A DNA stretch of 64,000 nt, taken from contig OZ246411.1 of the NCBI GenBank assembly GCA_965231055.1, forward strand, positions 537,875-601,874, in the 5' to 3' direction. Shown in pieces: positions 1 to 64,000 of the stretch (position 1 is the stretch's first letter; each line of letters opens with the position of its first letter). The DNA comes from an uncultured Candidatus Saccharibacteria bacterium. Its GTDB lineage: Bacteria; Patescibacteriota; CALEFQ01; G965231055. The notes beneath the pieces were generated by a model. The model was not told where the DNA came from. It made no database searches and saw only the letters and a list, made by a program, of their open reading frames with translations. The translations under genes were made by a program, and so were the position numbers.

Positions 1-1581
1 TTTGTAATACAAGCTGAGGGCGCAGTGAGACCTAGGCCAAAGGAAATGATAAATTCAAATATACCTACTGGCGAAATAGAAATTTTGGTTTCAAAACTAG
101 CTATTCTAACCAAATCAAAAACCCCACCTTTTGAAATAGACGACAGAGTTGCCAAAAATGTTCACGAGGAAAAAAGACTCAAATATAGATATCTGGATCT
201 TCGCAGAAACAAATATCAGAAAATCATGAAGCGCAAGGATGAGCTTTTCATGTTTGTTAGAAATTATCTACAAAAGAGAGATTTTGTAGAAGTGCAAACT
301 CCTATTTTAGCAAACCCATCTCCGGAGGGAGCTCGTGACTACTTAGTTCCTTCGAGAATGTACAAGGGTAAGTTTTTTGCACTTCCTCAAGCTCCACAGC
401 AATTCAAACAGCTTTTGATGGTTGCGGGACTTGATCGCTATTTTCAAATAGCTCCATGTTTTAGAGATGAAGATCCGCGCTCTGATAGACACCCAGGAAG
501 TTTTTATCAGATAGATATAGAAATGAGTTTTGTGAATCAAGAAGATGTGTGGGAATTGGTTGAGGGAATGATGATTGAAATAACTAAAAAGTTTAGTGAT
601 AAAAAAACTATATCAGATCCATTTCCTAGGATGACTTGGAAAGAAGTGATGGATAAATATGGTAGCGACAAGCCAGACCTGAGATATGATTTGGGTTTTG
701 TTGATGTTACGAACAATTTCAAAAATTCTAAATTTGAAATTTTTGCAAAAGAGATTGTAAAAGGTGGAGTGGTCAAAGCCTTGAGAGTCCCAGGTGGCGC
801 AAAATTTAGCAGAAAAGAGATAGATAATTTTACCGAGATTGCAAGGGAAAATGGACTTGGGGGACTAGGCTATATTACATATAAAGACGAAGTAAAATCT
901 CCTCTCACTAAATACTTATCAGAGCAAGAGCTTTCTGAATTACAAAAAACAACTAAAGCTACAAATGGAGATATTGTATTTTTTGCATGCAAAGACTGGG
1001 AAGCTTCGTGCAAGGCTCTTGGAGCTGTCAGAAAAGCTATTGGAGAGTCTCTAAAACTCGCGGATCCCAAAAAAGCTGCATGGCTTTGGGTTGTGGACTT
1101 TCCTATGTACCAGTATGATGCCGAACTCACCAAGAGAATAGATTTTAGTCACAATCCTTTTAGTATGCCACAAGGTGGCATGAAAGCACTTCAAACAAAA
1201 GATCCTTTGGATATCGTTGCATATCAGTACGATTTGGTTCTAAACGGATTTGAGATAAGCAGTGGTGCGATAAGAAACCATGAAACAGAAACCATGTACA
1301 AGGCATTTGAAATAGCTGGATATACAAAAGCCGATGTAGATAAAAAATTTGGCCATATGGCAGAGGCTTTTCAGTATGGCACACCTCCTCATGGAGGAAT
1401 AGCTCCGGGAGTTGATAGACTCTTGATGGTTTTGTGGGATTTGGAAAGTATTAGAGATGTTTATGCATTTCCTCTTGATGGTACCGGAAAAGATGTGATG
1501 ACGGGAGCACCTCTTCCTGTTGATGAAAAACAATTAAAAGAGCTTGGAATAAAAACAGAAAAAAATAATGAAACTAAATAG
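1..1581 (+). CDS. aspS: aspartyl-tRNA synthetase, catalytic domain (5' end lies outside window)
   Basis: Class II aaRS motifs (LKYRYLDLRR, FYQIDIEMSF, GGIAPGVDRL). The reading frame is open back to position 1. The N-terminal OB-fold domain is mostly absent from the window. Confidence 0.9.
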   Translation, partial: FVIQAEGAVRPRPKEMINSNIPTGEIEILVSKLAILTKSKTPPFEIDDRVAKNVHEEKRLKYRYLDLRRNKYQKIMKRKDELFMFVRNYLQKRDFVEVQTPILANPSPEGARDYLVPSRMYKGKFFALPQAPQQFKQLLMVAGLDRYFQIAPCFRDEDPRSDRHPGSFYQIDIEMSFVNQEDVWELVEGMMIEITKKFSDKKTISDPFPRMTWKEVMDKYGSDKPDLRYDLGFVDVTNNFKNSKFEIFAKEIVKGGVVKALRVPGGAKFSRKEIDNFTEIARENGLGGLGYITYKDEVKSPLTKYLSEQELSELQKTTKATNGDIVFFACKDWEASCKALGAVRKAIGESLKLADPKKAAWLWVVDFPMYQYDAELTKRIDFSHNPFSMPQGGMKALQTKDPLDIVAYQYDLVLNGFEISSGAIRNHETETMYKAFEIAGYTKADVDKKFGHMAEAFQYGTPPHGGIAPGVDRLLMVLWDLESIRDVYAFPLDGTGKDVMTGAPLPVDEKQLKELGIKTEKNNETK

Positions 1582-2413
1582 TCTCAAGTCTGTCAAAGAA
1601 GGACCGACCCAAGTTATAAAATTTGTTTGGACACTCGATAGCGGTGAAGTTCTAGAGACAGTAGCTCGCATAAAAAGCAGAAGCGCGGAGTTTTTTGTTT
1701 CATGTCAAATAGGATGCGGGGGAGGATGCAAATTTTGTGAATGCTCTAGAGAGTGGCTCGTAAGAAACCTAGAGGCCAGTGAAATTTTGGATCAAGTTCA
1801 GTCAATGATGACTCAGATCCAAAAATCCAAATTTGAAATAAGAGATCTCGTAGTTTCTTTTAGTGGCACAGGAGAATATACAGAAAATGATGCCAATGTG
1901 ATAAAGGCAATGAGGATGCTTATTTCCAAATATCCTAGAGTATTTTTTGTTGTCACTTCAAATGGATCAAATTACAGAGCGTTTGATTCACTAAAAAAAC
2001 TTCCTGTTTTGCTTGCTATCTCTTTGCACGCTCCAAGTGATAGGATAAGGGGCAAAATAATTCAAAATAACACACCTATTAAAAATATTATTTTAGGTGC
2101 AAAAGATTTTTTCAATTCCACGGGACGCAAAGTTGTTGCTAGATATATCCCAATATCAAAAATAAATGACAGAATGTGGCATATAAGAAAGTTTTGCAAA
2201 ATTCTTGATCCCAAGATTTTTACAATAGAGCTTTCGGTGCTACACAAAGTTGATGGCATAAACGATTCTTTTGTAGTATCTCCAAAGATAACAGAAATCG
2301 CTTCTTATATCAGAAAAAAGGGATTTGAACTTAGTATGCGTGAAGCTACGGGGGAGCAAATAAAAGCAGAATGTGGTCAGCTCGCTAGCTATGTTGATTC
2401 TCAAAAACAATAG
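1568..2413 (+). CDS. radical SAM RlmN/Cfr-like rRNA/tRNA adenine C2-methyltransferase (short N-terminus)
   Basis: CxxxCxxC radical SAM motif (CGGGCKFC) preceded by KFVWTLDSGEVLETV, matching the RlmN core. C-terminal AECGQLAS matches the RlmN C-terminal cysteine motif. Overlaps the aspS stop by 14 nt. Confidence 0.6.
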   Translation: MKLNSLKSVKEGPTQVIKFVWTLDSGEVLETVARIKSRSAEFFVSCQIGCGGGCKFCECSREWLVRNLEASEILDQVQSMMTQIQKSKFEIRDLVVSFSGTGEYTENDANVIKAMRMLISKYPRVFFVVTSNGSNYRAFDSLKKLPVLLAISLHAPSDRIRGKIIQNNTPIKNIILGAKDFFNSTGRKVVARYIPISKINDRMWHIRKFCKILDPKIFTIELSVLHKVDGINDSFVVSPKITEIASYIRKKGFELSMREATGEQIKAECGQLASYVDSQKQ

Positions 2414-2440
2414 AATATTCAAAAAAAGTAATACAAAACT

Positions 2441-2941
2441 ATGCTTAAAAAATTAGAAAAATTTTTATCAGAGGGTGGTGCCAAGTACGAAATTGCGGAA
2501 CACAGGAAAGTTTTTACAGCTCATGACGCTGCCGCCACGCAAAAAATAGATGAAAAAGTCGTAGCAAAGGCTTTGCTTGTAAAAATGGATAAAGAATTTG
2601 CATTCGCTGTTTTGTCTGCAAAGAAAAAGCTAGACTTCAATAAACTCAAAAAACTTGCGAATTTAGAAATAAAAAAAGTACAAAAGCTTGATCCAAAAAT
2701 CAAAACAGTAAAAAAAGTTTCCATCGCCAAAGAGGCTGATATAAAGAAATACATAACCAAAAAATTGGGTGAGATAGCTGCATTCGGAAGTCTTTATAAA
2801 ATCAAAACATATCTAGATAAGTCGCTTAGCACTCAGAAAAAAATCCAGCTCAATGCAGGAAGTCTTACGGAGTCATTAATAATGAGTGCGAGCCAATACA
2901 TAAAGATAGAAAAACCAGTAATCGGAAATATAGGAAAATAA
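2441..2941 (+). CDS. YbaK/ProX-like aminoacyl-tRNA trans-editing deacylase
   Basis: About 166 aa. N-terminal LEKFLSEGGAKYEIAEH...HDAAAT pattern typical of the YbaK/prolyl-tRNA editing domain. Confidence 0.55.
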   Translation: MLKKLEKFLSEGGAKYEIAEHRKVFTAHDAAATQKIDEKVVAKALLVKMDKEFAFAVLSAKKKLDFNKLKKLANLEIKKVQKLDPKIKTVKKVSIAKEADIKKYITKKLGEIAAFGSLYKIKTYLDKSLSTQKKIQLNAGSLTESLIMSASQYIKIEKPVIGNIGK

Positions 2942-2946
2942 ATTAG

Positions 2947-3675
2947 ATGTACCAAATAAAAACACAACAATTTGAAGGGCCCCTTGATTTGCTTCTTGAG
3001 CTTATAGAAAAGGATGATTTGGATATCACTAAAATGAGTTTGGCAAAAGTTACTGACGAATATATCGCCAAACTAAAGGATATCGAAAACGGAATCACGA
3101 TGGCTGAAATGTCAGAATTTTTGGAGGTAGCTGCGAGACTTATATTAATCAAATCAAAGGCGCTGATTCCGAGCTTTGCACTTACTGAAGAAGAAAGTTT
3201 ATCCGCCGAGGAATTGGAGCTAAGACTTAGAGAGTATAAAAGATTTAAAGAGGCGGGAGAAATTTTTAGGCGAAAATTTTCTAAGAAACTTTTTTCTTTT
3301 GATAAGCTTGCTGATTTTTCCGAGGAAATAGTTTTTAGTCCGCCCCCTGATATTGGTGCAAATGAATTGAAGTCAGTTTTCGAAGATATTATTGGACATA
3401 TTTCAACGGAAGAAATACTTGAAGAAGAGGTTGTTATAGAAAAAGTTTCGATAGAAGAAAAAATAGATCACATTTTAAACAACATAGAGCAGAGGATGAC
3501 GACTTGCTTCAAAGAGCTTCACAAAAATGGTTCAAGGGTGGAAGTTGTTGTTACATTTTTAGCTTTACTTGAACTTTTAAAACAGAAACATATACAAGCG
3601 AGTCAAGATGATATATTTGGAGAAATTAAAATAGAAAAAAACAATCAAACTAATTCAGAAAATAACATACAATAA
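2947..3675 (+). CDS. scpA: segregation and condensation protein A
   Basis: FEGPLDLLLELIEKDDLDI signature at the N-terminus. The adjacent gene is scpB. Confidence 0.8.
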   Translation: MYQIKTQQFEGPLDLLLELIEKDDLDITKMSLAKVTDEYIAKLKDIENGITMAEMSEFLEVAARLILIKSKALIPSFALTEEESLSAEELELRLREYKRFKEAGEIFRRKFSKKLFSFDKLADFSEEIVFSPPPDIGANELKSVFEDIIGHISTEEILEEEVVIEKVSIEEKIDHILNNIEQRMTTCFKELHKNGSRVEVVVTFLALLELLKQKHIQASQDDIFGEIKIEKNNQTNSENNIQ

Positions 3676-4280
3676 TGCCTTCACTAAACCAAAAAATAGA
3701 ATCACTGATTTTTGTAGCAGGAAGACCTGTTAATATTTCAAAACTTGCTTCTTTGTGCAAAATTGATCGCGCAGAAATACTGAAAGAAATAGAAATCTTG
3801 TCTCAAAAATACAAAAAAGATAGTGGTTTGACTTTGATATTTGATGACAATGAAGTTCAGATAGCTACCAACCCAGAGTGCGCGCCAGTTGTGGGGGAGC
3901 TACTGAAAGAAGAAAGAGAGGGTAAATTAAGTAGGGCGGCCATTGAGACATTGGCGATTATTGCTTATAGACAGCCCATAACCAGGCCAGAGATAGATAT
4001 CATTAGAGGTGTAAATAGTTCTATTATGCTTAGGGTTTTATTGTTGAGGGGGCTCGTTGAGCGTAGAAAAAGTGGGCAGGACCAGAGAATGTTTGAGTAT
4101 GTTGTGAGTTTTGATTTCATGAAAATGTTAGGCGTATCAAACAAAAAAGAACTTCCAAATTTTGAGGAATTAAACAAATCACTTGTTGATAAGGGTTTTG
4201 ATAAAGCTCAGCAACAAGCATTGGAAGTTTCAACTGGTTACATCGCAGAAGAGAAAAAAGAAGAAAACAATAATATCTAA
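3675..4280 (+). CDS. scpB: segregation and condensation protein B
   Basis: IESLIFVAGRPV...IAYRQPITRPEIDIIRGV winged-helix ScpB motifs. Start ATG overlaps the scpA stop. Confidence 0.8.
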   Translation: MPSLNQKIESLIFVAGRPVNISKLASLCKIDRAEILKEIEILSQKYKKDSGLTLIFDDNEVQIATNPECAPVVGELLKEEREGKLSRAAIETLAIIAYRQPITRPEIDIIRGVNSSIMLRVLLLRGLVERRKSGQDQRMFEYVVSFDFMKMLGVSNKKELPNFEELNKSLVDKGFDKAQQQALEVSTGYIAEEKKEENNNI

Positions 4281-4282
4281 TT

Positions 4283-5227
4283 TTGATAGCAAAAATCATA
4301 ACAATTATTCTGATTTTGATGGGACAGGTAAATTTCTTGGGAGGTGCTAGGGATTACCTTGCTTCGGTTTTTTCGGATCATATACCTCAAGAAAATATAT
4401 TGGTCGCATCGGATGCAGTTAGACGTGAAGCGATAGCTCCGCCTGATTTTTCTGTTATGCCTTATTCAGATACTGAGCTTGATGATATAAAGTTATCAGC
4501 CAAGTCAGCTTATGTTGTGGATTTGGATACAAAGAAGGTTTTATTTGCAAAATCTCAAGACGAAGAGCGTGCTATCGCTAGTTTAGTTAAACTCATGACA
4601 GCGCATCTTGCTATCAAAAGTGGTTCGCTCAATGATCAAGTGCGAGCGAGTAGCTCCGCTTCCGCGCAAGAGCCTTCAAATATTGATTTGCTTTCAGGCG
4701 AAGTTTTCTTGGCTAGAGATCTTTTGGATGCTTTGCTTATTAAATCTGCAAATGACGCTGCGTATGCACTGGGTGAGCATCTTGGAAAGGGATCAGTCGA
4801 ATCATTTGTCCGCACTATGAATGAGGAAGTGGATTTTCTTGGCCTAAAAAATACTTTTTATGTAAATCCAAATGGGCTAGACACGGCTTCTCAAAAATCA
4901 ACAGCTAGGGATGTGGCTACGCTCATTAGCTACTTAGATAGAGATAGTTTATTTAGAGAAATTACTACAACAAAAGAAAAAAGTATTGCGAGTAGTAGTG
5001 GTAGTAGAACTGTAAATTTCAAGAACTCAAACAAGCTTCTTGAAGAAAGTAGCTTTAAAATTGTTTCTGGAAAGACTGGATATACTGATTTGGCTGGAGA
5101 ATGCTTGGCAGTGGTAGCTGAAATAAAGCCCAATAGAAATGTGGTGGCCGTTATCTTGGGTAGCAATAATAGATTTGCTGAAATGCAAAGACTTTTGGAG
5201 TATATAAAAAGTAATTATACGTTTTAA
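4283..5227 (+). CDS. D-alanyl-D-alanine carboxypeptidase (S11 family, PBP5/6-like)
   Basis: SxxK (SLVK), SxN (SAND) and KTG (KTGYT) serine peptidase motifs. N-terminal hydrophobic signal. Confidence 0.75.
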   Translation: MIAKIITIILILMGQVNFLGGARDYLASVFSDHIPQENILVASDAVRREAIAPPDFSVMPYSDTELDDIKLSAKSAYVVDLDTKKVLFAKSQDEERAIASLVKLMTAHLAIKSGSLNDQVRASSSASAQEPSNIDLLSGEVFLARDLLDALLIKSANDAAYALGEHLGKGSVESFVRTMNEEVDFLGLKNTFYVNPNGLDTASQKSTARDVATLISYLDRDSLFREITTTKEKSIASSSGSRTVNFKNSNKLLEESSFKIVSGKTGYTDLAGECLAVVAEIKPNRNVVAVILGSNNRFAEMQRLLEYIKSNYTF

Positions 5228-5288
5228 TTTTTACGGATTTTTGCTGTGTGATTCGAGCCCTGTAACTTGTATAGCAATATAGCTTTTT

Positions 5289-5298
5289 GTGGTATAAT
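5289..5298 (+). promoter_or_regulatory. extended -10 element TGGTATAAT placed 7 nt before the mraY ATG (possible leaderless start)
   Basis: TGnTATAAT at 5290-5298. ATG at 5306. No SD. Confidence 0.4.
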
Positions 5299-5305
5299 AA
5301 AACAT

Positions 5306-6397
5306 ATGTCAATTGCATTCCAACAACCAGAATTAACCTATGATCTCATCAAGGTTTTTATACTAACCTTCATAGCTTTTATTGTGGCTTTTGGGTTTAC
5401 TCCAATAATGACACACTTTCTTTACAAATATAAATTTTGGAGGACCAAGGCCAGAGATACAGCGCCTGACGGAAGCAAGACTCCTATTTTCAATAAATTG
5501 CACAAGAAAAAAGAAGTGGGCACTCCTAGGTCCGGTGGTCTCTTGATTTGGATTACAGTATTGGTTCTTTCTGTTTTTTTCTGGATTTTGTCTGTTTTCG
5601 TGCCTGGATTTTGGCCAGAAAAACTAAATTTTATAAGCAGGGATCAGACTTGGATTCTGCTTTTTGCTTTGGTCACCACTGCTATCCTTGGATTTGTTGA
5701 CGATTTCATGGTTGTAAAAAACAAAGGCGCTAATAGGGGTGGAGGAATCTCATTCAAAGTTAGATTAGTTATCGTGGCTCTAATAGGGGCTGCCGGGGCG
5801 TATTGGTTTTATTATAAGTTGGGTTGGGATTCTATTCATATACCAGCTATAGGAGATTTTATAATAGGATGGTGGTACATACCTTTGTTTATTTTTACTG
5901 TTATAGCTTCTGTTTTTTCGGTCAACGAATCTGACGGTCTTGATGGTCTCTCTGCGGGTTTGGTTGCATTGTCTTTTTCCGCTTTTGCAGGAATCGCTAT
6001 TTTTAGAGGGCAGATAAATATAGCAGCATTTTGTGGCGTGATAGTCGGTGCTACGTTAGCCTATCTTTGGTTCAATATTCCTCCAGCGAGGTTTTATATG
6101 GGGGACACTGGTTCTCTCGCTCTTGGAGCTACTCTGGCTGTAGTTGCGTTTCTTACTAATTCTTTTGTGGTTCTACCAATTATCGGAATAGTATTTCTTA
6201 TCGAAGCGATTTCTGTTGTGTTACAGCTTGGATCAAAAAGATTTAGAGGCAAAAAAATATTTTTAGTTGCGCCTATTCATCATCACTTTGAAGCCAAGGG
6301 TTGGCCAGCTCACAAAGTTACTATGAGATTCTGGGTTATTGGAGCTATTGCGGCTGTTATTGGGTTGGTTATAGGTATAATAGGTAGTGGAAAATAA
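5306..6397 (+). CDS. mraY: phospho-N-acetylmuramoyl-pentapeptide transferase
   Basis: DDFMVVKNKG, NESDGLDGLSAGL, MGDTGSLALGA and APIHHHFE motifs with multiple TM segments. The ORF track starts at 5267, but that lies upstream of the TATAAT box, so the ATG at 5306 is preferred. Confidence 0.88.
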   Translation: MSIAFQQPELTYDLIKVFILTFIAFIVAFGFTPIMTHFLYKYKFWRTKARDTAPDGSKTPIFNKLHKKKEVGTPRSGGLLIWITVLVLSVFFWILSVFVPGFWPEKLNFISRDQTWILLFALVTTAILGFVDDFMVVKNKGANRGGGISFKVRLVIVALIGAAGAYWFYYKLGWDSIHIPAIGDFIIGWWYIPLFIFTVIASVFSVNESDGLDGLSAGLVALSFSAFAGIAIFRGQINIAAFCGVIVGATLAYLWFNIPPARFYMGDTGSLALGATLAVVAFLTNSFVVLPIIGIVFLIEAISVVLQLGSKRFRGKKIFLVAPIHHHFEAKGWPAHKVTMRFWVIGAIAAVIGLVIGIIGSGK

Positions 6398-7503
6398 TGT
6401 TTAAAATAAACAAAGAATTTCTAATCATACTAATTCTAATTGCTATAGCAGTAGCTTTTGGTTTATGGTTTTTTATTTTTAAGGATGGTGTTGCTTTTGG
6501 ACCCGAAAGTATTATGAATAAATCTTCAAAAGCCATGAGCGAGGTAAAATCTGTTAAATTTCAATATTCTCAGGAAGCCCTAGTGGCCGCAAATGCAGTT
6601 GAAGAGAGTGATAGAAAGCTTAATTGTAGCGGAATGATTAATTTTCCTTCCAATGCTATGATTGAGTGCAAGGACGTGGGTGCAGAGTCTAGTGATGAAA
6701 AGGTTATATACTATAACAATAAAATTTTTATACCTCTTTCTCTTTTGGGTGAATCAGATTCTGATGAGTGGGTGGAGGTCACACAGGAAGATGGATACAA
6801 GTCTCTCGAATTATTTTACGCTTCAAATATTCTAAGTTTTGTATCAAGCGGTGGAGGCGAAATTAGTTCATCTGAAACCTCAGAGTTTGAGGGAAATAAG
6901 GCACACAAGATTGTTTTTAAGATTCCTTTTTCAAATGCTAGGGGTGTGAATGATATTTTTGATACGCTTGTTTCAGACAAAGACGGTGGCGAAATTATAG
7001 GAGAAATCCTGATAGATGAATCGAACTTTCTTATTCATTCCATGAGACTTACTTCAAAATACGAAAATAAGGATATCATGGCGGTAAGCTATGTATTCTC
7101 AGATTTCGATTCTGACATAGAAATCACCAAGCCTGAAAATATTATTTCTGAACCATCTTTATCTGATCAAGCTAATACCAAGCAAGACGTGGGAAGTGTT
7201 GCGCTGAGAAATACGATAAGAAAAAGTGATGTGAGACAGCTTGCCTATATTTTGGAAAAATACTACGAATCTAAGGGCGAATATCCTGAGAGTAGGTCCT
7301 TGTCTAGAACCGATGACGTCAATGGAGATTTTTATAAATCTTTAGTTCCTGAGTTTGTAGGGAGTCTCCCCGTAGATCCACTGCCTGAAAAATATTATTA
7401 TAGTTATACTTGTTTGGGTGGAGAGCAATACACGATCAAGGGAGTTACAGAATCTGAAAATAGTGAAAAAGTAGATTATTATATTTATGAAGGCCCACAA
7501 TAA
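6397..7503 (+). CDS. hypothetical secreted/membrane-anchored protein with pilin-like (T2SS GspG-like) C-terminal region
   Basis: Single N-terminal TM segment. C-terminal RQLAYILEKYYESKGEYPES...LPVDPLPEKYYYSY resembles the pseudopilin globular domain. No prepilin cleavage motif. Confidence 0.4.
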   Translation: MFKINKEFLIILILIAIAVAFGLWFFIFKDGVAFGPESIMNKSSKAMSEVKSVKFQYSQEALVAANAVEESDRKLNCSGMINFPSNAMIECKDVGAESSDEKVIYYNNKIFIPLSLLGESDSDEWVEVTQEDGYKSLELFYASNILSFVSSGGGEISSSETSEFEGNKAHKIVFKIPFSNARGVNDIFDTLVSDKDGGEIIGEILIDESNFLIHSMRLTSKYENKDIMAVSYVFSDFDSDIEITKPENIISEPSLSDQANTKQDVGSVALRNTIRKSDVRQLAYILEKYYESKGEYPESRSLSRTDDVNGDFYKSLVPEFVGSLPVDPLPEKYYYSYTCLGGEQYTIKGVTESENSEKVDYYIYEGPQ

Positions 7504-7509
7504 AAAAAT

Positions 7510-9084
7510 ATGTCAAAAATCATTATCAAAAACGGTACAATAGTAGACGGAAAAAACAGTGAGCCATACTTGGCTGATGTCGTGATTGAAAAAGGAAAAA
7601 TTAAGGCCATAGGAAACTACAAAAACAAAAAAGCCGAAAAAATCATTGATGCTTCTGGCAAATATGTTTCTCCTGGTTTTATTGATGCGCACTGTCACTC
7701 GGATGGATACTGGACTTTGTTTAAAATCCCAGCTCAAGAAAGTGCGATAGCTCAGGGTGTAACTACTATTGTGTGTGGAAATGATGGTACCTCCATAGCT
7801 CCACTTCCTAGACCCGAGGCTATTGAGACTATTCGCAGATGGGTGCCAGTTGGAGATCTTGCCGTGAATTGGATGACTATTGAGGGGCTTTTGAAAGAAT
7901 TAGAAAAAACAAGATTAGGAGTAAATTTTGCAACTTTGGTTGGACATACAACTTTGCGCAGAGGATTGGTGGGGGACGAGCGAAGAGATCTTTCTAGGGA
8001 GGAACTGGCGGTGATGAAAAATATGACAAGTGAGGCCATGAAAGAAGGTGCGCTTGGTTTTTCTACTGGGCTTTCATATTCTCACGTAAATTTTGTAAAA
8101 AATGAAGAAATAGATCATCTAGTTTCTCTGACGTCATCTATGGGTGGAGTTTATTCTACGCATTTGCGAAGTGAGAGCGAGGGGCTGTATGAAGCCACTG
8201 AAGAAGCTATCAGAACTTCTCAAAAGGCAAATGCTAGTTTGCTCATAGCTCACCTTAAGGCAAAGGGCAAAATGCATTGGAGTATTTTTGATAGAACTCT
8301 TAAACTAATAGAAAATTCTTATCGAGACGGGGTTAATGTTAACTTCACCGTTTATCCATATTCTACAACTGGTTCGGTTTTGTATGCATATTTTCCAAAA
8401 TGGATTACCGACGGAGGTAGAGATAGTATGCTATTAAGATTGCGAGATCATGCATCGCGAAAAAAATTGGTTAAGGAGCTCGCAGAAGATCAGAATGATT
8501 ATGAAAATATGATTGTTTCAATTTGCCCGTTTAGCAAGTCGCTAGTAGGTAAAAGCATCGGTGATATGGCTAGGGAAAGTGGTTTTTCAGTTGAAGAAGC
8601 CACGATCCAACTTTTGCTTGCTGGAAATGGACATGTAATAGTTTTTGATCAAACTATTGATGAGGATAATATGAAACAAGCCGTGATACATCCATTGTCA
8701 ATAATTGCTTCTAGCGGTGCTTATTACAACAACAAGTGGATGAAAGAAAATGAAGAGTTGGTGCATCCACGATCATTTGGTACATTTCCTCGCTTCTTGA
8801 AGCAGTTTGTGGTTGATGAAGGTTTGCTTAGTTGGAGTGAGGCGATATATAAAATCACTGGAATGCCAGCGGAAAAAATGGGGATAGCTGGAAGAGGTGT
8901 TTTGGCAAAAGGTAATTTTGCCGATATTGTGGTTTTTGATCCAAAAAATATTGAAGACTTGGCTACATTTGAAAATCCTTATAAGTATCCGAAAGGAATT
9001 GAAGCGGTATTGGTGAATGGCGAAATAGCCATGAAGGAAGGGGTGATTGGAAAAGAGAGGTTGGGAATATCAGTATCAAAATAA
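7510..9084 (+). CDS. N-acyl-D-amino-acid deacylase family amidohydrolase
   Basis: SPGFIDAHCHSD metal-binding motif. Length and layout resemble D-aminoacylase (Amidohydro_3). Confidence 0.7.
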   Translation: MSKIIIKNGTIVDGKNSEPYLADVVIEKGKIKAIGNYKNKKAEKIIDASGKYVSPGFIDAHCHSDGYWTLFKIPAQESAIAQGVTTIVCGNDGTSIAPLPRPEAIETIRRWVPVGDLAVNWMTIEGLLKELEKTRLGVNFATLVGHTTLRRGLVGDERRDLSREELAVMKNMTSEAMKEGALGFSTGLSYSHVNFVKNEEIDHLVSLTSSMGGVYSTHLRSESEGLYEATEEAIRTSQKANASLLIAHLKAKGKMHWSIFDRTLKLIENSYRDGVNVNFTVYPYSTTGSVLYAYFPKWITDGGRDSMLLRLRDHASRKKLVKELAEDQNDYENMIVSICPFSKSLVGKSIGDMARESGFSVEEATIQLLLAGNGHVIVFDQTIDEDNMKQAVIHPLSIIASSGAYYNNKWMKENEELVHPRSFGTFPRFLKQFVVDEGLLSWSEAIYKITGMPAEKMGIAGRGVLAKGNFADIVVFDPKNIEDLATFENPYKYPKGIEAVLVNGEIAMKEGVIGKERLGISVSK

Positions 9085-10468
9085 AATATTTTCGGGGGTA
9101 GAAATACTCCCGATTTTAAATCATTTTATGAAGTCGCAAAGAAGCTATGAAAAATTCATATTTGAATCTTTTGATTTTAACGAGGAAACTCGTGAAATTT
9201 GTTTAAAATATAGTTTTGACGAAACAGAAAAATTTGAAGAAAAGTTTATTTTGCCAGAAGGAAAATTGAACTTGGCAAATAAGGAAGTTTTGAATAGCGC
9301 ATTGTTTGCACTTCATTTGGCTTGTGGTGTGAGCTATTTCAAGGCATATGTTCCCCAGAACATCGAAGTCAGAAGTGGTGAGTTGAGCGAAGAACAATCC
9401 CAGTTTTGGAATAAGCTTTATGGCATAGGACTGGGACAGTTTTATTATGAAAATAAAATTGATTTCAGAAAACTTGTAAATTTCCCGTGTATAAAAAAAG
9501 AATTTACTCCAAAAGAAATCAGTCTTCCAAATAGAAGTCTGCTTTCAATTGGGGGAGGAAAAGATTCTTTAGTGTCTCTTAAGTTATTGGAAGACAATGG
9601 CTTTGATTTTGATAATTTTACTTTGGGTGAAAATGAGATTTTCAAGAGCATAGACAAAATTTCAAAGTATAAAAGGTTGGTAGTAAAAAGAATTATAGAT
9701 AAAAATTTAGTAGCTCTTAGTAAGAGCGGTAAGGTATACAATGGACATGTCCCAGTAAGTTCAATTATTGCTTTTATTGAAGTGATAGTTTGTATTCTCT
9801 ACGGATACAAAAATATTATCGTTTCAAACGAATCAAGTTCAAACGAAGGCAATGTTTCGTATTTAGGGATGAATATAAATCATCAGTATTCAAAGAGCTT
9901 TGAGTTTGAAAAAGATTTTGACTTTTATATTAAGAATTATATTTCAAAAGAAATAAATTATTTTAGTCTACTAAGGCCCCTGACTGAGCTCGCGATAACC
10001 AAAAATTTTGCGAGTATAGCCACAGAATACTTTTCTGTATTTAGTAGCTGTAATAACAATTTCAAAATTCAAAGAGACGGAACCAAATCGTTGTGGTGTT
10101 GTACTTGCCCCAAATGTGCTTTTGTTTTTCTCATGCTGTCAGCGTTCTTGCCAAAGACAAAACTAATTGAAATTTTTGGTGAAAATCTTTATGAAAAACA
10201 ATCGCTTTTACCTCTTTTCGAAGAGCTTTGGGGTACTAAAGGATCCAAGCCGTTTGAGTGTGTGGGAACTAGTAAAGAGGCATTGGCAGCAACACTGCTG
10301 GCAAGTAGAAGCAAGGAATACTCTCATTCATTTGTGATGGATTATTTTGAAAGTAAAATTGTTTCCACGATTGAAGATGCGGATAGATTAATTGAAAAAG
10401 AGATCGGTTCTCGCTCAGAACACAATATTCCCGAAGAATTTTACGGAAAAATAAAAGAAATTCAATAA
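9047..10468 (+). CDS. PP-loop (SGGxDS-like) ATP pyrophosphatase-family protein, function unknown; stop abuts the murD start
   Basis: LLSIGGGKDSLVS parallels the LLAISGGVDSSVS PP-loop of MnmA in this same window. C-terminal Cys cluster WCCTCPKCAF. Alternative start ATG at 9128 would avoid a 38-nt overlap with the upstream gene. Stop at 10468 is followed immediately by the murD ATG at 10469. Confidence 0.55.
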   Translation: MEKRGWEYQYQNKIFSGVEILPILNHFMKSQRSYEKFIFESFDFNEETREICLKYSFDETEKFEEKFILPEGKLNLANKEVLNSALFALHLACGVSYFKAYVPQNIEVRSGELSEEQSQFWNKLYGIGLGQFYYENKIDFRKLVNFPCIKKEFTPKEISLPNRSLLSIGGGKDSLVSLKLLEDNGFDFDNFTLGENEIFKSIDKISKYKRLVVKRIIDKNLVALSKSGKVYNGHVPVSSIIAFIEVIVCILYGYKNIIVSNESSSNEGNVSYLGMNINHQYSKSFEFEKDFDFYIKNYISKEINYFSLLRPLTELAITKNFASIATEYFSVFSSCNNNFKIQRDGTKSLWCCTCPKCAFVFLMLSAFLPKTKLIEIFGENLYEKQSLLPLFEELWGTKGSKPFECVGTSKEALAATLLASRSKEYSHSFVMDYFESKIVSTIEDADRLIEKEIGSRSEHNIPEEFYGKIKEIQ

Positions 10469-11797
10469 ATGAAGTTTAAAGAATTAGAAAATAAAAAAGT
10501 ATTAATACTCGGATTTGGAAAAGAGGGTAAAGAGACTCTTGCATTTTTGCGTGAGCTTTTTCCCGATAAAGTTTTTTATATAGCTGATGAGAATGAATCA
10601 GTTAAGTTGCCTGATTCAAATACCAAGCTAATTCTTGGGAAAGATTACTTAAATTCTCTGGATGAATATGATCTCATAATCAAATCTCCCGGAATAAAAT
10701 TTTTCCCGCAGATTTTAGCTGTGAATCAGAAAGTTACTTCGGCTACTCGTTTGTTTTTTCAAAATCTTGACGAATCAAATCGTGTTATCGGTGTCACTGG
10801 GTCCAAAGGTAAAAGCACTACAACCTCTTTGATTTATAATGTTCTTAGAGACGCAGGAATCAATACCGAAATAGTCGGTAATATAGGTAAACCATCTCTG
10901 TCTTTTGTAAATCTTAAGGATACTGTTTTTGTGTATGAGCTCTCAAGCTATCAGCTAGAAGATTTTTCTGAAAAAGTGGATGTGGCAATTTTTACTGCTT
11001 TTTTTCCCGATCATTTGGATTACCATGGCGGAATTGATGAATATTTTAAAGCCAAGTCTCATATAGTGAATAACCAAGATAAAAGTTGCTTTTTTGTTTA
11101 CAATTCAAAATATGAAAAAATAGCAAATCTTATAACCAATGCAGAGCGTCTAATTTGTGGAGACAGAAACTATTTTTGGCACGACGGGGAAAGTATTTAT
11201 TTGAAAGACGAGGTTATCGCTCGAACCGATTCACTGAAATTAATTGGTAATCATAATTTTGATAATATTCTATTGGTCTTGGCTGTTGCGGAAGTTTTCG
11301 ACATTGATGTGAAAAATTCAATAAAGTCTATTGCGAAATTCAGGGGATTACCACATAGGCTAGAATATGTAGGAAATTTTAACGGTATAGATTTTTACGA
11401 TGATGCTATCTCAACTACTCCTGAATCCACGATAGCGGCGATCAAGGTATTTCAAGACCGCATAGGATCAATTATTTTGGGAGGAAGGGATAGAGGATAT
11501 GACTTTTCTGGATTAGTGAAAGAACTTGTTTTTTACAAAATAAACTCAATCGTGCTTTTTCCTGAGAGCGGAGATAAAATCGAGTTAGAAATAAAAAAAC
11601 AAAAAGAGTATAATCCTAAAATTTTCAAAACATCTTCAATGGAAGATGCGGTAAAATTTTGTTACAATAACACTGAAAGTGGTAAGATGTGTCTGCTTTC
11701 AACAGCATCGCCTAGCTACAGTATTTTTAAGAATTTTGAAGAAAAAGGCGATTTGTTTAAAAAGTTTATAAAAGAATTAGCAAATGAAAAACAATAG
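10469..11797 (+). CDS. murD: UDP-N-acetylmuramoylalanine--D-glutamate ligase
   Basis: Mur ligase P-loop VIGVTGSKGKSTTTSL. Synteny murD-ftsW-murG-murC. Confidence 0.85.
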   Translation: MKFKELENKKVLILGFGKEGKETLAFLRELFPDKVFYIADENESVKLPDSNTKLILGKDYLNSLDEYDLIIKSPGIKFFPQILAVNQKVTSATRLFFQNLDESNRVIGVTGSKGKSTTTSLIYNVLRDAGINTEIVGNIGKPSLSFVNLKDTVFVYELSSYQLEDFSEKVDVAIFTAFFPDHLDYHGGIDEYFKAKSHIVNNQDKSCFFVYNSKYEKIANLITNAERLICGDRNYFWHDGESIYLKDEVIARTDSLKLIGNHNFDNILLVLAVAEVFDIDVKNSIKSIAKFRGLPHRLEYVGNFNGIDFYDDAISTTPESTIAAIKVFQDRIGSIILGGRDRGYDFSGLVKELVFYKINSIVLFPESGDKIELEIKKQKEYNPKIFKTSSMEDAVKFCYNNTESGKMCLLSTASPSYSIFKNFEEKGDLFKKFIKELANEKQ

Positions 11798-12974
11798 AGG
11801 AGAATTGGTAGATATGAGAAGGTCTAGTAAGTCAGACCTTGTTTTAACTTTTTCAGTGATTGCTTTGGTTGTGGTTGGACTGATCTCTATAGCGTCTGCG
11901 AGTTCAGTAAGGGGCTTTGAAAATTTTAATGACCCGTATTATTATTTCAAGCACCAGCTTTTTTATGGAGTAATAGTGGGAATTATCGCGATGTTTGTTG
12001 TTTCAAATATCAATTATCTTACTTTGAAAAAGCTTGGTAAGTGGTGTCTTTTTGGTTCTGTATTTTTATTGCTTTTGGTTTTTATTCCAGGAATAGGAAC
12101 TTCTTATGGAACAGGATCTCATAGCTGGATAAATATTGGTTTTTCTATTCAGCCTACCGAAATAGTAAAGCTTCTATTTATAATCTATCTTGCAGCTTGG
12201 CTAGAAAAAATGGGCAAAGACTTAGCTGATTTCAAAAAAGGCCTTTTGTCATTTGTATTTGCTTTGGGGATAGTCGCGGTGCTCATAATGTTGCAACCAG
12301 ATTTGGGTACTCTTATTGTTATAGCTTGTACTTCAATAGCAATGTTTTTCATGGGAGGCGCTCCTTCTAAATATATTGCTCTTATTCTTGGAGGAGCTGC
12401 TGCGTTTTTTGCTTTCTTGGTAAAAATCGCACCATATAGACTTGCTAGATTCACTGTGTTTCTTCACCCAGAGCTTGATCCTCAGGGAATAGGTTATCAG
12501 GTAAACCAAGCGTTACTAGCCGTGGGGTCTGGTGGAATATTTGGTTTGGGTCTAGGACATAGCAGGCAAAAATTCAACTATCTTCCAGAAGCCTCGGGAG
12601 ACTCTATATTTGCTATAATGTCAGAGGAGCTCGGGTTACTTAGAATAATTATTGTATTGGCGCTTTTTGCTATTTTCGCATGGAGAGGTTTTCGAATAGC
12701 TTCTAATACCAATGACAGATTTGGCAAGTTTTTAGCAATAGGTATAACTAGCTGGATAACCATCCAAGCTTTTATGAATATTGGCGCTATATTATCTCTT
12801 ATTCCGCTTACCGGAATCCCACTTCCTTTTATAAGTTATGGAGGAAGTTCAATAATTTTTTCACTCATAGGTGTCGGGATTCTTATGAATATTTCCAAGC
12901 AGAATAATGATCGATCGCGAAAGAATGTTACTAATTTCGGAGTAAGAAAAAAGCGTAGTAGGGTTATGGTCTAA
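11784..12974 (+). CDS. ftsW: SEDS-family peptidoglycan glycosyltransferase FtsW
   Basis: Polytopic membrane protein with FtsW/RodA-like conserved loops (PDLGT, SYGGSS). Sits between murD and murG. Confidence 0.85.
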   Translation: MKNNRGELVDMRRSSKSDLVLTFSVIALVVVGLISIASASSVRGFENFNDPYYYFKHQLFYGVIVGIIAMFVVSNINYLTLKKLGKWCLFGSVFLLLLVFIPGIGTSYGTGSHSWINIGFSIQPTEIVKLLFIIYLAAWLEKMGKDLADFKKGLLSFVFALGIVAVLIMLQPDLGTLIVIACTSIAMFFMGGAPSKYIALILGGAAAFFAFLVKIAPYRLARFTVFLHPELDPQGIGYQVNQALLAVGSGGIFGLGLGHSRQKFNYLPEASGDSIFAIMSEELGLLRIIIVLALFAIFAWRGFRIASNTNDRFGKFLAIGITSWITIQAFMNIGAILSLIPLTGIPLPFISYGGSSIIFSLIGVGILMNISKQNNDRSRKNVTNFGVRKKRSRVMV

Positions 12975-12983
12975 ACTAATACA

Positions 12984-14159
12984 ATGAGTAACAAAAATCT
13001 AAAATATAAAATACTTCTCGCCGGTGGAGGATCTATGGGGCACACAATACCCGCTATTTCTGTTGCTGAGGAGATAAGAAGAAAAGGCATCGATGCTGAG
13101 TTTCTTTTTGTAGGCTCAAATCCTAAAGTTGAAAAACAGTTTGTGACAAATTCCAAAATCGCTTATAAAAGCGTGTTGTCGGGAAAGCTCAGAAGATATT
13201 TTTCACTCAAAAACATTTTTGATTTTTTTAAATTTGTTATTGGAATAATAAAGGCGTTTTTTATTGTCAGTTCTTTTAAGCCAGATATCGTTTTTTGCAA
13301 GGGAGGATATGCGGCTCTTCCTGCAACTCTAGTTGCTGGATGGAAAAAAATACCTATAGTGGTTCATGAATCTGACTCTACGCCAGGGCTTGCAAATAAA
13401 ATTGTAGCTAAAAAAGCAGTCGCAGTTTGTGTGGCTTTTGAGAATATGGAAAAATTTTATCCGGGAATAAAAGTTGTTTTAACGGGTAATCCTATTAGGG
13501 AGCAAATAACGCGGGGAGATAAGAATAGAGCGATAAAGGAATTTGGATTGACGCAAGATAAGCCCGTGCTTTTTTTCACTGTTGCAAGTTCTTCGGCTGT
13601 TAATTTTTCCAATACCGTTATAGAATCTGCACCAAGACTTCTTTCCAAATTTCAAATTATCCAGCAGTGTGGTGCCATGAATTATAACTTAGTGCAAAAA
13701 AGAGTGAGAGATATTTTCGGCGAAAAAGACGTAGTGTGGGATTTAGTTGATACGCGTATAGATATAAAAGGAGATAGACATTATTGTATTCTCCCTACGA
13801 TGAGAGAGAGCATGGCTGATGCTTATGCCGTAGCTGATTTAGTGATTGCAAGGTCTTCGGCTTCAACTGCATTTGAATTGGCGCTACTTGGAAAGCCAGC
13901 TTTATTCATACCTCTGCCCGTGGGAGATAGCAGGGGAGATCAAGTTTTTAATGCAAAGTATTTTCAAGAAAGAGGCGCTGCTGAGGTTATTGAGAGCAGA
14001 GAACTTAGCGCTGAGACATTGGAAAACAAGATATTGGAAATATTTGAAAGTCCAGATAAGCTAAAGAATATGTCCGAAAATATAAAGAAATTAGCTCAAA
14101 CAAACGGAGCAAAAAATATAGCCGAAGTCATAATCTCAACATTACAAAAAAATGTTTAA
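12984..14159 (+). CDS. murG: UDP-GlcNAc:lipid I N-acetylglucosaminyltransferase
   Basis: ILLAGGGSMGHTIPAISVAEEI N-terminal MurG signature. GT28 C-terminal domain. Confidence 0.9.
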   Translation: MSNKNLKYKILLAGGGSMGHTIPAISVAEEIRRKGIDAEFLFVGSNPKVEKQFVTNSKIAYKSVLSGKLRRYFSLKNIFDFFKFVIGIIKAFFIVSSFKPDIVFCKGGYAALPATLVAGWKKIPIVVHESDSTPGLANKIVAKKAVAVCVAFENMEKFYPGIKVVLTGNPIREQITRGDKNRAIKEFGLTQDKPVLFFTVASSSAVNFSNTVIESAPRLLSKFQIIQQCGAMNYNLVQKRVRDIFGEKDVVWDLVDTRIDIKGDRHYCILPTMRESMADAYAVADLVIARSSASTAFELALLGKPALFIPLPVGDSRGDQVFNAKYFQERGAAEVIESRELSAETLENKILEIFESPDKLKNMSENIKKLAQTNGAKNIAEVIISTLQKNV

Positions 14160-15549
14160 CGATATAAAAAAAGTTCATATTGTCGGTATTGGTGGAATCG
14201 GTATATCAGCTCTTGCTCAGCTTTTACTGAAGAAGGGCGTTTTAGTTTCAGGATCTGATCTGAAAGAAAGACCAATACTTAAAAAACTTAAGGAACTTGG
14301 AGCGAGTGTTTGTGTGGGGGAGCATGATGCAAAGAATGTTGAAGAAAATACTGATATATTGGTATATGTTTCAGAGGCGAGAGAGGATAATCCAGAAATA
14401 ATTTTTGCCAAAAATAAAGGTATAAAATGTCTAAGCTATGCCGAGGCTTTGGGTTTGGTGATGAAAAATTACAAAAAAGTTATTACAATTTCGGGAACCA
14501 AGGGTAAAACCACTACCACTTCTATGATAGGCACTTCACTAGATTTTTCCAAACTAAATCCCACAGTTATCACTGGATCAATTGTTTTTGAGTGGGATAG
14601 TAATTTTTTGATGGGTAGCGATGATCTGATAGTGACCGAAGCATGTGAATGGAAAAGAAATTTTCTAAATTATGATCCTGATATAGCAGTGATAACAAAT
14701 ATTCAGAGTGAACATCTGGATTATTATAAAGACATAGAGGATATAAAAAATGCTTTCACTACACATTGCAGTAAAATAAAATCGGGAGGAATTTTGATTG
14801 CCTGTGGTGACGATGAAAATACACTCGAAGTCGCATCTAAATATACGGGAAGAAAAGTTTTTTACGGATTGGGTGAAAATAATCAGGTTAGAGCGATCAA
14901 TGTTAAAAAAGGCAACCTAAAGACACTTTTTGACGTAGAAATAGGAAGAGAGGATGCTAAAGATACAATTTCTGGATTTGAGATCGGTTTACCCGGAGAG
15001 CACAACATCCAAAATTCTCTTGCCTCCATTGCAGTTATGAATGAGCTTGGTGTGGATAAAAGTTTGATGCCCCAAGCTATATCAAATTACAAGGGAGTTA
15101 GTAGGAGGTTTGAAATAAAAGGTGAAAAAAACGGCATATTGGTTGTAGATGATTATGCTCATACGCCTATTTCGGTAAAAAAGATGATTGATGGTGCCAA
15201 GGAATTTTATGGTGATCGTAGAATAGTAGTTGTCTTTGAGCCTCATAGATATAGTAGAACTAGGCATGAATTTGGTGATTTCGTAAAAGCATTTGATAGC
15301 GCTGACAAGGTTATTTTGGCTGATATTTACAGATTAAAGCAGGATTCAGAAGAAGACGTTCTGGCAGTAAATAGTAAGATGCTCGCAGATGAGATCAAAA
15401 AAAGAGGTGTGGATATAGTTCATGTGCCATCTTTGTTGGATATACCTGATTACCTAGTCAAAATATCTAGAAAAGGTGATATAATTATAACAATGGGAGC
15501 AGGAGATGTTTACAGGGTTGGCGAAGAATTTATCAAAAATAATCACTAA
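14152..15549 (+). CDS. murC: UDP-N-acetylmuramate--L-alanine ligase
   Basis: VHIVGIGGIGISALAQLL Rossmann start, Mur ligase P-loop ISGTKGKTTTTSM, DIAVITNI. Confidence 0.9.
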   Translation: MFNDIKKVHIVGIGGIGISALAQLLLKKGVLVSGSDLKERPILKKLKELGASVCVGEHDAKNVEENTDILVYVSEAREDNPEIIFAKNKGIKCLSYAEALGLVMKNYKKVITISGTKGKTTTTSMIGTSLDFSKLNPTVITGSIVFEWDSNFLMGSDDLIVTEACEWKRNFLNYDPDIAVITNIQSEHLDYYKDIEDIKNAFTTHCSKIKSGGILIACGDDENTLEVASKYTGRKVFYGLGENNQVRAINVKKGNLKTLFDVEIGREDAKDTISGFEIGLPGEHNIQNSLASIAVMNELGVDKSLMPQAISNYKGVSRRFEIKGEKNGILVVDDYAHTPISVKKMIDGAKEFYGDRRIVVVFEPHRYSRTRHEFGDFVKAFDSADKVILADIYRLKQDSEEDVLAVNSKMLADEIKKRGVDIVHVPSLLDIPDYLVKISRKGDIIITMGAGDVYRVGEEFIKNNH

Positions 15550-15559
15550 TCTATATAAA

Positions 15560-16123
15560 ATGAAAATAGCAATCAAGACCACGAACACAGAGCTCACACC
15601 AGCACTACGTAGCTATGTTGAAGAGAAGATCGGCTCACTCAATCGCTTTCTTTTCAAGATCAAGAATGTAAGAGTGGAGTTGGGCGTAGATAAAAATCAT
15701 AATTCAGGAGATATATATAGTTCAAAGGTTATGGTTTTTGTTCCCAAAGATATAATCATTGCAGAAGAGAGAGCTAGCGATATGTACGCCTCTGTGGATC
15801 TAGTTATGCCCAAGCTAAAAAGGCAAATAGAAACCTATGTTGATAAAATGAGAGGTAGACGAAAGAGGCGAGATAAAGAAAATATATTTTCTCAGCTTGT
15901 GGATCTTTGGAAGCCAAATGATGTTTTGGAGGAGGAAGAGCCGATAAAAATTGTTAAACGAAAGAAATTTAGTATTTCTCAAAAGATAGCAGAAGCAGAG
16001 GCTATAAAGCAAATGAATCTTATAGGTCATGATTTTTACTTATTCAATAATTCCGATACGGATAGAATCAGTATTATTTATAGACGAAATGACGGTGATT
16101 ATGGAATTATAGAGGCCGAATAG
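15560..16123 (+). CDS. hpf: ribosome hibernation promoting factor (long form, RaiA/HPF)
   Basis: MKIAIKTTNTELTPALRSYVEEKI sigma-54 modulation protein fold, plus a C-terminal dimerisation domain. Start moved to 15560 (after the murC stop) from the ORF-track 15506. Confidence 0.85.
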   Translation: MKIAIKTTNTELTPALRSYVEEKIGSLNRFLFKIKNVRVELGVDKNHNSGDIYSSKVMVFVPKDIIIAEERASDMYASVDLVMPKLKRQIETYVDKMRGRRKRRDKENIFSQLVDLWKPNDVLEEEEPIKIVKRKKFSISQKIAEAEAIKQMNLIGHDFYLFNNSDTDRISIIYRRNDGDYGIIEAE

Positions 16124-16146
16124 TATTTAAAAAATAATTCAATTTT

Positions 16147-16920
16147 GTGTCAGAATACTACAATCCAAAAAGGACCAGGGGAGTTTTCTCCAAAGATTCA
16201 AAAAAACCATTTAAGGTAAGTAGGAGCGGGATAGATTTATTTTTGGAGTGTCCCAAGTGTTTTTATTTGGACAAGGTTTTGGGCATAAAGAGACCTCCGG
16301 GATTTCCTTTTTCTTTAAACTCAGCAGTTGATGCTTTGCTAAAAAAGGAATTTGATATGCATAGATCCAAACAAACCAAGCATCCACTTATGAAATCTTA
16401 TGGTGTTGATGCTGTTCCTTTTGAGCACGAAAAACTTGATACTTGGAGGGAAAATTTCAAGGGCGTGCAGTATGAGTATATAAAATACAATCTTCTAATA
16501 ACAGGTGCGATAGACGATGTGTGGGTAAATCCCAGGGGCGAGATTATTGTCGTTGACTACAAGGCTACTTCCAAGCAGGGAGAAGTGAGTTTGGATGCAG
16601 ATTGGCAGATAGGATATAAAAGACAAATGGAGGTCTATCAGTGGCTACTTCGCAAAAATGGATTCAAAGTTTCGGATACAGGATACTTTGTTTATTGTAA
16701 TGGGGATGCTGACAAGAAAGCATTTGATGCAAAACTAGAATTTGATATCAAGCTAATTCCCTACAAAGGCGACGATGGCTGGATTGATAAAGCTATAAAG
16801 GATTTGCATGATTGTTTAATTTCAAAAGAGATTCCCAAAAAAGGCAAAGATTGCGATTATTGTGCATATAGAGAAGTCGCAAATAAGGAAGAGCAAAAAG
16901 GCCCACAAAAATTATTTTAA
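16147..16920 (+). CDS. PD-(D/E)XK nuclease superfamily protein (Cas4/RecB-like) with 2+2 cysteine cluster
   Basis: GTG start. IDDVWVNP...IIVVDYKATSK carries the D...D-x-K nuclease motif. N-terminal CPKC and C-terminal CDYC cysteine pairs. Confidence 0.55.
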   Translation: MSEYYNPKRTRGVFSKDSKKPFKVSRSGIDLFLECPKCFYLDKVLGIKRPPGFPFSLNSAVDALLKKEFDMHRSKQTKHPLMKSYGVDAVPFEHEKLDTWRENFKGVQYEYIKYNLLITGAIDDVWVNPRGEIIVVDYKATSKQGEVSLDADWQIGYKRQMEVYQWLLRKNGFKVSDTGYFVYCNGDADKKAFDAKLEFDIKLIPYKGDDGWIDKAIKDLHDCLISKEIPKKGKDCDYCAYREVANKEEQKGPQKLF

Positions 16921-17040
16921 TTATTTATAAAAAGAAGTAGGGATCGAGGTTAGTAATCTATTGAGACAAATTAATTAGTATTTACAAAGTTTATATGATT
17001 TGCTAGTTTCTGATAAACCGTATCCATAAGGAGGTGTTGC

Positions 17041-17262
17041 ATGGTAGAGCAGATAGATTGTTCTGAAAGACTGCCCATTTCTCTTTTTTTCAGAAGCACA
17101 GATCTTCCCGTAAGATGGGGTGATGGAGCTTGCTATGTTGCGTTTGAAACCGTGGAAGAAGCTGGCCCAGGAAGTAAGCCACTTGAAGTGAGCTATCTCA
17201 TCGAAAAGCTCAAAGCAAGTATTACACGAATTTCTGGCGGGTCTTTTTCCGTCCAATTTTAA
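17041..17262 (+). CDS. small hypothetical protein (73 aa) in a GC-rich island
   Basis: Perfect SD AAGGAGGTG 6 nt upstream of the ATG. An intrinsic terminator lies 37 nt downstream on the same strand. No recognisable homology. Local GC is higher than in flanking DNA. Confidence 0.35.
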   Translation: MVEQIDCSERLPISLFFRSTDLPVRWGDGACYVAFETVEEAGPGSKPLEVSYLIEKLKASITRISGGSFSVQF

Positions 17263-17298
17263 GACCTTTCCAATCCACTCGCTCTTTTTTTCAAGGTG

Positions 17299-17320
17299 CC
17301 TCTTCGGGGGCCCCTTTTTC
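17299..17320 (+). terminator. rho-independent terminator (GCCUC-UUCG-GGGGC stem-loop followed by CCCUUUUU)
   Basis: GC stem closed by a UUCG tetraloop, then a U-tract on the + strand only. Confidence 0.6.
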
Positions 17321-17459
17321 ATTAGAAGAATTAGAACAAAGATACAAACGTTATTTTCTAATCCCTCTAATACTTTTAACTCAACTAATCCTTCTAATAG
17401 CAATTGTTTACATTTTGTCTTTTTTGTAATAAACTTAGCAAGCAATACTTAAAGTAATT

Positions 17460-20090
17460 ATGGCTATTTTTGATAAAATTTTTGGGTCTTCTTCTGGACG
17501 TGAAGTGAAGAAGATTAAACCTATTGTGACAAAGGTTAATGAGTTTGATGAAAAATTCAAGTCTTTTAGTGACGACGAGCTTCGTGCCAAAACCCTAGAA
17601 TTCAAAGGCAAATTAAAAGGACTTAGCGGGGATGCTTTGAAAAACAAGATGGAAGATATACTTCCAGAGGCTTTTGCTGTAGTTAAAAACGCCTGTAGGA
17701 GGTTGCAGGGAACCAAATTTGAAATAGCAGGTCAGGAAGCAACTTGGAATATGATTCCATTTGATGTTCAGATTGTGGGGGCTGTGGTGCTTCACAGGGG
17801 CATGATCGCAGAAATGAAAACTGGAGAAGGAAAGACCCTGGTTTCCACGATGCCTATTTATCTAAATGCATTGTCTGGAAAAGGTGTATATGTGGTGACT
17901 GTAAATGATTATCTATCTCAAAGAGATGCAGACTGGATGGGTATAGTTTATAGATTTTTGGGTTTGACAGTGGGAGTTACTAAGCACGGACAAACTCTTG
18001 AAGAAAAGAAGCAGGCGTATGATTGCGATATCACATATGGTACCAACAATGAATTTGGTTTTGATTATTTGAGAGATAATATGGTGGGTGAGCTTGAACA
18101 AATGGTTCAGCGCAAAAATAATTTTTATGCAATTGTAGACGAGGTAGACAGTATTCTTATAGACGAAGCTCGAACTCCTCTTATCATATCAGCTCCCGAT
18201 GAAGAATCTGGCAAAATGTATCAAAGATTTGCGAGTATAGTTCCAAGTTTAAAAGAAAATGAACACTACAATATTGACGAAAAATATAATTCAGCAACTC
18301 TAAATGAAGCAGGTATCGATGCTGTAGAAAAAGCCTTGGGGGTAAACGATATTTATTCAGAAAAAGGAATTGTTTACGTACATCATCTGGAACAAGCTCT
18401 ACGAGCGCACGCCATAATGAAACGAGATAAAGACTATGTAGTGAAAGATGGGCAGATACATATAGTAGATCAATTTACTGGAAGAATTATGCCCGGTAGA
18501 AGATTTTCCGAAGGACTTCATCAGGCGATAGAAGCCAAAGAGGGAGTGCCCGTGCAAAAAGAAAGCAAAACCCTTGCTACTATTACTTTTCAGAATTATT
18601 TCAGGATGTTTGACAAACTTGCCGGTATGACTGGAACAGCGCTCACTCAAGCTGAGGAGTTTAGAAAAGTTTATGGTTTGGATGTAGTAGAAGTTCCCAC
18701 CAATCAGCCAATGATCAGGGAAGATTTCCCGGATAAAATTTATCGCACAGAGAAGGGTAAATTCAATGCGGTTGCTAGAGAAATAAAAGAGCTTCACAAA
18801 AAAGGACAGCCAGTGCTAGTGGGTACTATTGCGATAGAAAAATCAGAAGAATTAAGTGCTTTGCTTAAAAGAGAAGGAATTCCTCACGAAGTTCTAAATG
18901 CAAAACATCACGAAAAGGAAGCTTCAATTATCTCAAAGGCAGGAGAAAAGGGAGCGGTAACTATAGCTACCAACATGGCTGGTCGTGGAACCGACATAAA
19001 ACTAAGCGAAGGTGTTACCAAACTAGGCGGTTTGTTTGTTTTGGGTACCGAGCGACATGAGGCGAGGCGTATAGATAATCAGCTCAGAGGGCGCTCTGGA
19101 AGACAGGGAGATCCTGGAAAATCACAGTTTTGTGTTTCTGCTGAAGATGAGCTTATGAGGAGGTTTGGTTCTGACAAAATGAAAACAGTAATGGAGACTT
19201 TCAAAATTCCTGAAGATGAGCCTATAGTGAGCTCATTTATAAGCAAGCAAATAGAATCAGCTCAAAAGAGAATAGAGGGTTATAATTTTGATATTAGAAG
19301 ATATGTTCTTGAGTATGACAATGTTATGAATACTCAAAGAGAAACTATATATAGAAAACGCAGAAAAATTCTCAATGACTGGCACGAAATCAAACAGGCA
19401 ATGAAGTCTGACTCACCAATGAATTCTCCTTTGAAAAAGGATATATTGGATCTCGTTAAAGAAGAAATTGGTTTGATTGTTAAAATACACGCACAGACAG
19501 AATTCCAATCTTCTTGGAACATAGAAGAGATGCTAGAGGTGTTTGGAACAATTTTAGCATTGCCCTCGGATGCCAGATCTCACATCAATTCTCTTAAAAC
19601 AAAAACCGGAAATTCAGAAAAAATCAGAGAAGCTATCGTTGATTATGTTTTTAGTGAGGCAAAAAATCTTTATGCAGAGAGAGAAAAAGAAGTAGGTGAG
19701 TTTCACATGAGAAATATAGAAAGAATGCTTATGCTAAAAGTGATAGACTCGTTGTGGGTTGATCATTTGGATGCAATAGAGGCCCTAAGAAGTGGAATAG
19801 GGCTAAGGGGTTATGGGCAAAGAGATCCACTTGTAGAGTATAAGAAAGAAGGTTATAATATGTTTCGTAAGTTGCTTTCTGCCATAAGAACCCAGATCGT
19901 TTACAATATTTTCAAGGTGAGTGTTTCTATTGAAAGCAAGCCAAGCATCGACACTGAAAAGATGAATTATAATTCTGGCAAACAATCAGCTAGCACGGAT
20001 ACTTCAAAGAAAAAGGAAGATAAGGTTGGTAGAAACGATCCTTGCCCATGCGGCAGCGGAAAAAAATACAAGCATTGTCATGGAAAGTAG
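17460..20090 (+). CDS. secA: preprotein translocase ATPase SecA
   Basis: DEAD-like motor motifs (MKTGEGKTLV, DEVDSILIDEARTPLIIS, TNMAGRGTDIKL). C-terminal zinc motif CPCGSGKKYKHCHG. Confidence 0.95.
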   Translation: MAIFDKIFGSSSGREVKKIKPIVTKVNEFDEKFKSFSDDELRAKTLEFKGKLKGLSGDALKNKMEDILPEAFAVVKNACRRLQGTKFEIAGQEATWNMIPFDVQIVGAVVLHRGMIAEMKTGEGKTLVSTMPIYLNALSGKGVYVVTVNDYLSQRDADWMGIVYRFLGLTVGVTKHGQTLEEKKQAYDCDITYGTNNEFGFDYLRDNMVGELEQMVQRKNNFYAIVDEVDSILIDEARTPLIISAPDEESGKMYQRFASIVPSLKENEHYNIDEKYNSATLNEAGIDAVEKALGVNDIYSEKGIVYVHHLEQALRAHAIMKRDKDYVVKDGQIHIVDQFTGRIMPGRRFSEGLHQAIEAKEGVPVQKESKTLATITFQNYFRMFDKLAGMTGTALTQAEEFRKVYGLDVVEVPTNQPMIREDFPDKIYRTEKGKFNAVAREIKELHKKGQPVLVGTIAIEKSEELSALLKREGIPHEVLNAKHHEKEASIISKAGEKGAVTIATNMAGRGTDIKLSEGVTKLGGLFVLGTERHEARRIDNQLRGRSGRQGDPGKSQFCVSAEDELMRRFGSDKMKTVMETFKIPEDEPIVSSFISKQIESAQKRIEGYNFDIRRYVLEYDNVMNTQRETIYRKRRKILNDWHEIKQAMKSDSPMNSPLKKDILDLVKEEIGLIVKIHAQTEFQSSWNIEEMLEVFGTILALPSDARSHINSLKTKTGNSEKIREAIVDYVFSEAKNLYAEREKEVGEFHMRNIERMLMLKVIDSLWVDHLDAIEALRSGIGLRGYGQRDPLVEYKKEGYNMFRKLLSAIRTQIVYNIFKVSVSIESKPSIDTEKMNYNSGKQSASTDTSKKKEDKVGRNDPCPCGSGKKYKHCHGK

Positions 20091-20169
20091 GCTAGATGAA
20101 TTAGAAGATTTAGAAAAAATTATCAGATAATTTTTTTCAAGGTTTCAATTACTATTTATAATAAAAAAT

Positions 20170-21597
20170 TTGAATACTAGAAAAAAAATTTGGATTACTT
20201 TTGCGTTAGTTGTTGCACTAACTGTTTTTGCATTGTGGGTTGATATGCCGGGAGGTCCAAATATAAATTTGAATAAAATCGGAATCAAACCATCAGAGGG
20301 TAAAACTGAAAGTGATTTGATAAAGAGACTTGATGTGAAACTGGGACTGGATCTCAAGGGTGGAGCAGAATTGGTTTATCAAGCAGATCTTTCAAGTATT
20401 TCTCAAGATAGCTATGAAGATGCCATGTCTGGAGTTAGGGATGTTATAGAGCGAAGAGTCAATGCTTTTGGTGTTTCCGAGCCATCTGTTTATGTAAGTG
20501 GTCAAGATAGATTAGTAATAGAACTTCCGGGAATAAAAGATCTAAAAGCTGCAGAAGATGCCATAGGTGAGACTCCTACTTTGGTTTTCATGGAAGAAAG
20601 TGAAGAATCTGCAGATGCTACCCCAGAACTCTTGGATGAAGAAGGAAATGCAATTACTTCAGAGATCACAGATGAAGAGGGAAATCCCATTGATCTTAGC
20701 GAATATGTTCAGCCTCAATTTGTGGCTACGAATCTAACTGGAAAAGATTTGGCTAAATCAAGTGTGGTTTTTGATCAGACAGGCATAGGATCTCCGCAGA
20801 TTTCTCTTGAGTTTACCGCTGAGGGAAAAGATAAATTTGAACAACTCACCGAGAAGAATGTAGGCAAGAGGCTTGCGATAGCTATCGACGGGGTGATTGT
20901 TTCGGCGCCATCAGTAAACGAAAAAATAATCGGAGGTAACGCAGTCATCACTGGTAATTTTACTTTGAGCGAAGCTAAGGATTTAGCTATAAATCTAAAT
21001 GCTGGAGCATTGCCCGTGCCCATAAATTTGGTTCAGGAGCAAAACATAGGAGCGACTCTTGGAAAACTATCGGTTGAGAAGAGTGTTATGGCTGGTATTA
21101 TTGGAATTATTTCTATTGCAGTTTTCATGATTGTTTATTATAGGATTCCTGGTTTGATGGCGGTATTGGCCCTTGTTAGTTATATTGCTATTTCACTACT
21201 AATATTTAAACTAATACCAGTAACCCTAACACTTGCCGGAGCTGCTGGTTTTATACTTTCTATAGGAATGGCAGTGGATGCTAATGTTCTTATATTTGAA
21301 AGAATAAAAGAAGAATTGGTTGGTGGAGGAGAAACTAGGCTTGCGATAGAATCTGGTCTTAAGGGTGCTTGGCCATCAATTAGGGATTCAAATATCACAA
21401 CTCTTATTTCTTGTGCGGTTTTGTATTTTCTTGGTAGTTCTGTGGTGAGGGGTTTTGCTTTGACTTTGGGAGTAGGAGTTATGGTTAGCATGTTTTCAGC
21501 TATAATAGTAACCTCTGCGTACCTAAGAGTTATGGCTATTAGGGGCATGAGCGCGAAGTGGTTATGGTGGTTAGGGGTAAATCAAAAGAAACAATAA
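20170..21597 (+). CDS. secD: protein-export membrane protein SecD
   Basis: LGLDLKGGAELVY periplasmic domain start. RND-like TM bundle. Adjacent to secF. Confidence 0.9.
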   Translation: MNTRKKIWITFALVVALTVFALWVDMPGGPNINLNKIGIKPSEGKTESDLIKRLDVKLGLDLKGGAELVYQADLSSISQDSYEDAMSGVRDVIERRVNAFGVSEPSVYVSGQDRLVIELPGIKDLKAAEDAIGETPTLVFMEESEESADATPELLDEEGNAITSEITDEEGNPIDLSEYVQPQFVATNLTGKDLAKSSVVFDQTGIGSPQISLEFTAEGKDKFEQLTEKNVGKRLAIAIDGVIVSAPSVNEKIIGGNAVITGNFTLSEAKDLAINLNAGALPVPINLVQEQNIGATLGKLSVEKSVMAGIIGIISIAVFMIVYYRIPGLMAVLALVSYIAISLLIFKLIPVTLTLAGAAGFILSIGMAVDANVLIFERIKEELVGGGETRLAIESGLKGAWPSIRDSNITTLISCAVLYFLGSSVVRGFALTLGVGVMVSMFSAIIVTSAYLRVMAIRGMSAKWLWWLGVNQKKQ

Positions 21598-21598
21598 A

Positions 21599-22567
21599 AT
21601 GAATATAATAAAATTACAAAAAGTTTGGTTCACAATCTCGCTAGCGTCGGTTGCTCTTTGTATTGTTGCACTTTCTGTTTTTGGTTTAAATTTGGGTATA
21701 GATTTCAAGGGTGGCGTGGGGGTTGATTACAAATGGAACGATGGAAATAGGTTGTCTGTAAATGATTTCAGGCGAGAAATAGAAGAATTCAATCTTACCG
21801 ATGCACAAGTTCAACTTTCTGGTGAAGACGGAATTTCACTAAAAACAAAATCTGATACCTTGAATAGTGATACCCGTGAATTAATTTTGAAGAAACTAAA
21901 TGGGGGAGAATTGAATTCATCAGAGGCCGAACAGAGTGAAAATGGCTCAACTTCATCCCAAGATCTAGGTCCTCTAAAAGTAGAAGAAGCTAGTTTTGAG
22001 TTGATTGGACCCACTATAGGAAAAGAATTGCTCAAAAAATCAATATGGAGTTTAGTTTTTGTTGTGATAGGTATAGTTTTGTATGTTGCGTATGCATTTA
22101 GAAAAGTGGGGCATCCAGTCGCTTCATGGAAATATGGAGTTGCAGCTGTTGTAGCACTGATTCACGATATAATAATTGTTATGGGGGTATTTGCAGTTTT
22201 GGGAAGATTTATGAATGTAGAAATAAATACACTTTTTATAGTCGCACTTCTTACTATACTTGGGTATTCAGTAAATGACACTGTAGTGGTTTTTGATAGG
22301 ATCAGGGATAATTTACACAAGGATGATAATTTTGAGAACGCAGTGGAGAACGGTGTGGAAAGTACAATGGCTAGATCTTTAAATACCACAATAACCACAC
22401 TAGTTGCGCTTTTTGCTTTATATATATTTGGTGGAGAAACCATAAAATGGTTTGTTTTAGCGCTTATTATAGGTATTGCGAGTGGTGCGTACTCTTCAAT
22501 TTTTTTCGCGTCCCCATTCCTTGTGTTTTGGAACAGATATGCTCAGAAAAAGGCATTAAAACAGTAA
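21599..22567 (+). CDS. secF: protein-export membrane protein SecF
   Basis: GIDFKGGV motif and TM bundle. Start overlaps the secD stop. Confidence 0.9.
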   Translation: MNIIKLQKVWFTISLASVALCIVALSVFGLNLGIDFKGGVGVDYKWNDGNRLSVNDFRREIEEFNLTDAQVQLSGEDGISLKTKSDTLNSDTRELILKKLNGGELNSSEAEQSENGSTSSQDLGPLKVEEASFELIGPTIGKELLKKSIWSLVFVVIGIVLYVAYAFRKVGHPVASWKYGVAAVVALIHDIIIVMGVFAVLGRFMNVEINTLFIVALLTILGYSVNDTVVVFDRIRDNLHKDDNFENAVENGVESTMARSLNTTITTLVALFALYIFGGETIKWFVLALIIGIASGAYSSIFFASPFLVFWNRYAQKKALKQ

Positions 22568-22604
22568 TAATAAAAGCTTAAAATTGAAATGATATTCCTT
22601 GGGG

Positions 22605-22625
22605 TGGGCTAGTGCCCATCTTTTT
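22605..22625 (+). terminator. rho-independent terminator after secF (TGGGC-TAGT-GCCCA + TCTTTTT)
   Basis: GC hairpin followed by a T-tract. Confidence 0.6.
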
Positions 22626-22640
22626 GATTATTTTTCGGAC

Positions 22641-22669
22641 TTGACATATCATAATTGGTGTGATAAAGT
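22641..22669 (+). promoter_or_regulatory. sigma70-like promoter (TTGACA - 17 nt - TAAAGT)
   Basis: Consensus -35 box, 17-nt spacer, 4/6 match at -10. Lies upstream of the 22718 gene. Confidence 0.45.
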
Positions 22670-22717
22670 AAGGCGTTAACGATGATTTCTATGAATCTTT
22701 CAGCTTAAATAAGCCAA

Positions 22718-23326
22718 ATGAAAATCACTAAATTTACAAAGAAGTTGCTTATAGCTACGCTGATCGGTGTTGTTGCCGGGTTCTTTATTACCATACTAAC
22801 CCCAATTAAATACAAGGTTGTTTCCGAATTTGAATTTTCAGATTTAGAACCGGAAGATGCTGTTGTATTAGCCAAGAAGACTATTTATGATGTGGGTTTT
22901 ATAAATTCTGTACAGGATGCATTTCCAACATCATATGACTTTTTTTCGCAGGATGATGATGGATTGAAGCGTGATTGGAAAAATGTAGTTAAAATAAGCT
23001 ACAATCTAAAAACCAAGCACATAGAAACGGTGGTATTGCATGACAATCTTGAAAACACTATCAAGCTTTCACGTGCCATGACTTCGCAATTTCAATCAAA
23101 GGTATCTGATGTTAAGATTATTAGAAACTCAGAAGCGGATGATAGGATAGCTTCTCCCGATGTTCGTAAGATTATTCCAATATCCGTTATTACTGCAATT
23201 GTTATGTTTTTGGCAGTTGAATGGTTGGTGAATAATCAAAAAAAACAAGAGCGACGTAGTGGTCAATCAGCAAAAAATGATGATTATAACGCCAGAACTA
23301 AAAACTGGCTTAACGATAAACATTAA
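22718..23326 (+). CDS. hypothetical bitopic membrane protein (TM - extracytoplasmic domain - TM)
   Basis: N-terminal and C-terminal hydrophobic helices. Topology resembles a polysaccharide co-polymerase. No motif recognised. Confidence 0.4.
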   Translation: MKITKFTKKLLIATLIGVVAGFFITILTPIKYKVVSEFEFSDLEPEDAVVLAKKTIYDVGFINSVQDAFPTSYDFFSQDDDGLKRDWKNVVKISYNLKTKHIETVVLHDNLENTIKLSRAMTSQFQSKVSDVKIIRNSEADDRIASPDVRKIIPISVITAIVMFLAVEWLVNNQKKQERRSGQSAKNDDYNARTKNWLNDKH

Positions 23327-23349
23327 ATAATTTAATTAATATTAATACA

Positions 23350-25686
23350 ATGAAAACCAATTTCAAGAAAAAAGTGAAATTTGGAGTAAGCGTTGTTGTC
23401 ACTGTTTCCTTAGTATTGGGTTCAATACTAAGCTTTGCCAATGCCGCAGATGCTCTCAAATTTTCAAACGCCAACAAAGCAACTCAAATGCATAAGGTTT
23501 ACGAAAACCTTAATGATAAATTTGAGCTTTCTGATAATGGCGGAAGAATTTATCAGGACAAGAAATATGATCTAGAATTCAGAACCAATTTTGCCTCTTT
23601 GCCTTATCAGAGAAGCAATGGTTCAGTTAACTCTCTAGAGATTACAATCAAAAACACAGGAGAAAAAGCTCAAGAAGTAAGAGCTGAGCACTTGGCTTTT
23701 CAAATCAATCCTATTGTAAGAACCAATGGGGAATGTACATACCTAAACAACGGTCAGCCAAATGTTGCTAGCGAAGAGCTTGCTCAAATAATTGATAATC
23801 AAGAAGTTGCTTTTGATACCATAGTTCCTCCACTTTGCTATTGGGATCCTTCAATGCAAAGCGCTTGGGGTAAAGAAATAAAGATGGTTCAAAACACTTA
23901 CGAGAAATATGTGCAACCTGCACAGAGTGTTTTGGTTGCAGCTCAAAGTGAGAAAACAATCAAATTCGAATATAGACTTACGGATGCTGGTTATTTTCAA
24001 GATGACGTAGCATTCTCAGTAAGTGGTAATCCTATAGGAATGGTTGGAACTTATTATAGAGTTCCTGGTTTAGGACAACCAAGTGTACAAATAGATAAAG
24101 TCGCTTCAGTTGCAGATCCTAGGACTTCTGATTCGGTTTGGAGCAAAGAAATCCAAATCAAAAGAGGTTCTGATATGTGGTTTAAAGTAACCGCGACAAA
24201 TACAGGAAGCGCTGATGCTACTGAAGTTTGGTTGGGAGATATATTCGGAGAAGCTGATCAAGCTAACAAGATATTGACTCCAGGATATGTGAGACATATA
24301 GATGATAAAATTAATTTGGTAAGTGATAATTATACTACAGGTAATATAGAAGTATTTGGTTCAAATCTAAATGCCTTGAGAATAGGCAGTATATGGGCAA
24401 GCGACAACGTTTTGAATCCAAATGTGGATGCCGAAATAGTTGATATCGACAAAGATGGAATAAAAGATTTTGTTTCTGTAAAAGCTACTCACCTAAAACC
24501 AGGTGAATCAAAAACCTTCTATGTGAAAAATACCGCGAAAGCAGATCTTTCTCTTGGTGAAAAAATCATGAAGAATCAGGGTGCTTTCTTCTCATGGTAT
24601 TTGAATCCTAAGTTTAAAACTTCTGAGGCTGTGGTTAAAATAGGAAAAACTGCTCCTCCAATTGTTCAACCAGGACCACATGAGATTACGCCTAGTCCAA
24701 AAGCTACTATTACCAATCTTGTTTCTGATACAAATGATGACTACGCAAAGAGCATAGTATCAAAGGTTGGTGAAGAGATAGCATATAGGATCACAGTTAC
24801 AAATACTGGAAACACCAAGCAAAATGGAACTCTTGTTAATGATTATGATGAGAAATACATCGAAGTCATTGATCCTGATACAAAAGATATAGCCAAATCG
24901 TTTGTGGATTCTAAAAAGCTTACTACTTATGAATTGGGTGAGCTCAAATCAAACGAATCAGTTGTTATAGATGTAAAAGCTAAAGTAAAAAGCTCTCTTC
25001 CTACAACTGAGGTAGTTATAGATGATGCTGCTGAATATACCGAGGATCAGATTGATCCTATCTCTGCAAATGCATCTGTGACCGTTAAGGCTAGACCAGA
25101 TACACAAGGAGCATATCTTATAGTTGATAAGTCGCTAAACGATGTTAATGGCGCAGCCATTGAACCAGGTGATGAACTAAGATATGTAGTTAGTGTTACC
25201 AACAAAGGAGATGCCGATGCAAAAAATGTCTTGGTTGAAGACAATATGCCAAGATATACAAATGGCTTTTCAGTAATAAAACTTCCTAGTGGAGCAGAAG
25301 ATAAGTCTTCAAAAACAGGTGGAGCCAACGATACAGGTATGCTTAAAGTTATTATAGAAAAAGTAAAAGTTGGTGAAACTCAAGAAATAGAATATAGAGT
25401 CTTTGTTGACAGCAAGGTTCCTGATGGAGCTGAGATTGTGAACAAAGCAACCGCAGCATCTGATGATAAAAAAGGAACTGGAACTGTTGCTGGAACGATA
25501 GGAAAAACCAATGTTGTGAAAACAGGAGAGGTTTTGGGAGCAAGTAAGACTCCTGCTAATGTTCCAACTGGACCAGTAGAAGATGCAGTTAAATGGATAC
25601 TATTCGCTATTGTTATGGGTGTTGCTGGAGTATTCTCATTTACAAAATTTACTCTTCCATTTTCTCTAGGAATTGTAGCTAAGTAA
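23350..25686 (+). CDS. large cell-surface protein with DUF11-like repeat domains and a C-terminal sortase sorting signal
   Basis: Signal peptide (ANAADA). Recurrent xVTxTNTGxxxAxxV repeats (KVTATNTGSADATEV, ITVTNTGNTKQNG, VSVTNKGDADAKNV). C-terminus has NVPTGP followed by a hydrophobic segment and a short Lys-containing tail. Immediately followed by a sortase gene. Confidence 0.6.
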   Translation: MKTNFKKKVKFGVSVVVTVSLVLGSILSFANAADALKFSNANKATQMHKVYENLNDKFELSDNGGRIYQDKKYDLEFRTNFASLPYQRSNGSVNSLEITIKNTGEKAQEVRAEHLAFQINPIVRTNGECTYLNNGQPNVASEELAQIIDNQEVAFDTIVPPLCYWDPSMQSAWGKEIKMVQNTYEKYVQPAQSVLVAAQSEKTIKFEYRLTDAGYFQDDVAFSVSGNPIGMVGTYYRVPGLGQPSVQIDKVASVADPRTSDSVWSKEIQIKRGSDMWFKVTATNTGSADATEVWLGDIFGEADQANKILTPGYVRHIDDKINLVSDNYTTGNIEVFGSNLNALRIGSIWASDNVLNPNVDAEIVDIDKDGIKDFVSVKATHLKPGESKTFYVKNTAKADLSLGEKIMKNQGAFFSWYLNPKFKTSEAVVKIGKTAPPIVQPGPHEITPSPKATITNLVSDTNDDYAKSIVSKVGEEIAYRITVTNTGNTKQNGTLVNDYDEKYIEVIDPDTKDIAKSFVDSKKLTTYELGELKSNESVVIDVKAKVKSSLPTTEVVIDDAAEYTEDQIDPISANASVTVKARPDTQGAYLIVDKSLNDVNGAAIEPGDELRYVVSVTNKGDADAKNVLVEDNMPRYTNGFSVIKLPSGAEDKSSKTGGANDTGMLKVIIEKVKVGETQEIEYRVFVDSKVPDGAEIVNKATAASDDKKGTGTVAGTIGKTNVVKTGEVLGASKTPANVPTGPVEDAVKWILFAIVMGVAGVFSFTKFTLPFSLGIVAK

Positions 25687-25691
25687 AAATA

Positions 25692-26378
25692 ATGAATAGC
25701 AAGCTAATAAAAAAAATATCATGGCTTGCGGGTATGGCTATTGTGGCCGTAGGTATAGTTGTGTTTGCGCTTACGGCCCAACCATATTTTAATGATATTA
25801 TTCAGAAACTAACCGGAAAGGTTGAGTTTAATACTGATGCAGTATCTCTTACCAATGAAAGTGTAAATGAAGAGTCTCGAGTTTCAGGGGAAACTAAAGA
25901 AGTTGAAGAAGCGAGGATTGTAACAGCCGAAGAGGCGATGAACAGCGTTTCTATTCCCACCATAGGGCTAAAAAATATTCCAGTTATTTATCCCAAGGTT
26001 AACGATTATGAAACTATAGAGAGCGCTTTGGCTGATGGCGTTGTTCATCTTTCAAATACCTCTCTGCCAGATGCTAATACTGGAGCTACTTATATCATAG
26101 GGCATAGTTCAAATTTAAGTTGGGCAAAGGGGGATTATAATTATGTATTTAAAGATTTATCAAATTTAGAGGCGGGTAATACTATTAAGGTCAATTACGG
26201 AAGAGAAAGATACGATTATGTTGTGATAGAAAAACGCTTCCTTAATTTTGATGAAGCTATAAATATGAAATTTGATTCAAGTAAAAAAGTTTTGGTACTG
26301 ATGACATGTTGGCCAGCTAATTCTTCAAGGGCCAGGATAGCTATTATTGCAGAAACCAAAGCCAAGCAATCTTTTTAG
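25692..26378 (+). CDS. sortase (cysteine transpeptidase)
   Basis: N-terminal TM anchor. Conserved His (YIIGHSS), catalytic Cys (LVLMTCWP) and Arg (SRARIAI). Confidence 0.75.
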   Translation: MNSKLIKKISWLAGMAIVAVGIVVFALTAQPYFNDIIQKLTGKVEFNTDAVSLTNESVNEESRVSGETKEVEEARIVTAEEAMNSVSIPTIGLKNIPVIYPKVNDYETIESALADGVVHLSNTSLPDANTGATYIIGHSSNLSWAKGDYNYVFKDLSNLEAGNTIKVNYGRERYDYVVIEKRFLNFDEAINMKFDSSKKVLVLMTCWPANSSRARIAIIAETKAKQSF

Positions 26379-26389
26379 GATTTAGTCAA

Positions 26390-26418
26390 TTGACGATATG
26401 GAGGTCGTGTGATATACT
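26390..26418 (+). promoter_or_regulatory. sigma70-like promoter TTGACG - 17 nt - TGATATACT (extended -10)
   Basis: Near-consensus -35 box, 17-nt spacer, TGn-extended -10. Lies 42 nt upstream of the 26461 ATG. Confidence 0.55.
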
Positions 26419-26460
26419 AATTTTCTAAATTTATTATTAACAAATAATAGTTTTAATTTT

Positions 26461-27588
26461 ATGGATATTAATAGCAAACAAGATTTAAGTGAAAAGAAGT
26501 CTATTCTGGATGAAGTCATGCAATCCAGAGAAGATGATATGCTTAGGGAATTCAATCCTTACGAGGTTGTTTCTGCTTTGCTTAAGAATTTAGGCAAAAG
26601 AGAGTCTCATATACTCACTAAGCGTTTTAATTTGGATGGACAATCTGCCAAAACTCTTGAAGAAATCGGAAAAATTTACGGTGTTACTAGGGAGAGAGTT
26701 AGACAGATAGAAGCTTCAGCTCTTAGGGAACTGAGAGAGCAAGAGTTCGCCAAAATGATAGAGGATCCATCAAGAGCTATTTCAGCTATTCTTGAAAATG
26801 GTGGTGGAATCATGGAAGAGAATTATCTTCTCAGGGAGTTACTTTCAGAAAAAGAACTTTCACCTATAAACAAGCATTCTACGCTTTTTATAATGAAGTT
26901 GAGTCCTGATTTTGATGAGTTTGAGGAGACCAATGAAATAAACAAGTCTTGGGGAGTTAAAGGTGCTTCGCTGGAAACAGCCCTTGCAGTCATTAATTCT
27001 TTTGTGGGAGTTTTGGAAAATCACAACAATCCAATTCATCACGACTTAGTTATTGAGCATATAAAGAAACACCCTTCATTCAATTCCATTAGCGCTGATA
27101 TAAATGATGATCATGTACACATACATCTTGAGATAAGCAAAAAATTAAAGAAAAATCCTTTTAGCGAGTGGGGGCTTTCTCATTGGAGCACTATTTCCCC
27201 TAAAGGAGTAAAAGATAAAGCATTTTTGGTTTTGAAAAAGCACCAAAAACCACTTCATTTTAGAGATATCGCAAAGCATATAGACAAGGCCTCATTTGAT
27301 TCAAAAAAAGCTCATCCCCAAACCGTTCACAATGAACTAATTAAGGATAGTAGATTTGTGCTTGTTGGAAGAGGACTTTATGCTTTAAAGGAGTGGGGTT
27401 ACAAGGCTGGTACTGTCGCTGATGTGATAGAAAGAGCAATGAAAAATACAGGAAAACCAATGACAAAAGAAGAAATTATAAGAGAAGTTCTCAAAGAACG
27501 ACTCGTTAAAAATAATACTATAGTGCTGGGGTTACAAGGCAATAAAAGGTTTAAACGCCTTGAAGATGGAAAATTCACTTTAGCATAG
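26461..27588 (+). CDS. DNA-binding protein: sigma-70 region 4.2-like HTH plus two C-terminal HARE-HTH-like modules
   Basis: TLEEIGKIYGVTRERVRQIEASALRELR is nearly identical to RpoD region 4.2. C-terminal DSRFVLVGRGLYALKEWGY and NKRFKRLEDGKFTLA match the RFxRvGrGxWxL ending of HARE-HTH as in RNAP delta. Confidence 0.5.
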   Translation: MDINSKQDLSEKKSILDEVMQSREDDMLREFNPYEVVSALLKNLGKRESHILTKRFNLDGQSAKTLEEIGKIYGVTRERVRQIEASALRELREQEFAKMIEDPSRAISAILENGGGIMEENYLLRELLSEKELSPINKHSTLFIMKLSPDFDEFEETNEINKSWGVKGASLETALAVINSFVGVLENHNNPIHHDLVIEHIKKHPSFNSISADINDDHVHIHLEISKKLKKNPFSEWGLSHWSTISPKGVKDKAFLVLKKHQKPLHFRDIAKHIDKASFDSKKAHPQTVHNELIKDSRFVLVGRGLYALKEWGYKAGTVADVIERAMKNTGKPMTKEEIIREVLKERLVKNNTIVLGLQGNKRFKRLEDGKFTLA

Positions 27589-27625
27589 TAGATTTTTAGG
27601 GTACAATATAAAAATAAAAACAAAA

Positions 27626-28837
27626 GTGTATATAGATTTTATTACAATACTTATTCCGTTTAAAGCCGCTTTTGATATTCTTGCGGAATGGTGGTGGGTA
27701 GTTATACCTGCCTATTTGGTTTTTCTATATTCTGAGGTGTGGGTTGATTATTTTCAGAAACGCACAACTGAGAGCGTAAATTGGAAAAATTTGCTTATAA
27801 GTGTGCCCAAGGAGTTTACTAGGGGTCCAGAGGTTATGGAACAGTTCTTTGCTTCAATGTGGTCTCTGTACGCTCCGCCAAATCTCATCGATACTGTATT
27901 CAAAGGAGAGAAACAAAATTTCTTAAGCTTTGAGTTGGTTGGTATTGATGGAAATGTGAGATTCATAGTTCACACGCCAGATATTTTTCAAGATCATGTG
28001 GAGGCACAGATTTATGCCCAATATCCAGAGGCAGAAATTCAAGAAATAGATGATTATACGGAATTAATACCTGATGATTTTCTAGATAAGGGATATGATC
28101 TTTGGGGAACTGAATTTGAATTTACAAACAAGGAAAGCGATGAGTTAAAAAACATGTTTCCAATAAGGACGTATCATGTTTTTGAGCATCAATTTTCAGG
28201 AGTATCAACGGATCCTATGGCTGCGATAACTGAGTTTCTAAGCCGACTAAAAAAGGGGGAGCAAGTTTGGTTTCAAATCTTGACTAGGCCTGCCAGTCCA
28301 GGTTGGGGTAAAATTGGACAAAAATTTGTGCAAAGTGTGGTAGATAAATACAAGTGGGATAAGGATAGTGGCGGAGGAGGAATGATGCCTCCAACTGACC
28401 AAGATATAATAAAAGCAGTTTCTTCGAAGATTGAAAGACAGGGTTTTGAGTGTAAATTTAGATTTGTTTATGTGGGAAAAAAAGAAGTTTTTCAAAAAAG
28501 CTACGGGGTTACTGGGGCGATAGGTCCTATTCAGCAATTTTGCTCCAATGTTATGAACGGAGTTAAGCCAAATAAATCAGTGACAACTAGTATTGATTAC
28601 TTTTTTCCAGATATGCGAGTTAAGTTTAGAAAAAAAGCTCTGTTTAGGGCAATGAAAAAAAGAGATTTTGAATTTGGTAGTGCATTTCTTGTATTTAATC
28701 CAGAAGAACTTGCTACTTTGTGGCACTTTCCAGAACCACAAGTTAAGGCAGAGCGTGTTGAAAAAATTAGAGCTAAGAAGTCAGGTGCTCCAGCGGGTCT
28801 TCCTGTTGAGCCCAAGCCCACTGATATAAAAGTATAA
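27626..28837 (+). CDS. membrane-anchored protein homologous to the N-terminal domain of the downstream 727-aa ATPase
   Basis: N-terminal TM helix (WWWVVIPAYLVFLY). Soluble domain aligns block-by-block with aa 1-300 of the 30531 product (PIRTYHVFEH/SIRTYKSSES, VWFQILTRP/VLFQTIVEP, ELATLWHFPE/ELASFVHIPD). Confidence 0.5.
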   Translation: MYIDFITILIPFKAAFDILAEWWWVVIPAYLVFLYSEVWVDYFQKRTTESVNWKNLLISVPKEFTRGPEVMEQFFASMWSLYAPPNLIDTVFKGEKQNFLSFELVGIDGNVRFIVHTPDIFQDHVEAQIYAQYPEAEIQEIDDYTELIPDDFLDKGYDLWGTEFEFTNKESDELKNMFPIRTYHVFEHQFSGVSTDPMAAITEFLSRLKKGEQVWFQILTRPASPGWGKIGQKFVQSVVDKYKWDKDSGGGGMMPPTDQDIIKAVSSKIERQGFECKFRFVYVGKKEVFQKSYGVTGAIGPIQQFCSNVMNGVKPNKSVTTSIDYFFPDMRVKFRKKALFRAMKKRDFEFGSAFLVFNPEELATLWHFPEPQVKAERVEKIRAKKSGAPAGLPVEPKPTDIKV

Positions 28838-28839
28838 AT

Positions 28840-30507
28840 ATGGTTTTAGATAAAAACAAACAAATTTCTGAAGATGATGTGACATACTTTGCTATGACAA
28901 ATTACAGAAGCGAGCAAAGAAAGTTTGGTATAAAACTGAACGACCGAAGAAAGCACATGTACATCATAGGAAAGACTGGTATGGGAAAAACAACCTTGCT
29001 TGAAAACATGGCTGTTTCGGATATAAAAAAAGGTCACGGACTTGCCTTTGTGGATCCGCACGGAGAAACTGCTGAAAAACTTTTGAATTATATTCCAAGT
29101 AGTAGGGTAAATGATGTGGTTTATTTTAATCCCGCTGATACAGATTATCCCATCGCGTTCAATATCATGGAATCGGTGGAAGAAAAGTATAGAAATGTGG
29201 TTGCGGATGGACTTGTGAACGTTTTCAAAAAGATATGGGCAGATTCTTGGGGACCTAGACTTGAATACATACTTCGTAATGCTATTTTGGCTTTGCTTGA
29301 AAATCCTGGGAATACATTGCTCGGAGTAACTAGAATGCTAGTTGATCCTGCATATAGAAAAAAGATAGTAAAAAATATCAAAGATCCGGTGGTAAAATCC
29401 TTCTGGACTCAGGAATATCCAGGATATAGCGAAAAGCTCAAAGCCGAAGCGATCTCTCCTATTCAAAACAAAGTAGGACAGTTTTTGGCCAACTCAATGA
29501 TACGAAATATTTTGGGTCAACCAAAAAGTACAGTCAATATGGAAGATGTTATGAATGAAAGAAAAATCTTAATACTCAATCTCTCAAAGGGAAGGATAGG
29601 GGAAGATGCATCGCATTTGTTGGGAGCTATGTTTATTACAAAGATTCAGGTGGCTGCTATGTCTAGAGCAAGAATAAAGCCCGAAGAAAGAAAAGACTTT
29701 TTTCTATACGTTGACGAGTTTCAGAATTTTGCTACAGAGAGTTTTGCTGGAATCTTATCTGAAGCTAGGAAATATCGTTTAAATCTAATTATAGCTCATC
29801 AGTATATAGGTCAGCTTTCAACTACCGGAAGTACAGTGGTTAGAGATGCTGTTTTTGGAAACGTGGGAACTATAATAAATTTCAGAGTTGGAGCACAAGA
29901 TGCAGAGTTTTTGGTCAAAGAATTTGAACCAATATTTACAGAAAACGATCTTGTTAATCTTCCGTTTGCAGGTATATATCTCAAGCTCATGATAGATGGT
30001 GTTGCTAGCGATGCTTTTTCTGCAAACACATTGCCACCCCTTTTTGAACCAGAAGGGTTAGAGGAAACTGTGATTAAAGTTTCTAGGGAGCGACACTCCA
30101 AAAAAAGAGAATTGGTAGAGGAAAGAATTATGAAATGGAGTGATGTGGGAGACTCTTCGTCAGAAAAGTTTACTGAAAAGCCAAAAAACAATACATATAA
30201 GCCAAATAATTTCAGAAGTCAGGATACAAAACCCAAGCCATCAATTAATTTTGCTGATAAAAGACCGGTGTCAATAGAGAAGAAAGACATCCCAACTGCA
30301 AAGGGTGTTTCTCTTGCTTCTGCTATTGGCCAGCACACAGTTGATTTTAGGGGAAAGAAACAAACCAATGATTTTGTGGCGCCACCAAAAGTGAGACCCC
30401 AAGAGAGAAAAGATTTTCCTAAAAAAAGACCAATTAGAAATACAGTTAATACATCCAATGAAAATACTCCTGAAATTGAACTATTGAAGCAAAAAGGTAT
30501 TTTGTAA
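28840..30507 (+). CDS. VirD4/TraD/VirB4-family (T4SS coupling-protein-like) P-loop ATPase, soluble form
   Basis: Walker A IIGKTGMGKTT, then FVDPHGE (compare TrwB IVDPNGD). Walker B LYVDEFQNF. ARKYRLNLIIAHQYIGQL sensor block (compare TrwB GRKAGLRVVAGLQSTSQL). Low-complexity C-terminal tail. Confidence 0.65.
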   Translation: MVLDKNKQISEDDVTYFAMTNYRSEQRKFGIKLNDRRKHMYIIGKTGMGKTTLLENMAVSDIKKGHGLAFVDPHGETAEKLLNYIPSSRVNDVVYFNPADTDYPIAFNIMESVEEKYRNVVADGLVNVFKKIWADSWGPRLEYILRNAILALLENPGNTLLGVTRMLVDPAYRKKIVKNIKDPVVKSFWTQEYPGYSEKLKAEAISPIQNKVGQFLANSMIRNILGQPKSTVNMEDVMNERKILILNLSKGRIGEDASHLLGAMFITKIQVAAMSRARIKPEERKDFFLYVDEFQNFATESFAGILSEARKYRLNLIIAHQYIGQLSTTGSTVVRDAVFGNVGTIINFRVGAQDAEFLVKEFEPIFTENDLVNLPFAGIYLKLMIDGVASDAFSANTLPPLFEPEGLEETVIKVSRERHSKKRELVEERIMKWSDVGDSSSEKFTEKPKNNTYKPNNFRSQDTKPKPSINFADKRPVSIEKKDIPTAKGVSLASAIGQHTVDFRGKKQTNDFVAPPKVRPQERKDFPKKRPIRNTVNTSNENTPEIELLKQKGIL

Positions 30508-30530
30508 TAATTGAATTTTAATTTTAGCTA

Positions 30531-32714
30531 TTGGTGATCTCAAAATATAAATTATTAAGAGCGCGATTTGCCATATCTTCCAGTTTTATGGATGATAGAT
30601 TTGGCAATGTGCTTGTTAGGATATCCAAATTTGAAAACCTATTTTTGCAACTTCACAGCATGCTATTGGGATTGCAAAGTGATAGGCGAGCTAGCATAGA
30701 ATGGGTTTCTATAAGAGGCAAGTTGAGCCTTTATTTTTATATCCCGGTAGCATTAGAAAGCTCATTCAAATCACTGGTTTTTTCTTTGTTTCCTGATGTA
30801 AATATTATAGAAGAAAAAAATTACGAAGGACTTGAATCTGTCGGCGGAAACTTTGCCGTATCTGAAATAACTCTTGAAGCCCAGGAGCTCTACTCGATAA
30901 GAACATATAAAAGTAGCGAGTCCGTGGATCAGATGAGCTCTTTTTTTAATTTGATCGCATCTACTCCCATGAGCGAAGCTGTGCTTTTTCAGACCATAGT
31001 GGAACCCATAGACGAAAAAGTAGAATCAGGAGAAAAAGGTATTATTTATTACCAAACAGAAAAAAAGGAAGCAATAGAGGAAAAGCAAAAGTTTTATGTG
31101 AGTTCGCGAATGGTTTATTTTTCTGAGCAAAAAGAGCTAAATCCCATGCTTTCACAATTTGAACCTGCTTTTAGTGAATTTGCTTCAGATAGAAATAAGA
31201 TAGTTATACTTAGTCCTTCTTATGAGAAGAAAAACCTTGTGGCTTATTTTTCAAGAGCCAGGGCGAAAACAAGATGTATTTTTAATCGTGAAGAGCTGGC
31301 TTCTTTTGTGCATATCCCAGATGCCTCATCAAAAACTCCAGGATTTGACTGGATTTTGTCTAGAAAATCAGAGCCACCCGTTAATCTTCCAACTTCATCA
31401 AATACAAAAATAGATGAGCTTTGTCTTTTTGGAGCTACGAATTTCAGAGACTCTAGGGTTCCATTTGGAATAAAAAGAGAGGACAGAAGAAGACACCTAT
31501 ATACAGTTGGAAAAAGTGGTACTGGTAAAAGCAAGATGCTTGAAAATCTCATAATTTCAGATATAAATTCCGGCAAAGGTGTTTGCGTGATTGATCCTCA
31601 CGGAGATCTTATCCAAAATTCTCTCAAACGCATTCCAAAAGAAAGAATTGATGATGTAGTGTATTTCAATCCATCTGATATGGATTTTCCCATAGCATTT
31701 AATCCTCTAGAAAATATTTCCAAGGAATATAAACAGCAAGTAGCGCAGGGACTCATTGAGGTTTTCAAAAAATCTTTTGGGGCAGATTGGACTCCCAAAA
31801 TAGAACATGTTTTCAGATTTACCGTTTTGGCATTATTGGATTATAAAAAAGCAACTATTGCAGATATTATGAAAGTTCTCACAGACAGATCTTTTAGACA
31901 GGATGTGATTTCAAAAATTGAGGATTCAGTAGTAAAAAACTTCTGGGCAAACGAATTTTCTAGTTGGTCAGAAAAGTTTGATAATGAAGCGATTATTCCA
32001 CTACTTAATAAGCTAGGACAATTTTTATCCATAGAATTGGTAAGAAATATAGTAGGACAACCAAAGAATCTCATAAATCTTAATGATATCTTAAACAATC
32101 AAAAAATTCTTTTCATAGAATTATCAAAAGGTAAATTGGGAGAAGAAAATATATCATTGCTCGGGTCAATGATACTAACCAAAATTCAGCAAGCTATAAT
32201 GGCGCGAGCTTATATGAAAGAAGAAGATCGCAAGGATTTTTATTTGTATGTGGATGAGTTTCAATATTTTGCTACCTCTACATTTTCTGATATTTTGGCT
32301 GAATCTCGTAAATACAAACTAAGTCTCACGCTGTCTCACCAGTATCTAGGACAGCTTTCACCTGAAATTAAACAAACAGTTTTTGGCAATGTTGGTTCGT
32401 TTATTGTTTTTAGAGTTGGAGCAGAAGATGCCTCTTTTCTAGAAAAAGAACTGCAACCAACATTTAGTGCGAATGATATTATCAATCTTGGAGTAAGAGA
32501 AGTGTATGTGAAAATGTCTATTGCGGGAGAAACCACTAGGCCATTTTCAGCTCGTACTATGGATGTGCCATCTGAGCCAGCAGATAATTCAGTGGATGAA
32601 ATTATAAAGAGATCCAGGGCGAAATATGCAAATTCACTAGATAAAGTAAAAAAAGAATACGACGCATCTATCGCTTTTACTCAAGACGATGAATTTGAAA
32701 AACCAGTTGTTTGA
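30531..32714 (+). CDS. fusion paralog: N-terminal domain related to the 27626 product plus a VirD4/VirB4-family ATPase domain
   Basis: aa 300-727 carry Walker A VGKSGTGKSK, VIDPHGD, Walker B LYVDEFQYF and the block SRKYKLSLTLSHQYLGQL. aa 1-300 align to the upstream 403-aa protein. Confidence 0.65.
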   Translation: MVISKYKLLRARFAISSSFMDDRFGNVLVRISKFENLFLQLHSMLLGLQSDRRASIEWVSIRGKLSLYFYIPVALESSFKSLVFSLFPDVNIIEEKNYEGLESVGGNFAVSEITLEAQELYSIRTYKSSESVDQMSSFFNLIASTPMSEAVLFQTIVEPIDEKVESGEKGIIYYQTEKKEAIEEKQKFYVSSRMVYFSEQKELNPMLSQFEPAFSEFASDRNKIVILSPSYEKKNLVAYFSRARAKTRCIFNREELASFVHIPDASSKTPGFDWILSRKSEPPVNLPTSSNTKIDELCLFGATNFRDSRVPFGIKREDRRRHLYTVGKSGTGKSKMLENLIISDINSGKGVCVIDPHGDLIQNSLKRIPKERIDDVVYFNPSDMDFPIAFNPLENISKEYKQQVAQGLIEVFKKSFGADWTPKIEHVFRFTVLALLDYKKATIADIMKVLTDRSFRQDVISKIEDSVVKNFWANEFSSWSEKFDNEAIIPLLNKLGQFLSIELVRNIVGQPKNLINLNDILNNQKILFIELSKGKLGEENISLLGSMILTKIQQAIMARAYMKEEDRKDFYLYVDEFQYFATSTFSDILAESRKYKLSLTLSHQYLGQLSPEIKQTVFGNVGSFIVFRVGAEDASFLEKELQPTFSANDIINLGVREVYVKMSIAGETTRPFSARTMDVPSEPADNSVDEIIKRSRAKYANSLDKVKKEYDASIAFTQDDEFEKPVV

Positions 32715-32718
32715 CGAA

Positions 32719-32766
32719 CGCCCCCGCTATAATGTATTCAGAATATATGGAGGGGCTTTTTATTTG
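32719..32766 (+). terminator. possible terminator (GCCCC...GGGGC stem with large loop, followed by TTTTTTATTT)
   Basis: Short GC stem and a strong T-tract after the 30531 gene. The stem is weak. Confidence 0.3.
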
Positions 32767-32798
32767 AAAAATATTGGTTTTACCGCTAGTATTGTTTT

Positions 32799-33914
32799 AT
32801 GAAAACTAATCGTAAAAAAAAGGTACTTCTAGCTATTTCTGGGGGAGTGGATAGCTCCGTCTCAGCTTTTATATTGAAGAAACAAGGCTATGAGGTTGTG
32901 GGAGCTTTTATGAAATTCTGGAAAGAATCTAGTAAAGACACCGAGGACAATAAATGTTGTTCTATGGAATCGCTTAGGGACGCCAGGGAAGTTATGAACA
33001 AAATTGGCGGAAAGCTATATGTAATAAATTTCAAGGAGCTTTTCAAGAAGCAAGTGGTTGATTATTTTATAGAAAGCTATGCTATGGGAGAGACTCCCAA
33101 TCCTTGTGTGAGGTGTAATAAATTCGTGAAACTGGGAGCGCTTTATAAAAAAGCAGAGGAGCTCGGATGTGATTTCGTGGCAACTGGACATTACGCGAGA
33201 ATCAAGCGCACTAGAAATGAAGCAAAAAACTCAAAAAAATATATTTATAAGCTTTTTGCTGGTATAGATAAGACAAAGGATCAGACTTATTTTTTGTATA
33301 ATCTAAATCAAGAAAAACTCTCAAAAACTCTTTTCCCTGTTGGTGATATGAAAAAAACTAAGGTTTCTAAGATGGCTAATAAGCTAGGTATTAATGCAGC
33401 AAAAAAGAAAGAAAGCCAAGAGATTTGTTTCGTTCCAGATAAAACACACTATGAATTTCTAAGAAATAAAATCCAAAAGTCACTAACACCTGGCCCAATT
33501 TTGTTTAATAACGAAAAAATAGGGGAGCATAAGGGATTACCTCTTTATACAATAGGCCAGAGAAAGGGAATAGAGATTGGAGGCGTAGGACCTTTTTATG
33601 TGCTTAAATGTGATTACAAAACCAATACTCTCTTTGTGACTGATAAATTTGACGATGATAGGTTGTTTTCAAAATCTATGAGAGTGAAAAATATTAGCTG
33701 GATTTCTGGCGTTGCCTCTGAAATACCTTTTGACTGTAAAATTAAAATTAGATATGGGCATGAGGCAGTAGATGGGAAAATTATCTCAGCGCAAAAAGAT
33801 ATTGTAGAGTTGGAATTTGAAAAACCAGAACGAGCTATTACAATAGGACAGTCCGCGGTATTTTATCTAAAAAATGAGGTTATTGGAGGCGGAGAAATAA
33901 CTAAGAGTATTTAG
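32799..33914 (+). CDS. mnmA: tRNA-specific 2-thiouridylase
   Basis: PP-loop LLAISGGVDSSVSAFIL. Conserved Cys (NPCVRCN) and GHYAR catalytic motifs. Confidence 0.9.
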   Translation: MKTNRKKKVLLAISGGVDSSVSAFILKKQGYEVVGAFMKFWKESSKDTEDNKCCSMESLRDAREVMNKIGGKLYVINFKELFKKQVVDYFIESYAMGETPNPCVRCNKFVKLGALYKKAEELGCDFVATGHYARIKRTRNEAKNSKKYIYKLFAGIDKTKDQTYFLYNLNQEKLSKTLFPVGDMKKTKVSKMANKLGINAAKKKESQEICFVPDKTHYEFLRNKIQKSLTPGPILFNNEKIGEHKGLPLYTIGQRKGIEIGGVGPFYVLKCDYKTNTLFVTDKFDDDRLFSKSMRVKNISWISGVASEIPFDCKIKIRYGHEAVDGKIISAQKDIVELEFEKPERAITIGQSAVFYLKNEVIGGGEITKSI

Positions 33915-34064
33915 TAAACAGTCTTCAAAATTCAGATTCTAATCCTATATTTTTTGAATATATTATTAATACCGAACATTGATAACTGAATACTGTCTTG
34001 ATTTGCCTAAAAATAGAAAAAGTTTTATAATATAGGCGTATTTACTCAATAACAAAACAAGAAC

Positions 34065-34316
34065 ATGGGATCACTTTATGATTTTTGCGATGGTTCGAGC
34101 GACAAAGAGTATATTAAGCAGGCAATGGTTAATGTGAAGCAGATTCAATCTCAAATTGATTCAGCAAGCGCTTCTAGTGACGAAGCTCAGAAAGCGCAGG
34201 TTTCTTCTCTTCAGGAGCAATTAAAATCAGCTAAGGAGAATTGGAAGGAATCATCCAAAAAATTCGCTGAAAAAATAGAAGATTTTTTATCTAGTGATAA
34301 TTGGGACGGTAACTAA
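34065..34316 (+). CDS. small hypothetical protein (83 aa), helical and acidic
   Basis: ORF immediately upstream of the coiled-coil protein gene, overlapping it (TAATG). No motifs recognised. Confidence 0.3.
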   Translation: MGSLYDFCDGSSDKEYIKQAMVNVKQIQSQIDSASASSDEAQKAQVSSLQEQLKSAKENWKESSKKFAEKIEDFLSSDNWDGN

Positions 34317-35362
34317 TGTCTGAAATACCCATAGAGATAACTAAAAAACTACAGAGAGCTTTTAGGGCGCTCGAAGCTTTTGCGTCTGCTTCAGAGCATC
34401 AGGTTTCTGAGACAGTGGGCAATAAGCCCGTGACTCGTAAGCGCCTAGAAGAGCTAGAGCAAAAAGAAAAAAACTTTCAAGAGGAGATATCTAGAATTGA
34501 GGCCGATATTTATGCTGCCAAAACACGACTCAGGGATTTGAAAGGTGGAGAGAGGGATTATGATATAGAGAAAAGACAGCACGAAACCATAACGCAGAAT
34601 TTAGAAACTGAAATTCACGAGCTTGAATCTGAAAAGAAAAAACTAGAAGAAAAAATAAGACAAATAGAAGAAAAGATAGAACTGAACAAGAGCAAGATAA
34701 GCATGGAAGAAATAAGAATTCAAGAGTTTCAGTCTCAAACTGGATTGAAAGCAAAAGAATTGTCTTCTATCGAAGATCAAATAAAGGCGCTAGAAGAAGG
34801 AATAAAGAAAAACAAATCTGAAATTGAGCAAAATTCATTGGAAAAAGCTGAAGTAGCCACTAAGCTTGCCGAAATTGAGCGCAAAGCAAGACTCAATGGA
34901 GATAATAGTGGTATGAGTTTGGATAGAGTTAGAGTAATGCTTGAAGAATCTAAGCGACCGTTAGAGGTTTTTATAAATAAAGAAAAAACTGAAGAGAGAA
35001 AATATCACAATCTGATGGCGGATGCGTCTGCCGGTGGAAGATCGTTGGCGAGTCTTAGAGCAGAAGAAATGGATGCGAATATAGATATTGGAAATGCTTC
35101 TCGTAAAGCTGGAAATATGTCACTTTCTTCTCAGGAGAGGGATGAAGCCAAGAGAGAACTCGCTGAGTTAAACATTGAACTCAACGAAATCAGAAGAAAG
35201 AAGATAGATGCTGAAAGAGTAGAGCGATCTGCCTCGGGTAGATATGATCCGAAAGAGCTCAAGAAAGCTGAAGAGTTGAGGAAACAGATAGAATTGGGTT
35301 TATTAAAAATGAGGGCATTGAATGATAAACCCGAATTTAGGGGAATTGACTTGATTGAATAG
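34316..35362 (+). CDS. long coiled-coil protein, function unknown
   Basis: About 300 aa of heptad-like E/K/L-rich sequence (ELESEKKKLEEKIRQIEEKIELNK...). Overlaps the alaS start by 8 nt. Confidence 0.45.
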   Translation: MSEIPIEITKKLQRAFRALEAFASASEHQVSETVGNKPVTRKRLEELEQKEKNFQEEISRIEADIYAAKTRLRDLKGGERDYDIEKRQHETITQNLETEIHELESEKKKLEEKIRQIEEKIELNKSKISMEEIRIQEFQSQTGLKAKELSSIEDQIKALEEGIKKNKSEIEQNSLEKAEVATKLAEIERKARLNGDNSGMSLDRVRVMLEESKRPLEVFINKEKTEERKYHNLMADASAGGRSLASLRAEEMDANIDIGNASRKAGNMSLSSQERDEAKRELAELNIELNEIRRKKIDAERVERSASGRYDPKELKKAEELRKQIELGLLKMRALNDKPEFRGIDLIE

Positions 35363-37313
35363 TAAAATGATTACATCAAAAGAACTTAGAAAAAAATATA
35401 TAGAATTTTTTGAAAGCAAGGGGCATAAAACTATCCCCTCAGCTTCGCTTGTTCCAGAGGGGGATGCCTCTACGCTTTTTATTTCAGCGGGGATGCAGCC
35501 ATTGGTTCCCTATCTTTTGGGTGAAAAACATCCAGAGGGCACTAGACTAGTTGATGTGCAAAAGTGTCTCAGAACCGAGGATATAGAGGCGATTGGAAGT
35601 GAATACAGAAATACTTTTTTTGAAATGCTAGGAAATTGGTCTTTGGGAGATTATGGAAGAGAAGATTCTATTCCTTGGAGCTATGAGTTTTTAACTTCAG
35701 AAAAATGGTTGAATTTGTCAAAAGAAAAACTTTTTGTGACTGTTTTTGCTGGTTCCGATGGAGTGCCAGAAGACAAGAAAGCATTTGAAATTTGGGAGAA
35801 GCTTGGAATTTCGAAAGATCATATTTTCAAACTAGATATAAATGAAAATTTCTGGATAACGGGAAATGGTGGACCCTGTGGACCTGATACCGAAATATTT
35901 TTTGATACCGGAAAACCAAAGTGCAGTGACGATTGTAAGCCCAGTTGTAAATGCGGAAAGTATTTTGAAATTTGGAATAATGTTTTCGTAGAATACAATA
36001 AAACAGAAGATGGTAAGTATATTCCACTAGAAAAGAAATGTGTGGATACTGGCATGGGACTAGAAAGAACCCTGTCTGTGCTAAATAGCACCAATGACAA
36101 TTATAGACTTGATGTGCTTTATCCTCTGATTCAAAAGATCGAAGAGCTTTCTCAAAAAAAATATGAAGGCAATAAAAAAGAGTTTAGAGTGATAGCGGAT
36201 CATGTGAGAGCCGCAACATTTATCTTATCTGATCCAGCAGGAATCACTCCATCCAATTTGGATAAGGGATATGTTGCTCGCAAATTAATCAGGAGAGCAG
36301 CGTTATTTTCTTATAAGCTAGGTATTACAAAATTATATGCTATTGCCAAGCTTTCAGAAGAAATTGTTCCTTATATGTATTTAGGGCAAGATACGTTAAA
36401 TAAACAAAAGATGGAGCTAGAAGAATCAGATTTTGTTTACCCAGAGCTTTATAATAACGCACCGAAAGTAAATCTGTTAATTCAAAACGAGTTTAATAAA
36501 TTTGAAGAAGCCATTTCGAGAGGATTTGCCGCAAAAAACAAACGCATGGAGGTATTGAAAAGATTTATATTTCGTAAAAACATGCTTGCTGACAGTAAGT
36601 GGATAAATAGTGCTAAGAAAGCTTCTGGTTATAATAAGGATTTCACTTCGCCGTTAGATTTAGCTGGTGCGTTTGCTTTTGAAATGGAAAGCTCGTATGG
36701 ATTACCAAGAGATTTTTTTATGGATTCATTGACGGAGAGTAATTTGTTTCACGAAGTTGATTGGAAAAATCATATTGAATTATTTATTTTAAAAGCTGAA
36801 CAGAGACACAAAGAGCTTTCGCGTACTGCGACAAAAGGAAAATTCAAGGGGGGCCTAGGAGCCCAGGGTGAAGAAACCAAAAGATTGCACACAGCTACGC
36901 ATCTACTTTTGGCCGCTCTTAGAAAAATACTTGATCCAAATATTATTCAGCGAGGAAGCAATATAAATCCCGAAAGACTTAGATTTGATTTCAATTATCC
37001 CCAAAAACTCACCAAAGAACAAATTGGTGAGATAGAGGATTTTGTAAATGACGCGATACAGAAAAAAATTGAAGTCAATGTCGAAGAATTGAGTATTGAC
37101 GAAGCAAAAAAACGAGGGGCTACGGGAATTTTTGATGATAAATACGGAAATGTGGTAAAAGTTTACACAATAGGAGAAGAGAGTGGTCAAGTGTCCAAGG
37201 AAATATGCGGAGGACCTCATGTAAAAAACACTTCAGAGCTCGGACAGTTCAAAATTAAGAAGGAAGAAGCGAGTAGCGCAGGAGTCAGAAGAATAAAAGC
37301 AGTTTTAAAATAA
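35355..37313 (+). CDS. alaS: alanyl-tRNA synthetase lacking the C-Ala domain
   Basis: Class II catalytic core (FFESKGH, MLGNWSLGDY). tRNA-recognition block RVIADHVRA. Editing-domain HTATHLL and CGGPHV zinc motifs. Ends after the editing domain at 652 aa. Confidence 0.85.
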   Translation: MNSKMITSKELRKKYIEFFESKGHKTIPSASLVPEGDASTLFISAGMQPLVPYLLGEKHPEGTRLVDVQKCLRTEDIEAIGSEYRNTFFEMLGNWSLGDYGREDSIPWSYEFLTSEKWLNLSKEKLFVTVFAGSDGVPEDKKAFEIWEKLGISKDHIFKLDINENFWITGNGGPCGPDTEIFFDTGKPKCSDDCKPSCKCGKYFEIWNNVFVEYNKTEDGKYIPLEKKCVDTGMGLERTLSVLNSTNDNYRLDVLYPLIQKIEELSQKKYEGNKKEFRVIADHVRAATFILSDPAGITPSNLDKGYVARKLIRRAALFSYKLGITKLYAIAKLSEEIVPYMYLGQDTLNKQKMELEESDFVYPELYNNAPKVNLLIQNEFNKFEEAISRGFAAKNKRMEVLKRFIFRKNMLADSKWINSAKKASGYNKDFTSPLDLAGAFAFEMESSYGLPRDFFMDSLTESNLFHEVDWKNHIELFILKAEQRHKELSRTATKGKFKGGLGAQGEETKRLHTATHLLLAALRKILDPNIIQRGSNINPERLRFDFNYPQKLTKEQIGEIEDFVNDAIQKKIEVNVEELSIDEAKKRGATGIFDDKYGNVVKVYTIGEESGQVSKEICGGPHVKNTSELGQFKIKKEEASSAGVRRIKAVLK

Positions 37314-37317
37314 AAAA

Positions 37318-38562
37318 GTGTTTTTCAAAAAGAAAAAATACAAAGACTACGCAATATCACTTGATGTGGGAACTGAGTACGTAAAGGCTCTGATTTTTGA
37401 AGTGGATAAAGAAACAAAGAAAGGTGAGGTAATAGGAAGTGGAAAAGTTCACCAGTCTCTTACCGACATGCAGGCTGGAGCAGTAACTGATATTCATGGC
37501 GTGGTTAAAAATTCAGAAAAAGCTATAGAGATGGCTGCCGAAGAGGCTAGAATTATTCCAGAAAAAGCGGTGATTGGTATCGCTGGAGAATTGGTAAAGG
37601 GTACTACTACGGTTGTGGAGTATGAGCGCGCAGATGCGAAGAAAAAGATTGATGAAAAAGAGCTTCAGATGATAGTGGAAAGAGTTCAGAGAAGAGCGTT
37701 CGAAAAAGTAAAAGAGCAAGTGGCTTCTGAAACAGGAAAAAAAGAAGTTGATGTGAAGCTTATAAATGCAGCGGTTGTGGATGTAAAAATTGATGATTAC
37801 AAAGTAGTTAATCCCATAGGATTTCAAGGCAAAAATATTTCCATGGGAGTTTTCAATGCTTATGCTCCATTGGTTCACCTCGGAGCACTTCAAACCATAG
37901 CTGAAGAATTGGAATTGGAATTAATCACGATAGCAGCAGAGCCATATGCTGTGGCAAGGGGATATGAGGGATCCGAAACTTCTGATTTCAATGCTATATT
38001 TATAGATATTGGTGGAGGTACCACGGACGTGGCGGTAGTTGAAGAAGGGGGAGTTTTGGGAACAAAAATGTTTGCCATAGGTGGACGCGCTTTTACCAAG
38101 AGAATTGCCAATGAGTTTGATATAAATTTCAAAGAAGCTGAGGCGATGAAGCTTGATTATTCAGCTGGAAAACTTGCGCCAGAGGAAATGCAACAAATCA
38201 AAGATCTGATGGATGGGGATGTAAAAGTATGGCTTTCGGGGGTGGAGCTTGCGCTATCTGAGTTTGATGTAGAACTTTTACCTTCCAGAATAATGCTTTG
38301 TGGTGGTGGCTCTGATCTTCCAAACATAGCTTCAATTTTGAAGAGTGATGGATGGCAGGGAAACCTCCCTTTTGCTAAAAAACCAAAAATTCAATTCATC
38401 ACAACAGATGATATAGCAAACATAACTGATGCTACGAAGACGCTCACGGAAAGTCAGGATGTGACACCGATGTGTCTTGCGAGCGTTGCGCTAGATGTTA
38501 TCGAAGAGCCAAACAATATTCAAAAAATAGCCAAGAGAGCGATTAGGGTTATCCAACAATAA
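37318..38562 (+). CDS. ftsA: actin-like cell division ATPase FtsA
   Basis: ISLDVGTEYVKALIFE phosphate-1 motif and IFIDIGGGTTDVAVV phosphate-2 motif. C-terminal amphipathic helix IQKIAKRAIRVIQQ. Confidence 0.7.
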   Translation: MFFKKKKYKDYAISLDVGTEYVKALIFEVDKETKKGEVIGSGKVHQSLTDMQAGAVTDIHGVVKNSEKAIEMAAEEARIIPEKAVIGIAGELVKGTTTVVEYERADAKKKIDEKELQMIVERVQRRAFEKVKEQVASETGKKEVDVKLINAAVVDVKIDDYKVVNPIGFQGKNISMGVFNAYAPLVHLGALQTIAEELELELITIAAEPYAVARGYEGSETSDFNAIFIDIGGGTTDVAVVEEGGVLGTKMFAIGGRAFTKRIANEFDINFKEAEAMKLDYSAGKLAPEEMQQIKDLMDGDVKVWLSGVELALSEFDVELLPSRIMLCGGGSDLPNIASILKSDGWQGNLPFAKKPKIQFITTDDIANITDATKTLTESQDVTPMCLASVALDVIEEPNNIQKIAKRAIRVIQQ

Positions 38563-38572
38563 TATACAAAAC

Positions 38573-40168
38573 ATGTCATCAATTTACATAGACATAGACG
38601 ATGAAATAATTGCTGTAATAGATAAACTCAAGAATCTCAAAGATGATTCGTGTATTTTGCATATTCCAAAAGATGCCATGCTTTTGCAAAGTGTTGTTAA
38701 TTTGAAATTGCTCAAAAAAGAATCAGATAAACTTGGTAAAAAAATCAAAATAAAAATAGCCAGTGAATCTGCAAAAAAGATGGTGGCCAAAGCTGGAATA
38801 GAAGTTTTGGGCGGAGTGAAGCTTGATAAAGTAGAAAAAGTTTCTGAACAGCAGTTTCATGTAGAAAAATTTGGTGAAGATGCAGTAGAGATAGATTCTC
38901 AAAAAGGTAAAAACTCACTTGAAGTAAAAAGCTACAAAATAGATACCCCCAAAAGACCTGAAATCGAAGACGAAAGCATTGATGAAAAAGAGGATCAGCC
39001 GGATGAGACAGTAAAGAGCGTAAAAATAGGTCCTAGATTTACATGGAAATGGTTTTTGATTATTTCCAGTATCGTAGTTGCTGGCCTGGTGGCTCTTTGG
39101 GTGTGGCTACCTAAAGCTAATATAATTATAGAACCTAAAAAAGATGAAATAGGAGCGATAGCAAATATCACTGTAGATAAAAATGTTACGAGCCTTGATT
39201 TAAACAAGGGAATTATTCCGGGTAAGGAACTTGTGGTTGAAAATGAGGTTTCGAAAACATTTGATGCCACGGGAGAAAAAAATACTGGAAACAAGGCTTC
39301 TGGAAAAGTTACAGTCTATAATGGCTATTCAACTATAACTCACAAGATTTTCGCCAAGACAAAGATCAAGGTTAATGAAAAAGTTTTTCTAACTACACAA
39401 ACAGTTTCGGTTCCTGGATACACTGACGCTGGTGGAAAAAAGACACTTGGGCAAGCAGAAGTTTCGGTTGAAGCTATGGATCCGGGAGAAGACTATAACA
39501 TAGGACCAACTACTTTTATATTTCCATCACTAGATGCTAACACCCAAGAACAGCTTTATGCAAAAAGCAACTCAGCATTTACAGGTGGTTCAACTCAGAT
39601 GACAAAAGCAGTTTCCGAAGACGATCTCAAAAAAGCTGAGGAAACTTTGATTTCTGAAGAGGGGAATAAGCTCAAGCAGAAATTAAGAGATGACAATGAA
39701 GGATATGTGGTGCTTGATAACGCTATAGTTTCTGAAGTTACTGACCAAAAATCATCAAAAGAAAAAGATGAAGTAAGCGATCAGTTTACATTTACCGCAA
39801 AAATCAAATTCAAAACAATTTCCTTTACAGAAGAAGACAAAGATAAAATAGTTGAAAACAAAGTACAAGTTTCAGTTCCAGATGGAATGACTATAGCCGA
39901 GGGTAGCGAGGTTTTGGATAAAATAGAAGTGAGAGATGCAAAAATAGATGAAGGAAAAATTAGTGCTTTTATACATATCACTAGAACATCAGTCGCAAGT
40001 ATAAAAACAGATGAAATCGCAAGTTTAGTAGGCGGTTACGGAAAATCAGAAGCGGAAGAGATGATAAAAAATAAATTTAACGTAGCTAATTCCGAAGTTG
40101 TACTCTGGCCATTTTGGGCTACAAAAATTCCAAGGATTGCTTCCAGGGTGTCAGTGGAGATAAAATAG
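38573..40168 (+). CDS. hypothetical bitopic membrane protein (cytoplasmic N-domain, one TM, large beta-rich extracytoplasmic domain)
   Basis: TM helix FLIISSIVVAGLVALWVWL at about aa 165. No catalytic motif. Sits directly downstream of ftsA where ftsZ is normally found. Confidence 0.45.
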   Translation: MSSIYIDIDDEIIAVIDKLKNLKDDSCILHIPKDAMLLQSVVNLKLLKKESDKLGKKIKIKIASESAKKMVAKAGIEVLGGVKLDKVEKVSEQQFHVEKFGEDAVEIDSQKGKNSLEVKSYKIDTPKRPEIEDESIDEKEDQPDETVKSVKIGPRFTWKWFLIISSIVVAGLVALWVWLPKANIIIEPKKDEIGAIANITVDKNVTSLDLNKGIIPGKELVVENEVSKTFDATGEKNTGNKASGKVTVYNGYSTITHKIFAKTKIKVNEKVFLTTQTVSVPGYTDAGGKKTLGQAEVSVEAMDPGEDYNIGPTTFIFPSLDANTQEQLYAKSNSAFTGGSTQMTKAVSEDDLKKAEETLISEEGNKLKQKLRDDNEGYVVLDNAIVSEVTDQKSSKEKDEVSDQFTFTAKIKFKTISFTEEDKDKIVENKVQVSVPDGMTIAEGSEVLDKIEVRDAKIDEGKISAFIHITRTSVASIKTDEIASLVGGYGKSEAEEMIKNKFNVANSEVVLWPFWATKIPRIASRVSVEIK

Positions 40169-40245
40169 TTTTTGACAAACTATAGTAATTATATATACTT
40201 TAGCACGCACAATAATGTGCCACGTTCATTTCAGGAGGGTATTTT

Positions 40246-40455
40246 ATGGCAAATGATGGTATTTCTGATATTGCGCAGGAAGGAACTCGAGGCACGAAGA
40301 TGTATGAGCTTTTATCCGGGATTCAAGCATTTGGTCGTGATCGTTTTTGCGGTTTACCTTTGTTCTTAGGTGAAGAAAGAAGAACTGATCCCGATACGAT
40401 GCCTGCTCAAGACAAATTGCATTTTGCAACATCCCTTCGCCTTTTTGGTGAGTAA
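40246..40455 (+). CDS. small hypothetical protein (69 aa) in a GC-rich island
   Basis: SD AGGAGGG 6 nt upstream of the ATG. A stable stem-loop (40466-40488) lies 10 nt after the stop. No homology recognised. Confidence 0.3.
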   Translation: MANDGISDIAQEGTRGTKMYELLSGIQAFGRDRFCGLPLFLGEERRTDPDTMPAQDKLHFATSLRLFGE

Positions 40456-40498
40456 ATCACTCTGCGGGGTAGATTTCAAATCTGCCCCAACACACCTC

Positions 40499-40527
40499 TT
40501 GACACAAAAAGCAGTCTTTGGTAAACT
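40499..40527 (+). promoter_or_regulatory. sigma70-like promoter TTGACA - 17 nt - TGGTAAACT for the infA-rpmJ-rps operon
   Basis: Consensus -35 box, 17-nt spacer, TGn-extended -10-like hexamer. About 85-nt leader to the infA ATG. Confidence 0.5.
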
Positions 40528-40614
40528 CGCTATGTTAATAGTTTATACACGAACTCGGGCTGAAACTCCAATTACGCGTTTTGAGCCCTTTAATTGGGCT
40601 TTTTAGTTATATTT

Positions 40615-40839
40615 ATGGCGAAAAAACAGGATATTATAGAGGTAAAAGGAACCGTACTGGAAACACTTCCGAGTACGATGTTTAAGGTGCGCCTTGAAAA
40701 TGGACACGAGATATTAGCCCATATATCGGGTAAGATGAGAATGAACTATATAAAAATACTTCCTGGTGACGAGGTGATGGTGGAAATGACACCATATGAT
40801 CTTAGTCGTGGAAGAATAACTCATAGAGGAATAAAATAG
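40615..40839 (+). CDS. infA: translation initiation factor IF-1
   Basis: [14 protein letters not shown]...[16 protein letters not shown]...RGRI S1-like OB fold. Start moved to the internal ATG at 40615. Confidence 0.9.
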
Positions 40840-40891
40840 TTTTTGGACGTGCGTTTTAACCGATAAAACGCATCGCTAAAAGCTAATTTAA

Positions 40892-41005
40892 ATGAAAGTC
40901 AGGACTTCAGTCAAAAAAATTTGTGATAAATGCAAAATCATAAGACGCAAAGGAGTTTTGCGAGTTGTTTGTGTGAATAAGAAACACAAGCAAAGACAAG
41001 GTTAA
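40892..41005 (+). CDS. rpmJ: 50S ribosomal protein L36
   Basis: 37-aa product [37 protein letters not shown] with the CxxC...C...H zinc ribbon. Too short for the ORF track. Confidence 0.85.
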
Positions 41006-41025
41006 GCTAATCTAATTATTATAAA

Positions 41026-41415
41026 ATGGCTCGTATAGCAGGAGTACAACTACCAAATACAAAACGCATAGAAATAGGACTTACCTATATTTATGGTATT
41101 GGCCCGACTCAGAGTAAAAAAATTCTTGGTCAGGTTGGAATAGACTCAAATATAAGAGTCAAAGATCTTAGCCCCGCTGATGAAGGAAAACTGAAAGATT
41201 TTATTGAAAAGAATTACAAAGTAGAAGGAGACCTTCGAAGAGAGAAAATGATGAATATCAAGCGACTCAAAGAAATTGGTTCATACAGAGGAAGCAGACA
41301 TGCCAAAGGACTTCCAGCAAGGGGTCAAAATACCAAAAGAAATTCTAGAACTGTGAGAGGAAATGCAAGACATACAGCTGGTAGCGGAAGAAAATCAGCA
41401 TCAGAAAAAACCTAA
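41026..41415 (+). CDS. rpsM: 30S ribosomal protein S13
   Basis: [26 protein letters not shown] signature. Confidence 0.95.
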
Positions 41416-41441
41416 ACAATAATTCTTAAATAACTAGATAA

Positions 41442-41966
41442 ATGGAAGAAAAGAAGACAAAGACAACTGAAGATAAAAAACCGGCTAGCGAAGTAGCCGA
41501 AGCGCCAACAGCCAAAGGAAAAAAGGCAAAGGCGGAAAAACCTGTAGCTGAGAAAAAAGGCTCGGTTTCTTCTAGTTATGCCAAGAAAAAGGCAAAGAAA
41601 AAAGGTAAGCCTATTAGAAAAATTTCGAGAGCAAAGGTTTATATAAAAACTTCTTATAACAATACTATAGTTACCATAACCGACCTAAATGGTTCTGTGC
41701 TTGCATGGGCGACTGCTGGAAACGCTGGTTTCAAAGGTGCTAAAAAATCTACACCTTATGCCGCAGGAATAGTTGCTAGAAATGTTGCAGAATCAGTTGT
41801 GCCTTATGGAGTAAAAGAACTTGATGTATATCTAAGAGGAGTTGGAATGGGTAGAGAAGCTGCGGTTAGAGGATTGCAGACTTCAGGACTTGAAATTTTG
41901 AGCATGAAAGATATTACTCCTATTCCTCACAACGGATGCAGACCAAGAAAAGCACGAAGAGTTTAG
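41442..41966 (+). CDS. rpsK: 30S ribosomal protein S11 with a Lys/Ala-rich N-terminal extension of about 50 aa
   Basis: Core AKVYIKTSYNNTIVTITDLNGSVLAWATAGNAGFKG. Preceded by a low-complexity KKAKAEK-rich extension. Confidence 0.9.
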   Translation: MEEKKTKTTEDKKPASEVAEAPTAKGKKAKAEKPVAEKKGSVSSSYAKKKAKKKGKPIRKISRAKVYIKTSYNNTIVTITDLNGSVLAWATAGNAGFKGAKKSTPYAAGIVARNVAESVVPYGVKELDVYLRGVGMGREAAVRGLQTSGLEILSMKDITPIPHNGCRPRKARRV

Positions 41967-42087
41967 TATAAAAAAAGTATTAAGGGAAGCGAGATATTAA
42001 GAAGTTAAAGAATTACATTGAATGAATTGTCTTAGTATCTCGATTCTCTTAATACATTACGTTTAATCACCTAACAATTTTAAACAA

Positions 42088-42717
42088 GTGGCAAGAAATA
42101 TAGACGCAAAATGTAGGCAGTGCCGAAGGGCAGATGAAAAACTCTTTTTAAAGGGTCAGCGTTGCGGTACAGCAAAATGCGCAATGGTAAAGCGTCCTTA
42201 TGCGCCAGGACAACGACACGAAGATAGTCATTCTAGATTGTCAGAATATGGTTTTCAGCTCAGAGAAAAGCAAAAGCTCAAAAAGATTTATGGAGTTTTG
42301 GAAAGACAATTCAGAAAATATTTTGATGCAGCGAGCAGGAAAAAAGGAGTAACAGGAGAAATACTTTTGAGAAATTTGGAATTAAGACTTGATAATGTTG
42401 TGTATAGACTAGGTTTCGCATCCTCAAGAGCCTCAGCTAGACAGCTAGTGAGACATGGCTTCGTAGAGGTCAATGGAAAGAAAGTGAACATACCTTCTTT
42501 TTCAGCAAAAAAAGACAATACAATTATCTTTAGAAAGAATAAAGAGAAGAAAAAGAATGTTGAATTGGTTTTGAAGTCATTGGACAAAAAAACCGTTCCT
42601 TCTTGGTTGTCTCTTGATGTAAAAAAAGCTGAAGGCAAGATTTTAGAACTACCATCCAAGAGTCAGATAGATACATCGGCAGATGTAAAGGCGGTAGTTG
42701 AGCTCTACTCAAAATAA
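42088..42717 (+). CDS. rpsD: 30S ribosomal protein S4
   Basis: GTG start. N-terminal zinc-finger cysteines (CRQCRR...CGTAKC). S4 domain LDNVVYRLGFASSRASARQLV. Confidence 0.9.
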   Translation: MARNIDAKCRQCRRADEKLFLKGQRCGTAKCAMVKRPYAPGQRHEDSHSRLSEYGFQLREKQKLKKIYGVLERQFRKYFDAASRKKGVTGEILLRNLELRLDNVVYRLGFASSRASARQLVRHGFVEVNGKKVNIPSFSAKKDNTIIFRKNKEKKKNVELVLKSLDKKTVPSWLSLDVKKAEGKILELPSKSQIDTSADVKAVVELYSK

Positions 42718-42755
42718 TTCATTTTAGTGGCTATAGCCAATTAATATAAAATTAC

Positions 42756-43730
42756 ATGGAAGAAATCAAAACCCCTAATAAAATATTTTTTGAGAAACTT
42801 GAAGGTGACAAGGGTACTCTTATTATTTCTCCTTGCTATCCTGGATATGGAACCACTATCGCAAACTCACTAAGACGAGTTTTGCTTTCTTCACTTCCTG
42901 GAAGTGCTATTACCTCAATCAATGTCAAAGGGGTAGATCATGAATTTTCAACAATAGACGGTGTCAAAGAAGATTTTATAGATATTATTTTGAATCTTAA
43001 ACAGGCTAGAGTGAAGGTTTTCTCAGATGAGCCAGTTAAGCTAAATTTCAAGGGCAAAGTGAAAAAACAACTAACGCTAGGAGACTTTAAGGCCGGAAGT
43101 GATGTGGAAATAGTAAACAAGGATCTTAAAATTGCTACAGTTTCAGATAGCGGAATCGAGCTTGAAATAGAAGCTACTGCTCAAAAAGGCAGAGGATATG
43201 AGGCGGTAGAAAGCAGAGAAAAAGATTCTCTCACTGTTGGCGCTATTGCTATTGACGCTGCATATACTCCTGTAAAGAGAGTTAGCTACAAAGTAGAAAG
43301 CGTTCGAGTAGGACAAAGAACTGATTTTGATAAAATAGAAATGGAAGTTATTACGGATGGAAGTATTAGTCCTAAAGAAGCCGTAGAACAAGCCGCCAAA
43401 ATTTTGGTTGAACAATTTTCAAGTGTTTCAAAGATTTCAGAAGATTCAAAGACTGAAGGATTGGAAATAAGCAGTGAAGTTAGTGACGTTGTCACTTCGA
43501 AGAAGCAGAAAGAAAAGGTTGAGACCACGGGTGACTTGATTGAAGAGACAAAGTTTTCAACAAGAACTATGAATGCACTTCATGCATCAGGACTAAAAAC
43601 ATTGCAAGAAGTAGCTGAAAGATCTGAGCCTGAATTACTAGCTATTGATGGTGTGGGAAAGACTTCCATAGATGAAATAAGAAAAGCATTAAAGAAAAAA
43701 TCACTTAATTTAAAAGACGATGCAGCATAA
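42756..43730 (+). CDS. rpoA: DNA-directed RNA polymerase alpha subunit
   Basis: N-terminal dimerisation domain (GYGTTIANSLRRVLLSSLPGSAI) and a C-terminal alphaCTD HhH. Ribosomal operon context. Confidence 0.9.
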   Translation: MEEIKTPNKIFFEKLEGDKGTLIISPCYPGYGTTIANSLRRVLLSSLPGSAITSINVKGVDHEFSTIDGVKEDFIDIILNLKQARVKVFSDEPVKLNFKGKVKKQLTLGDFKAGSDVEIVNKDLKIATVSDSGIELEIEATAQKGRGYEAVESREKDSLTVGAIAIDAAYTPVKRVSYKVESVRVGQRTDFDKIEMEVITDGSISPKEAVEQAAKILVEQFSSVSKISEDSKTEGLEISSEVSDVVTSKKQKEKVETTGDLIEETKFSTRTMNALHASGLKTLQEVAERSEPELLAIDGVGKTSIDEIRKALKKKSLNLKDDAA

Positions 43731-44079
43731 GAGTTCACATAGAAAATTAGGTAGAACAGCCGATAAACGCAGACATCTTTTGCGCCAGCTTGCTGCGGGT
43801 CTTGTTTTGAATGAAAAAACAGAGACTACGATAGCAAAGGCTAAAGAGTTGAAGCGCTACGCAGATTCAATGATCTCAAAGGCAGTTACTGCCAAGGATT
43901 CAAAAACCGCTAAGGATAAGATTTCTAAGTTTTTGGTTGATAAAAAAGCTATTGTAAAGTGTGCCACAAAGCTGAAAACAGAATTGAAAGATAGAAGAGG
44001 TGGTTATACTAGAATAATTAAAATGGGAAATAGACTAGGCGACGGAACACAGATGGCTAAAGTAGAAATAGTAAAATAA
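43720..44079 (+). CDS. rplQ: 50S ribosomal protein L17
   Basis: HRKLGRTADKRRHLLRQLAAGLV signature. Confidence 0.9.
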   Translation: MQHKSSHRKLGRTADKRRHLLRQLAAGLVLNEKTETTIAKAKELKRYADSMISKAVTAKDSKTAKDKISKFLVDKKAIVKCATKLKTELKDRRGGYTRIIKMGNRLGDGTQMAKVEIVK

Positions 44080-44083
44080 ACTC

Positions 44084-44458
44084 ATGAAAACAACGATATT
44101 GAAAAAAGAGACCCTAAAAAGAGAAGAGCATGAAATAGATGCGACTGGTTTGGTTTTGGGTAGACTTGCTACAAAAATTGCAGTTGTGATTATGGGAAAG
44201 AATAGAGTTGATTATACTCCTCATGTCGATTGCGGTGGATTTGTTAAAATCAAGAATTTGGAAAAACTAAATATATATCCTCAGAAAGAAGAGAAGAAAT
44301 ATTATACTCACAGTTTGTATCCTGGCGGACTAAAAACTACAACTCTTAAGGATTTGTGGGCCAAGAGTCCAAAACAGGTTATTATGCTTGCAGTTCGCAG
44401 AATGTTGCCTGACAATACCCTTAGAAAGGCTAGATTGTCTAGAATTTCTTTTAAGTAA
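44084..44458 (+). CDS. rplM: 50S ribosomal protein L13
   Basis: GRLATKIAVVIMGKNR...TPHVDCGGFV signature. Confidence 0.9.
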   Translation: MKTTILKKETLKREEHEIDATGLVLGRLATKIAVVIMGKNRVDYTPHVDCGGFVKIKNLEKLNIYPQKEEKKYYTHSLYPGGLKTTTLKDLWAKSPKQVIMLAVRRMLPDNTLRKARLSRISFK

Positions 44459-44466
44459 ATTGAATT

Positions 44467-44904
44467 ATGAAAAAAGTAAATTATACAAAAGAAGTAAGTA
44501 CATCTGATCCTATCTTAAAGGGTAAGTATTTTTATGGAGTAGGCCGCAGAAAACGATCAGTGGCTCAGGTCAGACTATATCCTGAAAAGTCAGGTGTATT
44601 TGTGAACGGGAAAGAAGCTGATAAGTTTTGGAGCAAAGGGCTTTTGGAAGATGTTTTGAAACCATTGGTTTTAACTGGTCTTGATAAAAAATTTGGTATT
44701 GTGGCAAATGTGCACGGTGGTGGCAAGTCAGGTTCATCTATTGCTGCGAGACTTGGAGTCGCTAGGGCACTGCTTGTTTATGATGCCAAGATAAGAATTC
44801 AAATCAAACCACAGGGAATGCTAAAGAGAGATTCTAGAAAGAAGGAAAGAAAGAAAGCCGGTTTACACAAAGCCAGAAGAGGTCACCAATTCTCAAAGCG
44901 TTAA
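44467..44904 (+). CDS. rpsI: 30S ribosomal protein S9
   Basis: GGGKSGSSIAARLGVARALL and the C-terminal RKKERKKAGLHKARRGHQFSKR. Confidence 0.9.
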   Translation: MKKVNYTKEVSTSDPILKGKYFYGVGRRKRSVAQVRLYPEKSGVFVNGKEADKFWSKGLLEDVLKPLVLTGLDKKFGIVANVHGGGKSGSSIAARLGVARALLVYDAKIRIQIKPQGMLKRDSRKKERKKAGLHKARRGHQFSKR

Positions 44905-44931
44905 AATTTTTGATAATTTCAGTTTATATAG

Positions 44932-44970
44932 AAAATTCGCCTATCAATTTGTTGGGCGAATTTTATTTTG
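44932..44970 (+). terminator. rho-independent terminator after rpsI (AAATTCGCC...GGCGAATTT + TATTTTG)
   Basis: 9-bp stem, 13-nt loop, T-rich tail. Confidence 0.5.
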
Positions 44971-45022
44971 ATAATAAGATCTTTTGAGATATAATATCTA
45001 ATATATTAAATAAAATTAATTT

Positions 45023-46000
45023 ATGTTTGGAAAAAATCGAGAAGCGTTTGATTTGAAACCCGAGTCCAATGATCTTAGTTTTGAGAAACAGATGGGGCAA
45101 AAAATTGAAACCAATTTTGGTTTTGTTGTAGACGCTAAGCCGTTGAACCCCAAAAGCGAAGTTCCTGTTTTGGTGGCTCCTGGTTGGGCCGGCACACCTG
45201 AAACATATAAAGCGACAGCTCGTGAACAATTTATTGCAGGTAGGGAGACTTTGTCTATCAATCATTCTCGTATAAAGCCTAATTTAGAATCAAGTAAAGA
45301 AAAAACTGACTTGCCGATTGCTCAGTTTAAGCGTGTTTTAAATATCATTGAAGCAATAGAGAAGACTGGTCATGAAAAAACTGATTGTATTGCTCATTCA
45401 CAGGGTGGAATAGATGTCGTAATTGCTGCGAAAATTAGACCCGATTTATTTCAAGGACGAAATTTGGTTCTTATGAATTCAGCGGGTCTCGTGGGGGAGT
45501 TAAGCTTTTTTGAGTTGTTTAATAGATTTGCCATTGAGCAAAGTATTAAAACTACACTAAAAACTTTTACCAAGCCTGCGTCTATGAAATACGTTGCTCT
45601 TTATATGAAGGAGTTTACTAAGTATGTAGCATCAAATCCCAAACTTGCGCTTGAGGAAGTTCGAGCGATAACAAAAGCTGACATATACAAGGCTCTGGCT
45701 GAAATTCACGAGGCTGGCGTTAAAATTGCCGTGGTGGCTGGGGTTGATGATCCTGTTTTTCCGATGAATGAAATTCAGGAGAAAACAAAACGAGAAAAGT
45801 CAGTTGTTGATCATGATGGAGAACCAATAAAATACGAGCCAAGTCCAGCTATAGATGGCGGTTTTTATCACAACGGAAAACTAATTATAGATGGTTTTTA
45901 TTCTGTCAGAGGTGATCACGCAGAGCTTTTGTTTAATCCAAAGCAATATGGGGCTGCGGCAGAAAAAGTTTTATCGGCCTTGGAAAAAAAGCGAGTATAG
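45023..46000 (+). CDS. alpha/beta-hydrolase fold esterase/lipase-like protein
   Basis: GxSxG nucleophile elbow (AHSQGG). Length 325 aa. Confidence 0.55.
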   Translation: MFGKNREAFDLKPESNDLSFEKQMGQKIETNFGFVVDAKPLNPKSEVPVLVAPGWAGTPETYKATAREQFIAGRETLSINHSRIKPNLESSKEKTDLPIAQFKRVLNIIEAIEKTGHEKTDCIAHSQGGIDVVIAAKIRPDLFQGRNLVLMNSAGLVGELSFFELFNRFAIEQSIKTTLKTFTKPASMKYVALYMKEFTKYVASNPKLALEEVRAITKADIYKALAEIHEAGVKIAVVAGVDDPVFPMNEIQEKTKREKSVVDHDGEPIKYEPSPAIDGGFYHNGKLIIDGFYSVRGDHAELLFNPKQYGAAAEKVLSALEKKRV

Positions 46001-46030
46001 TTTATGTCAATCTTTCTATGACTATATTTA

Positions 46031-46056
46031 AACCAGCCCATTTGGGCTGGTTTTTT
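46031..46056. terminator. bidirectional terminator hairpin (AACCAGCCC-ATTT-GGGCTGGTT) between convergent genes
   Basis: Perfect 9-bp GC-rich stem flanked by an A-tract upstream and a T-tract downstream. Confidence 0.65.
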
Positions 46057-46110
46057 GAAGCTTTAGTGTTGCAGTTTTATTCGTTAAGAATTTGAGGGTT
46101 TACTTTGTGA

Positions 46111-47523
46111 CTACCTAATTACTGCTGACTTAAATGTATTTCCATCAAGTAGGTAGAGCGTACTACTTTCTTCGTCTTGATTTAGAATTATAGGATTTGA
46201 CTTAGAGGTTGTTACTAGGTTGTTTGTGATTCTGCCTCCATTTTCATCTAGTTCTACGGATTTGACCTGATTGTTTACGCTAAAGATTATGTGCTTGTAG
46301 TCGCTATGAAGCCACGTGATATTGGCTATTTTTTCACCGAATCTGGTGATTTGTTCGTTGTTTTGTATTAGCGGATCAAATATGGAAATTTCGTTATTAC
46401 TTGCGAAAAGTAAGATTTCCCCGGTAGTTGTTTCTTTGTCGACATCTTTACTCCAATCGAAAGTATTTATATCTTGAGCAACTTTATGAACTAGACTATC
46501 CTCTCCCGAATAGTACAATATATGGTTTTTTGAAAGTATGGCTACTTTGTCCCTTTCTGATATTTTTAGTTCAAATGAGTCGTCTTTGGGCAGATTGGTG
46601 GCCAAGATTTGCTCGCTTTTTCCGTTTTGGGAAATCTTTGACAGCGTATATTCTGCCTGATTTATATACTCTGATTTTTCAGGAAGTTTAACTATGTATA
46701 TCGAGTTATCTGAAACTTGATAATCAACTATGTTTTCAGCTACTTTTATTTTTTGCTGATTCTTTGCGTTGTATTTGTAAAGTATTTTTGCTGACGTGAA
46801 AAAGAATTCGTCGTTGTTTTTTGGGTTAGCTTTAATATTCTGGGCTTCTGAAATGTTTTTAAGCTTCTTTGTGGATTGAGATTTGAATTCAAAAACTAAA
46901 TCATCTTTTTCAGCTAATTCAAATGAAACAAAAACTGCATCAGTATCATTACTGAAAGCTAGCTGTTTTAGTTTGTAGTTTTTTAGATCGTCTATATATG
47001 AATCTGTGTTCAGTGTAAACTTGGAAATTCCCGATTTGGTATCCAAAACTTCTATTACTGGTAAGTTGTCGTTGTATTTTAGTAAAGCTATTTGGTTTTT
47101 ATCTTCAGATACGATTTTTTCAGAATAAGTATCGCTGATCTCCGACAGTCTATTTATCTCAGCTTCATTTCTGAAAAGCATTACGTATCTCGCCATGGTT
47201 GCTATTTCTGGTTGGACTCTCAGTTCCTTTTGCCAATCTTGATAGCCTTCTTTTGAAACTTTGACATTGTAAGTTCCAGGCAAGAGGTCTCTCATCCTGT
47301 CTGTGCCCAAAAATGCGTCCAGGGTGGGTATTTGCTGGCCATCCACAAGTGTTTGAGCGTCTCTGGGCGAATGAGTGACTACGATGATTCCTACGCGTTG
47401 TATTCTATGCTCTTTGAGATTGTATCTATATCCCATCGAATAGAATACTAGAGAAGGGGCTAGAATTAAAAAAACCAATATGAGCGTTATAACTATGAGT
47501 CTTCTTTGCCAAAGTGAGGGCAT
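46111..47523 (-). CDS. PEGA-domain secreted/membrane-anchored protein with a beta-rich C-terminal region
   Basis: N-terminal TM helix. PEGA-like block TLVDGQQIPTLDAFLGTDRMRDLLPGTYNVKVSKEGYQDW. Only clear minus-strand gene in the window. Confidence 0.5.
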   Translation of the reverse strand: MPSLWQRRLIVITLILVFLILAPSLVFYSMGYRYNLKEHRIQRVGIIVVTHSPRDAQTLVDGQQIPTLDAFLGTDRMRDLLPGTYNVKVSKEGYQDWQKELRVQPEIATMARYVMLFRNEAEINRLSEISDTYSEKIVSEDKNQIALLKYNDNLPVIEVLDTKSGISKFTLNTDSYIDDLKNYKLKQLAFSNDTDAVFVSFELAEKDDLVFEFKSQSTKKLKNISEAQNIKANPKNNDEFFFTSAKILYKYNAKNQQKIKVAENIVDYQVSDNSIYIVKLPEKSEYINQAEYTLSKISQNGKSEQILATNLPKDDSFELKISERDKVAILSKNHILYYSGEDSLVHKVAQDINTFDWSKDVDKETTTGEILLFASNNEISIFDPLIQNNEQITRFGEKIANITWLHSDYKHIIFSVNNQVKSVELDENGGRITNNLVTTSKSNPIILNQDEESSTLYLLDGNTFKSAVIR

Positions 47524-47617
47524 ATTTTTTGTTTAATAGTATCAAATTTATACCAGAAAACAGGGTATTTGTCCAACTAAAAATAGACTATATCCTCCTT
47601 TTAGATTATAATTATCA

Positions 47618-48154
47618 TTGATGGCAAATAGAATAATCACAATTAGGCATCCCAAGATTTCCGAGTGGAATGAAAAAGGGGTAAGCAATAAAAACATCCC
47701 ATATGGATCAAATTCAATGGGGCTTGTTATGGCTGAAAAAACTAGAAAGCTTCTTATGAAAGAAAAGCTTGACGCTATTCTTTGTGCTCCGCATTTAGGC
47801 GCTATTGACACTGCTAAAATTATTAAACGAGGGCAGAGTATTGATTTGTATGTGGTGCATTTTTTGGCAGACCAAAATCTCAATGAATATAAAAATGAAG
47901 AGTTGCACGAACTTGATAAGCGAGTTATGGCAGGATTTGAAGAAGCTATTTCTCAAAACAACAATAAAACAATAGCGATAATAGCAGGAGAATATCCGAT
48001 TCGAAGTATTCTTAGTTGGATTAGGGATATGAGCCACGAAGAAAAAATGGCTACCAGAATATTTGAATCCTCTGTGTCTGATTTTGATATTCACGGATTT
48101 GAAAAATCAACTATAAAAATAAGGCTATTTAATAGCATTAATCATCTAAACTAA
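47618..48154 (+). CDS. histidine phosphatase (phosphoglycerate mutase/SixA-like) family protein
   Basis: N-terminal IRHPKISEWN (RHG-type catalytic His) and a downstream CAPHLGAIDTAKII block. Confidence 0.5.
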   Translation: MMANRIITIRHPKISEWNEKGVSNKNIPYGSNSMGLVMAEKTRKLLMKEKLDAILCAPHLGAIDTAKIIKRGQSIDLYVVHFLADQNLNEYKNEELHELDKRVMAGFEEAISQNNNKTIAIIAGEYPIRSILSWIRDMSHEEKMATRIFESSVSDFDIHGFEKSTIKIRLFNSINHLN

Positions 48155-48158
48155 AAAC

Positions 48159-49421
48159 ATGTCAAAATTCATAATCAATGGAGGCAAGCAACTCAAGGGA
48201 GAAATTGAGGTTATGGGTTTTAAAAACAACGCAGCTGCTATTATTCCAGCGACTCTTTTGGTTAAAGGACCTTGCAAAATAACAAATGTACCTCAAACCA
48301 CAGACGTGCAGGGGCTTATAGATATTATAGAGGGCATGGGCGCAAAAGTTGAAAGAGGTGATAAAGAAGTTACGATAGACTCAACCAATATAGATGTGAC
48401 AAAGATGGATCGCGTCAAAGTTTCTAGAATGCGTATGTCTATACTTTTGATGGGTTCTTTGGTTACTAGGTTCAATTCTTTTTCTATAGCAGAGCCAGGC
48501 GGATGCAAAATAGGTGCAAGACCAGTAGGAACTCATTTGGATGTACTGAGGGCTCTAGGTGTTAGCGTTGAAAGAGAAGGAAAAGATTTCAAACTAGAAC
48601 GCCAGGGCGATTTAAAAGGAAACCTTATTGTGCTTGATGAATTTAGCGTTACTGCTACTGAAAATGCATTGCTTGCAGCATGTCTTGCCGATGGTAAGAC
48701 AGATATTTATACAGCCGCTGCTGAGCCACATGTATGTGATCTCGCGAATTATCTAGTTGAGATGGGTGCCAAGATTTCAGGAATAGGAACTCATCATCTC
48801 GTAATAGAAGGAGTAAAAGAATTAACTCCAAAGGATCACAAGCTTCTTTATGATTATACTGAAATGGGTACTTTTGTTTGTTTAGCTGCTGCCACCAAGA
48901 GTGATATCAAGATTAAGAACTTTGATGCTTCGCTACTTAGACTTGAAATGGAGTATTACAAAAGAGCGGGGATCAATATAGAATTGCATGAAGATTATGC
49001 ACACGTGAAACCTTCCGCAAGTCTAAAAGCAATAAAAAAAGTTCAAACTCAGCCATATCCAGGACTAGGCACGGATCTTTTGGCTCCATTCGCTACACTT
49101 CTTACTCAGGCCGAGGGAACTACTCTTGTATTTGATACTATGTTTGAAGGAAGAGTTGCAAACTATATTCCAGAATTTGCAAAAATGGGTGCCAATGTAA
49201 CTTTGTGCGATCCTCATAGAGCTGTGATTATGGGACCCACTCCACTTTATGGAGACAAGATTACTAGCTTTGATCTAAGAGCCGGAGCCGCACTTATTAT
49301 AGCCGCACTTCTTGCGCAAGGAAAAACTGAAATACAAGGAGCCGAGCAAGTAGAAAGAGGATATGAAAAAATTGATGAACGATTGCGCGCTCTTGGTGCT
49401 GATATTACAAAAGAAGAATAA
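48159..49421 (+). CDS. murA: UDP-N-acetylglucosamine 1-carboxyvinyltransferase
   Basis: MSKFIINGGKQLKGEIEV start, EPT fold, catalytic Cys region (EPGGCKIGARPV). Confidence 0.9.
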   Translation: MSKFIINGGKQLKGEIEVMGFKNNAAAIIPATLLVKGPCKITNVPQTTDVQGLIDIIEGMGAKVERGDKEVTIDSTNIDVTKMDRVKVSRMRMSILLMGSLVTRFNSFSIAEPGGCKIGARPVGTHLDVLRALGVSVEREGKDFKLERQGDLKGNLIVLDEFSVTATENALLAACLADGKTDIYTAAAEPHVCDLANYLVEMGAKISGIGTHHLVIEGVKELTPKDHKLLYDYTEMGTFVCLAAATKSDIKIKNFDASLLRLEMEYYKRAGINIELHEDYAHVKPSASLKAIKKVQTQPYPGLGTDLLAPFATLLTQAEGTTLVFDTMFEGRVANYIPEFAKMGANVTLCDPHRAVIMGPTPLYGDKITSFDLRAGAALIIAALLAQGKTEIQGAEQVERGYEKIDERLRALGADITKEE

Positions 49422-49524
49422 ATCAAATTATAATTTCTTGATCAATACAAATTCCATTCATTCAATTTGGTTGCGCTTGTTGATTTGAAATGATAGAGTT
49501 TTTGTGTTGTAAATAATAATTACT

Positions 49525-50541
49525 ATGTTTGTAAAAAAGCTTGGAATAGATTTAGGAACTGCAAATACTCTCGTTTATGTACCCAAAAAGGGTATTGTTA
49601 TCAATGAGCCGACTGTTGTAGCTGTGTCACTTGATGATAACAAGGTTTTGGCAGTGGGAGACGAGGCCAAAGAAATGATAGGCAAAACTCCAGATACCAT
49701 AGTTGCCTGCCAACCACTCAAAGATGGTGTAATAGCTGATTATAGAGTGACCCAGGTGATGCTCAAATATTTCATAAACAAGGCAACTGGGGGGATTAGA
49801 TTGTTTAGACCCGAAGTTATGATTAGCGTTCCTGCTGGAATTACTTCCACTGAGCGAAGAGCTGTGGAAGATGCTGCCATGCAAGCAGGAGCCAAGGCCG
49901 CATACATTATCAAAGAACCAGTAGCGGCAGCAATTGGCGCAGGAATTCCTATTGCCACAGCTTCTGGAAATATGGTTATTGATATAGGTGGAGGAACCAG
50001 TGAAGTGGGGATTATTTCTCTTGGTGGAATTGTGGCTTGTGAATCTGTGAGAGTTGGTGGAATGAAACTTGATAAAGCCATAGCAGAATATGTGAAAAAA
50101 AAGCACGGACTTGCGATAGGAGATCGTACTGCCGAAGAACTCAAGATAAATATTGGCAATGCTCTTCTTCCTGAAAATGAAAAAGAAGCTGATACTATGG
50201 AAATAAGAGGAAGAGATATGATCACGGGACTTCCCAAAAATATTATCGTTAACTCAATAGATATCACAGAAGCAATCCAAGAAGAGCTTCATGAAATATT
50301 GCAAGCAGTAAGAGCTGTGCTCCAAAATACTCCTCCCGAGCTTGCTGCTGATATTATGGACAAAGGAATGATCCTAACTGGCGGAGGAGCTCTACTTCGC
50401 AATCTAGATAAACTCATTACCAAGATTACTGGAGTGCCTTGCTATGTGGCAGAGGACCCTATGCTTGCGGTTGCCAGAGGAACTGGAATAGCACTTGAAA
50501 ATCTCGATTCATACAAGCGTAGTATTTTGTCTACGAGATAA
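49525..50541 (+). CDS. mreB: rod shape-determining actin homolog MreB (paralog 1)
   Basis: LGIDLGTANTLVYV, VIDIGGGTSEVGIISLGG and LTGGGALLRNLDKL actin-fold motifs. Confidence 0.9.
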   Translation: MFVKKLGIDLGTANTLVYVPKKGIVINEPTVVAVSLDDNKVLAVGDEAKEMIGKTPDTIVACQPLKDGVIADYRVTQVMLKYFINKATGGIRLFRPEVMISVPAGITSTERRAVEDAAMQAGAKAAYIIKEPVAAAIGAGIPIATASGNMVIDIGGGTSEVGIISLGGIVACESVRVGGMKLDKAIAEYVKKKHGLAIGDRTAEELKINIGNALLPENEKEADTMEIRGRDMITGLPKNIIVNSIDITEAIQEELHEILQAVRAVLQNTPPELAADIMDKGMILTGGGALLRNLDKLITKITGVPCYVAEDPMLAVARGTGIALENLDSYKRSILSTR

Positions 50542-50570
50542 TTACTGGGTTTCGATTCGTGTTTCAAAAT

Positions 50571-50781
50571 TATCGTCATCCCCGACCTGATCGGGGATCC
50601 AGACGTCATCACGAAGTGCTTCGCAGAGTTACTTTTCATAACTAAAAAGTAACCAAAAGGTTTGTGGGGTGTTCAAAAGTCGCTAGTTGCAAAGATATAA
50701 CACTCCATGACTCTCAAGAGGACGCTCCAACAGTTGAACACCCCAAACCCCATTGATACATGAAATATACTATTCGTTAGT
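50571..50781 (+). repeat. interspersed structured repeat, copy 1 (+ orientation)
   Basis: Shares a roughly 165-210 bp core with 55710-55875 (+) and 59877-60090 (-). Contains the hairpins TCCCCGA-CCTGA-TCGGGGA and GTTACTTTT...AAAAGTAAC, plus a 16-bp bulged inverted repeat GGTTTGTGGGGTGTTCAA...TTGAACACCCCAAACC. Confidence 0.8.
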
Positions 50782-50814
50782 ATCTACAACCCAACACCTA
50801 TTCCCTAAAACAAA

Positions 50815-51924
50815 ATGCTAGAAGAAAAAAACAAAATCACAATTGGAATAGATGCATCTCCAGTAGCGAGAGATTTTATTAGTGGCACTGAAAGATACAC
50901 TAGAGAAATAATAAAAGCGATAAGTGGTATTGATCATCTGCGCGAATACATTTTGTATACCCCCAAAAAACTTCCAGAAGATTTCGTGAGCGAGCTTGGG
51001 GAGAATTTCAATGAAAAAGTAATACCTATGAAGAGAATGTGGACGCAGGGTCGTCTTGCTTTTGAAATGATGTTTGGTGGTCCAGATATGCTTTTTGTGC
51101 CAGCTCATGCTTTACCACTCGTTCACCCCAAAAAAACTATAACTGCGATACATGATGTGGGATTTAAAAAGTATCCAGAAAATTATACCAAGTTTAATTA
51201 TTGGTATTTAGATTTTTCTACGGACTATGCTTTGCGTCGTGCTACCAAAATTATCACTCCAAGCGAAGCTACGAAAAAAGAAATTTTAGAGTTTTATCCA
51301 TTTGCGGATCCTTCCAAAATCGTAGTTATCCCGCTAGGACTAACCAAAATTGCAGATCCAATTCCTCAAAATATAGTGCCCTCGCCATTCATTCTTTATG
51401 TAGGAAGATTTGAGGTTAGGAAAAATATTTTTAGAATACTTGAAGCGTTTGAGAATATTAAACCAAGATTTCCTTCTCTTAAACTAGTGTGCTCGGGCAA
51501 AGTTGGCGTAGGGGGAGAACATTTTATACAAAAAACAAAAAACTCAAAATACTCACAAGATATTATTATTTTTACAAATACCAAAGAGCAGGAACTAGCT
51601 ACTTTGTATAAAAATGCAGAAATGCTAGTTTTCCCTTCGCTGTATGAGGGTTTTGGACTTCCCATATTTGAGGCATTTTCATTTGGACTTCCTGTGCTCA
51701 CTAGCAATATCACGGCTACTGCGGAGGTTGCTGCGGATTCCGCGCTATTGGTAAATCCTCTGAACACGGATGAGATTGCAGGTGGGATAGCTGAATTACT
51801 ATCAAGCAAGAAACTGGCTGATGATTTGAGGCAAAAGGGACTGGAGAGAGTAAAAAATTATACATGGGATAAAAGTGCTACTAAGGTGATTGATGTTTTT
51901 AACGAAGTGCTCAGCGGTCAATAG
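50815..51924 (+). CDS. GT4-family (group 1) glycosyltransferase
   Basis: C-terminal EGFGLPIFEAFSFGLPVLTSN...AEVAADSALLVNP E-x7-E-like donor-binding motif. Confidence 0.75.
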   Translation: MLEEKNKITIGIDASPVARDFISGTERYTREIIKAISGIDHLREYILYTPKKLPEDFVSELGENFNEKVIPMKRMWTQGRLAFEMMFGGPDMLFVPAHALPLVHPKKTITAIHDVGFKKYPENYTKFNYWYLDFSTDYALRRATKIITPSEATKKEILEFYPFADPSKIVVIPLGLTKIADPIPQNIVPSPFILYVGRFEVRKNIFRILEAFENIKPRFPSLKLVCSGKVGVGGEHFIQKTKNSKYSQDIIIFTNTKEQELATLYKNAEMLVFPSLYEGFGLPIFEAFSFGLPVLTSNITATAEVAADSALLVNPLNTDEIAGGIAELLSSKKLADDLRQKGLERVKNYTWDKSATKVIDVFNEVLSGQ

Positions 51925-51984
51925 TCAGTATTCAGCACTTAATTGATTTTCACATATTAGGAGCTTGTGAAAACTGAATACTGA
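51924..51984. repeat. 11-bp inverted repeat TCAGTATTCAG...CTGAATACTGA with a 37-nt loop
   Basis: Perfect inverted repeat between the GT4 gene and holB. No T-tract follows. Confidence 0.4.
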
Positions 51985-52036
51985 TAACTAAATATTCCTT
52001 TGTGTTTGGCACTATTATGTGTTATAATTTTTTATT

Positions 52037-52963
52037 ATGTCTGAACTTGAAGACCACAATAAAAGCGATAAAAAAAGCCAGGAATGGTCTGTTTTTGGGC
52101 ATGATCAAAACAAAGAAAGATTTGATAAAATTATTGAGAGAAATAGTTTTTCACACGCATATATTTTTGAAGGACCCAGTAATATAGGCAAAACTACCTT
52201 CTCAATAGATCTTGCAAACAAAATCATAGGTGACGTACAGATGATGAGTAGATCAATGATGCATATATCTGACGCTACGATAGGGATAGATCAAATACGC
52301 ACAATTGAAAAGAAAATAGCTATCAGGGGTATTCGGGGAGAAAATAGAGTTATCCTGATAAGCAACGCAGACAATATGACTATAGAAGCGCAGAATGCTT
52401 TTCTTAAAACACTAGAAGAACCACAAGATAAAGTGGTGATAATCATGACAGTTTCAAATTCGAGAAAACTTTTGCCAACAATAGTTTCAAGATGTCAAAA
52501 AGTTTGGTTTTCACCTTTCAAGATTAAAAAAGTCAAAAACTACCTCAAAAAATCGGTAGATACCAAGCTTAGCGAGGAATTGAGTGTTTTATCTGGAGGA
52601 GCAATAGGAAAAGCCATAGAACTCGCAGAGGATAAAGAAAAACTCAATGAGCTAAAATCGGTATTACGCATAATGTCGGATACTAAGATAAATAAAATGA
52701 ATTGGGAGGGTGCTAGAGAGATGAACAAGAAAGAAGCGATTGATTTTGTTTCAAAAATTATTCTGATTTTGAGAATTATTTTTCTTACTGATAGGGGTGT
52801 TATAGATAAAAAAGAAGTGGAAGGAGTTTTGCCTAAATCTCTTTTTGAGAAAAATTTAAACAAAACTATTTTCAAAATCAAAATGGCTTCGTTTATCAAA
52901 AAAGCGCTGGAACGAAATGCAAATATTAGACTGAGTTTGGAAAATTTATTTCTATCAATATAA
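52037..52963 (+). CDS. holB: DNA polymerase III delta' subunit
   Basis: FSHAYIFEGPSNIGKTTFSIDLA, LKTLEEPQDKVVIIMTVSN and IVSRCQKVWF clamp-loader AAA+ motifs. Length 308 aa. Confidence 0.7.
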   Translation: MSELEDHNKSDKKSQEWSVFGHDQNKERFDKIIERNSFSHAYIFEGPSNIGKTTFSIDLANKIIGDVQMMSRSMMHISDATIGIDQIRTIEKKIAIRGIRGENRVILISNADNMTIEAQNAFLKTLEEPQDKVVIIMTVSNSRKLLPTIVSRCQKVWFSPFKIKKVKNYLKKSVDTKLSEELSVLSGGAIGKAIELAEDKEKLNELKSVLRIMSDTKINKMNWEGAREMNKKEAIDFVSKIILILRIIFLTDRGVIDKKEVEGVLPKSLFEKNLNKTIFKIKMASFIKKALERNANIRLSLENLFLSI

Positions 52964-52967
52964 AAAA

Positions 52968-53996
52968 ATGAAAAAAATCACATTGGTATTAGCTCTTGTC
53001 TTAATAGTACCGTTTATAGCGGGATTTTCTATTATTCCAGGGTGTGATGGATTTGCAAAAGATGGTGGAATCTATAAAAGCTCTGATATGGGAGAGGGTT
53101 TTGAAGAAATAAATAGATTTGGAGAAAAAAAGAGTCTCTCAACTTACAATGTGAGTGTTCTTAAGATGGATCAGAGTAGTCCAAATATAATTTATGCAGG
53201 AACCACTAGAAAAGGACTTTTTAAAACAGAAGACAGCGGAGAGGTTTGGAGAAATATGCTTTCTGGTGTCTCAGTGAGTGCTGTAGCAATAGATCCAAAA
53301 GATAGCAACAGAATATATGTTTCAGGAGTTGCCGGTTCAAATTCTAGAATTTTTATAAATTCCGAGGGAGGCGAGGGGCCATGGGAAGAGATTTTTCTTC
53401 AAACAGATTCAAAAGAAGAAATCGTCGCTATTCAGATCGATGTCAATAATGAAAATATAGTATATGCCATCTCAGCCGAAGGACATCTGTACAAAAGTTT
53501 GGATAAAGGATCTACTTGGTCATACTTAAGTTCTGTGGAGGCTGCTGTTTCAAAAATGATTTTGAACAAGCACAAAACCAACGAGCTTTTTGCAGCTACA
53601 AAAGGAGGACTCTATGTTTCATCTGATTACGGAGCTAATTGGAAAAAAACTGAATTGGCTAGCAACTCAATAATCAACTCTGTGGTGGTAGACCCAAACT
53701 CTCCCCAAGTAATCTATGCAGTTGCCAAGGATGCCATTTATAAATCTACAAATTCTGGTGTGAGCTTTGATCGTATAAATACATTGATCAAACCCGGTTC
53801 TGTAGAATTTTGGGATTTGGCGGTGGATCCTAGTAACTCATCAAAGATTTACTTTAGCGCAGGGTCATCAGTGCATAGAACTTCAGATGGCGGAGTTTCG
53901 TGGGCAGCAAAACTTATTCCATCTACAAGATCTGTAAAAAATATAGTAGTAGATAATATTGACGGAAGTAATATTTACGTAGGATTATCAAAATAA
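52968..53996 (+). CDS. secreted BNR/Asp-box repeat beta-propeller protein (Ycf48-like)
   Basis: Signal peptide. Six S-x-D-x-G-x-x-W repeats (SSDMGEGF, TEDSGEVW, SLDKGSTW, SSDYGANW, STNSGVSF, TSDGGVSW). Confidence 0.55.
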   Translation: MKKITLVLALVLIVPFIAGFSIIPGCDGFAKDGGIYKSSDMGEGFEEINRFGEKKSLSTYNVSVLKMDQSSPNIIYAGTTRKGLFKTEDSGEVWRNMLSGVSVSAVAIDPKDSNRIYVSGVAGSNSRIFINSEGGEGPWEEIFLQTDSKEEIVAIQIDVNNENIVYAISAEGHLYKSLDKGSTWSYLSSVEAAVSKMILNKHKTNELFAATKGGLYVSSDYGANWKKTELASNSIINSVVVDPNSPQVIYAVAKDAIYKSTNSGVSFDRINTLIKPGSVEFWDLAVDPSNSSKIYFSAGSSVHRTSDGGVSWAAKLIPSTRSVKNIVVDNIDGSNIYVGLSK

Positions 53997-54013
53997 TAAA
54001 TTAAACAATATAT

Positions 54014-54565
54014 ATGTTGGATCAAAAAAAACTAAAAGACGAATTTAAAAAAGCGATAGATTTTTTACAAAAAGATTTGGGAACTATAAAAACAGGCAGA
54101 GCTCACCCTGGACTAGTTGAAGATATCGCTGTGGAAGCTTATGGTTCAAAAATGAGAATAAAAGAATTGGCAACGGTATCAGCTCCTGAGCCAAGAACCA
54201 TAAGGATAGAGCCCTGGGATAAAAGCCAGATTTCCGCGATGGAAAAGGGTCTTATGAGCTCAGACATGGGATTCAATCCTTCAAATGATGGTTCATCAAT
54301 TATTATAAATCTACCCGAGCTAACGGCCGAAAGAAGAGAAGAGGTGGCAAAGCTTGTCGATAAAAAAGCTGAAGAAGCTAAGATTTCAATACGAAAAATC
54401 AGAGAAGAATTTATGAAAAAAATGGATGACGCGAATGATGCAGGTGAACTTTCAGATGATGAGTTCGAAAAAGATAAAAAGGATTTGCAAAAAGCGGTAG
54501 ATGAAAACAATAAAGAAATAGAAGCGTTGAGTGAAAAGAAACAACAAGAAGTAAAACAAATCTAA
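54014..54565 (+). CDS. frr: ribosome recycling factor
   Basis: LGTIKTGRAHPGLVEDIAVEAYGSKMRIKELATVSAPEPRTIRIEPWDK signature. Confidence 0.9.
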   Translation: MLDQKKLKDEFKKAIDFLQKDLGTIKTGRAHPGLVEDIAVEAYGSKMRIKELATVSAPEPRTIRIEPWDKSQISAMEKGLMSSDMGFNPSNDGSSIIINLPELTAERREEVAKLVDKKAEEAKISIRKIREEFMKKMDDANDAGELSDDEFEKDKKDLQKAVDENNKEIEALSEKKQQEVKQI

Positions 54566-54566
54566 T

Positions 54567-55697
54567 ATGATTTTAGTCACTATTATTATTTTTATCGCTG
54601 TCCTTGCTGTGCTTGTGCTGGTTCACGAGCTCGGACATTTTGTGGCAGCAAAAATATTGGGAGTAAAGGTTGAAGAATTTGGTTTTGGGTTCCCTCCTCG
54701 TATCTGGGCGTATAAAAAGGGGGAAACAGAATACTCTATAAACTGGATACCTCTCGGAGGATTTGTGAAGATGCTTGGACAAAGTGATTTTGAGGTGGTG
54801 GATCATGAAACTACTTCCAAAAACAAAAGAAGTTTTACAGCTCAAAAAGCATGGAAAAGAGTGATAATTTTGGTTGCCGGAGTAAGTATGAATTTTATTT
54901 TAGCTGGGGTGATTATGTCTATTGGTTTTGGTGTGGGACTTCCCGCGTCTATCGGAAGTATTATTCCAGACAATGCCAGAGTTAAAGATCCCAAGATTCA
55001 AATTATAGAAGTGGCTTCTGATTCTCCAGCAAGTATGGCGGACATGCGTATCGCAGATGAAATGGTAACAATAAACGGAAAAAGTTTTACTACTGTCGCT
55101 GAACAATCAAATTACATAAAAGAAAATGCAGGAAAAGAGATTGATGTAAAAATCAAGAGAGGGGATGAAGTGATAGATAAAAAAGTTACACCGAGATCGG
55201 TTGCTCCCGAAGGAGAGGGGCTCATGGGAGTGATGCTTTCTCACACCGCGCTAGTATCTTTTCCTTGGTATGAGGCTATATGGAGAGGATTTCAAGGAGC
55301 CGGAATTATGATTTGGGATATTCTAAAAGGTTGGGGCACTATTATCTCTAGACTTTTTGCGGGTGAATCTACCGGAGCTACTATTGCAGGACCTGTGGGG
55401 ATTGCAGTACTTACCGGACAAATGGCGGATTTGGGATTTATTTATCTCATGCAGTTTACGGCACTTTTATCATTGAACTTAGCTATAATCAATATATTGC
55501 CATTTCCAGCGCTTGATGGTGGACATCTGCTGTTTCTTTTGATAGAACGGATGAGGAAGAAAGCTACTGCAAGATACCTAAAAATTCAGAATATTATTCA
55601 GCTTGTAGGGTTTGGAATTATTTTTGCGCTTCTCGCCTTTGTTACATACAAGGATATAGCAAAGATTTGGGACAAAATCATCGGGATTTTTAAATAG
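54567..55697 (+). CDS. rseP: RIP zinc metalloprotease RseP (site-2 protease)
   Basis: HELGHFVAAK HExxH motif in TM1. PDZ region. C-terminal LDGG motif (FPALDGGHL). Confidence 0.8.
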   Translation: MILVTIIIFIAVLAVLVLVHELGHFVAAKILGVKVEEFGFGFPPRIWAYKKGETEYSINWIPLGGFVKMLGQSDFEVVDHETTSKNKRSFTAQKAWKRVIILVAGVSMNFILAGVIMSIGFGVGLPASIGSIIPDNARVKDPKIQIIEVASDSPASMADMRIADEMVTINGKSFTTVAEQSNYIKENAGKEIDVKIKRGDEVIDKKVTPRSVAPEGEGLMGVMLSHTALVSFPWYEAIWRGFQGAGIMIWDILKGWGTIISRLFAGESTGATIAGPVGIAVLTGQMADLGFIYLMQFTALLSLNLAIINILPFPALDGGHLLFLLIERMRKKATARYLKIQNIIQLVGFGIIFALLAFVTYKDIAKIWDKIIGIFK

Positions 55698-55709
55698 AGC
55701 GTCGCCGTT

Positions 55710-55875
55710 GTGCTTCGCAGAGTTACTTTTCATAACTGAAAAGTAACCAAAAGGTTTGTGGGGTGTTCAAAAGTCGCTAGTTGCAAAGATACAACACCCC
55801 GTGATTCTCAGAAGGACGCTCCGACAGTTGAACACCCCAAACCCCATTGATACATGAAATATACTATTCGTTAGT
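55710..55875 (+). repeat. interspersed structured repeat, copy 2 (+ orientation, lacks the 5' TCCCCGA hairpin)
   Basis: Near-identical to copy 1 across GTGCTTCGCAGAGTTACTTTTCATAACT...CATTGATACATGAAATATACTATTCGTTAGT. Confidence 0.8.
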
Positions 55876-55947
55876 TACTAGAGTCTAAAACCTAACCCCT
55901 AATCCTTCTAACTTAACACCTGAAACCTATAACCTAAAACCTAACAT

Positions 55948-57180
55948 ATGAAACTTACAAACCTATTCACGAAAACTAGTAAAGAGGCGCCTAAAGGTGA
56001 AACTACAAAAAACGCCAAGTTTTTGGTGCAGGCAGGTTTTGTAAACAAGCTTATGTCAGGAGTTTATACTTATCTTCCATTGGGACTAAAAACACTTGAT
56101 AAAATTAAAAATATTATAAGAGAAGAAATAAATGCAGTGGGCGGACAAGAAATACTTATGCCAGCGCTTACTCCAAAAGAAAATTGGGTAAAGACCAAGA
56201 GATGGGATGAGATAGATGTACTTTTCAAACTCACCGGTTCTGACAAAAAAGAATTGGCGTTAGGATCTACTCATGAAGAAATAGTTACTCCACTTGTAAA
56301 ACAATACGCCTCTTCATACAAAGACCTTCCTGTAGCTGTCTATCAAATCCAAGACAAATTTAGAGATGAGCCCAGAGCTCGCTCAGGAATGCTACGAGGC
56401 AGAGAATTTTCTATGAAAGATTTGTATTCATTTCATACTGACGAAAAAGATCTTGATCAATATTACGAAAAAGTCGTAGGGGCATATCACAAAATTTTCA
56501 AAAGATTGGGAATAGGTGATATTACACTTCTTACCTATGCTTCGGGTGGAGTATTTTCAAAATATTCACATGAATTTCAGTCCATCATAGATTCGGGTGA
56601 AGATACTGTTTATGTTTGCGATAAATGCAATGTGGCGGTAAACAAAGAAATTTATGATGCCAAAAAGGGTTGTGAGAAATGTGGAAACAAGGAGCTCATA
56701 GAAAAAAGAGCCATAGAAGTGGGAAATGTATTTAAACTTGGAAACAGATTTTCTGAGGCTTTTGATTATAAATTTATAGATAAAGATGGAAAGCAAAAGC
56801 CAGTCGTGATGGGATGCTACGGTATGGGACCAGGGCGAATTATGGGAACTATAGTTGAGCTTTTGGCTGATGAGAGGGGACTTGTGTGGCCAGAAGAGAT
56901 TGCACCTTTTCACATTCATTTGGTAGCAATAGGAAAAGATCCAAAAGTTATGGTAGAAGCCAACGAGCTCTATAAAAAGCTATTAGACAAGAAAATAGAA
57001 GTGCTATTCGATGATAGAGATATTTCAACTGGAGCAAAACTAGCTGACGCTGATCTCATTGGAATTCCACATAGAATAGTGATAAGCGAAAAAACACTTT
57101 CCGCAGGAAAATTTGAGTATAAGAATAGAAGTGAAAAAGAAGTGAAGATGATAAGTGAGGACGAGGTTCTTGGGTTGTAG
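55948..57180 (+). CDS. proS: prolyl-tRNA synthetase lacking the INS editing domain (small Cys4 insertion instead)
   Basis: Class II motifs (FRDEPRARSGMLRGREFSMKD, GCYGMGPGRI). CDKC...CEKC mini-insertion where the INS domain would sit. Total length 410 aa. Confidence 0.85.
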   Translation: MKLTNLFTKTSKEAPKGETTKNAKFLVQAGFVNKLMSGVYTYLPLGLKTLDKIKNIIREEINAVGGQEILMPALTPKENWVKTKRWDEIDVLFKLTGSDKKELALGSTHEEIVTPLVKQYASSYKDLPVAVYQIQDKFRDEPRARSGMLRGREFSMKDLYSFHTDEKDLDQYYEKVVGAYHKIFKRLGIGDITLLTYASGGVFSKYSHEFQSIIDSGEDTVYVCDKCNVAVNKEIYDAKKGCEKCGNKELIEKRAIEVGNVFKLGNRFSEAFDYKFIDKDGKQKPVVMGCYGMGPGRIMGTIVELLADERGLVWPEEIAPFHIHLVAIGKDPKVMVEANELYKKLLDKKIEVLFDDRDISTGAKLADADLIGIPHRIVISEKTLSAGKFEYKNRSEKEVKMISEDEVLGL

Positions 57181-57305
57181 GTGTTAGACTATAAGAATTA
57201 GTGGAGTTAGATGGATTAGAAGTTTTAGACCATAGCTGACTTAGACCCTGAAACGAGTTCGGGGTGACAGTAAGAGTGGGCGTGTCGATAAAGCAAATAG
57301 AACAT

Positions 57306-58352
57306 ATGAAATTTTTTAGAAAATTTTCAAGTAATATTGGTATAGACCTGGGTACTGCAAATACCTTGGTTTATGTTGATGGAAAAGGAATAGTTATAAA
57401 CGAGCCATCAGTCGTCGCCATGAATACAAAAACAGGACAAGTTTTGGCAATAGGAAGTGAGGCCAAACGCATGGTGGGAAAAACTCCTGCTCACATAGTA
57501 GCAACGAGACCTCTCGTAGATGGAGTGATTTCAGATTATGAAGTGACAGAGCAGATGCTCAAATATTTTATAGACAAAGTTCAAAGTTCTCGTTTTGCCT
57601 TGATCTCTAGGCCAATGGTAGTTGTCGGAGTTCCATCGGGTGTTACTGAAGTAGAGAAGCGTGCCGTAGAAGAAGCGACACTAAGCGCTGGAGCTAGAAA
57701 AGTATTTCTCATAGAAGAACCAATGGCAGCAGCAATAGGAGCGAAACTTCCAGTGCAGGATGCTGCGGGAAGCCTTATCGTAGATATTGGTGGAGGTACT
57801 ACCGAAGTAGCTGTTATTTCTCTTGGTGGAATCGTGGTTAGTAAATCTTTGAGAATCGCTGGAGACGAACTCAATCAAGACATTATTGACTATGCCAGGG
57901 AAGAATTCAATCTGCTTTTGGGAGAGCGCACTGCTGAAGAAATCAAACTTGCGATAGGCTCAGCCGTAGAACTAGAGGAGCCTCTTGAGGCACAGATGCG
58001 AGGTCGTGATATCGTCACAGGACTTCCCAAAGAAATTACAATTACAGATGAAGATGTCCGCCAAGCTATGGCGCGATCTATCCGCACTCTCGTCACAAAT
58101 ATCAAAGCTACAGTTGAGGAAACTCCTCCGGAGCTAGTTGCTGATATCATGAAGCGAGGAATAGTGCTAGCTGGGGGAGGAGCACTTCTTCGAGGTCTAG
58201 ACAAACTCGTTGCCGAGCACACCCAAATGCCAGTACATATCGCAAACGATCCTTTGACCGCGGTGGTCAGAGGCACCGGTATTGTTCTCGAAGACATTGA
58301 ATCTTTGAAAGATGTATTAGTCGCCACAGACTTCGGTAAACCGATAAAATAG
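57306..58352 (+). CDS. mreB: rod shape-determining actin homolog MreB (paralog 2)
   Basis: IGIDLGTANTLVYV, IVDIGGGTTEVAVISLGG and LAGGGALLRGLDKL motifs. Start moved to the ATG at 57306. Followed by mreC, mreD and PBP2. Confidence 0.85.
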   Translation: MKFFRKFSSNIGIDLGTANTLVYVDGKGIVINEPSVVAMNTKTGQVLAIGSEAKRMVGKTPAHIVATRPLVDGVISDYEVTEQMLKYFIDKVQSSRFALISRPMVVVGVPSGVTEVEKRAVEEATLSAGARKVFLIEEPMAAAIGAKLPVQDAAGSLIVDIGGGTTEVAVISLGGIVVSKSLRIAGDELNQDIIDYAREEFNLLLGERTAEEIKLAIGSAVELEEPLEAQMRGRDIVTGLPKEITITDEDVRQAMARSIRTLVTNIKATVEETPPELVADIMKRGIVLAGGGALLRGLDKLVAEHTQMPVHIANDPLTAVVRGTGIVLEDIESLKDVLVATDFGKPIK

Positions 58353-58357
58353 TTTTA

Positions 58358-59167
58358 ATGCGACGAAATAGCAATAAAACAACCTATATACTCGTCTCAA
58401 TCCTAGTAGCGCTGATATTGGCTACTCTGGGGGCTTTTGGCGTGCTAGAGCCCGTAAAAGGGGCCTTTTTGGCTGTAGGCGGGGGGATAGTGAGTGTGGT
58501 GAGGTGGCCATTTGATAGGGTTTATGATTTTGTGGTGGTGATAGGATCTATAGGACATCTCAAGACTGATAAGGTGAGCTTGATGGATGAGGTGGAGTCA
58601 CTCAAAGCGCAAAATGCAAAACTAACTGAAGAAAACAAAGAGCTTGGTGATCTTCGCGAGCAGTTTGATTTTAGACAAACTTTTAAATCTGAAACAATAG
58701 AGGCAAATGTGGTGGGGCGCACCGCCGATGAGTCTAGACAAATTATAATTATAGGAAGAGGAAGCAGTGGAGATGTGGAAGAAAATGATGCCGTGCTGAC
58801 TTCTTCCGGGTCTCTTGTTGGAGTTGTAAAAAAAGTTTATCCGATGACTGCGGAAGTAGTACTTATCACTGATCCAGGAAGTACGATAAATGCAAAGATT
58901 CAGAAAATAGAAAATGGACTTGGACTTGTAAAGGGGGAGCATGGAGTAAGTTTGACAATGGAAGCGATAGATAAATCTGCTGAAGTAAAAGATGGACAAG
59001 TGGTCGTGACTTCGGGACTTGATGGGATGCTTCCAAGCGGATTGGTAGTTGGTACGCTTTCACATATTGTTGACGCAGAAAGTGATTTGTTTAAGTCCGC
59101 GCGAGTGAATCCCATAGTTTCATTTCGCAACCTCACAAGAGTTTTTATTTTGAAAAAAGTCAATTAG
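58358..59167 (+). CDS. mreC: rod shape-determining protein MreC
   Basis: N-terminal TM helix. Coiled coil (LKAQNAKLTEENKELGDLRE). C-terminal beta domain. Sits between mreB and mreD. Confidence 0.75.
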   Translation: MRRNSNKTTYILVSILVALILATLGAFGVLEPVKGAFLAVGGGIVSVVRWPFDRVYDFVVVIGSIGHLKTDKVSLMDEVESLKAQNAKLTEENKELGDLREQFDFRQTFKSETIEANVVGRTADESRQIIIIGRGSSGDVEENDAVLTSSGSLVGVVKKVYPMTAEVVLITDPGSTINAKIQKIENGLGLVKGEHGVSLTMEAIDKSAEVKDGQVVVTSGLDGMLPSGLVVGTLSHIVDAESDLFKSARVNPIVSFRNLTRVFILKKVN

Positions 59168-59247
59168 GTTCTAGTGGATCTAGAAGTATTAGATGAACTA
59201 TGAGTTAACCGGTTCTTCTAATGCCTCAAGTGCTTCTAAAACCTAAC

Positions 59248-59835
59248 ATGCTAAATATATTTTCCTCACTATTCTCTTCAAAAACAAGACAGAGGATTGG
59301 TTCTTCTGCTAAGGAGAGTAGGTGGGGGCTTTACATTTTTATAGCTATACTCGTGGTGCTTCAAATAATCGTAGCGCCTTATTTTGAATTCAAGGGAGTT
59401 GGGTTTAATTTGATTTTGGTATTTTTATTGGTTTGGGTTTTTTATTCGGAAGGCAAAGAAGTCACACCTCTTTTATTTGCTGGAATATTACTTGATTTGT
59501 TTAGTGCTGAAAGATTTGGTATCTGGACGCTTGCCTTGGTTCTTGCAGTTTTGGTTTATCTTTTCTTGGGACTTTTTATTTCGAATGTAGGAACGCTGAT
59601 TTCAAAAACGATAATTGTTTTGGTGCTTGCTGGTTTTTGCGTATTTGTCCCTTTTTTCCTTCAGCAACTTTTTATGCTAATTAGTAAAGAAACTCCGATT
59701 GTGTTTGGCGGAACTATGGTTTGGATTTTGATTTTTGAGATGCTTTTCAATCTATTGGTTTATGTTATCCTTGTATTACCCATGACAAGATTTTTGGACC
59801 GCTTGAGTCCAAAGCGCGTAGTACTTTATAAATAG
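59248..59835 (+). CDS. mreD: rod shape-determining protein MreD (polytopic membrane protein)
   Basis: Four or five TM helices. Position between mreC and PBP2. Start chosen at the ATG preceded by AAAACCTAACAT, the same context as proS. The ORF track starts at 59221. Confidence 0.55.
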   Translation: MLNIFSSLFSSKTRQRIGSSAKESRWGLYIFIAILVVLQIIVAPYFEFKGVGFNLILVFLLVWVFYSEGKEVTPLLFAGILLDLFSAERFGIWTLALVLAVLVYLFLGLFISNVGTLISKTIIVLVLAGFCVFVPFFLQQLFMLISKETPIVFGGTMVWILIFEMLFNLLVYVILVLPMTRFLDRLSPKRVVLYK

Positions 59836-59876
59836 ACGAGCGAAGTGTTAGGTTCTAAGTTTTAGAGGTGTCAGGA

Positions 59877-60090
59877 ACTAACGAACATAATATTTCATGT
59901 AGCAATGGGGTTTGGGGTGTTCAACTGTTGGAGCGTCCCTCGATGAGTCGCCAGATGCTCTATTGTTTCGATTAGCGACTTTTGAACACCCCACAAACCT
60001 TTTGGTTACTTTTCAGTTATGAAAAGTAACTCTGCGAAGCACTTCGTGACTACGTCTGGATCCCCGATCAAGGTCGGGGATGACGACGGG
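59877..60090 (-). repeat. interspersed structured repeat, copy 3 (- orientation)
   Basis: Reverse complement matches copy 1, including the TCCCCGACC(T)TGATCGGGGA hairpin and the GGTTTGTGGGGTGTTCAA/TTGAACACCCCAAACC arms. The central ~40 nt have diverged. Confidence 0.8.
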
Positions 60091-60135
60091 ATGTGCGGAA
60101 TTACAAAAAAACCTAACACCTATAACCTACAAATA

Positions 60136-62097
60136 ATGGCATTATTTGAATATACAAAAGATGATAGAGAAACCAGCAAGCTTGGAATATCCAGGAAGAA
60201 TTTGGATTGGGAGGAATCTCTGATATCTGGCGCCAAATCAAGTGATGGTGAATCTATGGATGTTGTAAGTAAATTTAAAAAAGGCAGAATGATGTGGTTT
60301 GTGGTGGCTGTGGTTTTAATCATGGGAATGCTTGTTTTTAAGACTGCATATATGCAATTTGTGGAGGGAAAAAATCTCAGAATAGCCGCAGAAGAAAATA
60401 GAATCCGAACTATTCCAGAGCTTGCACCTAGAGGTGTGATCAAGGATAGAAATGGAGAAGTGATCGCTCAAAACTCACCAAGCTTCAATTTGGTTTATGT
60501 GCCTTCAGATATTTCAAGTGACGAAGCAGAGATGGATAAATCGCTTACCAAAATTTCTGAAGTAGCGGGGGTTTCTCTTGATGAGCTTAAAAAAACTATT
60601 GAAGAAGCGCCTGACAATTCATTTGAAGCTTACATATTGATTGCAGATCTTCCCAAAGAATCTGCGCTAAAACTTATTTCTATAAAAGATTCGCTCGGAG
60701 GTTTTTATGTACAAGATGTGGCTATAAGAGAATACACTCAAAAAGAAATTTTTGCGCATGTGCTTGGTTACACTGGACTTATTTCAAAAGAAGAATATGA
60801 GGAAAAAGCAAATGGAGATATAAAATATTATTTCAATGACTATATCGGAAAATCCGGAATAGAAAAAACTTATGAAAATTTCTTGCGAGGAGAGCCGGGT
60901 ATGCGACAAATAGAAGTTGACTCAATGGGGCGAGAAGAAAAAGAGCTTGCCTATAAAGAGCCAGAAAGTGGATCAGATGTGGTGCTGGGTATAGATGCAA
61001 AACTCCAGAAATTTTTATATGAAAGACTTTCTGAAGTATCCAAAGAATCCGGGAGCGGAAAAGCATCTGCTGTGGCGATGAATCCCAAAACCGGAGAAAT
61101 ACTTTCTATGGTTTCTGTTCCATCGTATGACAATAATCTTTTTTCAAAAACCAAAGACAAAGAATACGCAAAACTTTTTACTGACGAAACGAGACCTCTT
61201 TTAAATAGAGCGATCACCGGAGTCTATCCTCCTGGATCCACCGTGAAGCCCGGAGTGGCTGTCGCAGCCCTTGAAGAGGATGTTATTACTCCAAATACCA
61301 CGATTATGGACAAGGGAGAGATTTCCGTTGCACATAAATATGATCCAAGTATCGTTTATAAATTTGTGGGATACGAGAGATCTGGTTTGGGCTTGGTTGA
61401 TGTTTATACATATATATCAAAATCTTCTGACATTTTTTCATATTATATTGGTGGAGGATATGGTGATTTTAAGGGGCTTGGACTTACAAAACTCAAAAAT
61501 TGGTATGAACTTTTTGGATTTGGAAGTGCCCTAGGAATAGATATAGAAGGAGAGGCTTCTGGTCTGATTCCAGACGAAGAATGGAAGCAGAAAGTAAAAG
61601 GAGAAGCTTGGTATCTGGGAGATTTGTATCACCTTTCAATAGGTCAAGGAGACATGTTAGCAACTCCGTTGCAGCTTGTTTCTTATATCTCAACTATTGC
61701 GAATGGAGGGAGTTTGGTAAAACCGCATCTTGTTAAATCTATTGTAAATCTTGAAACTCAAAAAACTACTACAATAGAAACAGAAGTGATACGCGAAAAT
61801 TTTGCTAGTAGTGAAAGCATCTCGGTGGTTAGGGAGGCGATGAGACGAACTGTGACTGATGGTTCGGGAAGAGCTTTAAATACTTTGCCCTTTACATCTG
61901 CTGGAAAAACAGGAACAGCGCAGTATGTAGAAGATGGAGATAAAAAAGAGCATGCTTGGTATGTGAGCTTTGCTCCATATGAAGATCCTGAAATAGCACT
62001 TGTTATACTTGTGGAAGGTGGAGGCGAAGGTTTTAGAACAGCAGTTCCAGTTGCCAAAGACGCACTTGAACATTATTTTAATGAAAAGCAGGACTAG
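60136..62097 (+). CDS. mrdA: penicillin-binding protein 2 (elongasome transpeptidase)
   Basis: TM helix, then SxxK (GSTVKP), SxN and KTG (AGKTGTAQ) motifs. The ORF-track start 60019 lies inside repeat copy 3, so the ATG at 60136 is preferred. Confidence 0.85.
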   Translation: MALFEYTKDDRETSKLGISRKNLDWEESLISGAKSSDGESMDVVSKFKKGRMMWFVVAVVLIMGMLVFKTAYMQFVEGKNLRIAAEENRIRTIPELAPRGVIKDRNGEVIAQNSPSFNLVYVPSDISSDEAEMDKSLTKISEVAGVSLDELKKTIEEAPDNSFEAYILIADLPKESALKLISIKDSLGGFYVQDVAIREYTQKEIFAHVLGYTGLISKEEYEEKANGDIKYYFNDYIGKSGIEKTYENFLRGEPGMRQIEVDSMGREEKELAYKEPESGSDVVLGIDAKLQKFLYERLSEVSKESGSGKASAVAMNPKTGEILSMVSVPSYDNNLFSKTKDKEYAKLFTDETRPLLNRAITGVYPPGSTVKPGVAVAALEEDVITPNTTIMDKGEISVAHKYDPSIVYKFVGYERSGLGLVDVYTYISKSSDIFSYYIGGGYGDFKGLGLTKLKNWYELFGFGSALGIDIEGEASGLIPDEEWKQKVKGEAWYLGDLYHLSIGQGDMLATPLQLVSYISTIANGGSLVKPHLVKSIVNLETQKTTTIETEVIRENFASSESISVVREAMRRTVTDGSGRALNTLPFTSAGKTGTAQYVEDGDKKEHAWYVSFAPYEDPEIALVILVEGGGEGFRTAVPVAKDALEHYFNEKQD

Positions 62098-62274
62098 GGA
62101 TTAGATGGAATAGTTGAGCTAGATGCTTTAGATGATATATTTTAGAGTTTTGTGGTATCATCGGTATCTCTAATTGCGGGATGCGTAGAATGATCTCTTG
62201 TAATAAAGCCTAATACTTAAAACCCCTAATTCATTTAATTCCACTAATCCCGCTAGCCCATAATCTCGTTAGGC

Positions 62275-62302
62275 TTGACACAATCTACTAGTGTCGTATA
62301 AT
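62275..62302 (+). promoter_or_regulatory. consensus sigma70 promoter TTGACA - 16 nt - TATAAT upstream of greA
   Basis: Perfect -35 and -10 hexamers, 16-nt spacer, 49 nt before the greA ATG. Confidence 0.6.
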
Positions 62303-62351
62303 AGCCCCTTAACTAAAAAAGTTAGTTATTTTCGTTTAATAAGCCACTTAA

Positions 62352-62816
62352 ATGCCAAAGAAATTTGTAACCGCTTCTGGACGCAAAAAACTTGAAGAAG
62401 AGGTAAAATATCTCAAAGAAGTAAAGCGAAAAGAAGTCGCATCTAGAATAGATGAAGCCAAGCAGCAGGGAGATCTCTCTGAAAACGGCGAATACCAGGA
62501 TGCTCGAGATGAGCAGGCCATGATTGAGGGTAGAGTTAGAGAAATTGACGCCATGTTGAAGGAAGCTATTATCATTGATGACAGACATAAGAAATCTGAC
62601 AAGGTTTGTCTTGGTTCAACTGTTATGGTTGAAATCAATGGTGGAGACGCTAGAAGTTTTACACTTACAGGGTCAAAAGAAACTGATCCAATAAGTGGTC
62701 TCATTTCAAATGAGTCTCCAATGGGTCAAGCGCTTCTTGGTTCCAAAGTAGGTGAGATTGTTAAATATAATACTCCTGAGGGAGAAGTGAGCTGTAAAAT
62801 CACCGAACTTAAATAA
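62352..62816 (+). CDS. greA: transcription elongation factor GreA
   Basis: N-terminal coiled coil with the conserved acidic tip (DLSENGEYQDARDEQ). C-terminal FKBP-like domain. Confidence 0.9.
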   Translation: MPKKFVTASGRKKLEEEVKYLKEVKRKEVASRIDEAKQQGDLSENGEYQDARDEQAMIEGRVREIDAMLKEAIIIDDRHKKSDKVCLGSTVMVEINGGDARSFTLTGSKETDPISGLISNESPMGQALLGSKVGEIVKYNTPEGEVSCKITELK

Positions 62817-63056
62817 ATGAATCACAAAAGCGCTCTAAATCTAAGGGCGCTTTTTTGTTAGACGTAGGGCTATGTGATGGGGATTAGGTCCTAGTGAACC
62901 TGGGAGTATTAGAGGGATTAGAAAAATCTATTAACTCATAGTTCATCTAAATCCTCTAATACTTCCAAAACCTAGCACCTGATAACTAAAACCTAATCCC
63001 TCTGATTCTTCTAGATCCTCTGAATAGTTGTCTAGATAGCTAATATCTGGTAAAAT

Positions 63057-64000
63057 ATGGCCATGCAAAATTTAAAGGAAAAGCCTTCGGAAAACTACAT
63101 AATTAAGGACAGAAAAGCCAAACTTGGTAAACTAAAAGAGCTTGGTTTGGATCCTTATCCAGCAGTAACTTCGCGAAATACTTCGTGCAAGTCTTTTTTG
63201 GATAACTTTGAAAAACTAAAGGGCAAAGAGGTTATCGTTGCTGGAAGAATCAGGGCAAAAAGAGGCCATGGCAAAATTTCGTTTATTGATATTCAGGATG
63301 AAGGTGGAAATATTCAGATTATCGCGATGGCAAACAATATGGGAAAAAACTTTGATTTGGTTAAGCTTTTGGATATGGGAGACTTCTTGGAAGTCTCCGG
63401 AAAGGTGATTTTGAGCAAAACCAACGCGAAAAGTATTGAAGCGAGTGCGTTTAAAATCCTTTCAAAGTCAATTAGACCTCTTCCAGAAAAACGAAAGGGG
63501 TTGTCAGATATAGAAGAGAGATACAGAAGACGCTATTTGGATTTGCTTTCTCATCCAGAGATCGCAGAACTCTTTAGGAAAAAATCCAAATTCATTTCTA
63601 GTATTAGAGAATTTTTGAGCTCAGAAGGATTTTTGGAAGTGGAGACTCCTATACTCGAAGCTATTCCTGGTGGAGCCGATGCAAATCCTTTCAAAACCAA
63701 GCACGATGTGCTTGATATGAATTTTTATTTGCGTATTTCTCCAGAACTTCATCTAAAGCGATTGATAGTGGGTGGATACGACAAGGTTTTTGAAATAGGA
63801 AGATTGTTTCGTAATGAGGGAGTGAGCACTCAGCATCTTCAGGAATTTACTAATATGGAATTTTACTGGGCATATAGCGAGTACGAAGAGCTCATGAAAT
63901 TTACTGAAAAGTTTTTTGAAAAAATACTGATGCAGACTTTTGGTACACTTGATTTTTCATGGAAAGGTAAGAAGTTTTCATTCAAATCACCTATAAAAAG
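63057..64000 (+). CDS. lysS: lysyl-tRNA synthetase class II (3' end outside window)
   Basis: N-terminal OB anticodon-binding domain (VIVAGRIRAKRGHGKISFIDIQDEGGNIQI), then ERYRRRYLDL and class II motif 1. ORF open to the window end. Confidence 0.9.
   Translation, partial: MAMQNLKEKPSENYIIKDRKAKLGKLKELGLDPYPAVTSRNTSCKSFLDNFEKLKGKEVIVAGRIRAKRGHGKISFIDIQDEGGNIQIIAMANNMGKNFDLVKLLDMGDFLEVSGKVILSKTNAKSIEASAFKILSKSIRPLPEKRKGLSDIEERYRRRYLDLLSHPEIAELFRKKSKFISSIREFLSSEGFLEVETPILEAIPGGADANPFKTKHDVLDMNFYLRISPELHLKRLIVGGYDKVFEIGRLFRNEGVSTQHLQEFTNMEFYWAYSEYEELMKFTEKFFEKILMQTFGTLDFSWKGKKFSFKSPIK

What the first reader, a model, noticed from the sequence alone, without database searches (positions are those of the whole stretch)
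9047..11797. PP-loop ATPase-like gene whose stop abuts the murD start: candidate peptidoglycan-precursor modifying enzyme (MurL-like hypothesis)
Seen in sequence:
- The 473-aa product contains LLSIGGGKDSLVS, which parallels the LLAISGGVDSSVS PP-loop of MnmA encoded in the same window.
- It has a C-terminal cysteine cluster (WCCTCPKCAF).
- Its TAA stop ends at 10468 and the murD ATG follows directly at 10469.

Established knowledge: PP-loop enzymes adenylate substrates (ATP to AMP + PPi). In Xanthomonas an ATP-dependent, AMP-forming epimerase (MurL) acts on UDP-MurNAc-L-Ala-L-Glu and is encoded next to a murD variant.

Inference: this gene may perform an adenylation-dependent step on the MurD substrate or product (L-Glu to D-Glu epimerisation, or amidation). 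That would be relevant if the genome lacks glutamate racemase.
Basis: inference. Interest (0 to 1): 0.6.

Follow-up and report, generated by a model that had tools for sequence, protein, structure and literature searches.

The report
MurL epimerase gene beside murD
This gene encodes a relative of MurL, the ATP-using enzyme that flips L-glutamate to D-glutamate on a cell-wall precursor. It sits directly in front of its partner ligase murD in a tiny candidate-phyla-radiation (CPR) bacterium, so it is a new member of a known but little-studied pathway rather than a new kind of enzyme.

Summary
**Observation:** confirmed at the stated coordinates.

**Interpretation:** supported.
- The ORF matches NCBIfam MurL end to end (E=2.8e-113) and carries the precomputed Pfam domains MurL_N and MurL_epimerase_C.
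- It is 33% identical over its whole length to an annotated Xanthomonas MurL and keeps all 33 residues invariant across 65 family members.
- An AlphaFold model (pLDDT 93) has a QueC-like PP-loop core. The family profile aligns its GGGKDS loop with the PP-loop of TtuA.
- The cysteine cluster follows a QueC-like C…CxxCxxC pattern.
- In 76 informative related genome loci, murD is always present: abutting or overlapping in 49 and fused into one ORF in 21.
- The window MurD carries the Ile/Arg/Pro signature that separates 74 MurL-linked MurDs from 13 canonical and 51 MurL-less CPR MurDs. However, it has Asp where Xanthomonas MurD2 has the specificity residue Glu197.

**Not testable here:** absence of murI from the whole genome.

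**Verdict:** new member of a known kind.

**Side finding:** the upstream D-aminoacylase-like gene belongs to a CPR family tightly linked to murD. Most members, including this one, lack the catalytic Asp.

The parts
9047..10468 (+). [quoted passage not shown] 473 aa from TTG 9047, or 446 aa from the alternative ATG at 9128.
   Evidence: ORF. NCBIfam NF041275 MurL, E=2.8e-113, model positions 5-445 of 447. Precomputed PF26299 MurL_N + PF26298 MurL_epimerase_C. 33% identity, E=7e-84, to X. sacchari murL. N-termini of homologues fit ATG 9128.
9551..9568 (+). PP-loop GGGKDS (G142-S147), the predicted ATP alpha/beta-phosphate-binding loop.
   Evidence: G143, G144, D146 and S147 are invariant; G142 and K145 are >=93% conserved in 65 homologues. 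Aligns with the SGGKDS of TtuA (E=7.4e-5) and the SGGVDS of MnmA. Sits in the QueC-like core of the AF2 model.
10049..10117 (+). Predicted QueC-type Zn site.
   Evidence: All four Cys are invariant in 65 homologues. QueC is the top structural match. The comparison with the QueC Zn motif C...CxxCxxC rests on my own knowledge of QueC structures; metal binding was not tested.
10247..10270 (+). KPFECVGT motif with invariant C378, a candidate acid/base or thioester residue for the epimerisation step.
   Evidence: K374, P375, C378, V379 and G380 are invariant. The catalytic role is inference only.
10469..11797 (+). murD of the MurL-linked (MurD2-like) type, whose ATG abuts the murL stop. Diagnostic residues: D181 (nt 11009-11011), I314 (11408-11410), R342 (11492-11494), P415 (11711-11713), Y417 (11717-11719).
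   Evidence: TIGR01087 murD 303 bits, above the 212 cutoff. Residue mapping against verified E. coli MurD and X. sacchari MurD2. Signature statistics.
7510..9084 (+). D-aminoacylase-like amidohydrolase directly upstream. Belongs to a CPR family linked to murD. This copy has Asp for the Zn-ligand Cys (D92) and Ser for the strand-8 catalytic Asp (S402).
   Evidence: PDB D-aminoacylase 1rjq E=7e-71 and N-acyl-D-glutamate deacylase 3gip E=1.4e-59. Residue table. Synteny in 85 loci.
5267..6397 (+). mraY, the upstream member of the dcw-type cluster.
   Evidence: PF00953 Glycos_transf_4.
11784..15549 (+). ftsW (11784-12974), murG (12984-14159) and murC (14152-15549), the downstream dcw genes. They overlap or abut, consistent with one operon.
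   Evidence: Pfam families. ORF coordinates.

Best explanation
The ORF is a functional orthologue of MurL, and together with the abutting murD it forms the alternative MurD2/MurL route to the D-Glu residue of peptidoglycan.

**Proposed sequence of events**
1. [quoted passage not shown]
2. MurL binds ATP in a QueC-like PP-loop domain (GGGKDS) and adenylates the alpha-carboxylate of the terminal L-Glu, releasing PPi.
3. The activated acyl-adenylate has an acidified C-alpha proton. The proton is removed and returned from the opposite face.
4. [quoted passage not shown]

**Other inferred features**
- Candidate bases for step 3 are the invariant C378, H207, H252 and K256. An oxazolone or a Cys378-thioester intermediate is also conceivable.
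- ATP consumption plus L-specific adenylation would make the reaction one-way.
- The invariant C308/C324/C327/C330 cluster most likely holds a structural or substrate-positioning Zn, as in QueC.
- The TAA-ATG junction, and full gene fusion in relatives, couple the two enzymes stoichiometrically.

**Basis of each step**
- Shown here: homology, fold, motif conservation, synteny and fusion, and the MurD residue signature.
- Taken from the literature on Xanthomonas, Micromonospora and Salinispora enzymes: L-Glu ligation and ATP-to-AMP unidirectional epimerisation.
- Inferred: the roles of individual residues, Zn binding, and that this CPR pair behaves like the characterised ones.
For: **Family membership**
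- NCBIfam MurL, E=2.8e-113 over the whole model.
- Pfam MurL_N + MurL_epimerase_C precomputed for this exact protein.
- 33% identity, E=7e-84, end to end to annotated X. sacchari MurL, sharing the motifs IGGGKDSLVS, NGH(V/I)PV, INHQ(Y/W)SK, SLLRPL, FSSCN, WCxxCPKC and KPFECVG.
- All 33 positions invariant in 65 family members are present.

**Fold and PP-loop**
- AF2 model pLDDT 93.4, pTM 0.93.
- Best PDB folds are QueC 3bl5 and 2pg3 (probability 1.00, TM on target 0.63 and 0.55), then other PP-loop ATP pyrophosphatases.
- PP-loop profile match to TtuA, E=7.4e-5.

**Synteny and fusion**
- 76 of 80 genome loci contain murD; the other 4 are cut by contig ends.
- 73 loci have the order murL then murD. 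49 abut or overlap within 45 nt. 21 are single fused ORFs.
- Fusion proteins of 800-914 aa also appear among cluster representatives.

**MurD signature at E. coli D182/K319/K348/A414/L416**
- Window: D-I-R-P-Y.
- 74 MurL-linked MurDs: (E57/D17)-I67-R72-P68-(Y57/F13).
- 13 canonical MurDs: never Glu, 12 Lys, 10 Lys/3 Arg, never Pro.
- 51 CPR MurDs with no murL in the locus: D-(A/T)-K-A-F, never Arg or Pro.
- Six Asp-type MurDs are physically fused to MurL, including the window MurD's near relatives L010, L012 and L023.

**Context**
- This murD sits in the housekeeping dcw region (mraY, two intervening genes, murL, murD, ftsW, murG, murC).
- No murI or dat domain in the window genes scanned.
Against: - The NCBIfam score (378.8) is far below the equivalog cutoff (700), which is tuned to Xanthomonadales.
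- Identity to a Xanthomonas MurL orthologue is only 33%, and no CPR MurL has been assayed.
- The MurD has Asp at the position of X. oryzae MurD2 Glu197. There E197D altered stereospecificity, and E197D/R358K switched the enzyme to D-Glu (PMC8788868). This MurD could therefore accept D-Glu as well.
- Absence of murI, dat or a second murD in the roughly 844-kb genome could not be checked.
- At least one CPR bacterium is reported to have glutamate racemase activity (title in the reference list of PMC11974145).
- The NJ tree separates MurL-linked MurDs from 12 canonical MurDs with only 68% bootstrap, and the MurL-less CPR MurDs are not placed stably.
- Zn binding and the catalytic base are unverified.
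Confidence: 0.8

Rival explanations
1. MurL is genuine, but here it acts as a corrector or second route rather than the sole route. The Asp-181 MurD accepts both D-Glu (salvaged, or made by an unseen racemase) and L-Glu, and MurL converts whatever L-Glu product is formed.
For: - Asp rather than Glu at the Glu197-equivalent position.
- E197D alters the chiral preference of X. oryzae MurD2.
- 17 of 74 MurL-linked MurDs are of the Asp type.
- A D-aminoacylase-family gene, whose relatives release D-Glu from N-acyl-D-Glu (PDB 3gip named N-acyl-D-glutamate deacylase), lies directly upstream.
- Some CPR bacteria are reported to have racemase activity.
Against: - Six Asp-type MurDs are fused to MurL, which makes little sense unless their main product needs MurL.
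- Arg, Pro and Ile at the other diagnostic sites match the L-Glu type.
- The window's D-aminoacylase-like protein lacks the catalytic Asp and the Cys ligand, so D-Glu release by it is doubtful.
Confidence: 0.12
2. The CPR protein uses QueC-like chemistry (adenylation followed by attack of ammonia) to amidate the Glu alpha-carboxylate of the MurD product, giving iso-glutamine, instead of epimerising it.
For: - The closest solved fold is QueC. By my own knowledge, QueC turns a carboxylate into an amide and then a nitrile with ATP and ammonia.
- The cell-wall chemistry of this organism is unknown.
Against: - All 33 family-invariant residues are shared with the Xanthomonadales clade, whose X. oryzae member epimerises with ATP and Mg2+ and for which no ammonia requirement is reported.
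- The partner MurD carries the L-Glu-type signature, which requires an epimerase downstream.
- No glutaminase partner gene is adjacent.
Confidence: 0.05
3. It is a tRNA- or nucleobase-modifying PP-loop enzyme (QueC, TilS, MnmA or TtuA type) that lies next to murD by chance.
For: - PP-loop motif and QueC-like core.
- One JGI record names a homologue 7-cyano-7-deazaguanine synthase.
Against: - Only about 200 of 446 residues align with QueC, at 15-16% identity.
- The N-terminal MurL_N domain and the C-terminal helical region have no counterpart in those enzymes.
- No Pfam tRNA-binding domain was found.
- murD adjacency in 76 of 76 informative loci and 21 fusions cannot be chance.
Confidence: 0.02
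4. It is an endonuclease, as several NCBI records name homologues 'endonuclease domain-containing protein'.
For: Names given by NCBI to P0015, P0034, P0056, P0116 and P0118.
Against: No nuclease family is hit in Pfam, NCBIfam or the PDB. The same proteins carry the MurL domains.
Confidence: 0.01

Closest known systems
[quoted passage not shown] 2017, as reviewed in PMC8788868 and PMC5808125)
   Same: - Same length and domain layout, with full-length homology.
- Same conserved motifs, including the PP-loop and the five invariant Cys.
- Same gene order, with murL directly upstream of a MurD-like ligase.
   Different: - About 33% identity, below NCBI's equivalog cutoff.
- The host is a CPR bacterium, not one of the taxa listed in the reviews.
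- The pair lies inside the dcw cluster between mraY and ftsW. In X. sacchari it lies next to lysA-type and unrelated genes.
- No biochemical data exist for this clade.
MurD2 (XOO_1320), the L-Glu-adding MurD
   Same: - Arg at R358, Pro at P433, an aromatic residue at F435 and Ile in place of E. coli K319.
- Intact Mur-ligase catalytic residues: K115, E157, H183 and K198 equivalents.
   Different: - Asp instead of Glu197, a minority state found in 17 of 74 MurL-linked MurDs.
- About 31% mean identity to Xanthomonadales MurD2 versus 29% to canonical MurDs. Membership therefore rests on the signature and on linkage, not on overall similarity.
QueC (7-cyano-7-deazaguanine synthase; PDB 3bl5, 2pg3) and other PP-loop ATP pyrophosphatases
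   Same: - Rossmann-like PP-loop core, with QueC the best structural match.
- SGGxDS-type loop.
- A C...CxxCxxC cluster after the core, matching QueC's Zn site (own knowledge).
- AMP-forming activation of a carboxylate.
   Different: - 15-16% identity, and only the central ~200 residues align.
- The first loop residue is Gly, not Ser.
- Extra N-terminal (MurL_N) and C-terminal helical domains.
- The outcome is epimerisation plus hydrolysis, not amidation or nitrile formation.
- The substrate is a UDP-muramyl dipeptide.
D-aminoacylase / N-acyl-D-glutamate deacylase (PDB 1m7j, 3gip), for the upstream neighbour only
   Same: Full-length homology, E=7e-71 and 1.4e-59. The HxH motif, H220 and H250 equivalents are retained.
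   Different: The Zn-ligand Cys96 is Asp and the catalytic Asp366 is Ser in the window protein. 56 of 88 family members lack that Asp.

Membership tests
[quoted passage not shown] | Full-length sequence homology to characterised MurL (family HMMs) | tested here: met
   NF041275 E=2.8e-113, model positions 5-445 of 447. Precomputed PF26299 + PF26298. BLASTP to X. sacchari MurL, E=7e-84.
[quoted passage not shown] | Score above NCBI's curated equivalog cutoff (700 bits) | tested here: not met
   378.8 bits. The model is named MurL_Xanthmoales, and the cutoff appears tuned to that order.
[quoted passage not shown] | Conservation of family-invariant residues | tested here: met
   All 33 positions invariant in 65 sequences are present. 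The set includes Xanthomonas, Rhodanobacter, Alphaproteobacteria and CPR.
[quoted passage not shown] | Encoded next to, and required together with, a MurD2-type ligase | tested here: met
   Stop and start abut at 10468/10469. Adjacency in 76 of 76 informative loci and 21 fusions.
[quoted passage not shown] | Genome lacks glutamate racemase and D-amino-acid aminotransferase | not testable with these tools
   No such domain in the window genes scanned; ORFs at 59221-62816 were not scanned. The rest of the 843,892-bp contig could not be read.
[quoted passage not shown] | [quoted passage not shown] | not testable with these tools
   A biochemical property known for the X. oryzae, Micromonospora and Salinispora enzymes.
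MurD2 (L-Glu-adding MurD) | Glu at X. oryzae position 197 (E. coli D182) | tested here: not met
   Asp181 in the window MurD. 17 of 74 MurL-linked MurDs share Asp, and 6 of those are fused to MurL.
MurD2 (L-Glu-adding MurD) | Arg at position 358 (E. coli K348) | tested here: met
   R342. Arg in 72 of 74 linked MurDs, 0 of 51 MurL-less CPR MurDs and 3 of 13 canonical MurDs.
MurD2 (L-Glu-adding MurD) | Pro433 and aromatic 435 (E. coli A414, L416), and loss of E. coli K319 | tested here: met
   P415, Y417 and I314. Pro in 68 of 74 linked MurDs and in none of 64 unlinked ones. Ile in 67 of 74 linked MurDs, in 1 of 13 canonical MurDs, and in none of the 51 MurL-less CPR MurDs.
MurD2 (L-Glu-adding MurD) | Preference for L-Glu over D-Glu in vitro | not testable with these tools
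   Needs an enzyme assay.
PP-loop ATP pyrophosphatase superfamily (QueC-like) | SGGxDS-type PP-loop at the N-terminus of a Rossmann-like domain | tested here: met
   GGGKDS, with Gly for the first Ser. Profile alignment to TtuA at E=7.4e-5 and to MnmA. G143, G144, D146 and S147 are invariant in the family.
PP-loop ATP pyrophosphatase superfamily (QueC-like) | Fold similarity to solved members | tested here: met
   Foldseek: QueC 3bl5 E=1.1e-4, probability 1.00, TM(target) 0.63. Then TtuA, Cap9, MnmA, ThiI and argininosuccinate synthase.
PP-loop ATP pyrophosphatase superfamily (QueC-like) | Zn bound by a C...CxxCxxC cluster (QueC subfamily) | tested here: inconclusive
   The pattern C308-x15-C324-x2-C327-x2-C330 is present and invariant. 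Model coordinates could not be inspected, and metal binding is untested.
tRNA-modifying PP-loop enzymes (TilS, MnmA, TtuA, ThiI) | tRNA-binding or substrate domains flanking the PP-loop core | tested here: not met
   No such Pfam or NCBIfam domain. Structural matches cover only the core, with TM(query) 0.14-0.23.

The most novel reading that the evidence does not exclude
In CPR bacteria the MurD step may be organised in two alternative, previously undescribed gene modules.

- **Module 1:** MurL plus a MurD2-type ligase. This is widespread and often fused into one polypeptide.
- **Module 2:** a D-aminoacylase-like protein plus a Lys348/Ala414-type MurD. Most copies of this protein have lost the catalytic strand-8 Asp.

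The window carries a hybrid of the two: a degenerate D-aminoacylase-like gene, murL, and an Asp-181 MurD2-type ligase.

On this reading:
- The D-aminoacylase-like protein is an unrecognised component of D-Glu supply or quality control for peptidoglycan. It could act in salvage, in editing of the N-acyl-D-Glu-terminated precursor, or in a non-hydrolytic role.
- MurL/MurD2, described in reviews as confined to a few genera, is a major D-Glu route in a large part of the CPR.
Probability: 0.3. Interest if true: 0.7.

Novelty: new member of a known kind. Interest (0 to 1): 0.45.

Why it matters
- **Annotation:** the gene can be named. The public record carries no name for it, and relatives are labelled 'hypothetical' or 'endonuclease domain-containing'.
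- **Distribution:** the open-access reviews list MurD2/MurL only for some Gamma- and Alphaproteobacteria and rare actinomycetes, and treat it as a narrow-spectrum drug target. Here the family has at least 7,913 90%-clusters and 2,674 50%-cluster representatives, and the nearest relatives are overwhelmingly CPR. This changes how narrow such a target would be. It also affects how peptidoglycan synthesis in genome-reduced episymbionts should be reconstructed, because a missing murI need not mean D-Glu auxotrophy.
- **Mechanism:** the reviews state that MurL 'lacks known conserved domains'. The QueC-like PP-loop core, the four-Cys cluster and a short list of invariant polar residues turn the proposed adenylation mechanism into specific mutagenesis targets.
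- **Partnership:** natural MurL-MurD fusions give independent genomic proof of the functional link and offer convenient constructs for structural work.

Tried and rejected
- **Local Pfam copy:** gave no hit for the ORF. The MurL models PF26298 and PF26299 appear only in the precomputed annotations.
- **PDB sequence search with the single protein:** nothing meaningful. No solved MurL was detected.
- **RNA genes:** no tRNA and no Rfam family in the window.
- **The window's own genome:** CPR affiliation therefore rests on the nearest relatives and gene content.
- **Genome-wide murI/dat check:** impossible with the tools, because only 10-kb flanks can be fetched.
- **Literature:** no open paper links MurL to CPR, to PP-loop or QueC, or links D-aminoacylase to CPR or murD. 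The 2024 paper on a Saccharimonas glutamate racemase is not held.
- **MurD phylogeny:** a quick NJ tree gives only moderate support (68%) for a MurL-linked clade. The MurL-less CPR MurDs are not placed stably, so I rely on the residue signature instead. One sequence (L057) was mis-trimmed in the first tree and was removed.
- **Upstream amidohydrolase as a conserved third member of the murL-murD module:** rejected. It accompanies murL in only 2 of the 80 MurL-seeded loci (L039, L046) and 4 of the 72 informative Daa-seeded loci.
- **'Endonuclease' and tRNA-modification readings:** rejected (see the rival explanations).

Full report
**1. Observation**

The ORF 9047..10468 (+, TTG, 473 aa) exists as described.
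- LLSIGGGKDSLVS is at aa 165-177 (nt 9539-9577) and WCCTCPKCAF is at aa 350-359 (nt 10094-10123).
- The MnmA motif quoted for comparison is at aa 10-22 of ORF 32799..33914, whose product hits tRNA_Me_trans and its M and C domains.
- The TAA ends at 10468 and the murD ATG begins at 10469.

The only correction concerns the start codon.
- TTG 9047 overlaps the upstream gene by 38 nt and follows a purine-rich stretch. It is the start in the public gene call.
- ATG 9128 gives an N-terminus (MKSQRSYEKFIFESF) that lines up with 35 homologues.
- I number residues from ATG 9128 (446 aa).

**2. What the protein is**

Direct family evidence:
- The local Pfam copy gave nothing.
- NCBIfam NF041275, UDP-N-acetyl-alpha-D-muramoyl-L-alanyl-L-glutamate epimerase (MurL), matches with E=2.8e-113 over model positions 5-445 of 447. 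The score of 378.8 bits is below the 700-bit equivalog cutoff.
- The large protein collection holds this exact protein on an 843,892-bp NCBI contig, with precomputed Pfam domains PF26299 (MurL_N) and PF26298 (MurL_epimerase_C).

Comparison with a reference pair:
- A Xanthomonas sacchari replicon in the plasmid collection carries an annotated murL directly upstream of, and overlapping, its murD.
- The window protein aligns to that MurL end to end: 33% identity, E=7e-84, with only 5 gapped positions.

Conservation:
- 65 family members from CPR, Xanthomonadales, Alphaproteobacteria and a Pseudonocardia plasmid share 33 invariant positions.
- These positions are Y70, K72, G101, F105, G143, G144, D146, S147, R188, G206, H207, P209, E235, N251, H252, Q253, S255, K256, E261, E287, S307, C308, W323, C324, C327, K329, C330, F332, K374, P375, C378, V379 and G380. 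The window protein has all of them.

Family size:
- At least 7,913 90%-identity clusters.
- 2,674 50%-cluster representatives at E<=1e-3, and 1,200 at E<=1e-30.

**3. Fold and motif**

- An AlphaFold2 model built on 36 sequences is confident (mean pLDDT 93.4, pTM 0.93).
- Foldseek against the PDB puts QueC first: 3bl5 at E=1.1e-4, probability 1.00, TM on target 0.63, and 2pg3 at 0.55. TtuA, Cap9, MnmA, ThiI and argininosuccinate synthase follow. All are PP-loop ATP pyrophosphatases.
- A profile of the family aligns its GGGKDS segment with the SGGKDS PP-loop of TtuA (E=7.4e-5) and the SGGVDS of MnmA.
- The 'C-terminal cysteine cluster' is part of an invariant C308-x15-C324-x2-C327-x2-C330 pattern. 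This has the form of the Zn site of QueC. That comparison is from my own knowledge, and metal binding is untested.
- A fifth invariant cysteine, C378 in KPFECVG, lies in the C-terminal helical part.
[quoted passage not shown] I found no open paper linking MurL to PP-loop enzymes or QueC.

**4. Genomic context**

- The window is from a low-GC (37%) genome with CPR/Patescibacteria character. All close homologues come from Gracilibacteria, Peregrinibacteria/Peribacteria, Parcubacteria, Microgenomates and similar groups.
- The gene sits in a dcw-type operon: Peptidase_S11, mraY, a 368-aa membrane protein, a D-aminoacylase-like gene, murL, murD, ftsW, murG, murC.
- A scan of GTDB species representatives gave at least 598 relatives, and I analysed the best 80 loci.

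| Class of locus (80 in total) | Count |
|---|---|
| Cut by a contig end at murL | 4 |
| Contain murD | 76 |
| Order murL then murD, same strand | 73 |
| Order murD then murL | 3 |
| Genes abut or overlap within 45 nt | 49 |
| Gap of 105-3,390 nt | 6 |
| Single continuous ORF (20 MurL-MurD, 1 MurD-MurL) | 21 |

Two fusions were confirmed with the ORF tool: 814 aa in L039 and 840 aa in L059. Representatives of 800-914 aa also appear in the family search. Fusion is strong independent evidence that the two enzymes act together.

**5. Is the MurD of the L-Glu type?**

The review gives the residues that distinguish X. oryzae MurD2 from E. coli MurD: E197/D182, R358/K348, P433/A414 and F435/L416. 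It also reports that K319T lets E. coli MurD accept L-Glu, and that E197D/R358K converts MurD2 into a D-Glu ligase. I verified an E. coli MurD sequence at 100% identity to annotated murD and mapped the sites.

| MurD set | Ec D182 | Ec K319 | Ec K348 | Ec A414 | Ec L416 |
|---|---|---|---|---|---|
| Window MurD | D181 | I314 | R342 | P415 | Y417 |
| X. sacchari MurD2 | E | I | R | P | F |
| 74 MurL-linked MurDs (window included) | E 57 / D 17 | I 67 | R 72 | P 68 | Y 57 / F 13 |
| 13 canonical MurDs from 9 phyla | D 9 / A 3 / N 1 | K 12 | K 10 / R 3 | never P | variable |
| 51 CPR MurDs with no murL in the locus | D 49 / N 2 | A or T 49 | K 51 | never P | F |

- Ile319, Arg348 and Pro414 therefore track MurL linkage, even within the CPR, and the window MurD has all three.
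- The exception is Asp at the Glu197 position, the canonical state.
- This state is compatible with partnership. Six Asp-type MurDs are fused to MurL, including L010, L012 and L023, which are the window MurD's neighbours in the tree.
- It nevertheless leaves open a relaxed specificity.
- A quick NJ tree groups MurL-linked MurDs, including the proteobacterial MurD2s, apart from 12 canonical ones in 68 of 100 bootstraps. The MurL-less CPR MurDs are not placed stably. I treat the tree as weak support.

**6. Mechanism proposed**

Steps taken from the literature:
- MurL converts the product to the D-Glu form, using one ATP and releasing AMP. There is no reverse reaction.

Steps supported here:
- ATP is bound by a QueC-like PP-loop domain. 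This fits an AMP-forming adenylation of the Glu alpha-carboxylate.

Steps inferred:
- The acyl-adenylate lowers the pKa of the C-alpha proton.
- An invariant base (C378, H207, H252 or K256) inverts the centre. The inversion could be direct, via an oxazolone, or via a Cys thioester.
- Hydrolysis then releases the product.
- The four-Cys site holds Zn.
- The TAA-ATG junction, or fusion in relatives, couples expression of the two enzymes.

**7. What could not be settled**

- Whether the genome lacks murI and dat. None of the window genes scanned has such a domain; three ORFs at 59.2-62.8 kb were not scanned, and the rest of the contig is out of reach.
- One CPR bacterium is reported to have glutamate racemase activity. 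I saw only the title, cited in PMC11974145; the paper itself is not held.
- No CPR MurL or MurD has been assayed.

**8. Side finding**

Identity of the upstream gene (7510..9084):
- It is homologous to D-aminoacylase (1rjq, E=7e-71) and N-acyl-D-glutamate deacylase (3gip, E=1.4e-59).
- Its close relatives (45-53% identity) are CPR proteins named D-aminoacylase.

Synteny across 85 loci of this family (5 exact look-ups plus a metagenome scan). 72 of them have enough downstream sequence to classify:

| Gene directly downstream | Loci |
|---|---|
| murD of the Lys348/Ala414 type | 47 |
| murL (three of the four with a murD2-type ligase after it) | 4 |
| ftsW, most with mraY detected upstream (the gene sits in the murD slot of the dcw cluster) | 10 |
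| Something else | 11 |

Catalytic residues:
- The strand-8 Asp (A. faecalis D366) is Asn in 50, Asp in 32, Ala in 3, Ser in 2 and Gly in 1 of 88 sequences.
- The Zn ligands Cys, His and His are mostly kept.
- The window protein has Asp for the Cys ligand and Ser for the catalytic Asp.

Interpretation:
- A family that is tightly linked to murD, yet mostly lacks the general base of amidohydrolases, is unexplained. I found no open paper on it.
- It is not a constant partner of murL. It accompanies murL in only 2 of the 80 MurL-seeded loci and 4 of the 72 informative Daa-seeded loci.

**9. Verdict**

- The gene is a new, divergent member of a known family, in a lineage and gene context not covered by the published descriptions I could read.
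- I rate it moderately interesting. The enzyme kind has been known since 2017 and database models already recognise it.
- Three points add value: the breadth in the CPR with frequent MurL-MurD fusions, the QueC-like PP-loop architecture with concrete catalytic candidates, and the murD-linked degenerate D-aminoacylase family.

Noticed in passing
window 7510-9084 (+); related loci L098-L182, L039, L046: - The D-aminoacylase-like gene directly upstream of murL belongs to a CPR family tightly linked to murD. Of 72 informative loci, it is followed by a Lys348/Ala414-type murD in 47, by murL in 4 and by ftsW in the murD slot of the dcw cluster in 10.
- 56 of 88 members lack the catalytic strand-8 Asp (Asn in 50).
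- The window copy has Asp for the Zn-ligand Cys (D92) and Ser for the catalytic Asp (S402).
- The function is unexplained.
   Followed up: yes
loci L008, L010, L012, L015, L023, L038, L039, L045-L047, L055, L057, L059, L060, L062, L064, L065, L069, L071, L080, L081: MurL and MurD are fused into one ORF of about 800-900 aa in 21 of 76 genome loci. L057 has the reverse order, MurD-MurL. Fused representatives also appear in the 50%-cluster library, for example P0123-P0125, P0175 and P0187.
   Followed up: yes
L005 (Pseudonocardia alni plasmid pPaSha1, 5938-7338); also hits H8 and H9: MurL-like genes on Pseudonocardia plasmids (H7-H9); the one locus read, L005 on P. alni pPaSha1, keeps nearly all family-invariant residues (PP-loop GGGRDS) and has no murD nearby, its neighbours being an HTH protein and a WD40 protein. 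This may be a paralogue acting on another substrate.
   Followed up: partly
window 9047 versus 9128: The start codon of murL is ambiguous. The public gene call uses TTG 9047, which overlaps the upstream gene by 38 nt and has a purine-rich upstream stretch. ATG 9128 matches the N-termini of the homologues.
   Followed up: partly
homologues P0015, P0034, P0056, P0116, P0118, P0046: Public names for CPR MurL homologues are inconsistent: 'endonuclease domain-containing protein' (NCBI), '7-cyano-7-deazaguanine synthase' (JGI) and 'hypothetical protein'. The first two look like mis-annotations.
   Followed up: partly
window 6397-7503 (+): A 368-aa protein with an N-terminal hydrophobic segment and no Pfam hit lies between mraY and the D-aminoacylase-like gene. 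Its 32%-identical counterpart occupies the same position in L098 and has a weak T2SSG (pseudopilin) hit; L115 also has a homologue in the same position.
   Followed up: no
L090 (Pusillibacter faecalis pMM59_01 murD): A Bacillota MurD with Ile at the E. coli K319 position and Asn at D182, but with Lys348 and Thr414. It groups with the MurL-linked MurDs in the NJ tree. I did not check whether that organism has murL.
   Followed up: no
window 49525-50541, 57264-58352, 58358-59167 (+): Two MreB paralogues and MreC, plus MurA at 48159-49421, occur in a genome with CPR character. This suggests a rod-shape machinery.
   Followed up: no
window 23350-32714 (+): A 778-aa surface protein with CLIPPER-type repeats and a sortase lie upstream; after a sigma-70-type factor (26461-27588) come a DUF8128 protein and two TrwB/VirD4-like ATPases. 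This is a T4SS-like block just upstream of mnmA.
   Followed up: no

What the first reader, a model, noticed from the sequence alone, without database searches (positions are those of the whole stretch)
26390..32714. Promoter-led four-gene operon: sigma4/HARE-HTH DNA-binding protein, membrane anchor, and two VirD4/VirB4-family ATPases (candidate minimal T4SS-like / DNA-translocation module)
Seen in sequence:
- A near-consensus extended -10 promoter at 26390-26418.
- Four tightly spaced co-directional genes (gaps 37, 2 and 23 nt).
- 28840 and the C-terminal half of 30531 carry Walker A GKTGMGKT / GKSGTGKS, a downstream (F/V)(V/I)DPHG(E/D), Walker B YVDEFQ(N/Y)F and a (A/S)RKY(R/K)L...SHQY(I/L)GQL block. 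These match the layout of TrwB/VirD4/VirB4-type conjugative ATPases, including an all-alpha insertion between Walker A and B.
- 28840 itself has no TM segment. The gene before it (27626) supplies a single N-terminal TM helix plus a soluble domain.

Inference:
- The module is either a split coupling protein/VirB4 paired with a fused paralog, or a DNA uptake/export machine.
- No relaxase, VirB6-like channel or integrase is present in the window, so it does not look like a classical conjugative element.
- GC content matches the flanks, so it is probably core to this lineage rather than recent cargo.
Basis: partly seen in the sequence, partly recalled or inferred. Interest (0 to 1): 0.8.

Follow-up and report, generated by a model that had tools for sequence, protein, structure and literature searches.

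The report
Split coupling-protein motor, core to Patescibacteria
The four genes are real: a DNA-binding sigma-like protein and a conjugation-type ATP motor, one copy in two pieces and one fused, conserved across the Patescibacteria; their job is still unknown.

Summary
In detail: four co-directional genes at the stated coordinates, gaps of 37, 2 and 23 nt, with all quoted motifs.

- **Organism.** A Patescibacteria (CPR) chromosome. The window otherwise carries only housekeeping genes.
- **g1.** Sigma-70 region 4 plus two HARE-type winged helices.
- **g2.** A hydrophobic N-terminal anchor plus DUF8128. Its predicted fold matches only the N-terminal domain of VirB4.
- **g3.** A TrwB/VirD4-like ATPase with no membrane segment.
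- **g4.** g2-like and g3-like parts fused, without the anchor.
- **Conserved unit.** It is g1-g2-g3, not all four genes. g1 precedes g2 in 53 of 72 species loci and g3 follows in 57 of 76. In other lineages g2 and g3 are one protein that still follows g1. g4 usually lies elsewhere in the genome.
- **Relatives outside CPR.** Homologues, split or fused, occupy the coupling-protein position next to VirB4 and a relaxase on Bacillus and Embleya (actinomycete) plasmids.
- **Published Tn-seq (Southlakia).** The g1 orthologue is essential, the adjacent ATPase is dispensable, and a second paralogue is essential.

Best reading: a domesticated, two-part type IV coupling-protein motor, a new variant of a known kind. 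Substrate and channel remain unknown.

The parts
26390..26418 (+). Promoter-like site: TTGACG, 17-nt spacer, TG-extended TATACT
   Evidence: 10 of 12 matches with the TG, in the intergenic gap upstream of g1. The count of such sites in the region is at chance level.
26461..27588 (+). g1: sigma-70 region 4 domain (residues ~35-100), a poorly conserved middle region, then two tandem HARE-type winged helices (250-312 and 313-375)
   Evidence: The region 4.2 motif TLExIGxxYxITRERVRQIE is nearly invariant in 46 orthologues. HARE-HTH exceeds the cut-off of the RNAP delta model TIGR04567 (48.3 vs 42).
27626..28837 (+). g2: N-terminal hydrophobic membrane anchor (residues ~1-45) plus the DUF8128 domain, which has a VirB4-N-terminal-domain-like fold
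28840..30114 (+). g3 ATPase domain (residues 1-425): T4CP-type nucleotide-binding domain with Walker A at 44-51 and Walker B at D292/E293
   Evidence: Walker A is present in 58 of 58 orthologues.
30115..30507 (+). g3 C-terminal tail (residues 426-555): basic, low-complexity, with short motifs shared among orthologues (VSLASAIGQHTVDF)
   Evidence: 27 K+R and 12 P in 130 residues.
30531..31400 (+). g4 N-terminal domain (residues ~1-290): DUF8128-like, homologous to g2, with no membrane segment
   Evidence: BLASTP against g2, E=2e-7. Homologues carry PF26449. Hydropathy.
31413..32600 (+). g4 ATPase domain (residues ~295-690) with an all-alpha insertion at ~398-522; Walker A at 327-334, Walker B at D575/E576
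32694..32711 (+). g4 extreme C-terminal motif FEKPVV, preceded by acidic residues
   Evidence: F722 and P725 are invariant. F..P[ILVM][ILVM]-COOH is present in 32 of 32 g4-type proteins.

Best explanation
**What the locus is.** It is the Patescibacteria-core module 'sigma4/HARE-HTH protein plus two-part coupling-protein-type ATPase' (g1-g2-g3). In this lineage the second paralogue, which is anchor-less and fused, follows directly (g4).

**Shown**
- g2 (membrane anchor plus a VirB4-N-domain-like DUF8128) and g3 (a TrwB/VirD4-like nucleotide-binding domain with an all-alpha insertion) are two halves of one protein.
- g4 has the same architecture without the anchor.
- The family is homologous to the coupling proteins (T4CPs) of T4SS gene clusters on plasmids of monoderm bacteria.
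- In Patescibacteria the genes are chromosomal and sit in an old housekeeping synteny block (SecA-SecDF ... MnmA-AlaRS).

**Inferred**
- g2 tethers a g3 hexamer to the cytoplasmic face of the membrane.
- The ring uses ATP to recruit and push a substrate towards an envelope channel encoded elsewhere. The substrate is most likely DNA or a nucleoprotein. The channel is most plausibly the lineage's relaxase-less T4SS, whose own gene cluster lacks a coupling protein.
- g4 is a soluble paralogue that docks to a partner through its invariant acidic F-x-x-P-[ILV]-[ILV] tail.
- g1 is a sigma-region-4 / RNAP-delta-like DNA- or RNA-polymerase-binding protein that is co-transcribed with the motor. It has an essential role of its own. 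It probably controls the operon, and may also mark the DNA on which the motor acts.
For: **g2 and g3 are one unit**
- g2 aligns with the N-terminal half of g4 (E=2e-7). g3 is 47% identical to the C-terminal half of g4.
- g3 follows g2 in 57 of 76 species loci, with a median gap of 8 nt and frequent overlap.
- In 25 metagenome loci one 880-1160-aa protein carries anchor, DUF8128 and a g3-type ATPase, and it still follows g1.

**DUF8128 resembles the VirB4 N-terminal domain**
- In Foldseek all 12 significant hits are TrwK chains.

**The ATPase is of the T4CP type**
- Best Pfam and NCBIfam hits are TrwB_AAD_bind, conju_CD1115 and SXT_TraD.
- The only PDB sequence hits are DotL and TrwB.
- Catalytic motifs are conserved in all orthologues.

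**Homology to genuine coupling proteins**
- Embleya plasmid: PrgI, VirB4, an 812-aa anchor+DUF8128+ATPase protein, a Replic_Relax relaxase, then NlpC/P60. hhalign gives E=1e-57 over 623 columns.
- B. subtilis plasmid: a 272-aa DUF8128 homologue (hhalign 97.6%, E=3e-12) directly upstream of the ATPase, followed by a relaxase and VirB4.

**Core status**
- At least 548 species in the genome collection carry a g2 relative.
- Among the 80 loci examined, SecDF is present in 48, SecA in 23 and MnmA in 21.
- T4CP homologues occur in 2,918 of 3,035 Patescibacteria genomes, about two per genome, and only 148 lie near virB4 (PMC12102498).

**Link to the T4SS**
- The Southlakia T4SS cluster lacks a recognisable coupling protein and is essential (PMC10633639).
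- One T4CP-like paralogue, SEML1_0142, is also essential.

**g1**
- Invariant R77, E78, R79, R81 and Q82 in region 4.2.
- Profile hits to SigA/RpoD region 4 at 2e-20.
- Immediately upstream of g2 in 53 of 72 loci.
Against: - No T4SS channel gene, relaxase or pilin lies in the 64-kb window or recurs within 10 kb in the 80 species loci. No physical link to the T4SS has been shown.
- The Southlakia orthologue of the g2+g3 unit (SEML1_0293) is dispensable in co-culture, although the T4SS is essential. Normalised reads for it do fall from 5817 to 1372 across passages.
- g1 is essential independently of that ATPase, so its adjacency could be regulatory or purely syntenic.
- I could not determine which window paralogue corresponds to the essential SEML1_0142.
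- The Foldseek TM-scores for DUF8128 against TrwK are low (0.30-0.39).
- That the substrate is DNA rests on family analogy and on g1 only.
Confidence: 0.5

Rival explanations
1. **T4SS-independent DNA motor.** The triad is a self-contained DNA-handling machine at the membrane. It might pull DNA in behind ComEC, process or segregate DNA, or anchor DNA to the membrane. g1 would act as the sequence reader, as the gamma domain does for FtsK.
For: - Only 148 of 5,713 Patescibacteria T4CP homologues lie near virB4.
- The triad sits among housekeeping genes.
- g1 keeps the residues that read the -35 element and is tightly linked to the motor across the phylum, both when g2 and g3 are split and when they are fused.
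- FtsK/HerA-type ATPases paired with HTH domains recur in DNA-tracking systems (PMC10853773).
Against: - No channel partner has been identified.
- comEC is not essential and FtsK is present in Saccharibacteria, so the role is not an obvious replacement for either.
- SEML1_0293 is dispensable while g1 is essential.
- The closest non-CPR homologues are coupling proteins inside T4SS clusters.
Confidence: 0.2
2. **Protein-directed motor with an unrelated neighbour.** g1 is simply an essential Patescibacteria transcription factor, an RNA-polymerase-associated sigma4/delta-like protein, kept next to the motor by old synteny. The ATPases would act on proteins, either as an effector receptor for the T4SS or as a VirB4-like extractor of pilins from the membrane.
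For: - g1 is essential while the adjacent ATPase is not.
- Other functionally unrelated neighbours (SecDF, MnmA) are also conserved.
- The N-domain resembles VirB4. From my own knowledge, VirB4 dislocates pilin from the membrane.
- Patescibacteria T4SSs lack relaxases and carry pilin arrays.
Against: - g1-g2 adjacency (74%) is tighter than any other neighbour relation and survives the fusion of g2 with g3.
- The ATPase domain scores best against DNA-transfer coupling proteins.
- Among the loci examined here, g1 was seen only next to the g2/g3-type unit and never next to a lone g4-type gene.
Confidence: 0.2
3. **Defence or DNA-surveillance system.** A captured FtsK/HerA-type ATPase (like DptH or mad8) combined with a HARE-HTH reader of modified DNA would sense or expel foreign DNA.
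For: - PADLOC mad8 is the strongest single profile hit (6e-17 and 4.5e-18).
- HARE-HTH is typical of restriction contexts, and sigma-like HTH inserts occur in some DndH proteins (PMC10853773).
Against: - No nuclease, methylase or other MADS or Dnd component is present in the window.
- Near-universal, vertically inherited presence in a fixed housekeeping context is the opposite of the patchy, island-borne distribution of defence systems.
- g1 is essential.
Confidence: 0.06
4. **Remnant of an integrated conjugative element.**
For: Homologues sit on conjugative-type plasmids.
Against: - GC content equals that of the flanks.
- There is no integrase, relaxase or repeat boundary.
- The same synteny is seen across many Patescibacteria lineages in the 80 loci examined.
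- Catalytic motifs are intact in all orthologues.
Confidence: 0.02

Closest known systems
Coupling proteins of T4SS gene clusters on plasmids of monoderm bacteria that carry a DUF8128-like N-domain (Embleya sp. plasmid WP_331738717.1, 812 aa; B. subtilis plasmid pair WGD66105.1 + WGD66104.1)
   Same: They share the architecture: DUF8128-like domain plus T4CP-type ATPase, with an N-terminal hydrophobic segment seen in the Embleya protein but not in the Bacillus one. Both fused and split forms occur. hhalign gives E=1e-57 over 623 columns and E=3e-12 for the split N-domain.
   Different: The plasmid genes sit next to VirB4, PrgI/VirB3, a Replic_Relax relaxase and a cell-wall hydrolase. The window genes are chromosomal, lie among housekeeping genes, have no T4SS or relaxase neighbour, and are preceded by a sigma4/HARE-HTH gene. 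Identity is only ~27-30%. In a rough, unrooted NJ tree the plasmid proteins group with a third Patescibacteria paralogue type and not with g3 or g4.
TrwB / VirD4 (canonical T4CP; PDB 1E9R)
   Different: From my own knowledge, TrwB has two N-terminal transmembrane helices and no ~300-aa N-domain. g3 has no membrane segment and g4 has none either; the anchor is a separate protein. Sequence similarity is marginal (E~6e-4 to PDB chains).
VirB4 (TrwK of R388; T. pseudethanolicus VirB4 C-terminal domain, PDB 4AG5)
pIP501 TraI + TraJ two-partner coupling protein
   Same: A small membrane protein is proposed to anchor the coupling ATPase to the membrane (PMC12857230). This is the same logic as g2 plus g3.
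   Different: TraI is a small two-TM protein without a DUF8128 domain. I did not test homology to g2. The pIP501 pair is plasmid-borne and linked to a relaxase.
Southlakia epibionticum SEML1_0294 / SEML1_0293 / SEML1_0142 (Wang et al. 2023)
   Same: SEML1_0294 has Sigma70_r4 plus HARE-HTH and lies directly upstream of SEML1_0293, a 921-aa protein with TrwB_AAD_bind at residues 402-719. This is the same g1 then g2/g3 order. All three genes are flagged as core and Patescibacteria-enriched families.
   Different: There g2 and g3 appear fused, judging from length and domain position; I could not fetch the sequence. Tn-seq calls are 0294 essential, 0293 non-essential and 0142 essential. These genes are not discussed in that paper's main text.
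DptH/DndH C-terminal ATPase and mad8 of the MADS defence system
   Different: They are embedded in multi-domain restriction proteins or defence operons. None of those partner domains or genes is present here.

Membership tests
Type IV coupling protein (VirD4/TrwB family) | FtsK/HerA-class P-loop domain that matches T4CP profiles, with intact Walker A and B | tested here: met
   TrwB_AAD_bind scores 38.5 and 44.6 bits (cut-off 20.5), and T4SS-DNA_transf 26.5 and 27.6 (cut-off 20.1). The motifs can be read in the sequence and are conserved in 58/58 g3-type and 32/32 g4-type orthologues.
Type IV coupling protein (VirD4/TrwB family) | All-alpha domain inserted in the nucleotide-binding domain | tested here: met
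   The AF2 model of g4 has eight helices at residues 398-522, between the strand after Walker A and the next core strand. TrwB aligns over 362 of 420 residues. This is model-based, not experimental.
Type IV coupling protein (VirD4/TrwB family) | N-terminal transmembrane anchor on the same polypeptide | tested here: not met
   Neither g3 nor g4 has a hydrophobic segment. g2 supplies the anchor in trans, and it is on the same chain in the fused homologues.
Type IV coupling protein (VirD4/TrwB family) | Genetic linkage to a relaxase and/or mating-pair-formation genes | tested here: not met
   There are none in the 64-kb window and none among the recurrent neighbours in 80 species loci. Across the phylum only 148 of 5,713 homologues lie near virB4.
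Type IV coupling protein (VirD4/TrwB family) | Recruits a substrate to a T4SS channel | not testable with these tools
   This needs interaction and transfer assays.
VirB4 ATPase | VirB4-type N-terminal domain | tested here: met
   [not shown]
VirB4 ATPase | C-terminal domain matching VirB4-specific profiles (AAA_10, CagE_TrbE_VirB, TIGR00929) | tested here: not met
   There are no such Pfam hits at E<0.1. TIGR00929 gives E=0.019 and 13 bits against a cut-off of 643. Genuine VirB4s on the comparison plasmids do hit AAA_10.
VirB4 ATPase | Adjacent VirB3 and other T4SS genes | tested here: not met
Pfam DUF8128 (PF26449) | Match to the family profile | tested here: met
   Precomputed PF26449 hits exist for g2 and its homologues, and for many g4-type proteins. 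My own hmmscan returned nothing for g2 or for the N-terminal half of g4. The likely reason is that this model is missing from the Pfam copy used, but I did not confirm that.
FtsK/SpoIIIE DNA translocase | FtsK_SpoIIIE profile match and a gamma winged-helix domain | tested here: not met
   [not shown]
HerA | HerA-type ATPase with an N-terminal HAS barrel, paired with NurA or a defence effector | tested here: not met
   [not shown]
MADS / Dnd-type defence system | Presence of the other system genes (methylase, nuclease and the rest) | tested here: not met
   Only mad8 matches. The window is otherwise housekeeping.
Sigma-70 family sigma factor (for g1) | Region 2 (core binding and -10 recognition) in addition to region 4 | tested here: not met
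   Only region 4 matches (residues ~35-100). All NCBIfam sigma models score far below their cut-offs.
RNA polymerase delta subunit (for g1) | N-terminal HARE-HTH domain followed by an acidic tail, ~170 aa | tested here: inconclusive
   The HARE-HTH exceeds the TIGR04567 cut-off (48.3 vs 42). However, it is C-terminal and duplicated, it is fused to sigma region 4, and no acidic tail is present.

The most novel reading that the evidence does not exclude
The triad is a Patescibacteria-specific machine in which an essential sigma-region-4 / delta-like protein (g1) binds RNA polymerase or promoter -35 DNA. It would physically couple this to a membrane-anchored ring that is a hybrid of VirB4 and VirD4. 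This would be a T4SS-independent link between transcription or DNA and the membrane, with no counterpart in studied bacteria. The DUF8128-bearing motors would also be a surviving intermediate showing that coupling proteins arose from a VirB4-like ancestor.
Probability: 0.12. Interest if true: 0.85.

Novelty: new variant of a known kind. Interest (0 to 1): 0.6.

Why it matters
**Why the genes matter.** Patescibacteria make up a large share of bacterial diversity. Their T4SS is essential for epibiotic growth in the one species tested, yet its gene cluster has no recognised coupling protein or relaxase. The genes analysed here are present in about 96% of Patescibacteria genomes, at about two copies each. 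Published Tn-seq already shows that one T4CP-like paralogue and the sigma-like partner are essential in that species.

**What this analysis adds**
- The orphan 'T4CPs' are two-part motors.
- Their N-domain is VirB4-like.
- They are locked to a sigma4/HARE-HTH gene across the phylum, and g2/g3 occur both split and fused.

**Questions this makes testable.** Does the motor feed the T4SS? What is its substrate? What does the essential sigma-like protein bind?

**Evolutionary interest.** The finding suggests a structural bridge between VirB4 and VirD4, which matters for how conjugation machines arose.

Tried and rejected
- **Sequence link from DUF8128 to solved structures.** The A1 profile found nothing significant against PDB sequences. 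Only fold comparison linked it to VirB4.
- **Library scan with the DUF8128 profile.** The 1.84-billion-protein scan gave 3,762 clusters, but the 150 listed are all standalone g2 orthologues. No new architectures emerged.
- **AFDB Foldseek.** This library was unavailable.
- **RNA elements.** Rfam and tRNA scans of the window were empty, so no RNA element is involved.
- **Terminators.** The terminator scan was at chance level (5 found against 5.2 expected) and found nothing between the genes.
- **Defence reading.** I considered this because of the mad8 and DptH similarity. I rejected it on distribution and context.
- **FtsK replacement.** I considered this too. FtsK is reported in Saccharibacteria, so it is not a simple substitute.
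- **Bradyrhizobium plasmid protein (708 aa).** Only its ATPase half aligns with the g4 profile, so it does not share the g4 architecture.
- **Conserved neighbours of the g4-type gene.** Too few long g4-type loci were recovered to survey them.

Full report
**1. The observation**

- g1, 26461-27588
- g2, 27626-28837
- g3, 28840-30507
- g4, 30531-32714

The gaps are 37, 2 and 23 nt. The quoted Walker A, DPHG, Walker B and RKY...HQY..GQL motifs are all present in g3 and in the C-terminal half of g4.

The promoter-like site TTGACG-17-TG-n-TATACT at 26390-26418 exists, with 10 of 12 matches and the extended -10 TG. It lies in the only sizeable intergenic gap upstream of g1. Such sites are no more frequent in the region than in shuffled sequence (32 against 28.7 +/- 5.8), so it is plausible but not independently significant.

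GC content is flat across the window. Only g2 has a hydrophobic segment, at its N-terminus.

The public annotation starts g4 57 nt later (708 aa). The longer TTG-start N-terminus is conserved in homologues and modelled as a beta-strand, so I keep 30531.

**2. Organism and context**

The homologues that carry organism names come from Patescibacteria (CPR) lineages: Kerfeld-, Uhr-, Magasanik-, Falkow-, Peregrini- and Gracilibacteria, and Paceibacterota. The window's own contig is 843,892 bp.

The rest of the window is housekeeping:
- AspRS, ScpAB and the murein/dcw genes
- SecA and SecDF
- a sortase with a DUF11 surface protein
- MnmA, AlaRS and FtsA-like genes
- ribosomal proteins and RpoA
- MreBC and PBP2

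There is no relaxase, VirB6, VirB8, VirB3, pilin or integrase, and no tRNA or Rfam element.

**3. What the four proteins are**

*g1.* It has a sigma-70 region 4 domain (Pfam 6.8e-14). A profile of 46 orthologues hits SigA/RpoD region 4 in the PDB at 2e-20. The 4.2 helix-turn-helix TLExIGxxYxITRERVRQIE is almost invariant. From my own knowledge, the invariant R-E-R-x-R-Q residues correspond to the sigma-70 residues that contact the -35 element. The C-terminus carries two tandem HARE-type winged helices:
- The first scores 5e-17 and exceeds the cut-off of the RNA polymerase delta-subunit model.
- The second scores 2.4e-5.

Region 2 is absent, so g1 is not a sigma factor.

*g2.* It has no hit in my Pfam scan, but it carries the precomputed PF26449 (DUF8128) annotation. 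A confident AF2 model (pLDDT 87, pTM 0.82) matches one thing in the PDB, TrwK/VirB4 of R388:
- Foldseek agrees independently. All 12 hits with E<=1e-3 are TrwK chains, although TM-scores are low (0.30-0.39).

g2 has no P-loop and hits no other ATPase. The match must therefore be to the VirB4 N-terminal domain. This is an inference, because the tools do not print the aligned ranges.

*g3 and the C-terminal half of g4.* These are 47% identical.
- They score best against coupling-protein profiles: TrwB_AAD_bind, T4SS-DNA_transf, conju_CD1115 and SXT_TraD.
- Their only PDB sequence hits are DotL and TrwB.
- The g4 model (pLDDT 85) has an all-alpha insertion at residues 398-522.

*The N-terminal half of g4.* It is homologous to g2 (BLASTP 2e-7).

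Taken together, g2+g3 is a split copy of the g4 architecture, with a membrane anchor added.

**4. What is conserved**

*Genome collection.* A scan of one genome per species with the g2 profile found at least 548 species. I examined 80 loci with 10-kb flanks.
- g1 lies immediately upstream of g2 in 53 of 72 eligible loci.
- g3 lies immediately downstream in 57 of 76, with a median gap of 8 nt and frequent overlap.
- A fused paralogue lies within 10 kb in only 5 of 80.
- The recurrent neighbours are SecDF (48 loci), SecA (23), MnmA (21) and AlaRS (18). This is the same synteny as in the window.

*Metagenome collection.* A scan with the g4 profile added a second line of evidence.
- In 25 loci g1 is followed by a single 880-1160-aa protein. 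That protein has an N-terminal hydrophobic segment, a DUF8128 domain and an ATPase that scores closest to g3.
- This fusion and fission of g2 with g3 shows that they form one functional unit.
- It also shows that g1's linkage is to that unit.
- g4-type genes (720-770 aa, no anchor) stand alone among unrelated genes.

*A third paralogue.* An anchor-bearing fused type of ~830-855 aa exists in some genomes, often a few kilobases from the triad.

*Sequence features.*
- Catalytic motifs are intact in every orthologue.
- g4-type proteins end in an invariant acidic stretch plus F-x-x-P-[ILVM]-[ILVM]-COOH, in 32 of 32.
- g3-type proteins carry long, basic, disordered tails with recurring short motifs, and sometimes a CxxC zinc ribbon.

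**5. Relatives outside Patescibacteria**

tblastn of the g3 ATPase against PLSDB hit 822 plasmids. Two contexts are informative.

*Embleya (actinomycete) linear plasmid.* The gene order is PrgI/VirB3, XF1762, VirB4 (AAA_10 / TraG P-loop), an 812-aa protein, a Replic_Relax relaxase, then an NlpC/P60 hydrolase. The 812-aa protein aligns with the g4 profile over 623 columns, including the N-domain (hhalign E=1e-57). It has an N-terminal hydrophobic stretch.

*A 26.7-kb B. subtilis plasmid.* A 272-aa 'hypothetical protein' is a DUF8128 homologue (hhalign 97.6%, E=3e-12). It lies directly upstream of a 412-aa DUF87/TrwB-type ATPase. A relaxase, a conjugal transfer protein and a bona fide VirB4 follow.

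The family therefore occupies the coupling-protein position in T4SS gene clusters of monoderm bacteria, in both fused and split forms. A rough, unrooted NJ tree places these plasmid proteins with the third Patescibacteria paralogue. g3-type and g4-type form their own slowly evolving clades.

The same ATPase sub-branch has also been recruited into defence proteins: PADLOC mad8 at 6e-17 and DptH.

**6. What the literature already knows**

*Quinonero-Coronel et al. 2025 (PMC12102498).*
- They counted 5,713 VirD4-type homologues in 2,918 of 3,035 Patescibacteria genomes. Only 148 lie near virB4.
- VirB4 itself is in 2,417 genomes.
- They noted that the genes may have been exapted for another function.
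- My inference: with draft genomes about 80% complete, one virB4 gene and two unlinked T4CP genes per genome would give roughly these detection rates. The numbers therefore do not show independence from the T4SS.

*Wang et al. 2023 (PMC10633639).*
- The Southlakia T4SS is essential and its cluster lacks a recognisable coupling protein or relaxase.
- Their Tn-seq table, not discussed in their text, shows three relevant genes.
  - SEML1_0294 (Sigma70_r4 plus HARE-HTH) is essential.
  - SEML1_0293, directly downstream (921 aa, TrwB_AAD_bind at 402-719), is non-essential. Its normalised reads fall about four-fold over passages.
  - SEML1_0142, a second T4CP-like protein of 1019 aa, is essential.

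*Other points.* No paper in the library mentions DUF8128. pIP501 gives a precedent for a membrane protein (TraI) anchoring the coupling ATPase (TraJ).

**7. How it most likely works**

*Shown*
- Domain identities.
- The split/fused relationship.
- Homology to the coupling proteins in plasmid T4SS clusters.
- Phylum-wide conservation of the triad in a housekeeping block.

*Inferred*
- g2 anchors a g3 hexamer at the inner face of the membrane, by analogy with TrwB and VirB4 rings.
- ATP hydrolysis drives recruitment or translocation of a substrate towards a channel encoded elsewhere.
- The T4SS is the most economical partner. It lacks its own coupling protein, and one paralogue is essential, as the T4SS is.
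- DNA or nucleoprotein is the most economical substrate, given the family's history and the tight link to g1.
- g1's independent essentiality means it has a broader role. That role is probably transcription: binding the RNA polymerase beta-flap or -35 DNA through region 4, with delta-like HARE domains. Its role towards the motor may be regulatory and not structural.

I put about 0.9 on the family and architecture assignment. I put about 0.5 on the overall mechanistic statement, and about 0.3 specifically on T4SS coupling.

**8. Rivals**

| Rival | Confidence | Main problem |
|---|---|---|
| T4SS-independent DNA motor | 0.2 | No channel partner known |
| Protein-directed motor, with g1 only a syntenic neighbour | 0.2 | g1 linkage survives the g2/g3 fusion |
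| Defence system | 0.06 | Universal, vertical, housekeeping context; no effector genes |
| Decayed mobile element | 0.02 | Conservation data |

**9. Verdict**

The gene family is already recorded in the literature as orphan T4CP homologues of unknown function.

What is new here:
- the two-part architecture
- the VirB4-like N-domain
- the phylum-wide g1-g2-g3 triad
- the homologous split and fused coupling proteins in plasmid T4SS clusters
- the link to existing essentiality data

I rate it a new variant of a known kind, with moderately high interest.

Noticed in passing
window 22718-26378: A 202-aa hypothetical gene, a 778-aa DUF11/CLIPPER-repeat surface protein with a C-terminal hydrophobic tail, and a sortase sit between SecF and g1. 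In many other Patescibacteria SecDF directly adjoins g1 or g2, so this sortase and its apparent substrate look like a lineage-specific insertion.
   Followed up: partly
window 30531-30590: The public annotation starts g4 at the ATG at 30588 (708 aa). The upstream TTG start at 30531 adds 19 residues that are conserved in homologues and modelled as a beta-strand.
   Followed up: yes
L031:17932-20496, L032:11200-13695, L038:39-2597, L049:1482-4052; also L103, L105, L107, L108, L110, L111: A third Patescibacteria paralogue type of ~830-855 aa carries a strong N-terminal hydrophobic segment, DUF8128 and the ATPase on one chain. It often lies a few kilobases from the triad. In a rough NJ tree it is the clade closest to the plasmid coupling proteins.
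   Followed up: partly
window 32694-32711 and all g4-type homologues: An invariant C-terminal motif, acidic residues followed by F-x-x-P-[ILVM][ILVM]-COOH, is present in 32 of 32 g4-type proteins. It looks like a docking peptide. From my own knowledge, the acidic C-terminal tail of F-plasmid TraD binds TraM in a comparable way. The partner here is unknown.
   Followed up: partly
window 30115-30507 and g3-type homologues (L007-L086): The g3-type C-terminal tails are long, basic and disordered. They carry recurring short motifs: 'ISLxEALK..PVxF', a terminal '(L/I)KPG(Q/E)VI(K/R)F', or 'VDLxxLRxxLxExL'. Some contain an 'RPVYCxxC' zinc-ribbon motif. A zf_Tbcl zinc-ribbon gene lies just downstream of a g4-type gene in L006.
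   Followed up: no
[not shown]
   Followed up: no
L089:7983-9170 (Sulfitobacter mediterraneus plasmid NZ_CP081110.1): A standalone 395-aa ATPase is 40.7% identical to g3. That is far closer than any plasmid coupling protein. It sits beside transposases and a recombinase on an alphaproteobacterial plasmid and may reflect horizontal transfer of the Patescibacteria-type gene.
   Followed up: partly
window 1-64000: Almost every gene is on the + strand; the exceptions are 16975-17445 and 46111-47523. GC skew is positive throughout, so the window lies on one replichore with strong leading-strand gene bias.
   Followed up: no
window 34065-35362: An 83-aa ORF and an overlapping 348-aa Glu/Lys-rich protein that looks like a coiled coil lie between MnmA and AlaRS. 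The larger one has only a weak ERM_helical hit. Their function is unknown.
   Followed up: no
L018, L021, L029, L030 and others; L082: Several loci in the genome collection that are clearly Patescibacteria by gene content are titled 'uncultured Gammaproteobacteria'. One 2.2-kb contig is titled 'Bathyarchaeia archaeon'. The record titles are unreliable for taxonomy.
   Followed up: no
L026, L033, L053, L057, L079, L081: In six loci (three titled Magasanikbacteria, three with unreliable record titles) the anchor gene g2 stands alone directly after SecDF, with neither g1 nor g3 beside it. The triad has been broken up there and the ATPase partner must be encoded elsewhere.
   Followed up: partly

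What the first reader, a model, noticed from the sequence alone, without database searches (positions are those of the whole stretch)
27626..32714. Gene fission/fusion paralogy: 27626+28840 gene pair versus the single 30531 gene
Direct comparison of the translations shows that aa 1-300 of the 727-aa protein align block-by-block with the 403-aa membrane-anchored protein. Matching blocks include FELVGIDGNVRFIVHTP/IEWVSIRGKLSLYFYIP, PIRTYHVF/SIRTYKSS, VWFQILTRP/VLFQTIVEP and ELATLWHFPE/ELASFVHIPD. Its C-terminal 430 aa align with the 555-aa ATPase. The tandem arrangement therefore encodes the same two-domain unit twice, once split (with a TM helix) and once fused (no obvious TM helix). This suggests a hetero-oligomeric ATPase ring or distinct membrane-bound and soluble states.
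Basis: seen in the sequence. Interest (0 to 1): 0.7.

Follow-up and report, generated by a model that had tools for sequence, protein, structure and literature searches.

The report
Split and fused VirB4-like/T4CP ATPase paralogs
Three neighbouring genes of a candidate-phyla-radiation (Patescibacteria) bacterium encode the same two-part secretion-type ATPase twice, once as two proteins anchored in the membrane and once as a single soluble protein; the duplication is ancient and phylum-wide, and the unnamed front half (DUF8128) has the fold of the N-terminal domain of the type IV secretion ATPase VirB4.

Summary
The 403-aa protein (27626-28837) is homologous to aa 4-293 of the 727-aa protein (30531-32714): BLASTP E=2e-7, family HMM E=1e-21, profile-profile E=3e-40. 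The 555-aa ATPase (28840-30507) is 47% identical to its C-terminal 410 aa. Only the 403-aa protein has an N-terminal hydrophobic helix.

The interpretation needs correction. This is not a local fission or fusion event. The split pair belongs to a module, sigma-r4/HARE-HTH protein -> DUF8128 -> T4CP-like ATPase, that is conserved across Patescibacteria (61 of 77 loci). The 727-aa protein belongs to a separate, widespread family of about 740 aa without a TM helix. Its ATPase falls outside the split-type clade (bootstrap 160/200). Tandem placement of the two is uncommon (1 of 53 loci, plus three others found separately).

The parts
26461..27588 (+). 375-aa protein with an N-terminal sigma-70 region 4 and a C-terminal HARE-HTH (RNA polymerase delta-like) domain. 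It is the conserved upstream neighbour of the split pair.
   Evidence: Pfam Sigma70_r4 (aa 40-93, E=7e-14) and HARE-HTH (aa 250-312, E=5e-17). TIGR04567 RNAP_delt_lowGC scores 48.3 bits against a cut-off of 42. It lies directly upstream of DUF8128 in 54 of 73 genome loci, median gap 75 nt. No functional link to the ATPases has been shown.
27626..28837 (+). Split N-domain subunit (403 aa): an N-terminal hydrophobic/TM helix (about aa 1-45, nt 27626-27760) followed by a DUF8128 domain (aa 51-399, nt 27776-28822) with the fold of the VirB4 N-terminal domain. It ends with the junction motif APAGLPVE.
28840..30507 (+). Split motor subunit (555 aa): a T4CP-like P-loop ATPase of the FtsK-HerA superfamily. 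Walker A is G44-KTGMGKT51 and Walker B is D292-E293. The C-terminal roughly 120 aa form a basic, low-complexity tail. No TM helix.
   Evidence: Pfam TrwB_AAD_bind 38.5 bits (cut-off 20.5), DUF87 32.5 bits, T4SS-DNA_transf 26.5 bits. NCBIfam hits to T4CP families are all far below their cut-offs. The gene starts 2 nt after the DUF8128 stop; the DUF->ATPase arrangement is found in 61 of 77 loci, median gap 9 nt. It sits inside the split-type ATPase clade.
30531..32714 (+). Fused soluble paralog (727 aa): a divergent DUF8128 domain without a TM helix (aa 4-293, nt 30540-31409), the linker EPPVNLP, a T4CP-like ATPase (aa ~295-700, nt 31413-32630; Walker A G327-KSGTGKS334, Walker B D575-E576), and a conserved C-terminal peptide FEKPVV (aa 722-727, nt 32694-32711).

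Best explanation
The three genes encode two ancient paralogous versions of one two-domain ATPase of the VirB4/VirD4 (FtsK-HerA) family.

Each version has an N-domain (DUF8128) with the fold of the VirB4 N-terminal domain and a C-terminal P-loop motor that by sequence is closest to type IV coupling proteins.

- Lineage A (27626 + 28840) is split. The N-domain subunit carries a single N-terminal membrane helix. The motor is a separate, probably translationally coupled protein that must dock on it non-covalently.
- Lineage B (30531) is fused, has lost the membrane helix and a helical hairpin, has a fast-evolving N-domain, and ends in an invariant C-terminal peptide, F-[ED]-x-P-[LIVM]-[VIL].

Shown here: the homologies, the folds, intact Walker motifs in both motors, the age of the duplication, and the conserved chromosomal, non-mobile context SecDF - sigma-r4/HARE-HTH - DUF8128 - ATPase.

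Inferred: both assemble as hexameric translocation motors at the cytoplasmic face of the membrane. The split one is tethered by its N-domain subunit. The soluble one is recruited to it, or to another partner, through N-domain or C-terminal-peptide contacts, by analogy with the inner and outer VirB4 subunits of the R388 'hexamer of dimers' and with archaeal CedB/CedD.

Most likely role: energising or coupling substrate (DNA or protein) transfer through the type IV secretion channel that Patescibacteria encode elsewhere. I put this at about 0.4, a Ced-like DNA-import role at about 0.2, and some other role at the remainder.
For: - Homology of both halves.
- Ancient paralogy: 63 split-type ATPases form one clade that excludes the 727-aa protein (160/200 bootstraps). 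The 727-type family is found in many Patescibacteria classes, sometimes alone and sometimes in the same tandem position.
- Chromosomal core-gene context and even base composition.
- A fused homologue without a TM helix sits in the coupling-protein slot of a Bacillus plasmid conjugation cluster, next to a Replic_Relax relaxase and a VirB4 gene (AAA_10).
- Literature: 5,713 T4CP homologues in 2,918 Patescibacteria genomes (about two per genome), only 148 of them near virB4 (PMC12102498). The Southlakia T4SS locus lacks a recognisable coupling protein (PMC10633639). CedB/CedD are a co-occurring paralog pair, each with a TM segment, a VirB4-NTD-like domain and an ATPase, and both are needed for DNA import (bioRxiv 10.1101/2024.09.27.615246).
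Against: - No T4SS, relaxase or competence gene lies in the 64-kb window. The ATPase HMM finds only the two genes, and the neighbours checked are SecA, SecDF, sortase, MnmA, AlaRS and an FtsA-like protein.
- PMC12102498 reports that the t4cp homologue of Southlakia is not essential although the T4SS is, and suggests exaptation.
- No physical interaction between the 403-aa, 555-aa and 727-aa proteins was tested.
- Genome-level co-occurrence of the two lineages was not measured.
- The tree is neighbour-joining, unrooted and moderately supported (80%).
- TM-scores to TrwK are modest (0.39-0.42 normalised to the query).
- All curated NCBIfam T4CP, VirB4 and CedD models score far below their cut-offs.
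Confidence: 0.6

Rival explanations
1. A recent local event: the 727-aa gene arose in this lineage by tandem duplication of the 27626+28840 pair followed by fusion, or the pair arose by fission of a duplicate of the fused gene.
For: The genes are adjacent, on the same strand and in the same domain order. Both halves are homologous.
Against: The neighbours are only 47% identical in the ATPase and 22% in the N-domain. The 727-aa protein is 43-59% identical over its full length, and about 64% in the ATPase, to a separate family found across Patescibacteria. It falls outside the split-type clade in 160 of 200 bootstraps. Members of its family occur at loci without a split pair. The two lineages carry different C-terminal signature peptides.
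Confidence: 0.04
2. The fused paralog is a decaying, redundant copy. Its N-domain is degenerating, and the protein has no role distinct from the split pair.
For: The N-domain evolves much faster than the motor: mean pairwise identity 31% against 63%. It keeps only about 18 of the 30 residues invariant in the split family (mapped by hand on the alignment), and the YAQYPEAEI signature has become FSLFPDVNI. It has lost the TM helix and a helical hairpin. Pfam's DUF8128 model misses it (P0271). In L012 the gene in the same position has lost the whole N-domain and keeps only the PPPPELP linker. P0122 has N in place of D in Walker B.
Against: The ORF is intact, with Walker A and B and about 90 invariant positions across 38 family members, including N-domain residues and an invariant C-terminal F...P peptide. 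The N-domain folds confidently (pLDDT mostly above 85). The family is retained in many classes of bacteria with strongly reduced genomes.
Confidence: 0.1
3. The genes are the remnant or cargo of an integrated conjugative element, so they are classical conjugative coupling proteins and not part of host physiology.
For: T4CP-type Pfam hits. A homologous fused protein sits next to a relaxase on Bacillus plasmids. PHROG 5156 contains the fused architecture.
Against: The same SecDF - sigma-like - DUF8128 - ATPase order occurs in dozens of species-level genomes. Flanking genes are core genes: SecA, SecDF, MnmA, AlaRS. GC content and skew are even across the window. No relaxase, integrase or VirB4 was found in the locus. 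Only 109 relaxases were found across Patescibacteria (PMC12102498). The 403-aa protein has no match in the phage collection.
Confidence: 0.04
4. The two ATPases are unrelated to the T4SS and form a Ced-like DNA-import or other DNA-translocation motor. The adjacent sigma-r4/HARE-HTH DNA-binding protein would be part of that system.
For: The CedB/CedD precedent: a paralogous pair with a TM segment, a VirB4-NTD-like domain and an ATPase, required for DNA import. There is a weak CedD NCBIfam hit (E=7e-9). The upstream gene conserved in 54 of 73 loci has two DNA- or RNAP-binding domains. Almost none of these T4CP homologues lie near virB4, and exaptation has been proposed. Patescibacteria are naturally transformable (PMC12857230).
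Against: In Southlakia, transformation depends on ComEC, and no such ATPase has been implicated. The CedD score of 34.8 bits is far below the 600-bit cut-off. The sigma-like neighbour may simply be a conserved housekeeping gene (an RNAP delta-like factor). No pilus or channel gene lies nearby.
Confidence: 0.2

Closest known systems
VirB4 (TrwK of R388; T4SS energising ATPase)
   Different: There is no sequence-level membership: TIGR00929 gives E=0.019 at 13 bits against a cut-off of 643, and there is no CagE_TrbE_VirB or AAA_10 hit. The motor is closer by sequence to T4CPs. The membrane helix belongs to the N-domain subunit itself, not to a separate VirB3. No VirB3, VirB6 or VirB8 genes are nearby. 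Patescibacteria have a separate true VirB4.
Type IV coupling proteins (VirD4/TrwB/TraD; CD1115 family of monoderm elements)
   Different: Canonical T4CPs have an N-terminal two-helix membrane domain joined directly to the motor and no VirB4-type N-domain. Here the motor is preceded by DUF8128 (fused) or partnered with it (split). All equivalog cut-offs are missed by a wide margin. There is no relaxase or T4SS in the neighbourhood, and the context is conserved core genes.
CedB/CedD of the crenarchaeal Ced DNA-import system
   Same: Two co-occurring paralogous ATPases, each with a VirB4-N-domain-like part and a HerA/VirB4-like motor, about half of them with TM helices. They are proposed to act together like VirB4.
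   Different: Only a weak P-loop-region match to the CedD model (34.8 bits against a cut-off of 600). CedB and CedD each cover a different part of the VirB4 N-domain, whereas here each lineage has the whole DUF8128 domain. The system is archaeal and DNA-damage induced. No CedA-like channel gene is found here.
Pfam PF26449 (DUF8128), with split and fused architectures in Patescibacteria
   Same: The 403-aa protein is a member. Roughly two-thirds of the listed relatives of the 727-aa protein carry a PF26449 hit together with DUF87 or TrwB_AAD_bind.
   Different: The 727-aa protein itself has no PF26449 hit on record (P0271). Homology needed a family HMM or a profile-profile comparison. The family has no assigned fold or function, and no searched paper names it.

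Membership tests
DUF8128 (PF26449) | Significant match to the family profile (403-aa protein). | tested here: met
   The identical protein P0001 carries PF26449 in the precomputed hits. The local Pfam copy gave no family at all for this protein; I take it that this copy lacks the model, which I could not check.
DUF8128 (PF26449) | Significant match to the family profile (N-terminal 293 aa of the 727-aa protein). | tested here: inconclusive
   No PF26449 hit is on record for P0271. However, my HMM of 41 split members gives E=1.2e-21 and hhalign gives E=3e-40. The domain is homologous, but a divergent outlier of the family.
VirB4 | N-terminal domain with the VirB4 NTD fold. | tested here: met
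VirB4 | Sequence membership (TIGR00929, CagE_TrbE_VirB or AAA_10 profiles). | tested here: not met
   TIGR00929 gives 13.2 bits against a cut-off of 643. There are no PF03135 or PF12846 hits for the window proteins.
VirB4 | Encoded with VirB3, VirB6 and VirB8 channel genes. | tested here: not met
   The neighbours are SecA, SecDF, sortase, a sigma-like protein, MnmA and AlaRS. There is no other FtsK-HerA ATPase in the 64 kb. Only part of the window's ORFs were scanned against Pfam.
Type IV coupling protein (VirD4/TrwB) | Nucleotide-binding plus all-alpha domain matching T4CP profiles. | tested here: met
   TrwB_AAD_bind scores 38.5 and 44.6 bits (cut-off 20.5). T4SS-DNA_transf scores 26.5 and 27.6 bits (cut-off 20.1). 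The NCBIfam equivalogs TraD and CD1115 are all far below their cut-offs.
Type IV coupling protein (VirD4/TrwB) | N-terminal transmembrane domain on the same polypeptide as the motor. | tested here: not met
   Neither the 555-aa nor the 727-aa protein has a hydrophobic segment above threshold. The helix is on the separate 403-aa protein.
Type IV coupling protein (VirD4/TrwB) | Genetic linkage to a relaxase or a T4SS. | tested here: not met
   None in the window. Only 148 of 5,713 Patescibacteria T4CP homologues lie near virB4 (PMC12102498). Linkage is met for the Bacillus plasmid homologue.
CedB/CedD | Match to the CedD equivalog model. | tested here: not met
   NF053655 scores 34.8 and 26.1 bits against a cut-off of 600, and the match covers the P-loop region only.
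CedB/CedD | Requirement of both paralogs for DNA import. | not testable with these tools
   Needs genetics in a cultivable Patescibacterium.

The most novel reading that the evidence does not exclude
The DUF8128-T4CP proteins are a surviving intermediate between VirB4 and VirD4-type coupling proteins: a T4CP-like motor that still carries the VirB4 N-domain. In Patescibacteria the membrane-anchored split version and the soluble fused version would assemble into one VirB4-like 'hexamer of dimers' hetero-complex. That complex would work as a phylum-wide, T4SS-independent translocation motor, for example for DNA or nucleotide acquisition from the host. Redundancy or cooperation between the two paralogs would explain why single t4cp insertions are tolerated.
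Probability: 0.12. Interest if true: 0.8.

Novelty: new variant of a known kind. Interest (0 to 1): 0.55.

Why it matters
Patescibacteria make up a large share of bacterial diversity and depend on host cells. Their T4SS is essential in the one species tested, yet it lacks a recognisable coupling protein in its locus, while about two 'orphan' T4CP homologues per genome have had no explanation.

This locus shows three things:
- The orphans are two ancient lineages, one split and membrane-anchored, the other fused and soluble.
- Both carry a VirB4-type N-domain, which had been filed only as DUF8128.
- The split lineage sits in a conserved core-gene block.

This gives concrete, testable hypotheses about how these organisms energise macromolecule transfer: who binds whom, whether the rings are mixed, and whether the paralogs are redundant. 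It also adds a data point on how VirB4 and coupling proteins are related in evolution. In addition, it gives DUF8128 a fold and a likely role.

Tried and rejected
- Word-indexed homologue search with aa 1-300 of the 727-aa protein alone found nothing, not even the protein itself. The exhaustive search and the full-length search showed that this was a limit of the prefilter, not a lack of relatives.
- Exact look-up of the 727-aa product failed, because the public gene call starts at Met20 and gives 708 aa.
- hmmalign in glocal mode aligned only the C-terminal third of the N-domain, so the automatic count of conserved residues was unusable. I mapped residues by hand on the hhalign output instead.
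- A profile of DUF8128 against PDB sequences gave no meaningful hit. Only fold comparison revealed VirB4.
- The afdb50 fold library was unavailable.
- The phage collection gave no match for the 403-aa protein, despite the PHROG 5156 hit.
- PADLOC gave only generic P-loop similarities (mad8, HerA) and no defence-system signature. A defence-system reading was dropped.
- A literature search for DUF8128 returned nothing.
Full report
**1. The observation**

The three ORFs exist as described.

- BLASTP of the 403-aa product (27626-28837) against the 727-aa product (30531-32714) gives one long alignment: aa 101-394 against aa 55-288, 22% identity, E=2e-7.
- The 555-aa product (28840-30507) aligns to aa 295-700 of the 727-aa protein at 47% identity, E=5e-144.
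- An HMM built from 41 homologues of the 403-aa protein alone hits the 727-aa protein at E=1.2e-21 and does not hit the 555-aa ATPase.
- hhalign between the two families gives probability 100%, E=3e-40, 277 aligned columns.
- Only the 403-aa protein has an N-terminal hydrophobic helix.

**2. What the parts are**

The organism is a Patescibacteria (CPR) bacterium. All close relatives of these proteins come from that group. The source contig is 843,892 bp.

*The 403-aa protein.* It is a member of Pfam PF26449, DUF8128. No paper in the searched library names this family.
- Its AlphaFold2 model is confident (pLDDT 88, pTM 0.83).
- The query has no P-loop domain, and none of the many RecA-like chains in the PDB scores comparably. 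The match must therefore be to the VirB4-specific N-terminal domain.
- Foldseek agrees independently: the top 12 hits are all TrwK chains (E=6e-5 to 2e-3).
- Sequence profiles do not detect this relationship.

*The two motors.* Both pass the Pfam thresholds for TrwB_AAD_bind and T4SS-DNA_transf.
- Their best NCBIfam and PDB sequence matches are coupling proteins.
- Walker A and Walker B are intact in both, read directly from the sequences and consistent with the invariant columns.

*The N-domain of the fused protein.* Its predicted N-domain has the same order of strands and helices as the 403-aa protein. It lacks the TM helix and a helical hairpin corresponding to aa 227-270 of the 403-aa protein.

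**3. How common it is, and how old**

I examined 80 species-level genome loci fetched with the DUF8128 alignment.

| Arrangement | Frequency |
|---|---|
| DUF8128 followed directly by the ATPase | 61 of 77 (median gap 9 nt) |
| Preceded by a sigma-70-region-4 + HARE-HTH protein | 54 of 73 |
| SecD/SecF within 5 kb upstream | 38 of 56 |
| A third, tandem paralog | 1 of 53 (L012) |

The split pair is therefore part of a conserved chromosomal block, not a mobile element.

The 727-aa protein belongs to a separate and large family.
- Members are 725-760 aa, 43-59% identical over the full length, and come from Kerfeld-, Uhr-, Magasanik-, Falkow-, Peregrini-, Gracili- and Abawacabacteria among others.
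- None of the members examined has an N-terminal TM helix. They begin at the first beta-strand, 'LLIRFP'.
- In a neighbour-joining tree of 124 motor domains, the 63 split-type motors form one clade that excludes the 727-aa protein (160/200 bootstraps). The 727-aa protein groups with fused proteins.
- Members of the 727-type family occur alone at other loci (L005, L090). They also occur in the same tandem position as in this window (L088, 59% identical; and L089, a Kerfeldbacteria genome).
- In L012 the gene in that position has lost the whole N-domain and keeps only the 'PPPPELP' linker.
- There are also longer fused proteins with a TM helix (about 800-1100 aa).

This agrees with the published count of 5,713 T4CP homologues in 2,918 Patescibacteria genomes, only 148 of them near virB4 (PMC12102498).

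The duplication is thus ancient. Only the adjacency is lineage-specific.

**4. Relatives outside Patescibacteria**

tblastn of the 403-aa protein against plasmids finds fused proteins on Bacillus plasmids and on a Halorubrum replicon.
- On a 27.5-kb B. subtilis plasmid, the 885-aa protein has DUF8128 at aa 52-310 (E=2e-18) and the motor at aa 319-749 (E=5e-63), with no TM helix.
- It lies directly upstream of a Replic_Relax relaxase and a conjugation cluster that has its own VirB4 (AAA_10).
- In Firmicutes this architecture therefore occupies the coupling-protein position.

The archaeal Ced system offers a functional parallel. CedB and CedD are co-occurring paralogs, each with a TM segment, a VirB4-NTD-like part and an ATPase. 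Both are required for DNA import, and they are proposed to mimic the VirB4 hexamer of dimers (bioRxiv 10.1101/2024.09.27.615246).

**5. Mechanism**

*Shown:*
- two paralogous two-domain ATPases;
- a VirB4-type N-domain;
- T4CP-like motors with intact catalytic motifs;
- one lineage split and membrane-tethered, the other fused and soluble;
- core-gene context.

*Inferred:*
- The 403-aa protein tethers and organises a 555-aa hexamer at the membrane, as VirB4's N-domain does within one chain, and as TrsD may do for TrsE.
- The soluble paralog forms its own ring or joins the tethered one.

The conserved terminal peptides look like docking motifs:
- FExPLV at the C-terminus of the 727-type family;
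- a second PPxNLP at the C-terminus of split DUF8128 proteins;
- KPGQVIKF-like ends on many split motors.

I recall that the F-plasmid TraD tail binds TraM in a comparable way. This is from memory and was not checked here.

The most likely role is to couple or energise transfer through the T4SS encoded elsewhere, whose locus lacks a coupling protein in Southlakia (PMC10633639). A Ced-like DNA-translocation role is the main alternative. The report that the Southlakia t4cp is non-essential argues against a unique T4SS role, but it would also be expected if the paralogs overlap in function.

**6. Comparison with known families, and novelty**

The proteins are members of DUF8128 and, at the domain level, of the T4CP/HerA-type ATPases. 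They fail the curated equivalog models for TraD, CD1115, VirB4 and CedD. They also lack the fused TM domain of canonical T4CPs and the gene neighbourhood of VirB4.

- Already on record: the domain family, its split and fused architectures, and the abundance of orphan T4CP homologues.
- Not found in the searched literature: the VirB4-N-domain fold of DUF8128, the resolution of the orphans into two ancient lineages with distinct terminal motifs, and the conserved SecDF - sigma-like - DUF8128 - ATPase block.

I rate this a new variant of a known kind, of moderate interest.

**7. Limits**

- The tree is neighbour-joining, unrooted, and has 80% support for the key split.
- Genome-level co-occurrence was not measured.
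- Interaction between the subunits was not modelled.
- The fold-search tools did not report which TrwK residues were aligned.
- Function is inferred.

Noticed in passing
window 30531-30590: The public gene call for the fused gene is 708 aa, starting at ATG 30588 (Met20). The family-conserved first beta-strand (aa 6-12; 'LLRARF', matching the consensus 'LLIRFP') lies upstream of that start. The TTG at 30531, or the GTG at 30534, is therefore the more likely start.
   Followed up: partly
window 26461-27588: A 375-aa protein that combines sigma-70 region 4 (best NCBIfam match: the region-4 part of the anti-phage sigma factor MzaA and of RpoD) with a HARE-HTH domain that passes the RNA polymerase delta-subunit model. 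It lies directly upstream of DUF8128 in 54 of 73 genomes. This looks like an unusual RNAP-associated factor specific to Patescibacteria. Its link to the ATPases is unknown.
   Followed up: partly
window 32694-32711; A2 members; loci L008-L087: Each lineage has its own conserved C-terminal peptide. The 727-type family ends in F-[ED]-x-P-[LIVM]-[VIL], with F and P invariant in 38 of 38 sequences. Split DUF8128 proteins usually end in a second 'PPxNLP' motif. Many split motors, and some long fused proteins, end in 'KPGQVIKF'-like peptides; the window's 555-aa protein does not.
   Followed up: partly
L012 5563-6999: In this MAG (labelled Saccharibacteria), the gene in the position of the fused paralog is a 478-aa motor with no N-domain. 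It begins MPREKIRKIKYAPPPPELP, that is, with only the junction linker retained.
   Followed up: partly
L091 (B. subtilis plasmid NZ_CP154917.1) 3558-6215: A family of Bacillus plasmids of about 25-68 kb, typed 'non-mobilizable', carries a fused DUF8128-ATPase without a TM helix next to a Replic_Relax relaxase, a VirB4 (AAA_10) gene and genes annotated 'conjugal transfer protein'. These plasmids may be conjugative, with an unrecognised type of coupling protein.
   Followed up: partly
L092 (Halorubrum lacusprofundi pHLAC01) 8881-12711: A 1276-aa archaeal protein has a DUF8128-like N-domain (E=1e-14) and a T4CP-like motor starting near aa 658. It is surrounded by IS elements. This shows that the architecture also occurs outside Bacteria.
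   Followed up: no
L004 9678-12179; also L028, L033, L034, L054, L057 and others: In about 16 of 77 loci (several of them labelled Magasanikbacteria) the split DUF8128 gene has no adjacent motor. In L004 and L033 a fused gene of about 850 aa lies 6-8 kb away on the other strand. In L004 the orphan DUF8128 gene is followed by a diversity-generating-retroelement pair (bAvd + RVT_1).
   Followed up: no
window 22718-26378: Between SecF and the sigma-like gene lie three genes: an unannotated 202-aa ORF; a 778-aa surface protein with DUF11/CLIPPER repeats, a signal peptide-like N-terminus and a C-terminal hydrophobic anchor; and a sortase. The 202-aa ORF homologue and the sortase recur in L088, whose sequence is otherwise only about 59% identical.
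   Followed up: no
P0122 / L007 611-2566: One member of the soluble fused clade (651 aa) has 'YINE' where the family has 'YVDE' (Walker B Asp to Asn), and its motor is otherwise divergent. It may be a catalytically impaired variant.
   Followed up: no
loci L020, L023, L031, L032, L082 and others: Several public MAG records that carry this Patescibacteria-type module are titled 'uncultured Gammaproteobacteria' or 'Bathyarchaeia archaeon'. The labels are probably binning or naming errors, not evidence of a wider distribution.
   Followed up: no
window 34065-35362: Two adjacent ORFs (83 and 348 aa) are rich in charged, coiled-coil-like sequence and match no family (the only hit is a sub-threshold ERM_helical match). 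They lie between mnmA and alaS.
   Followed up: no
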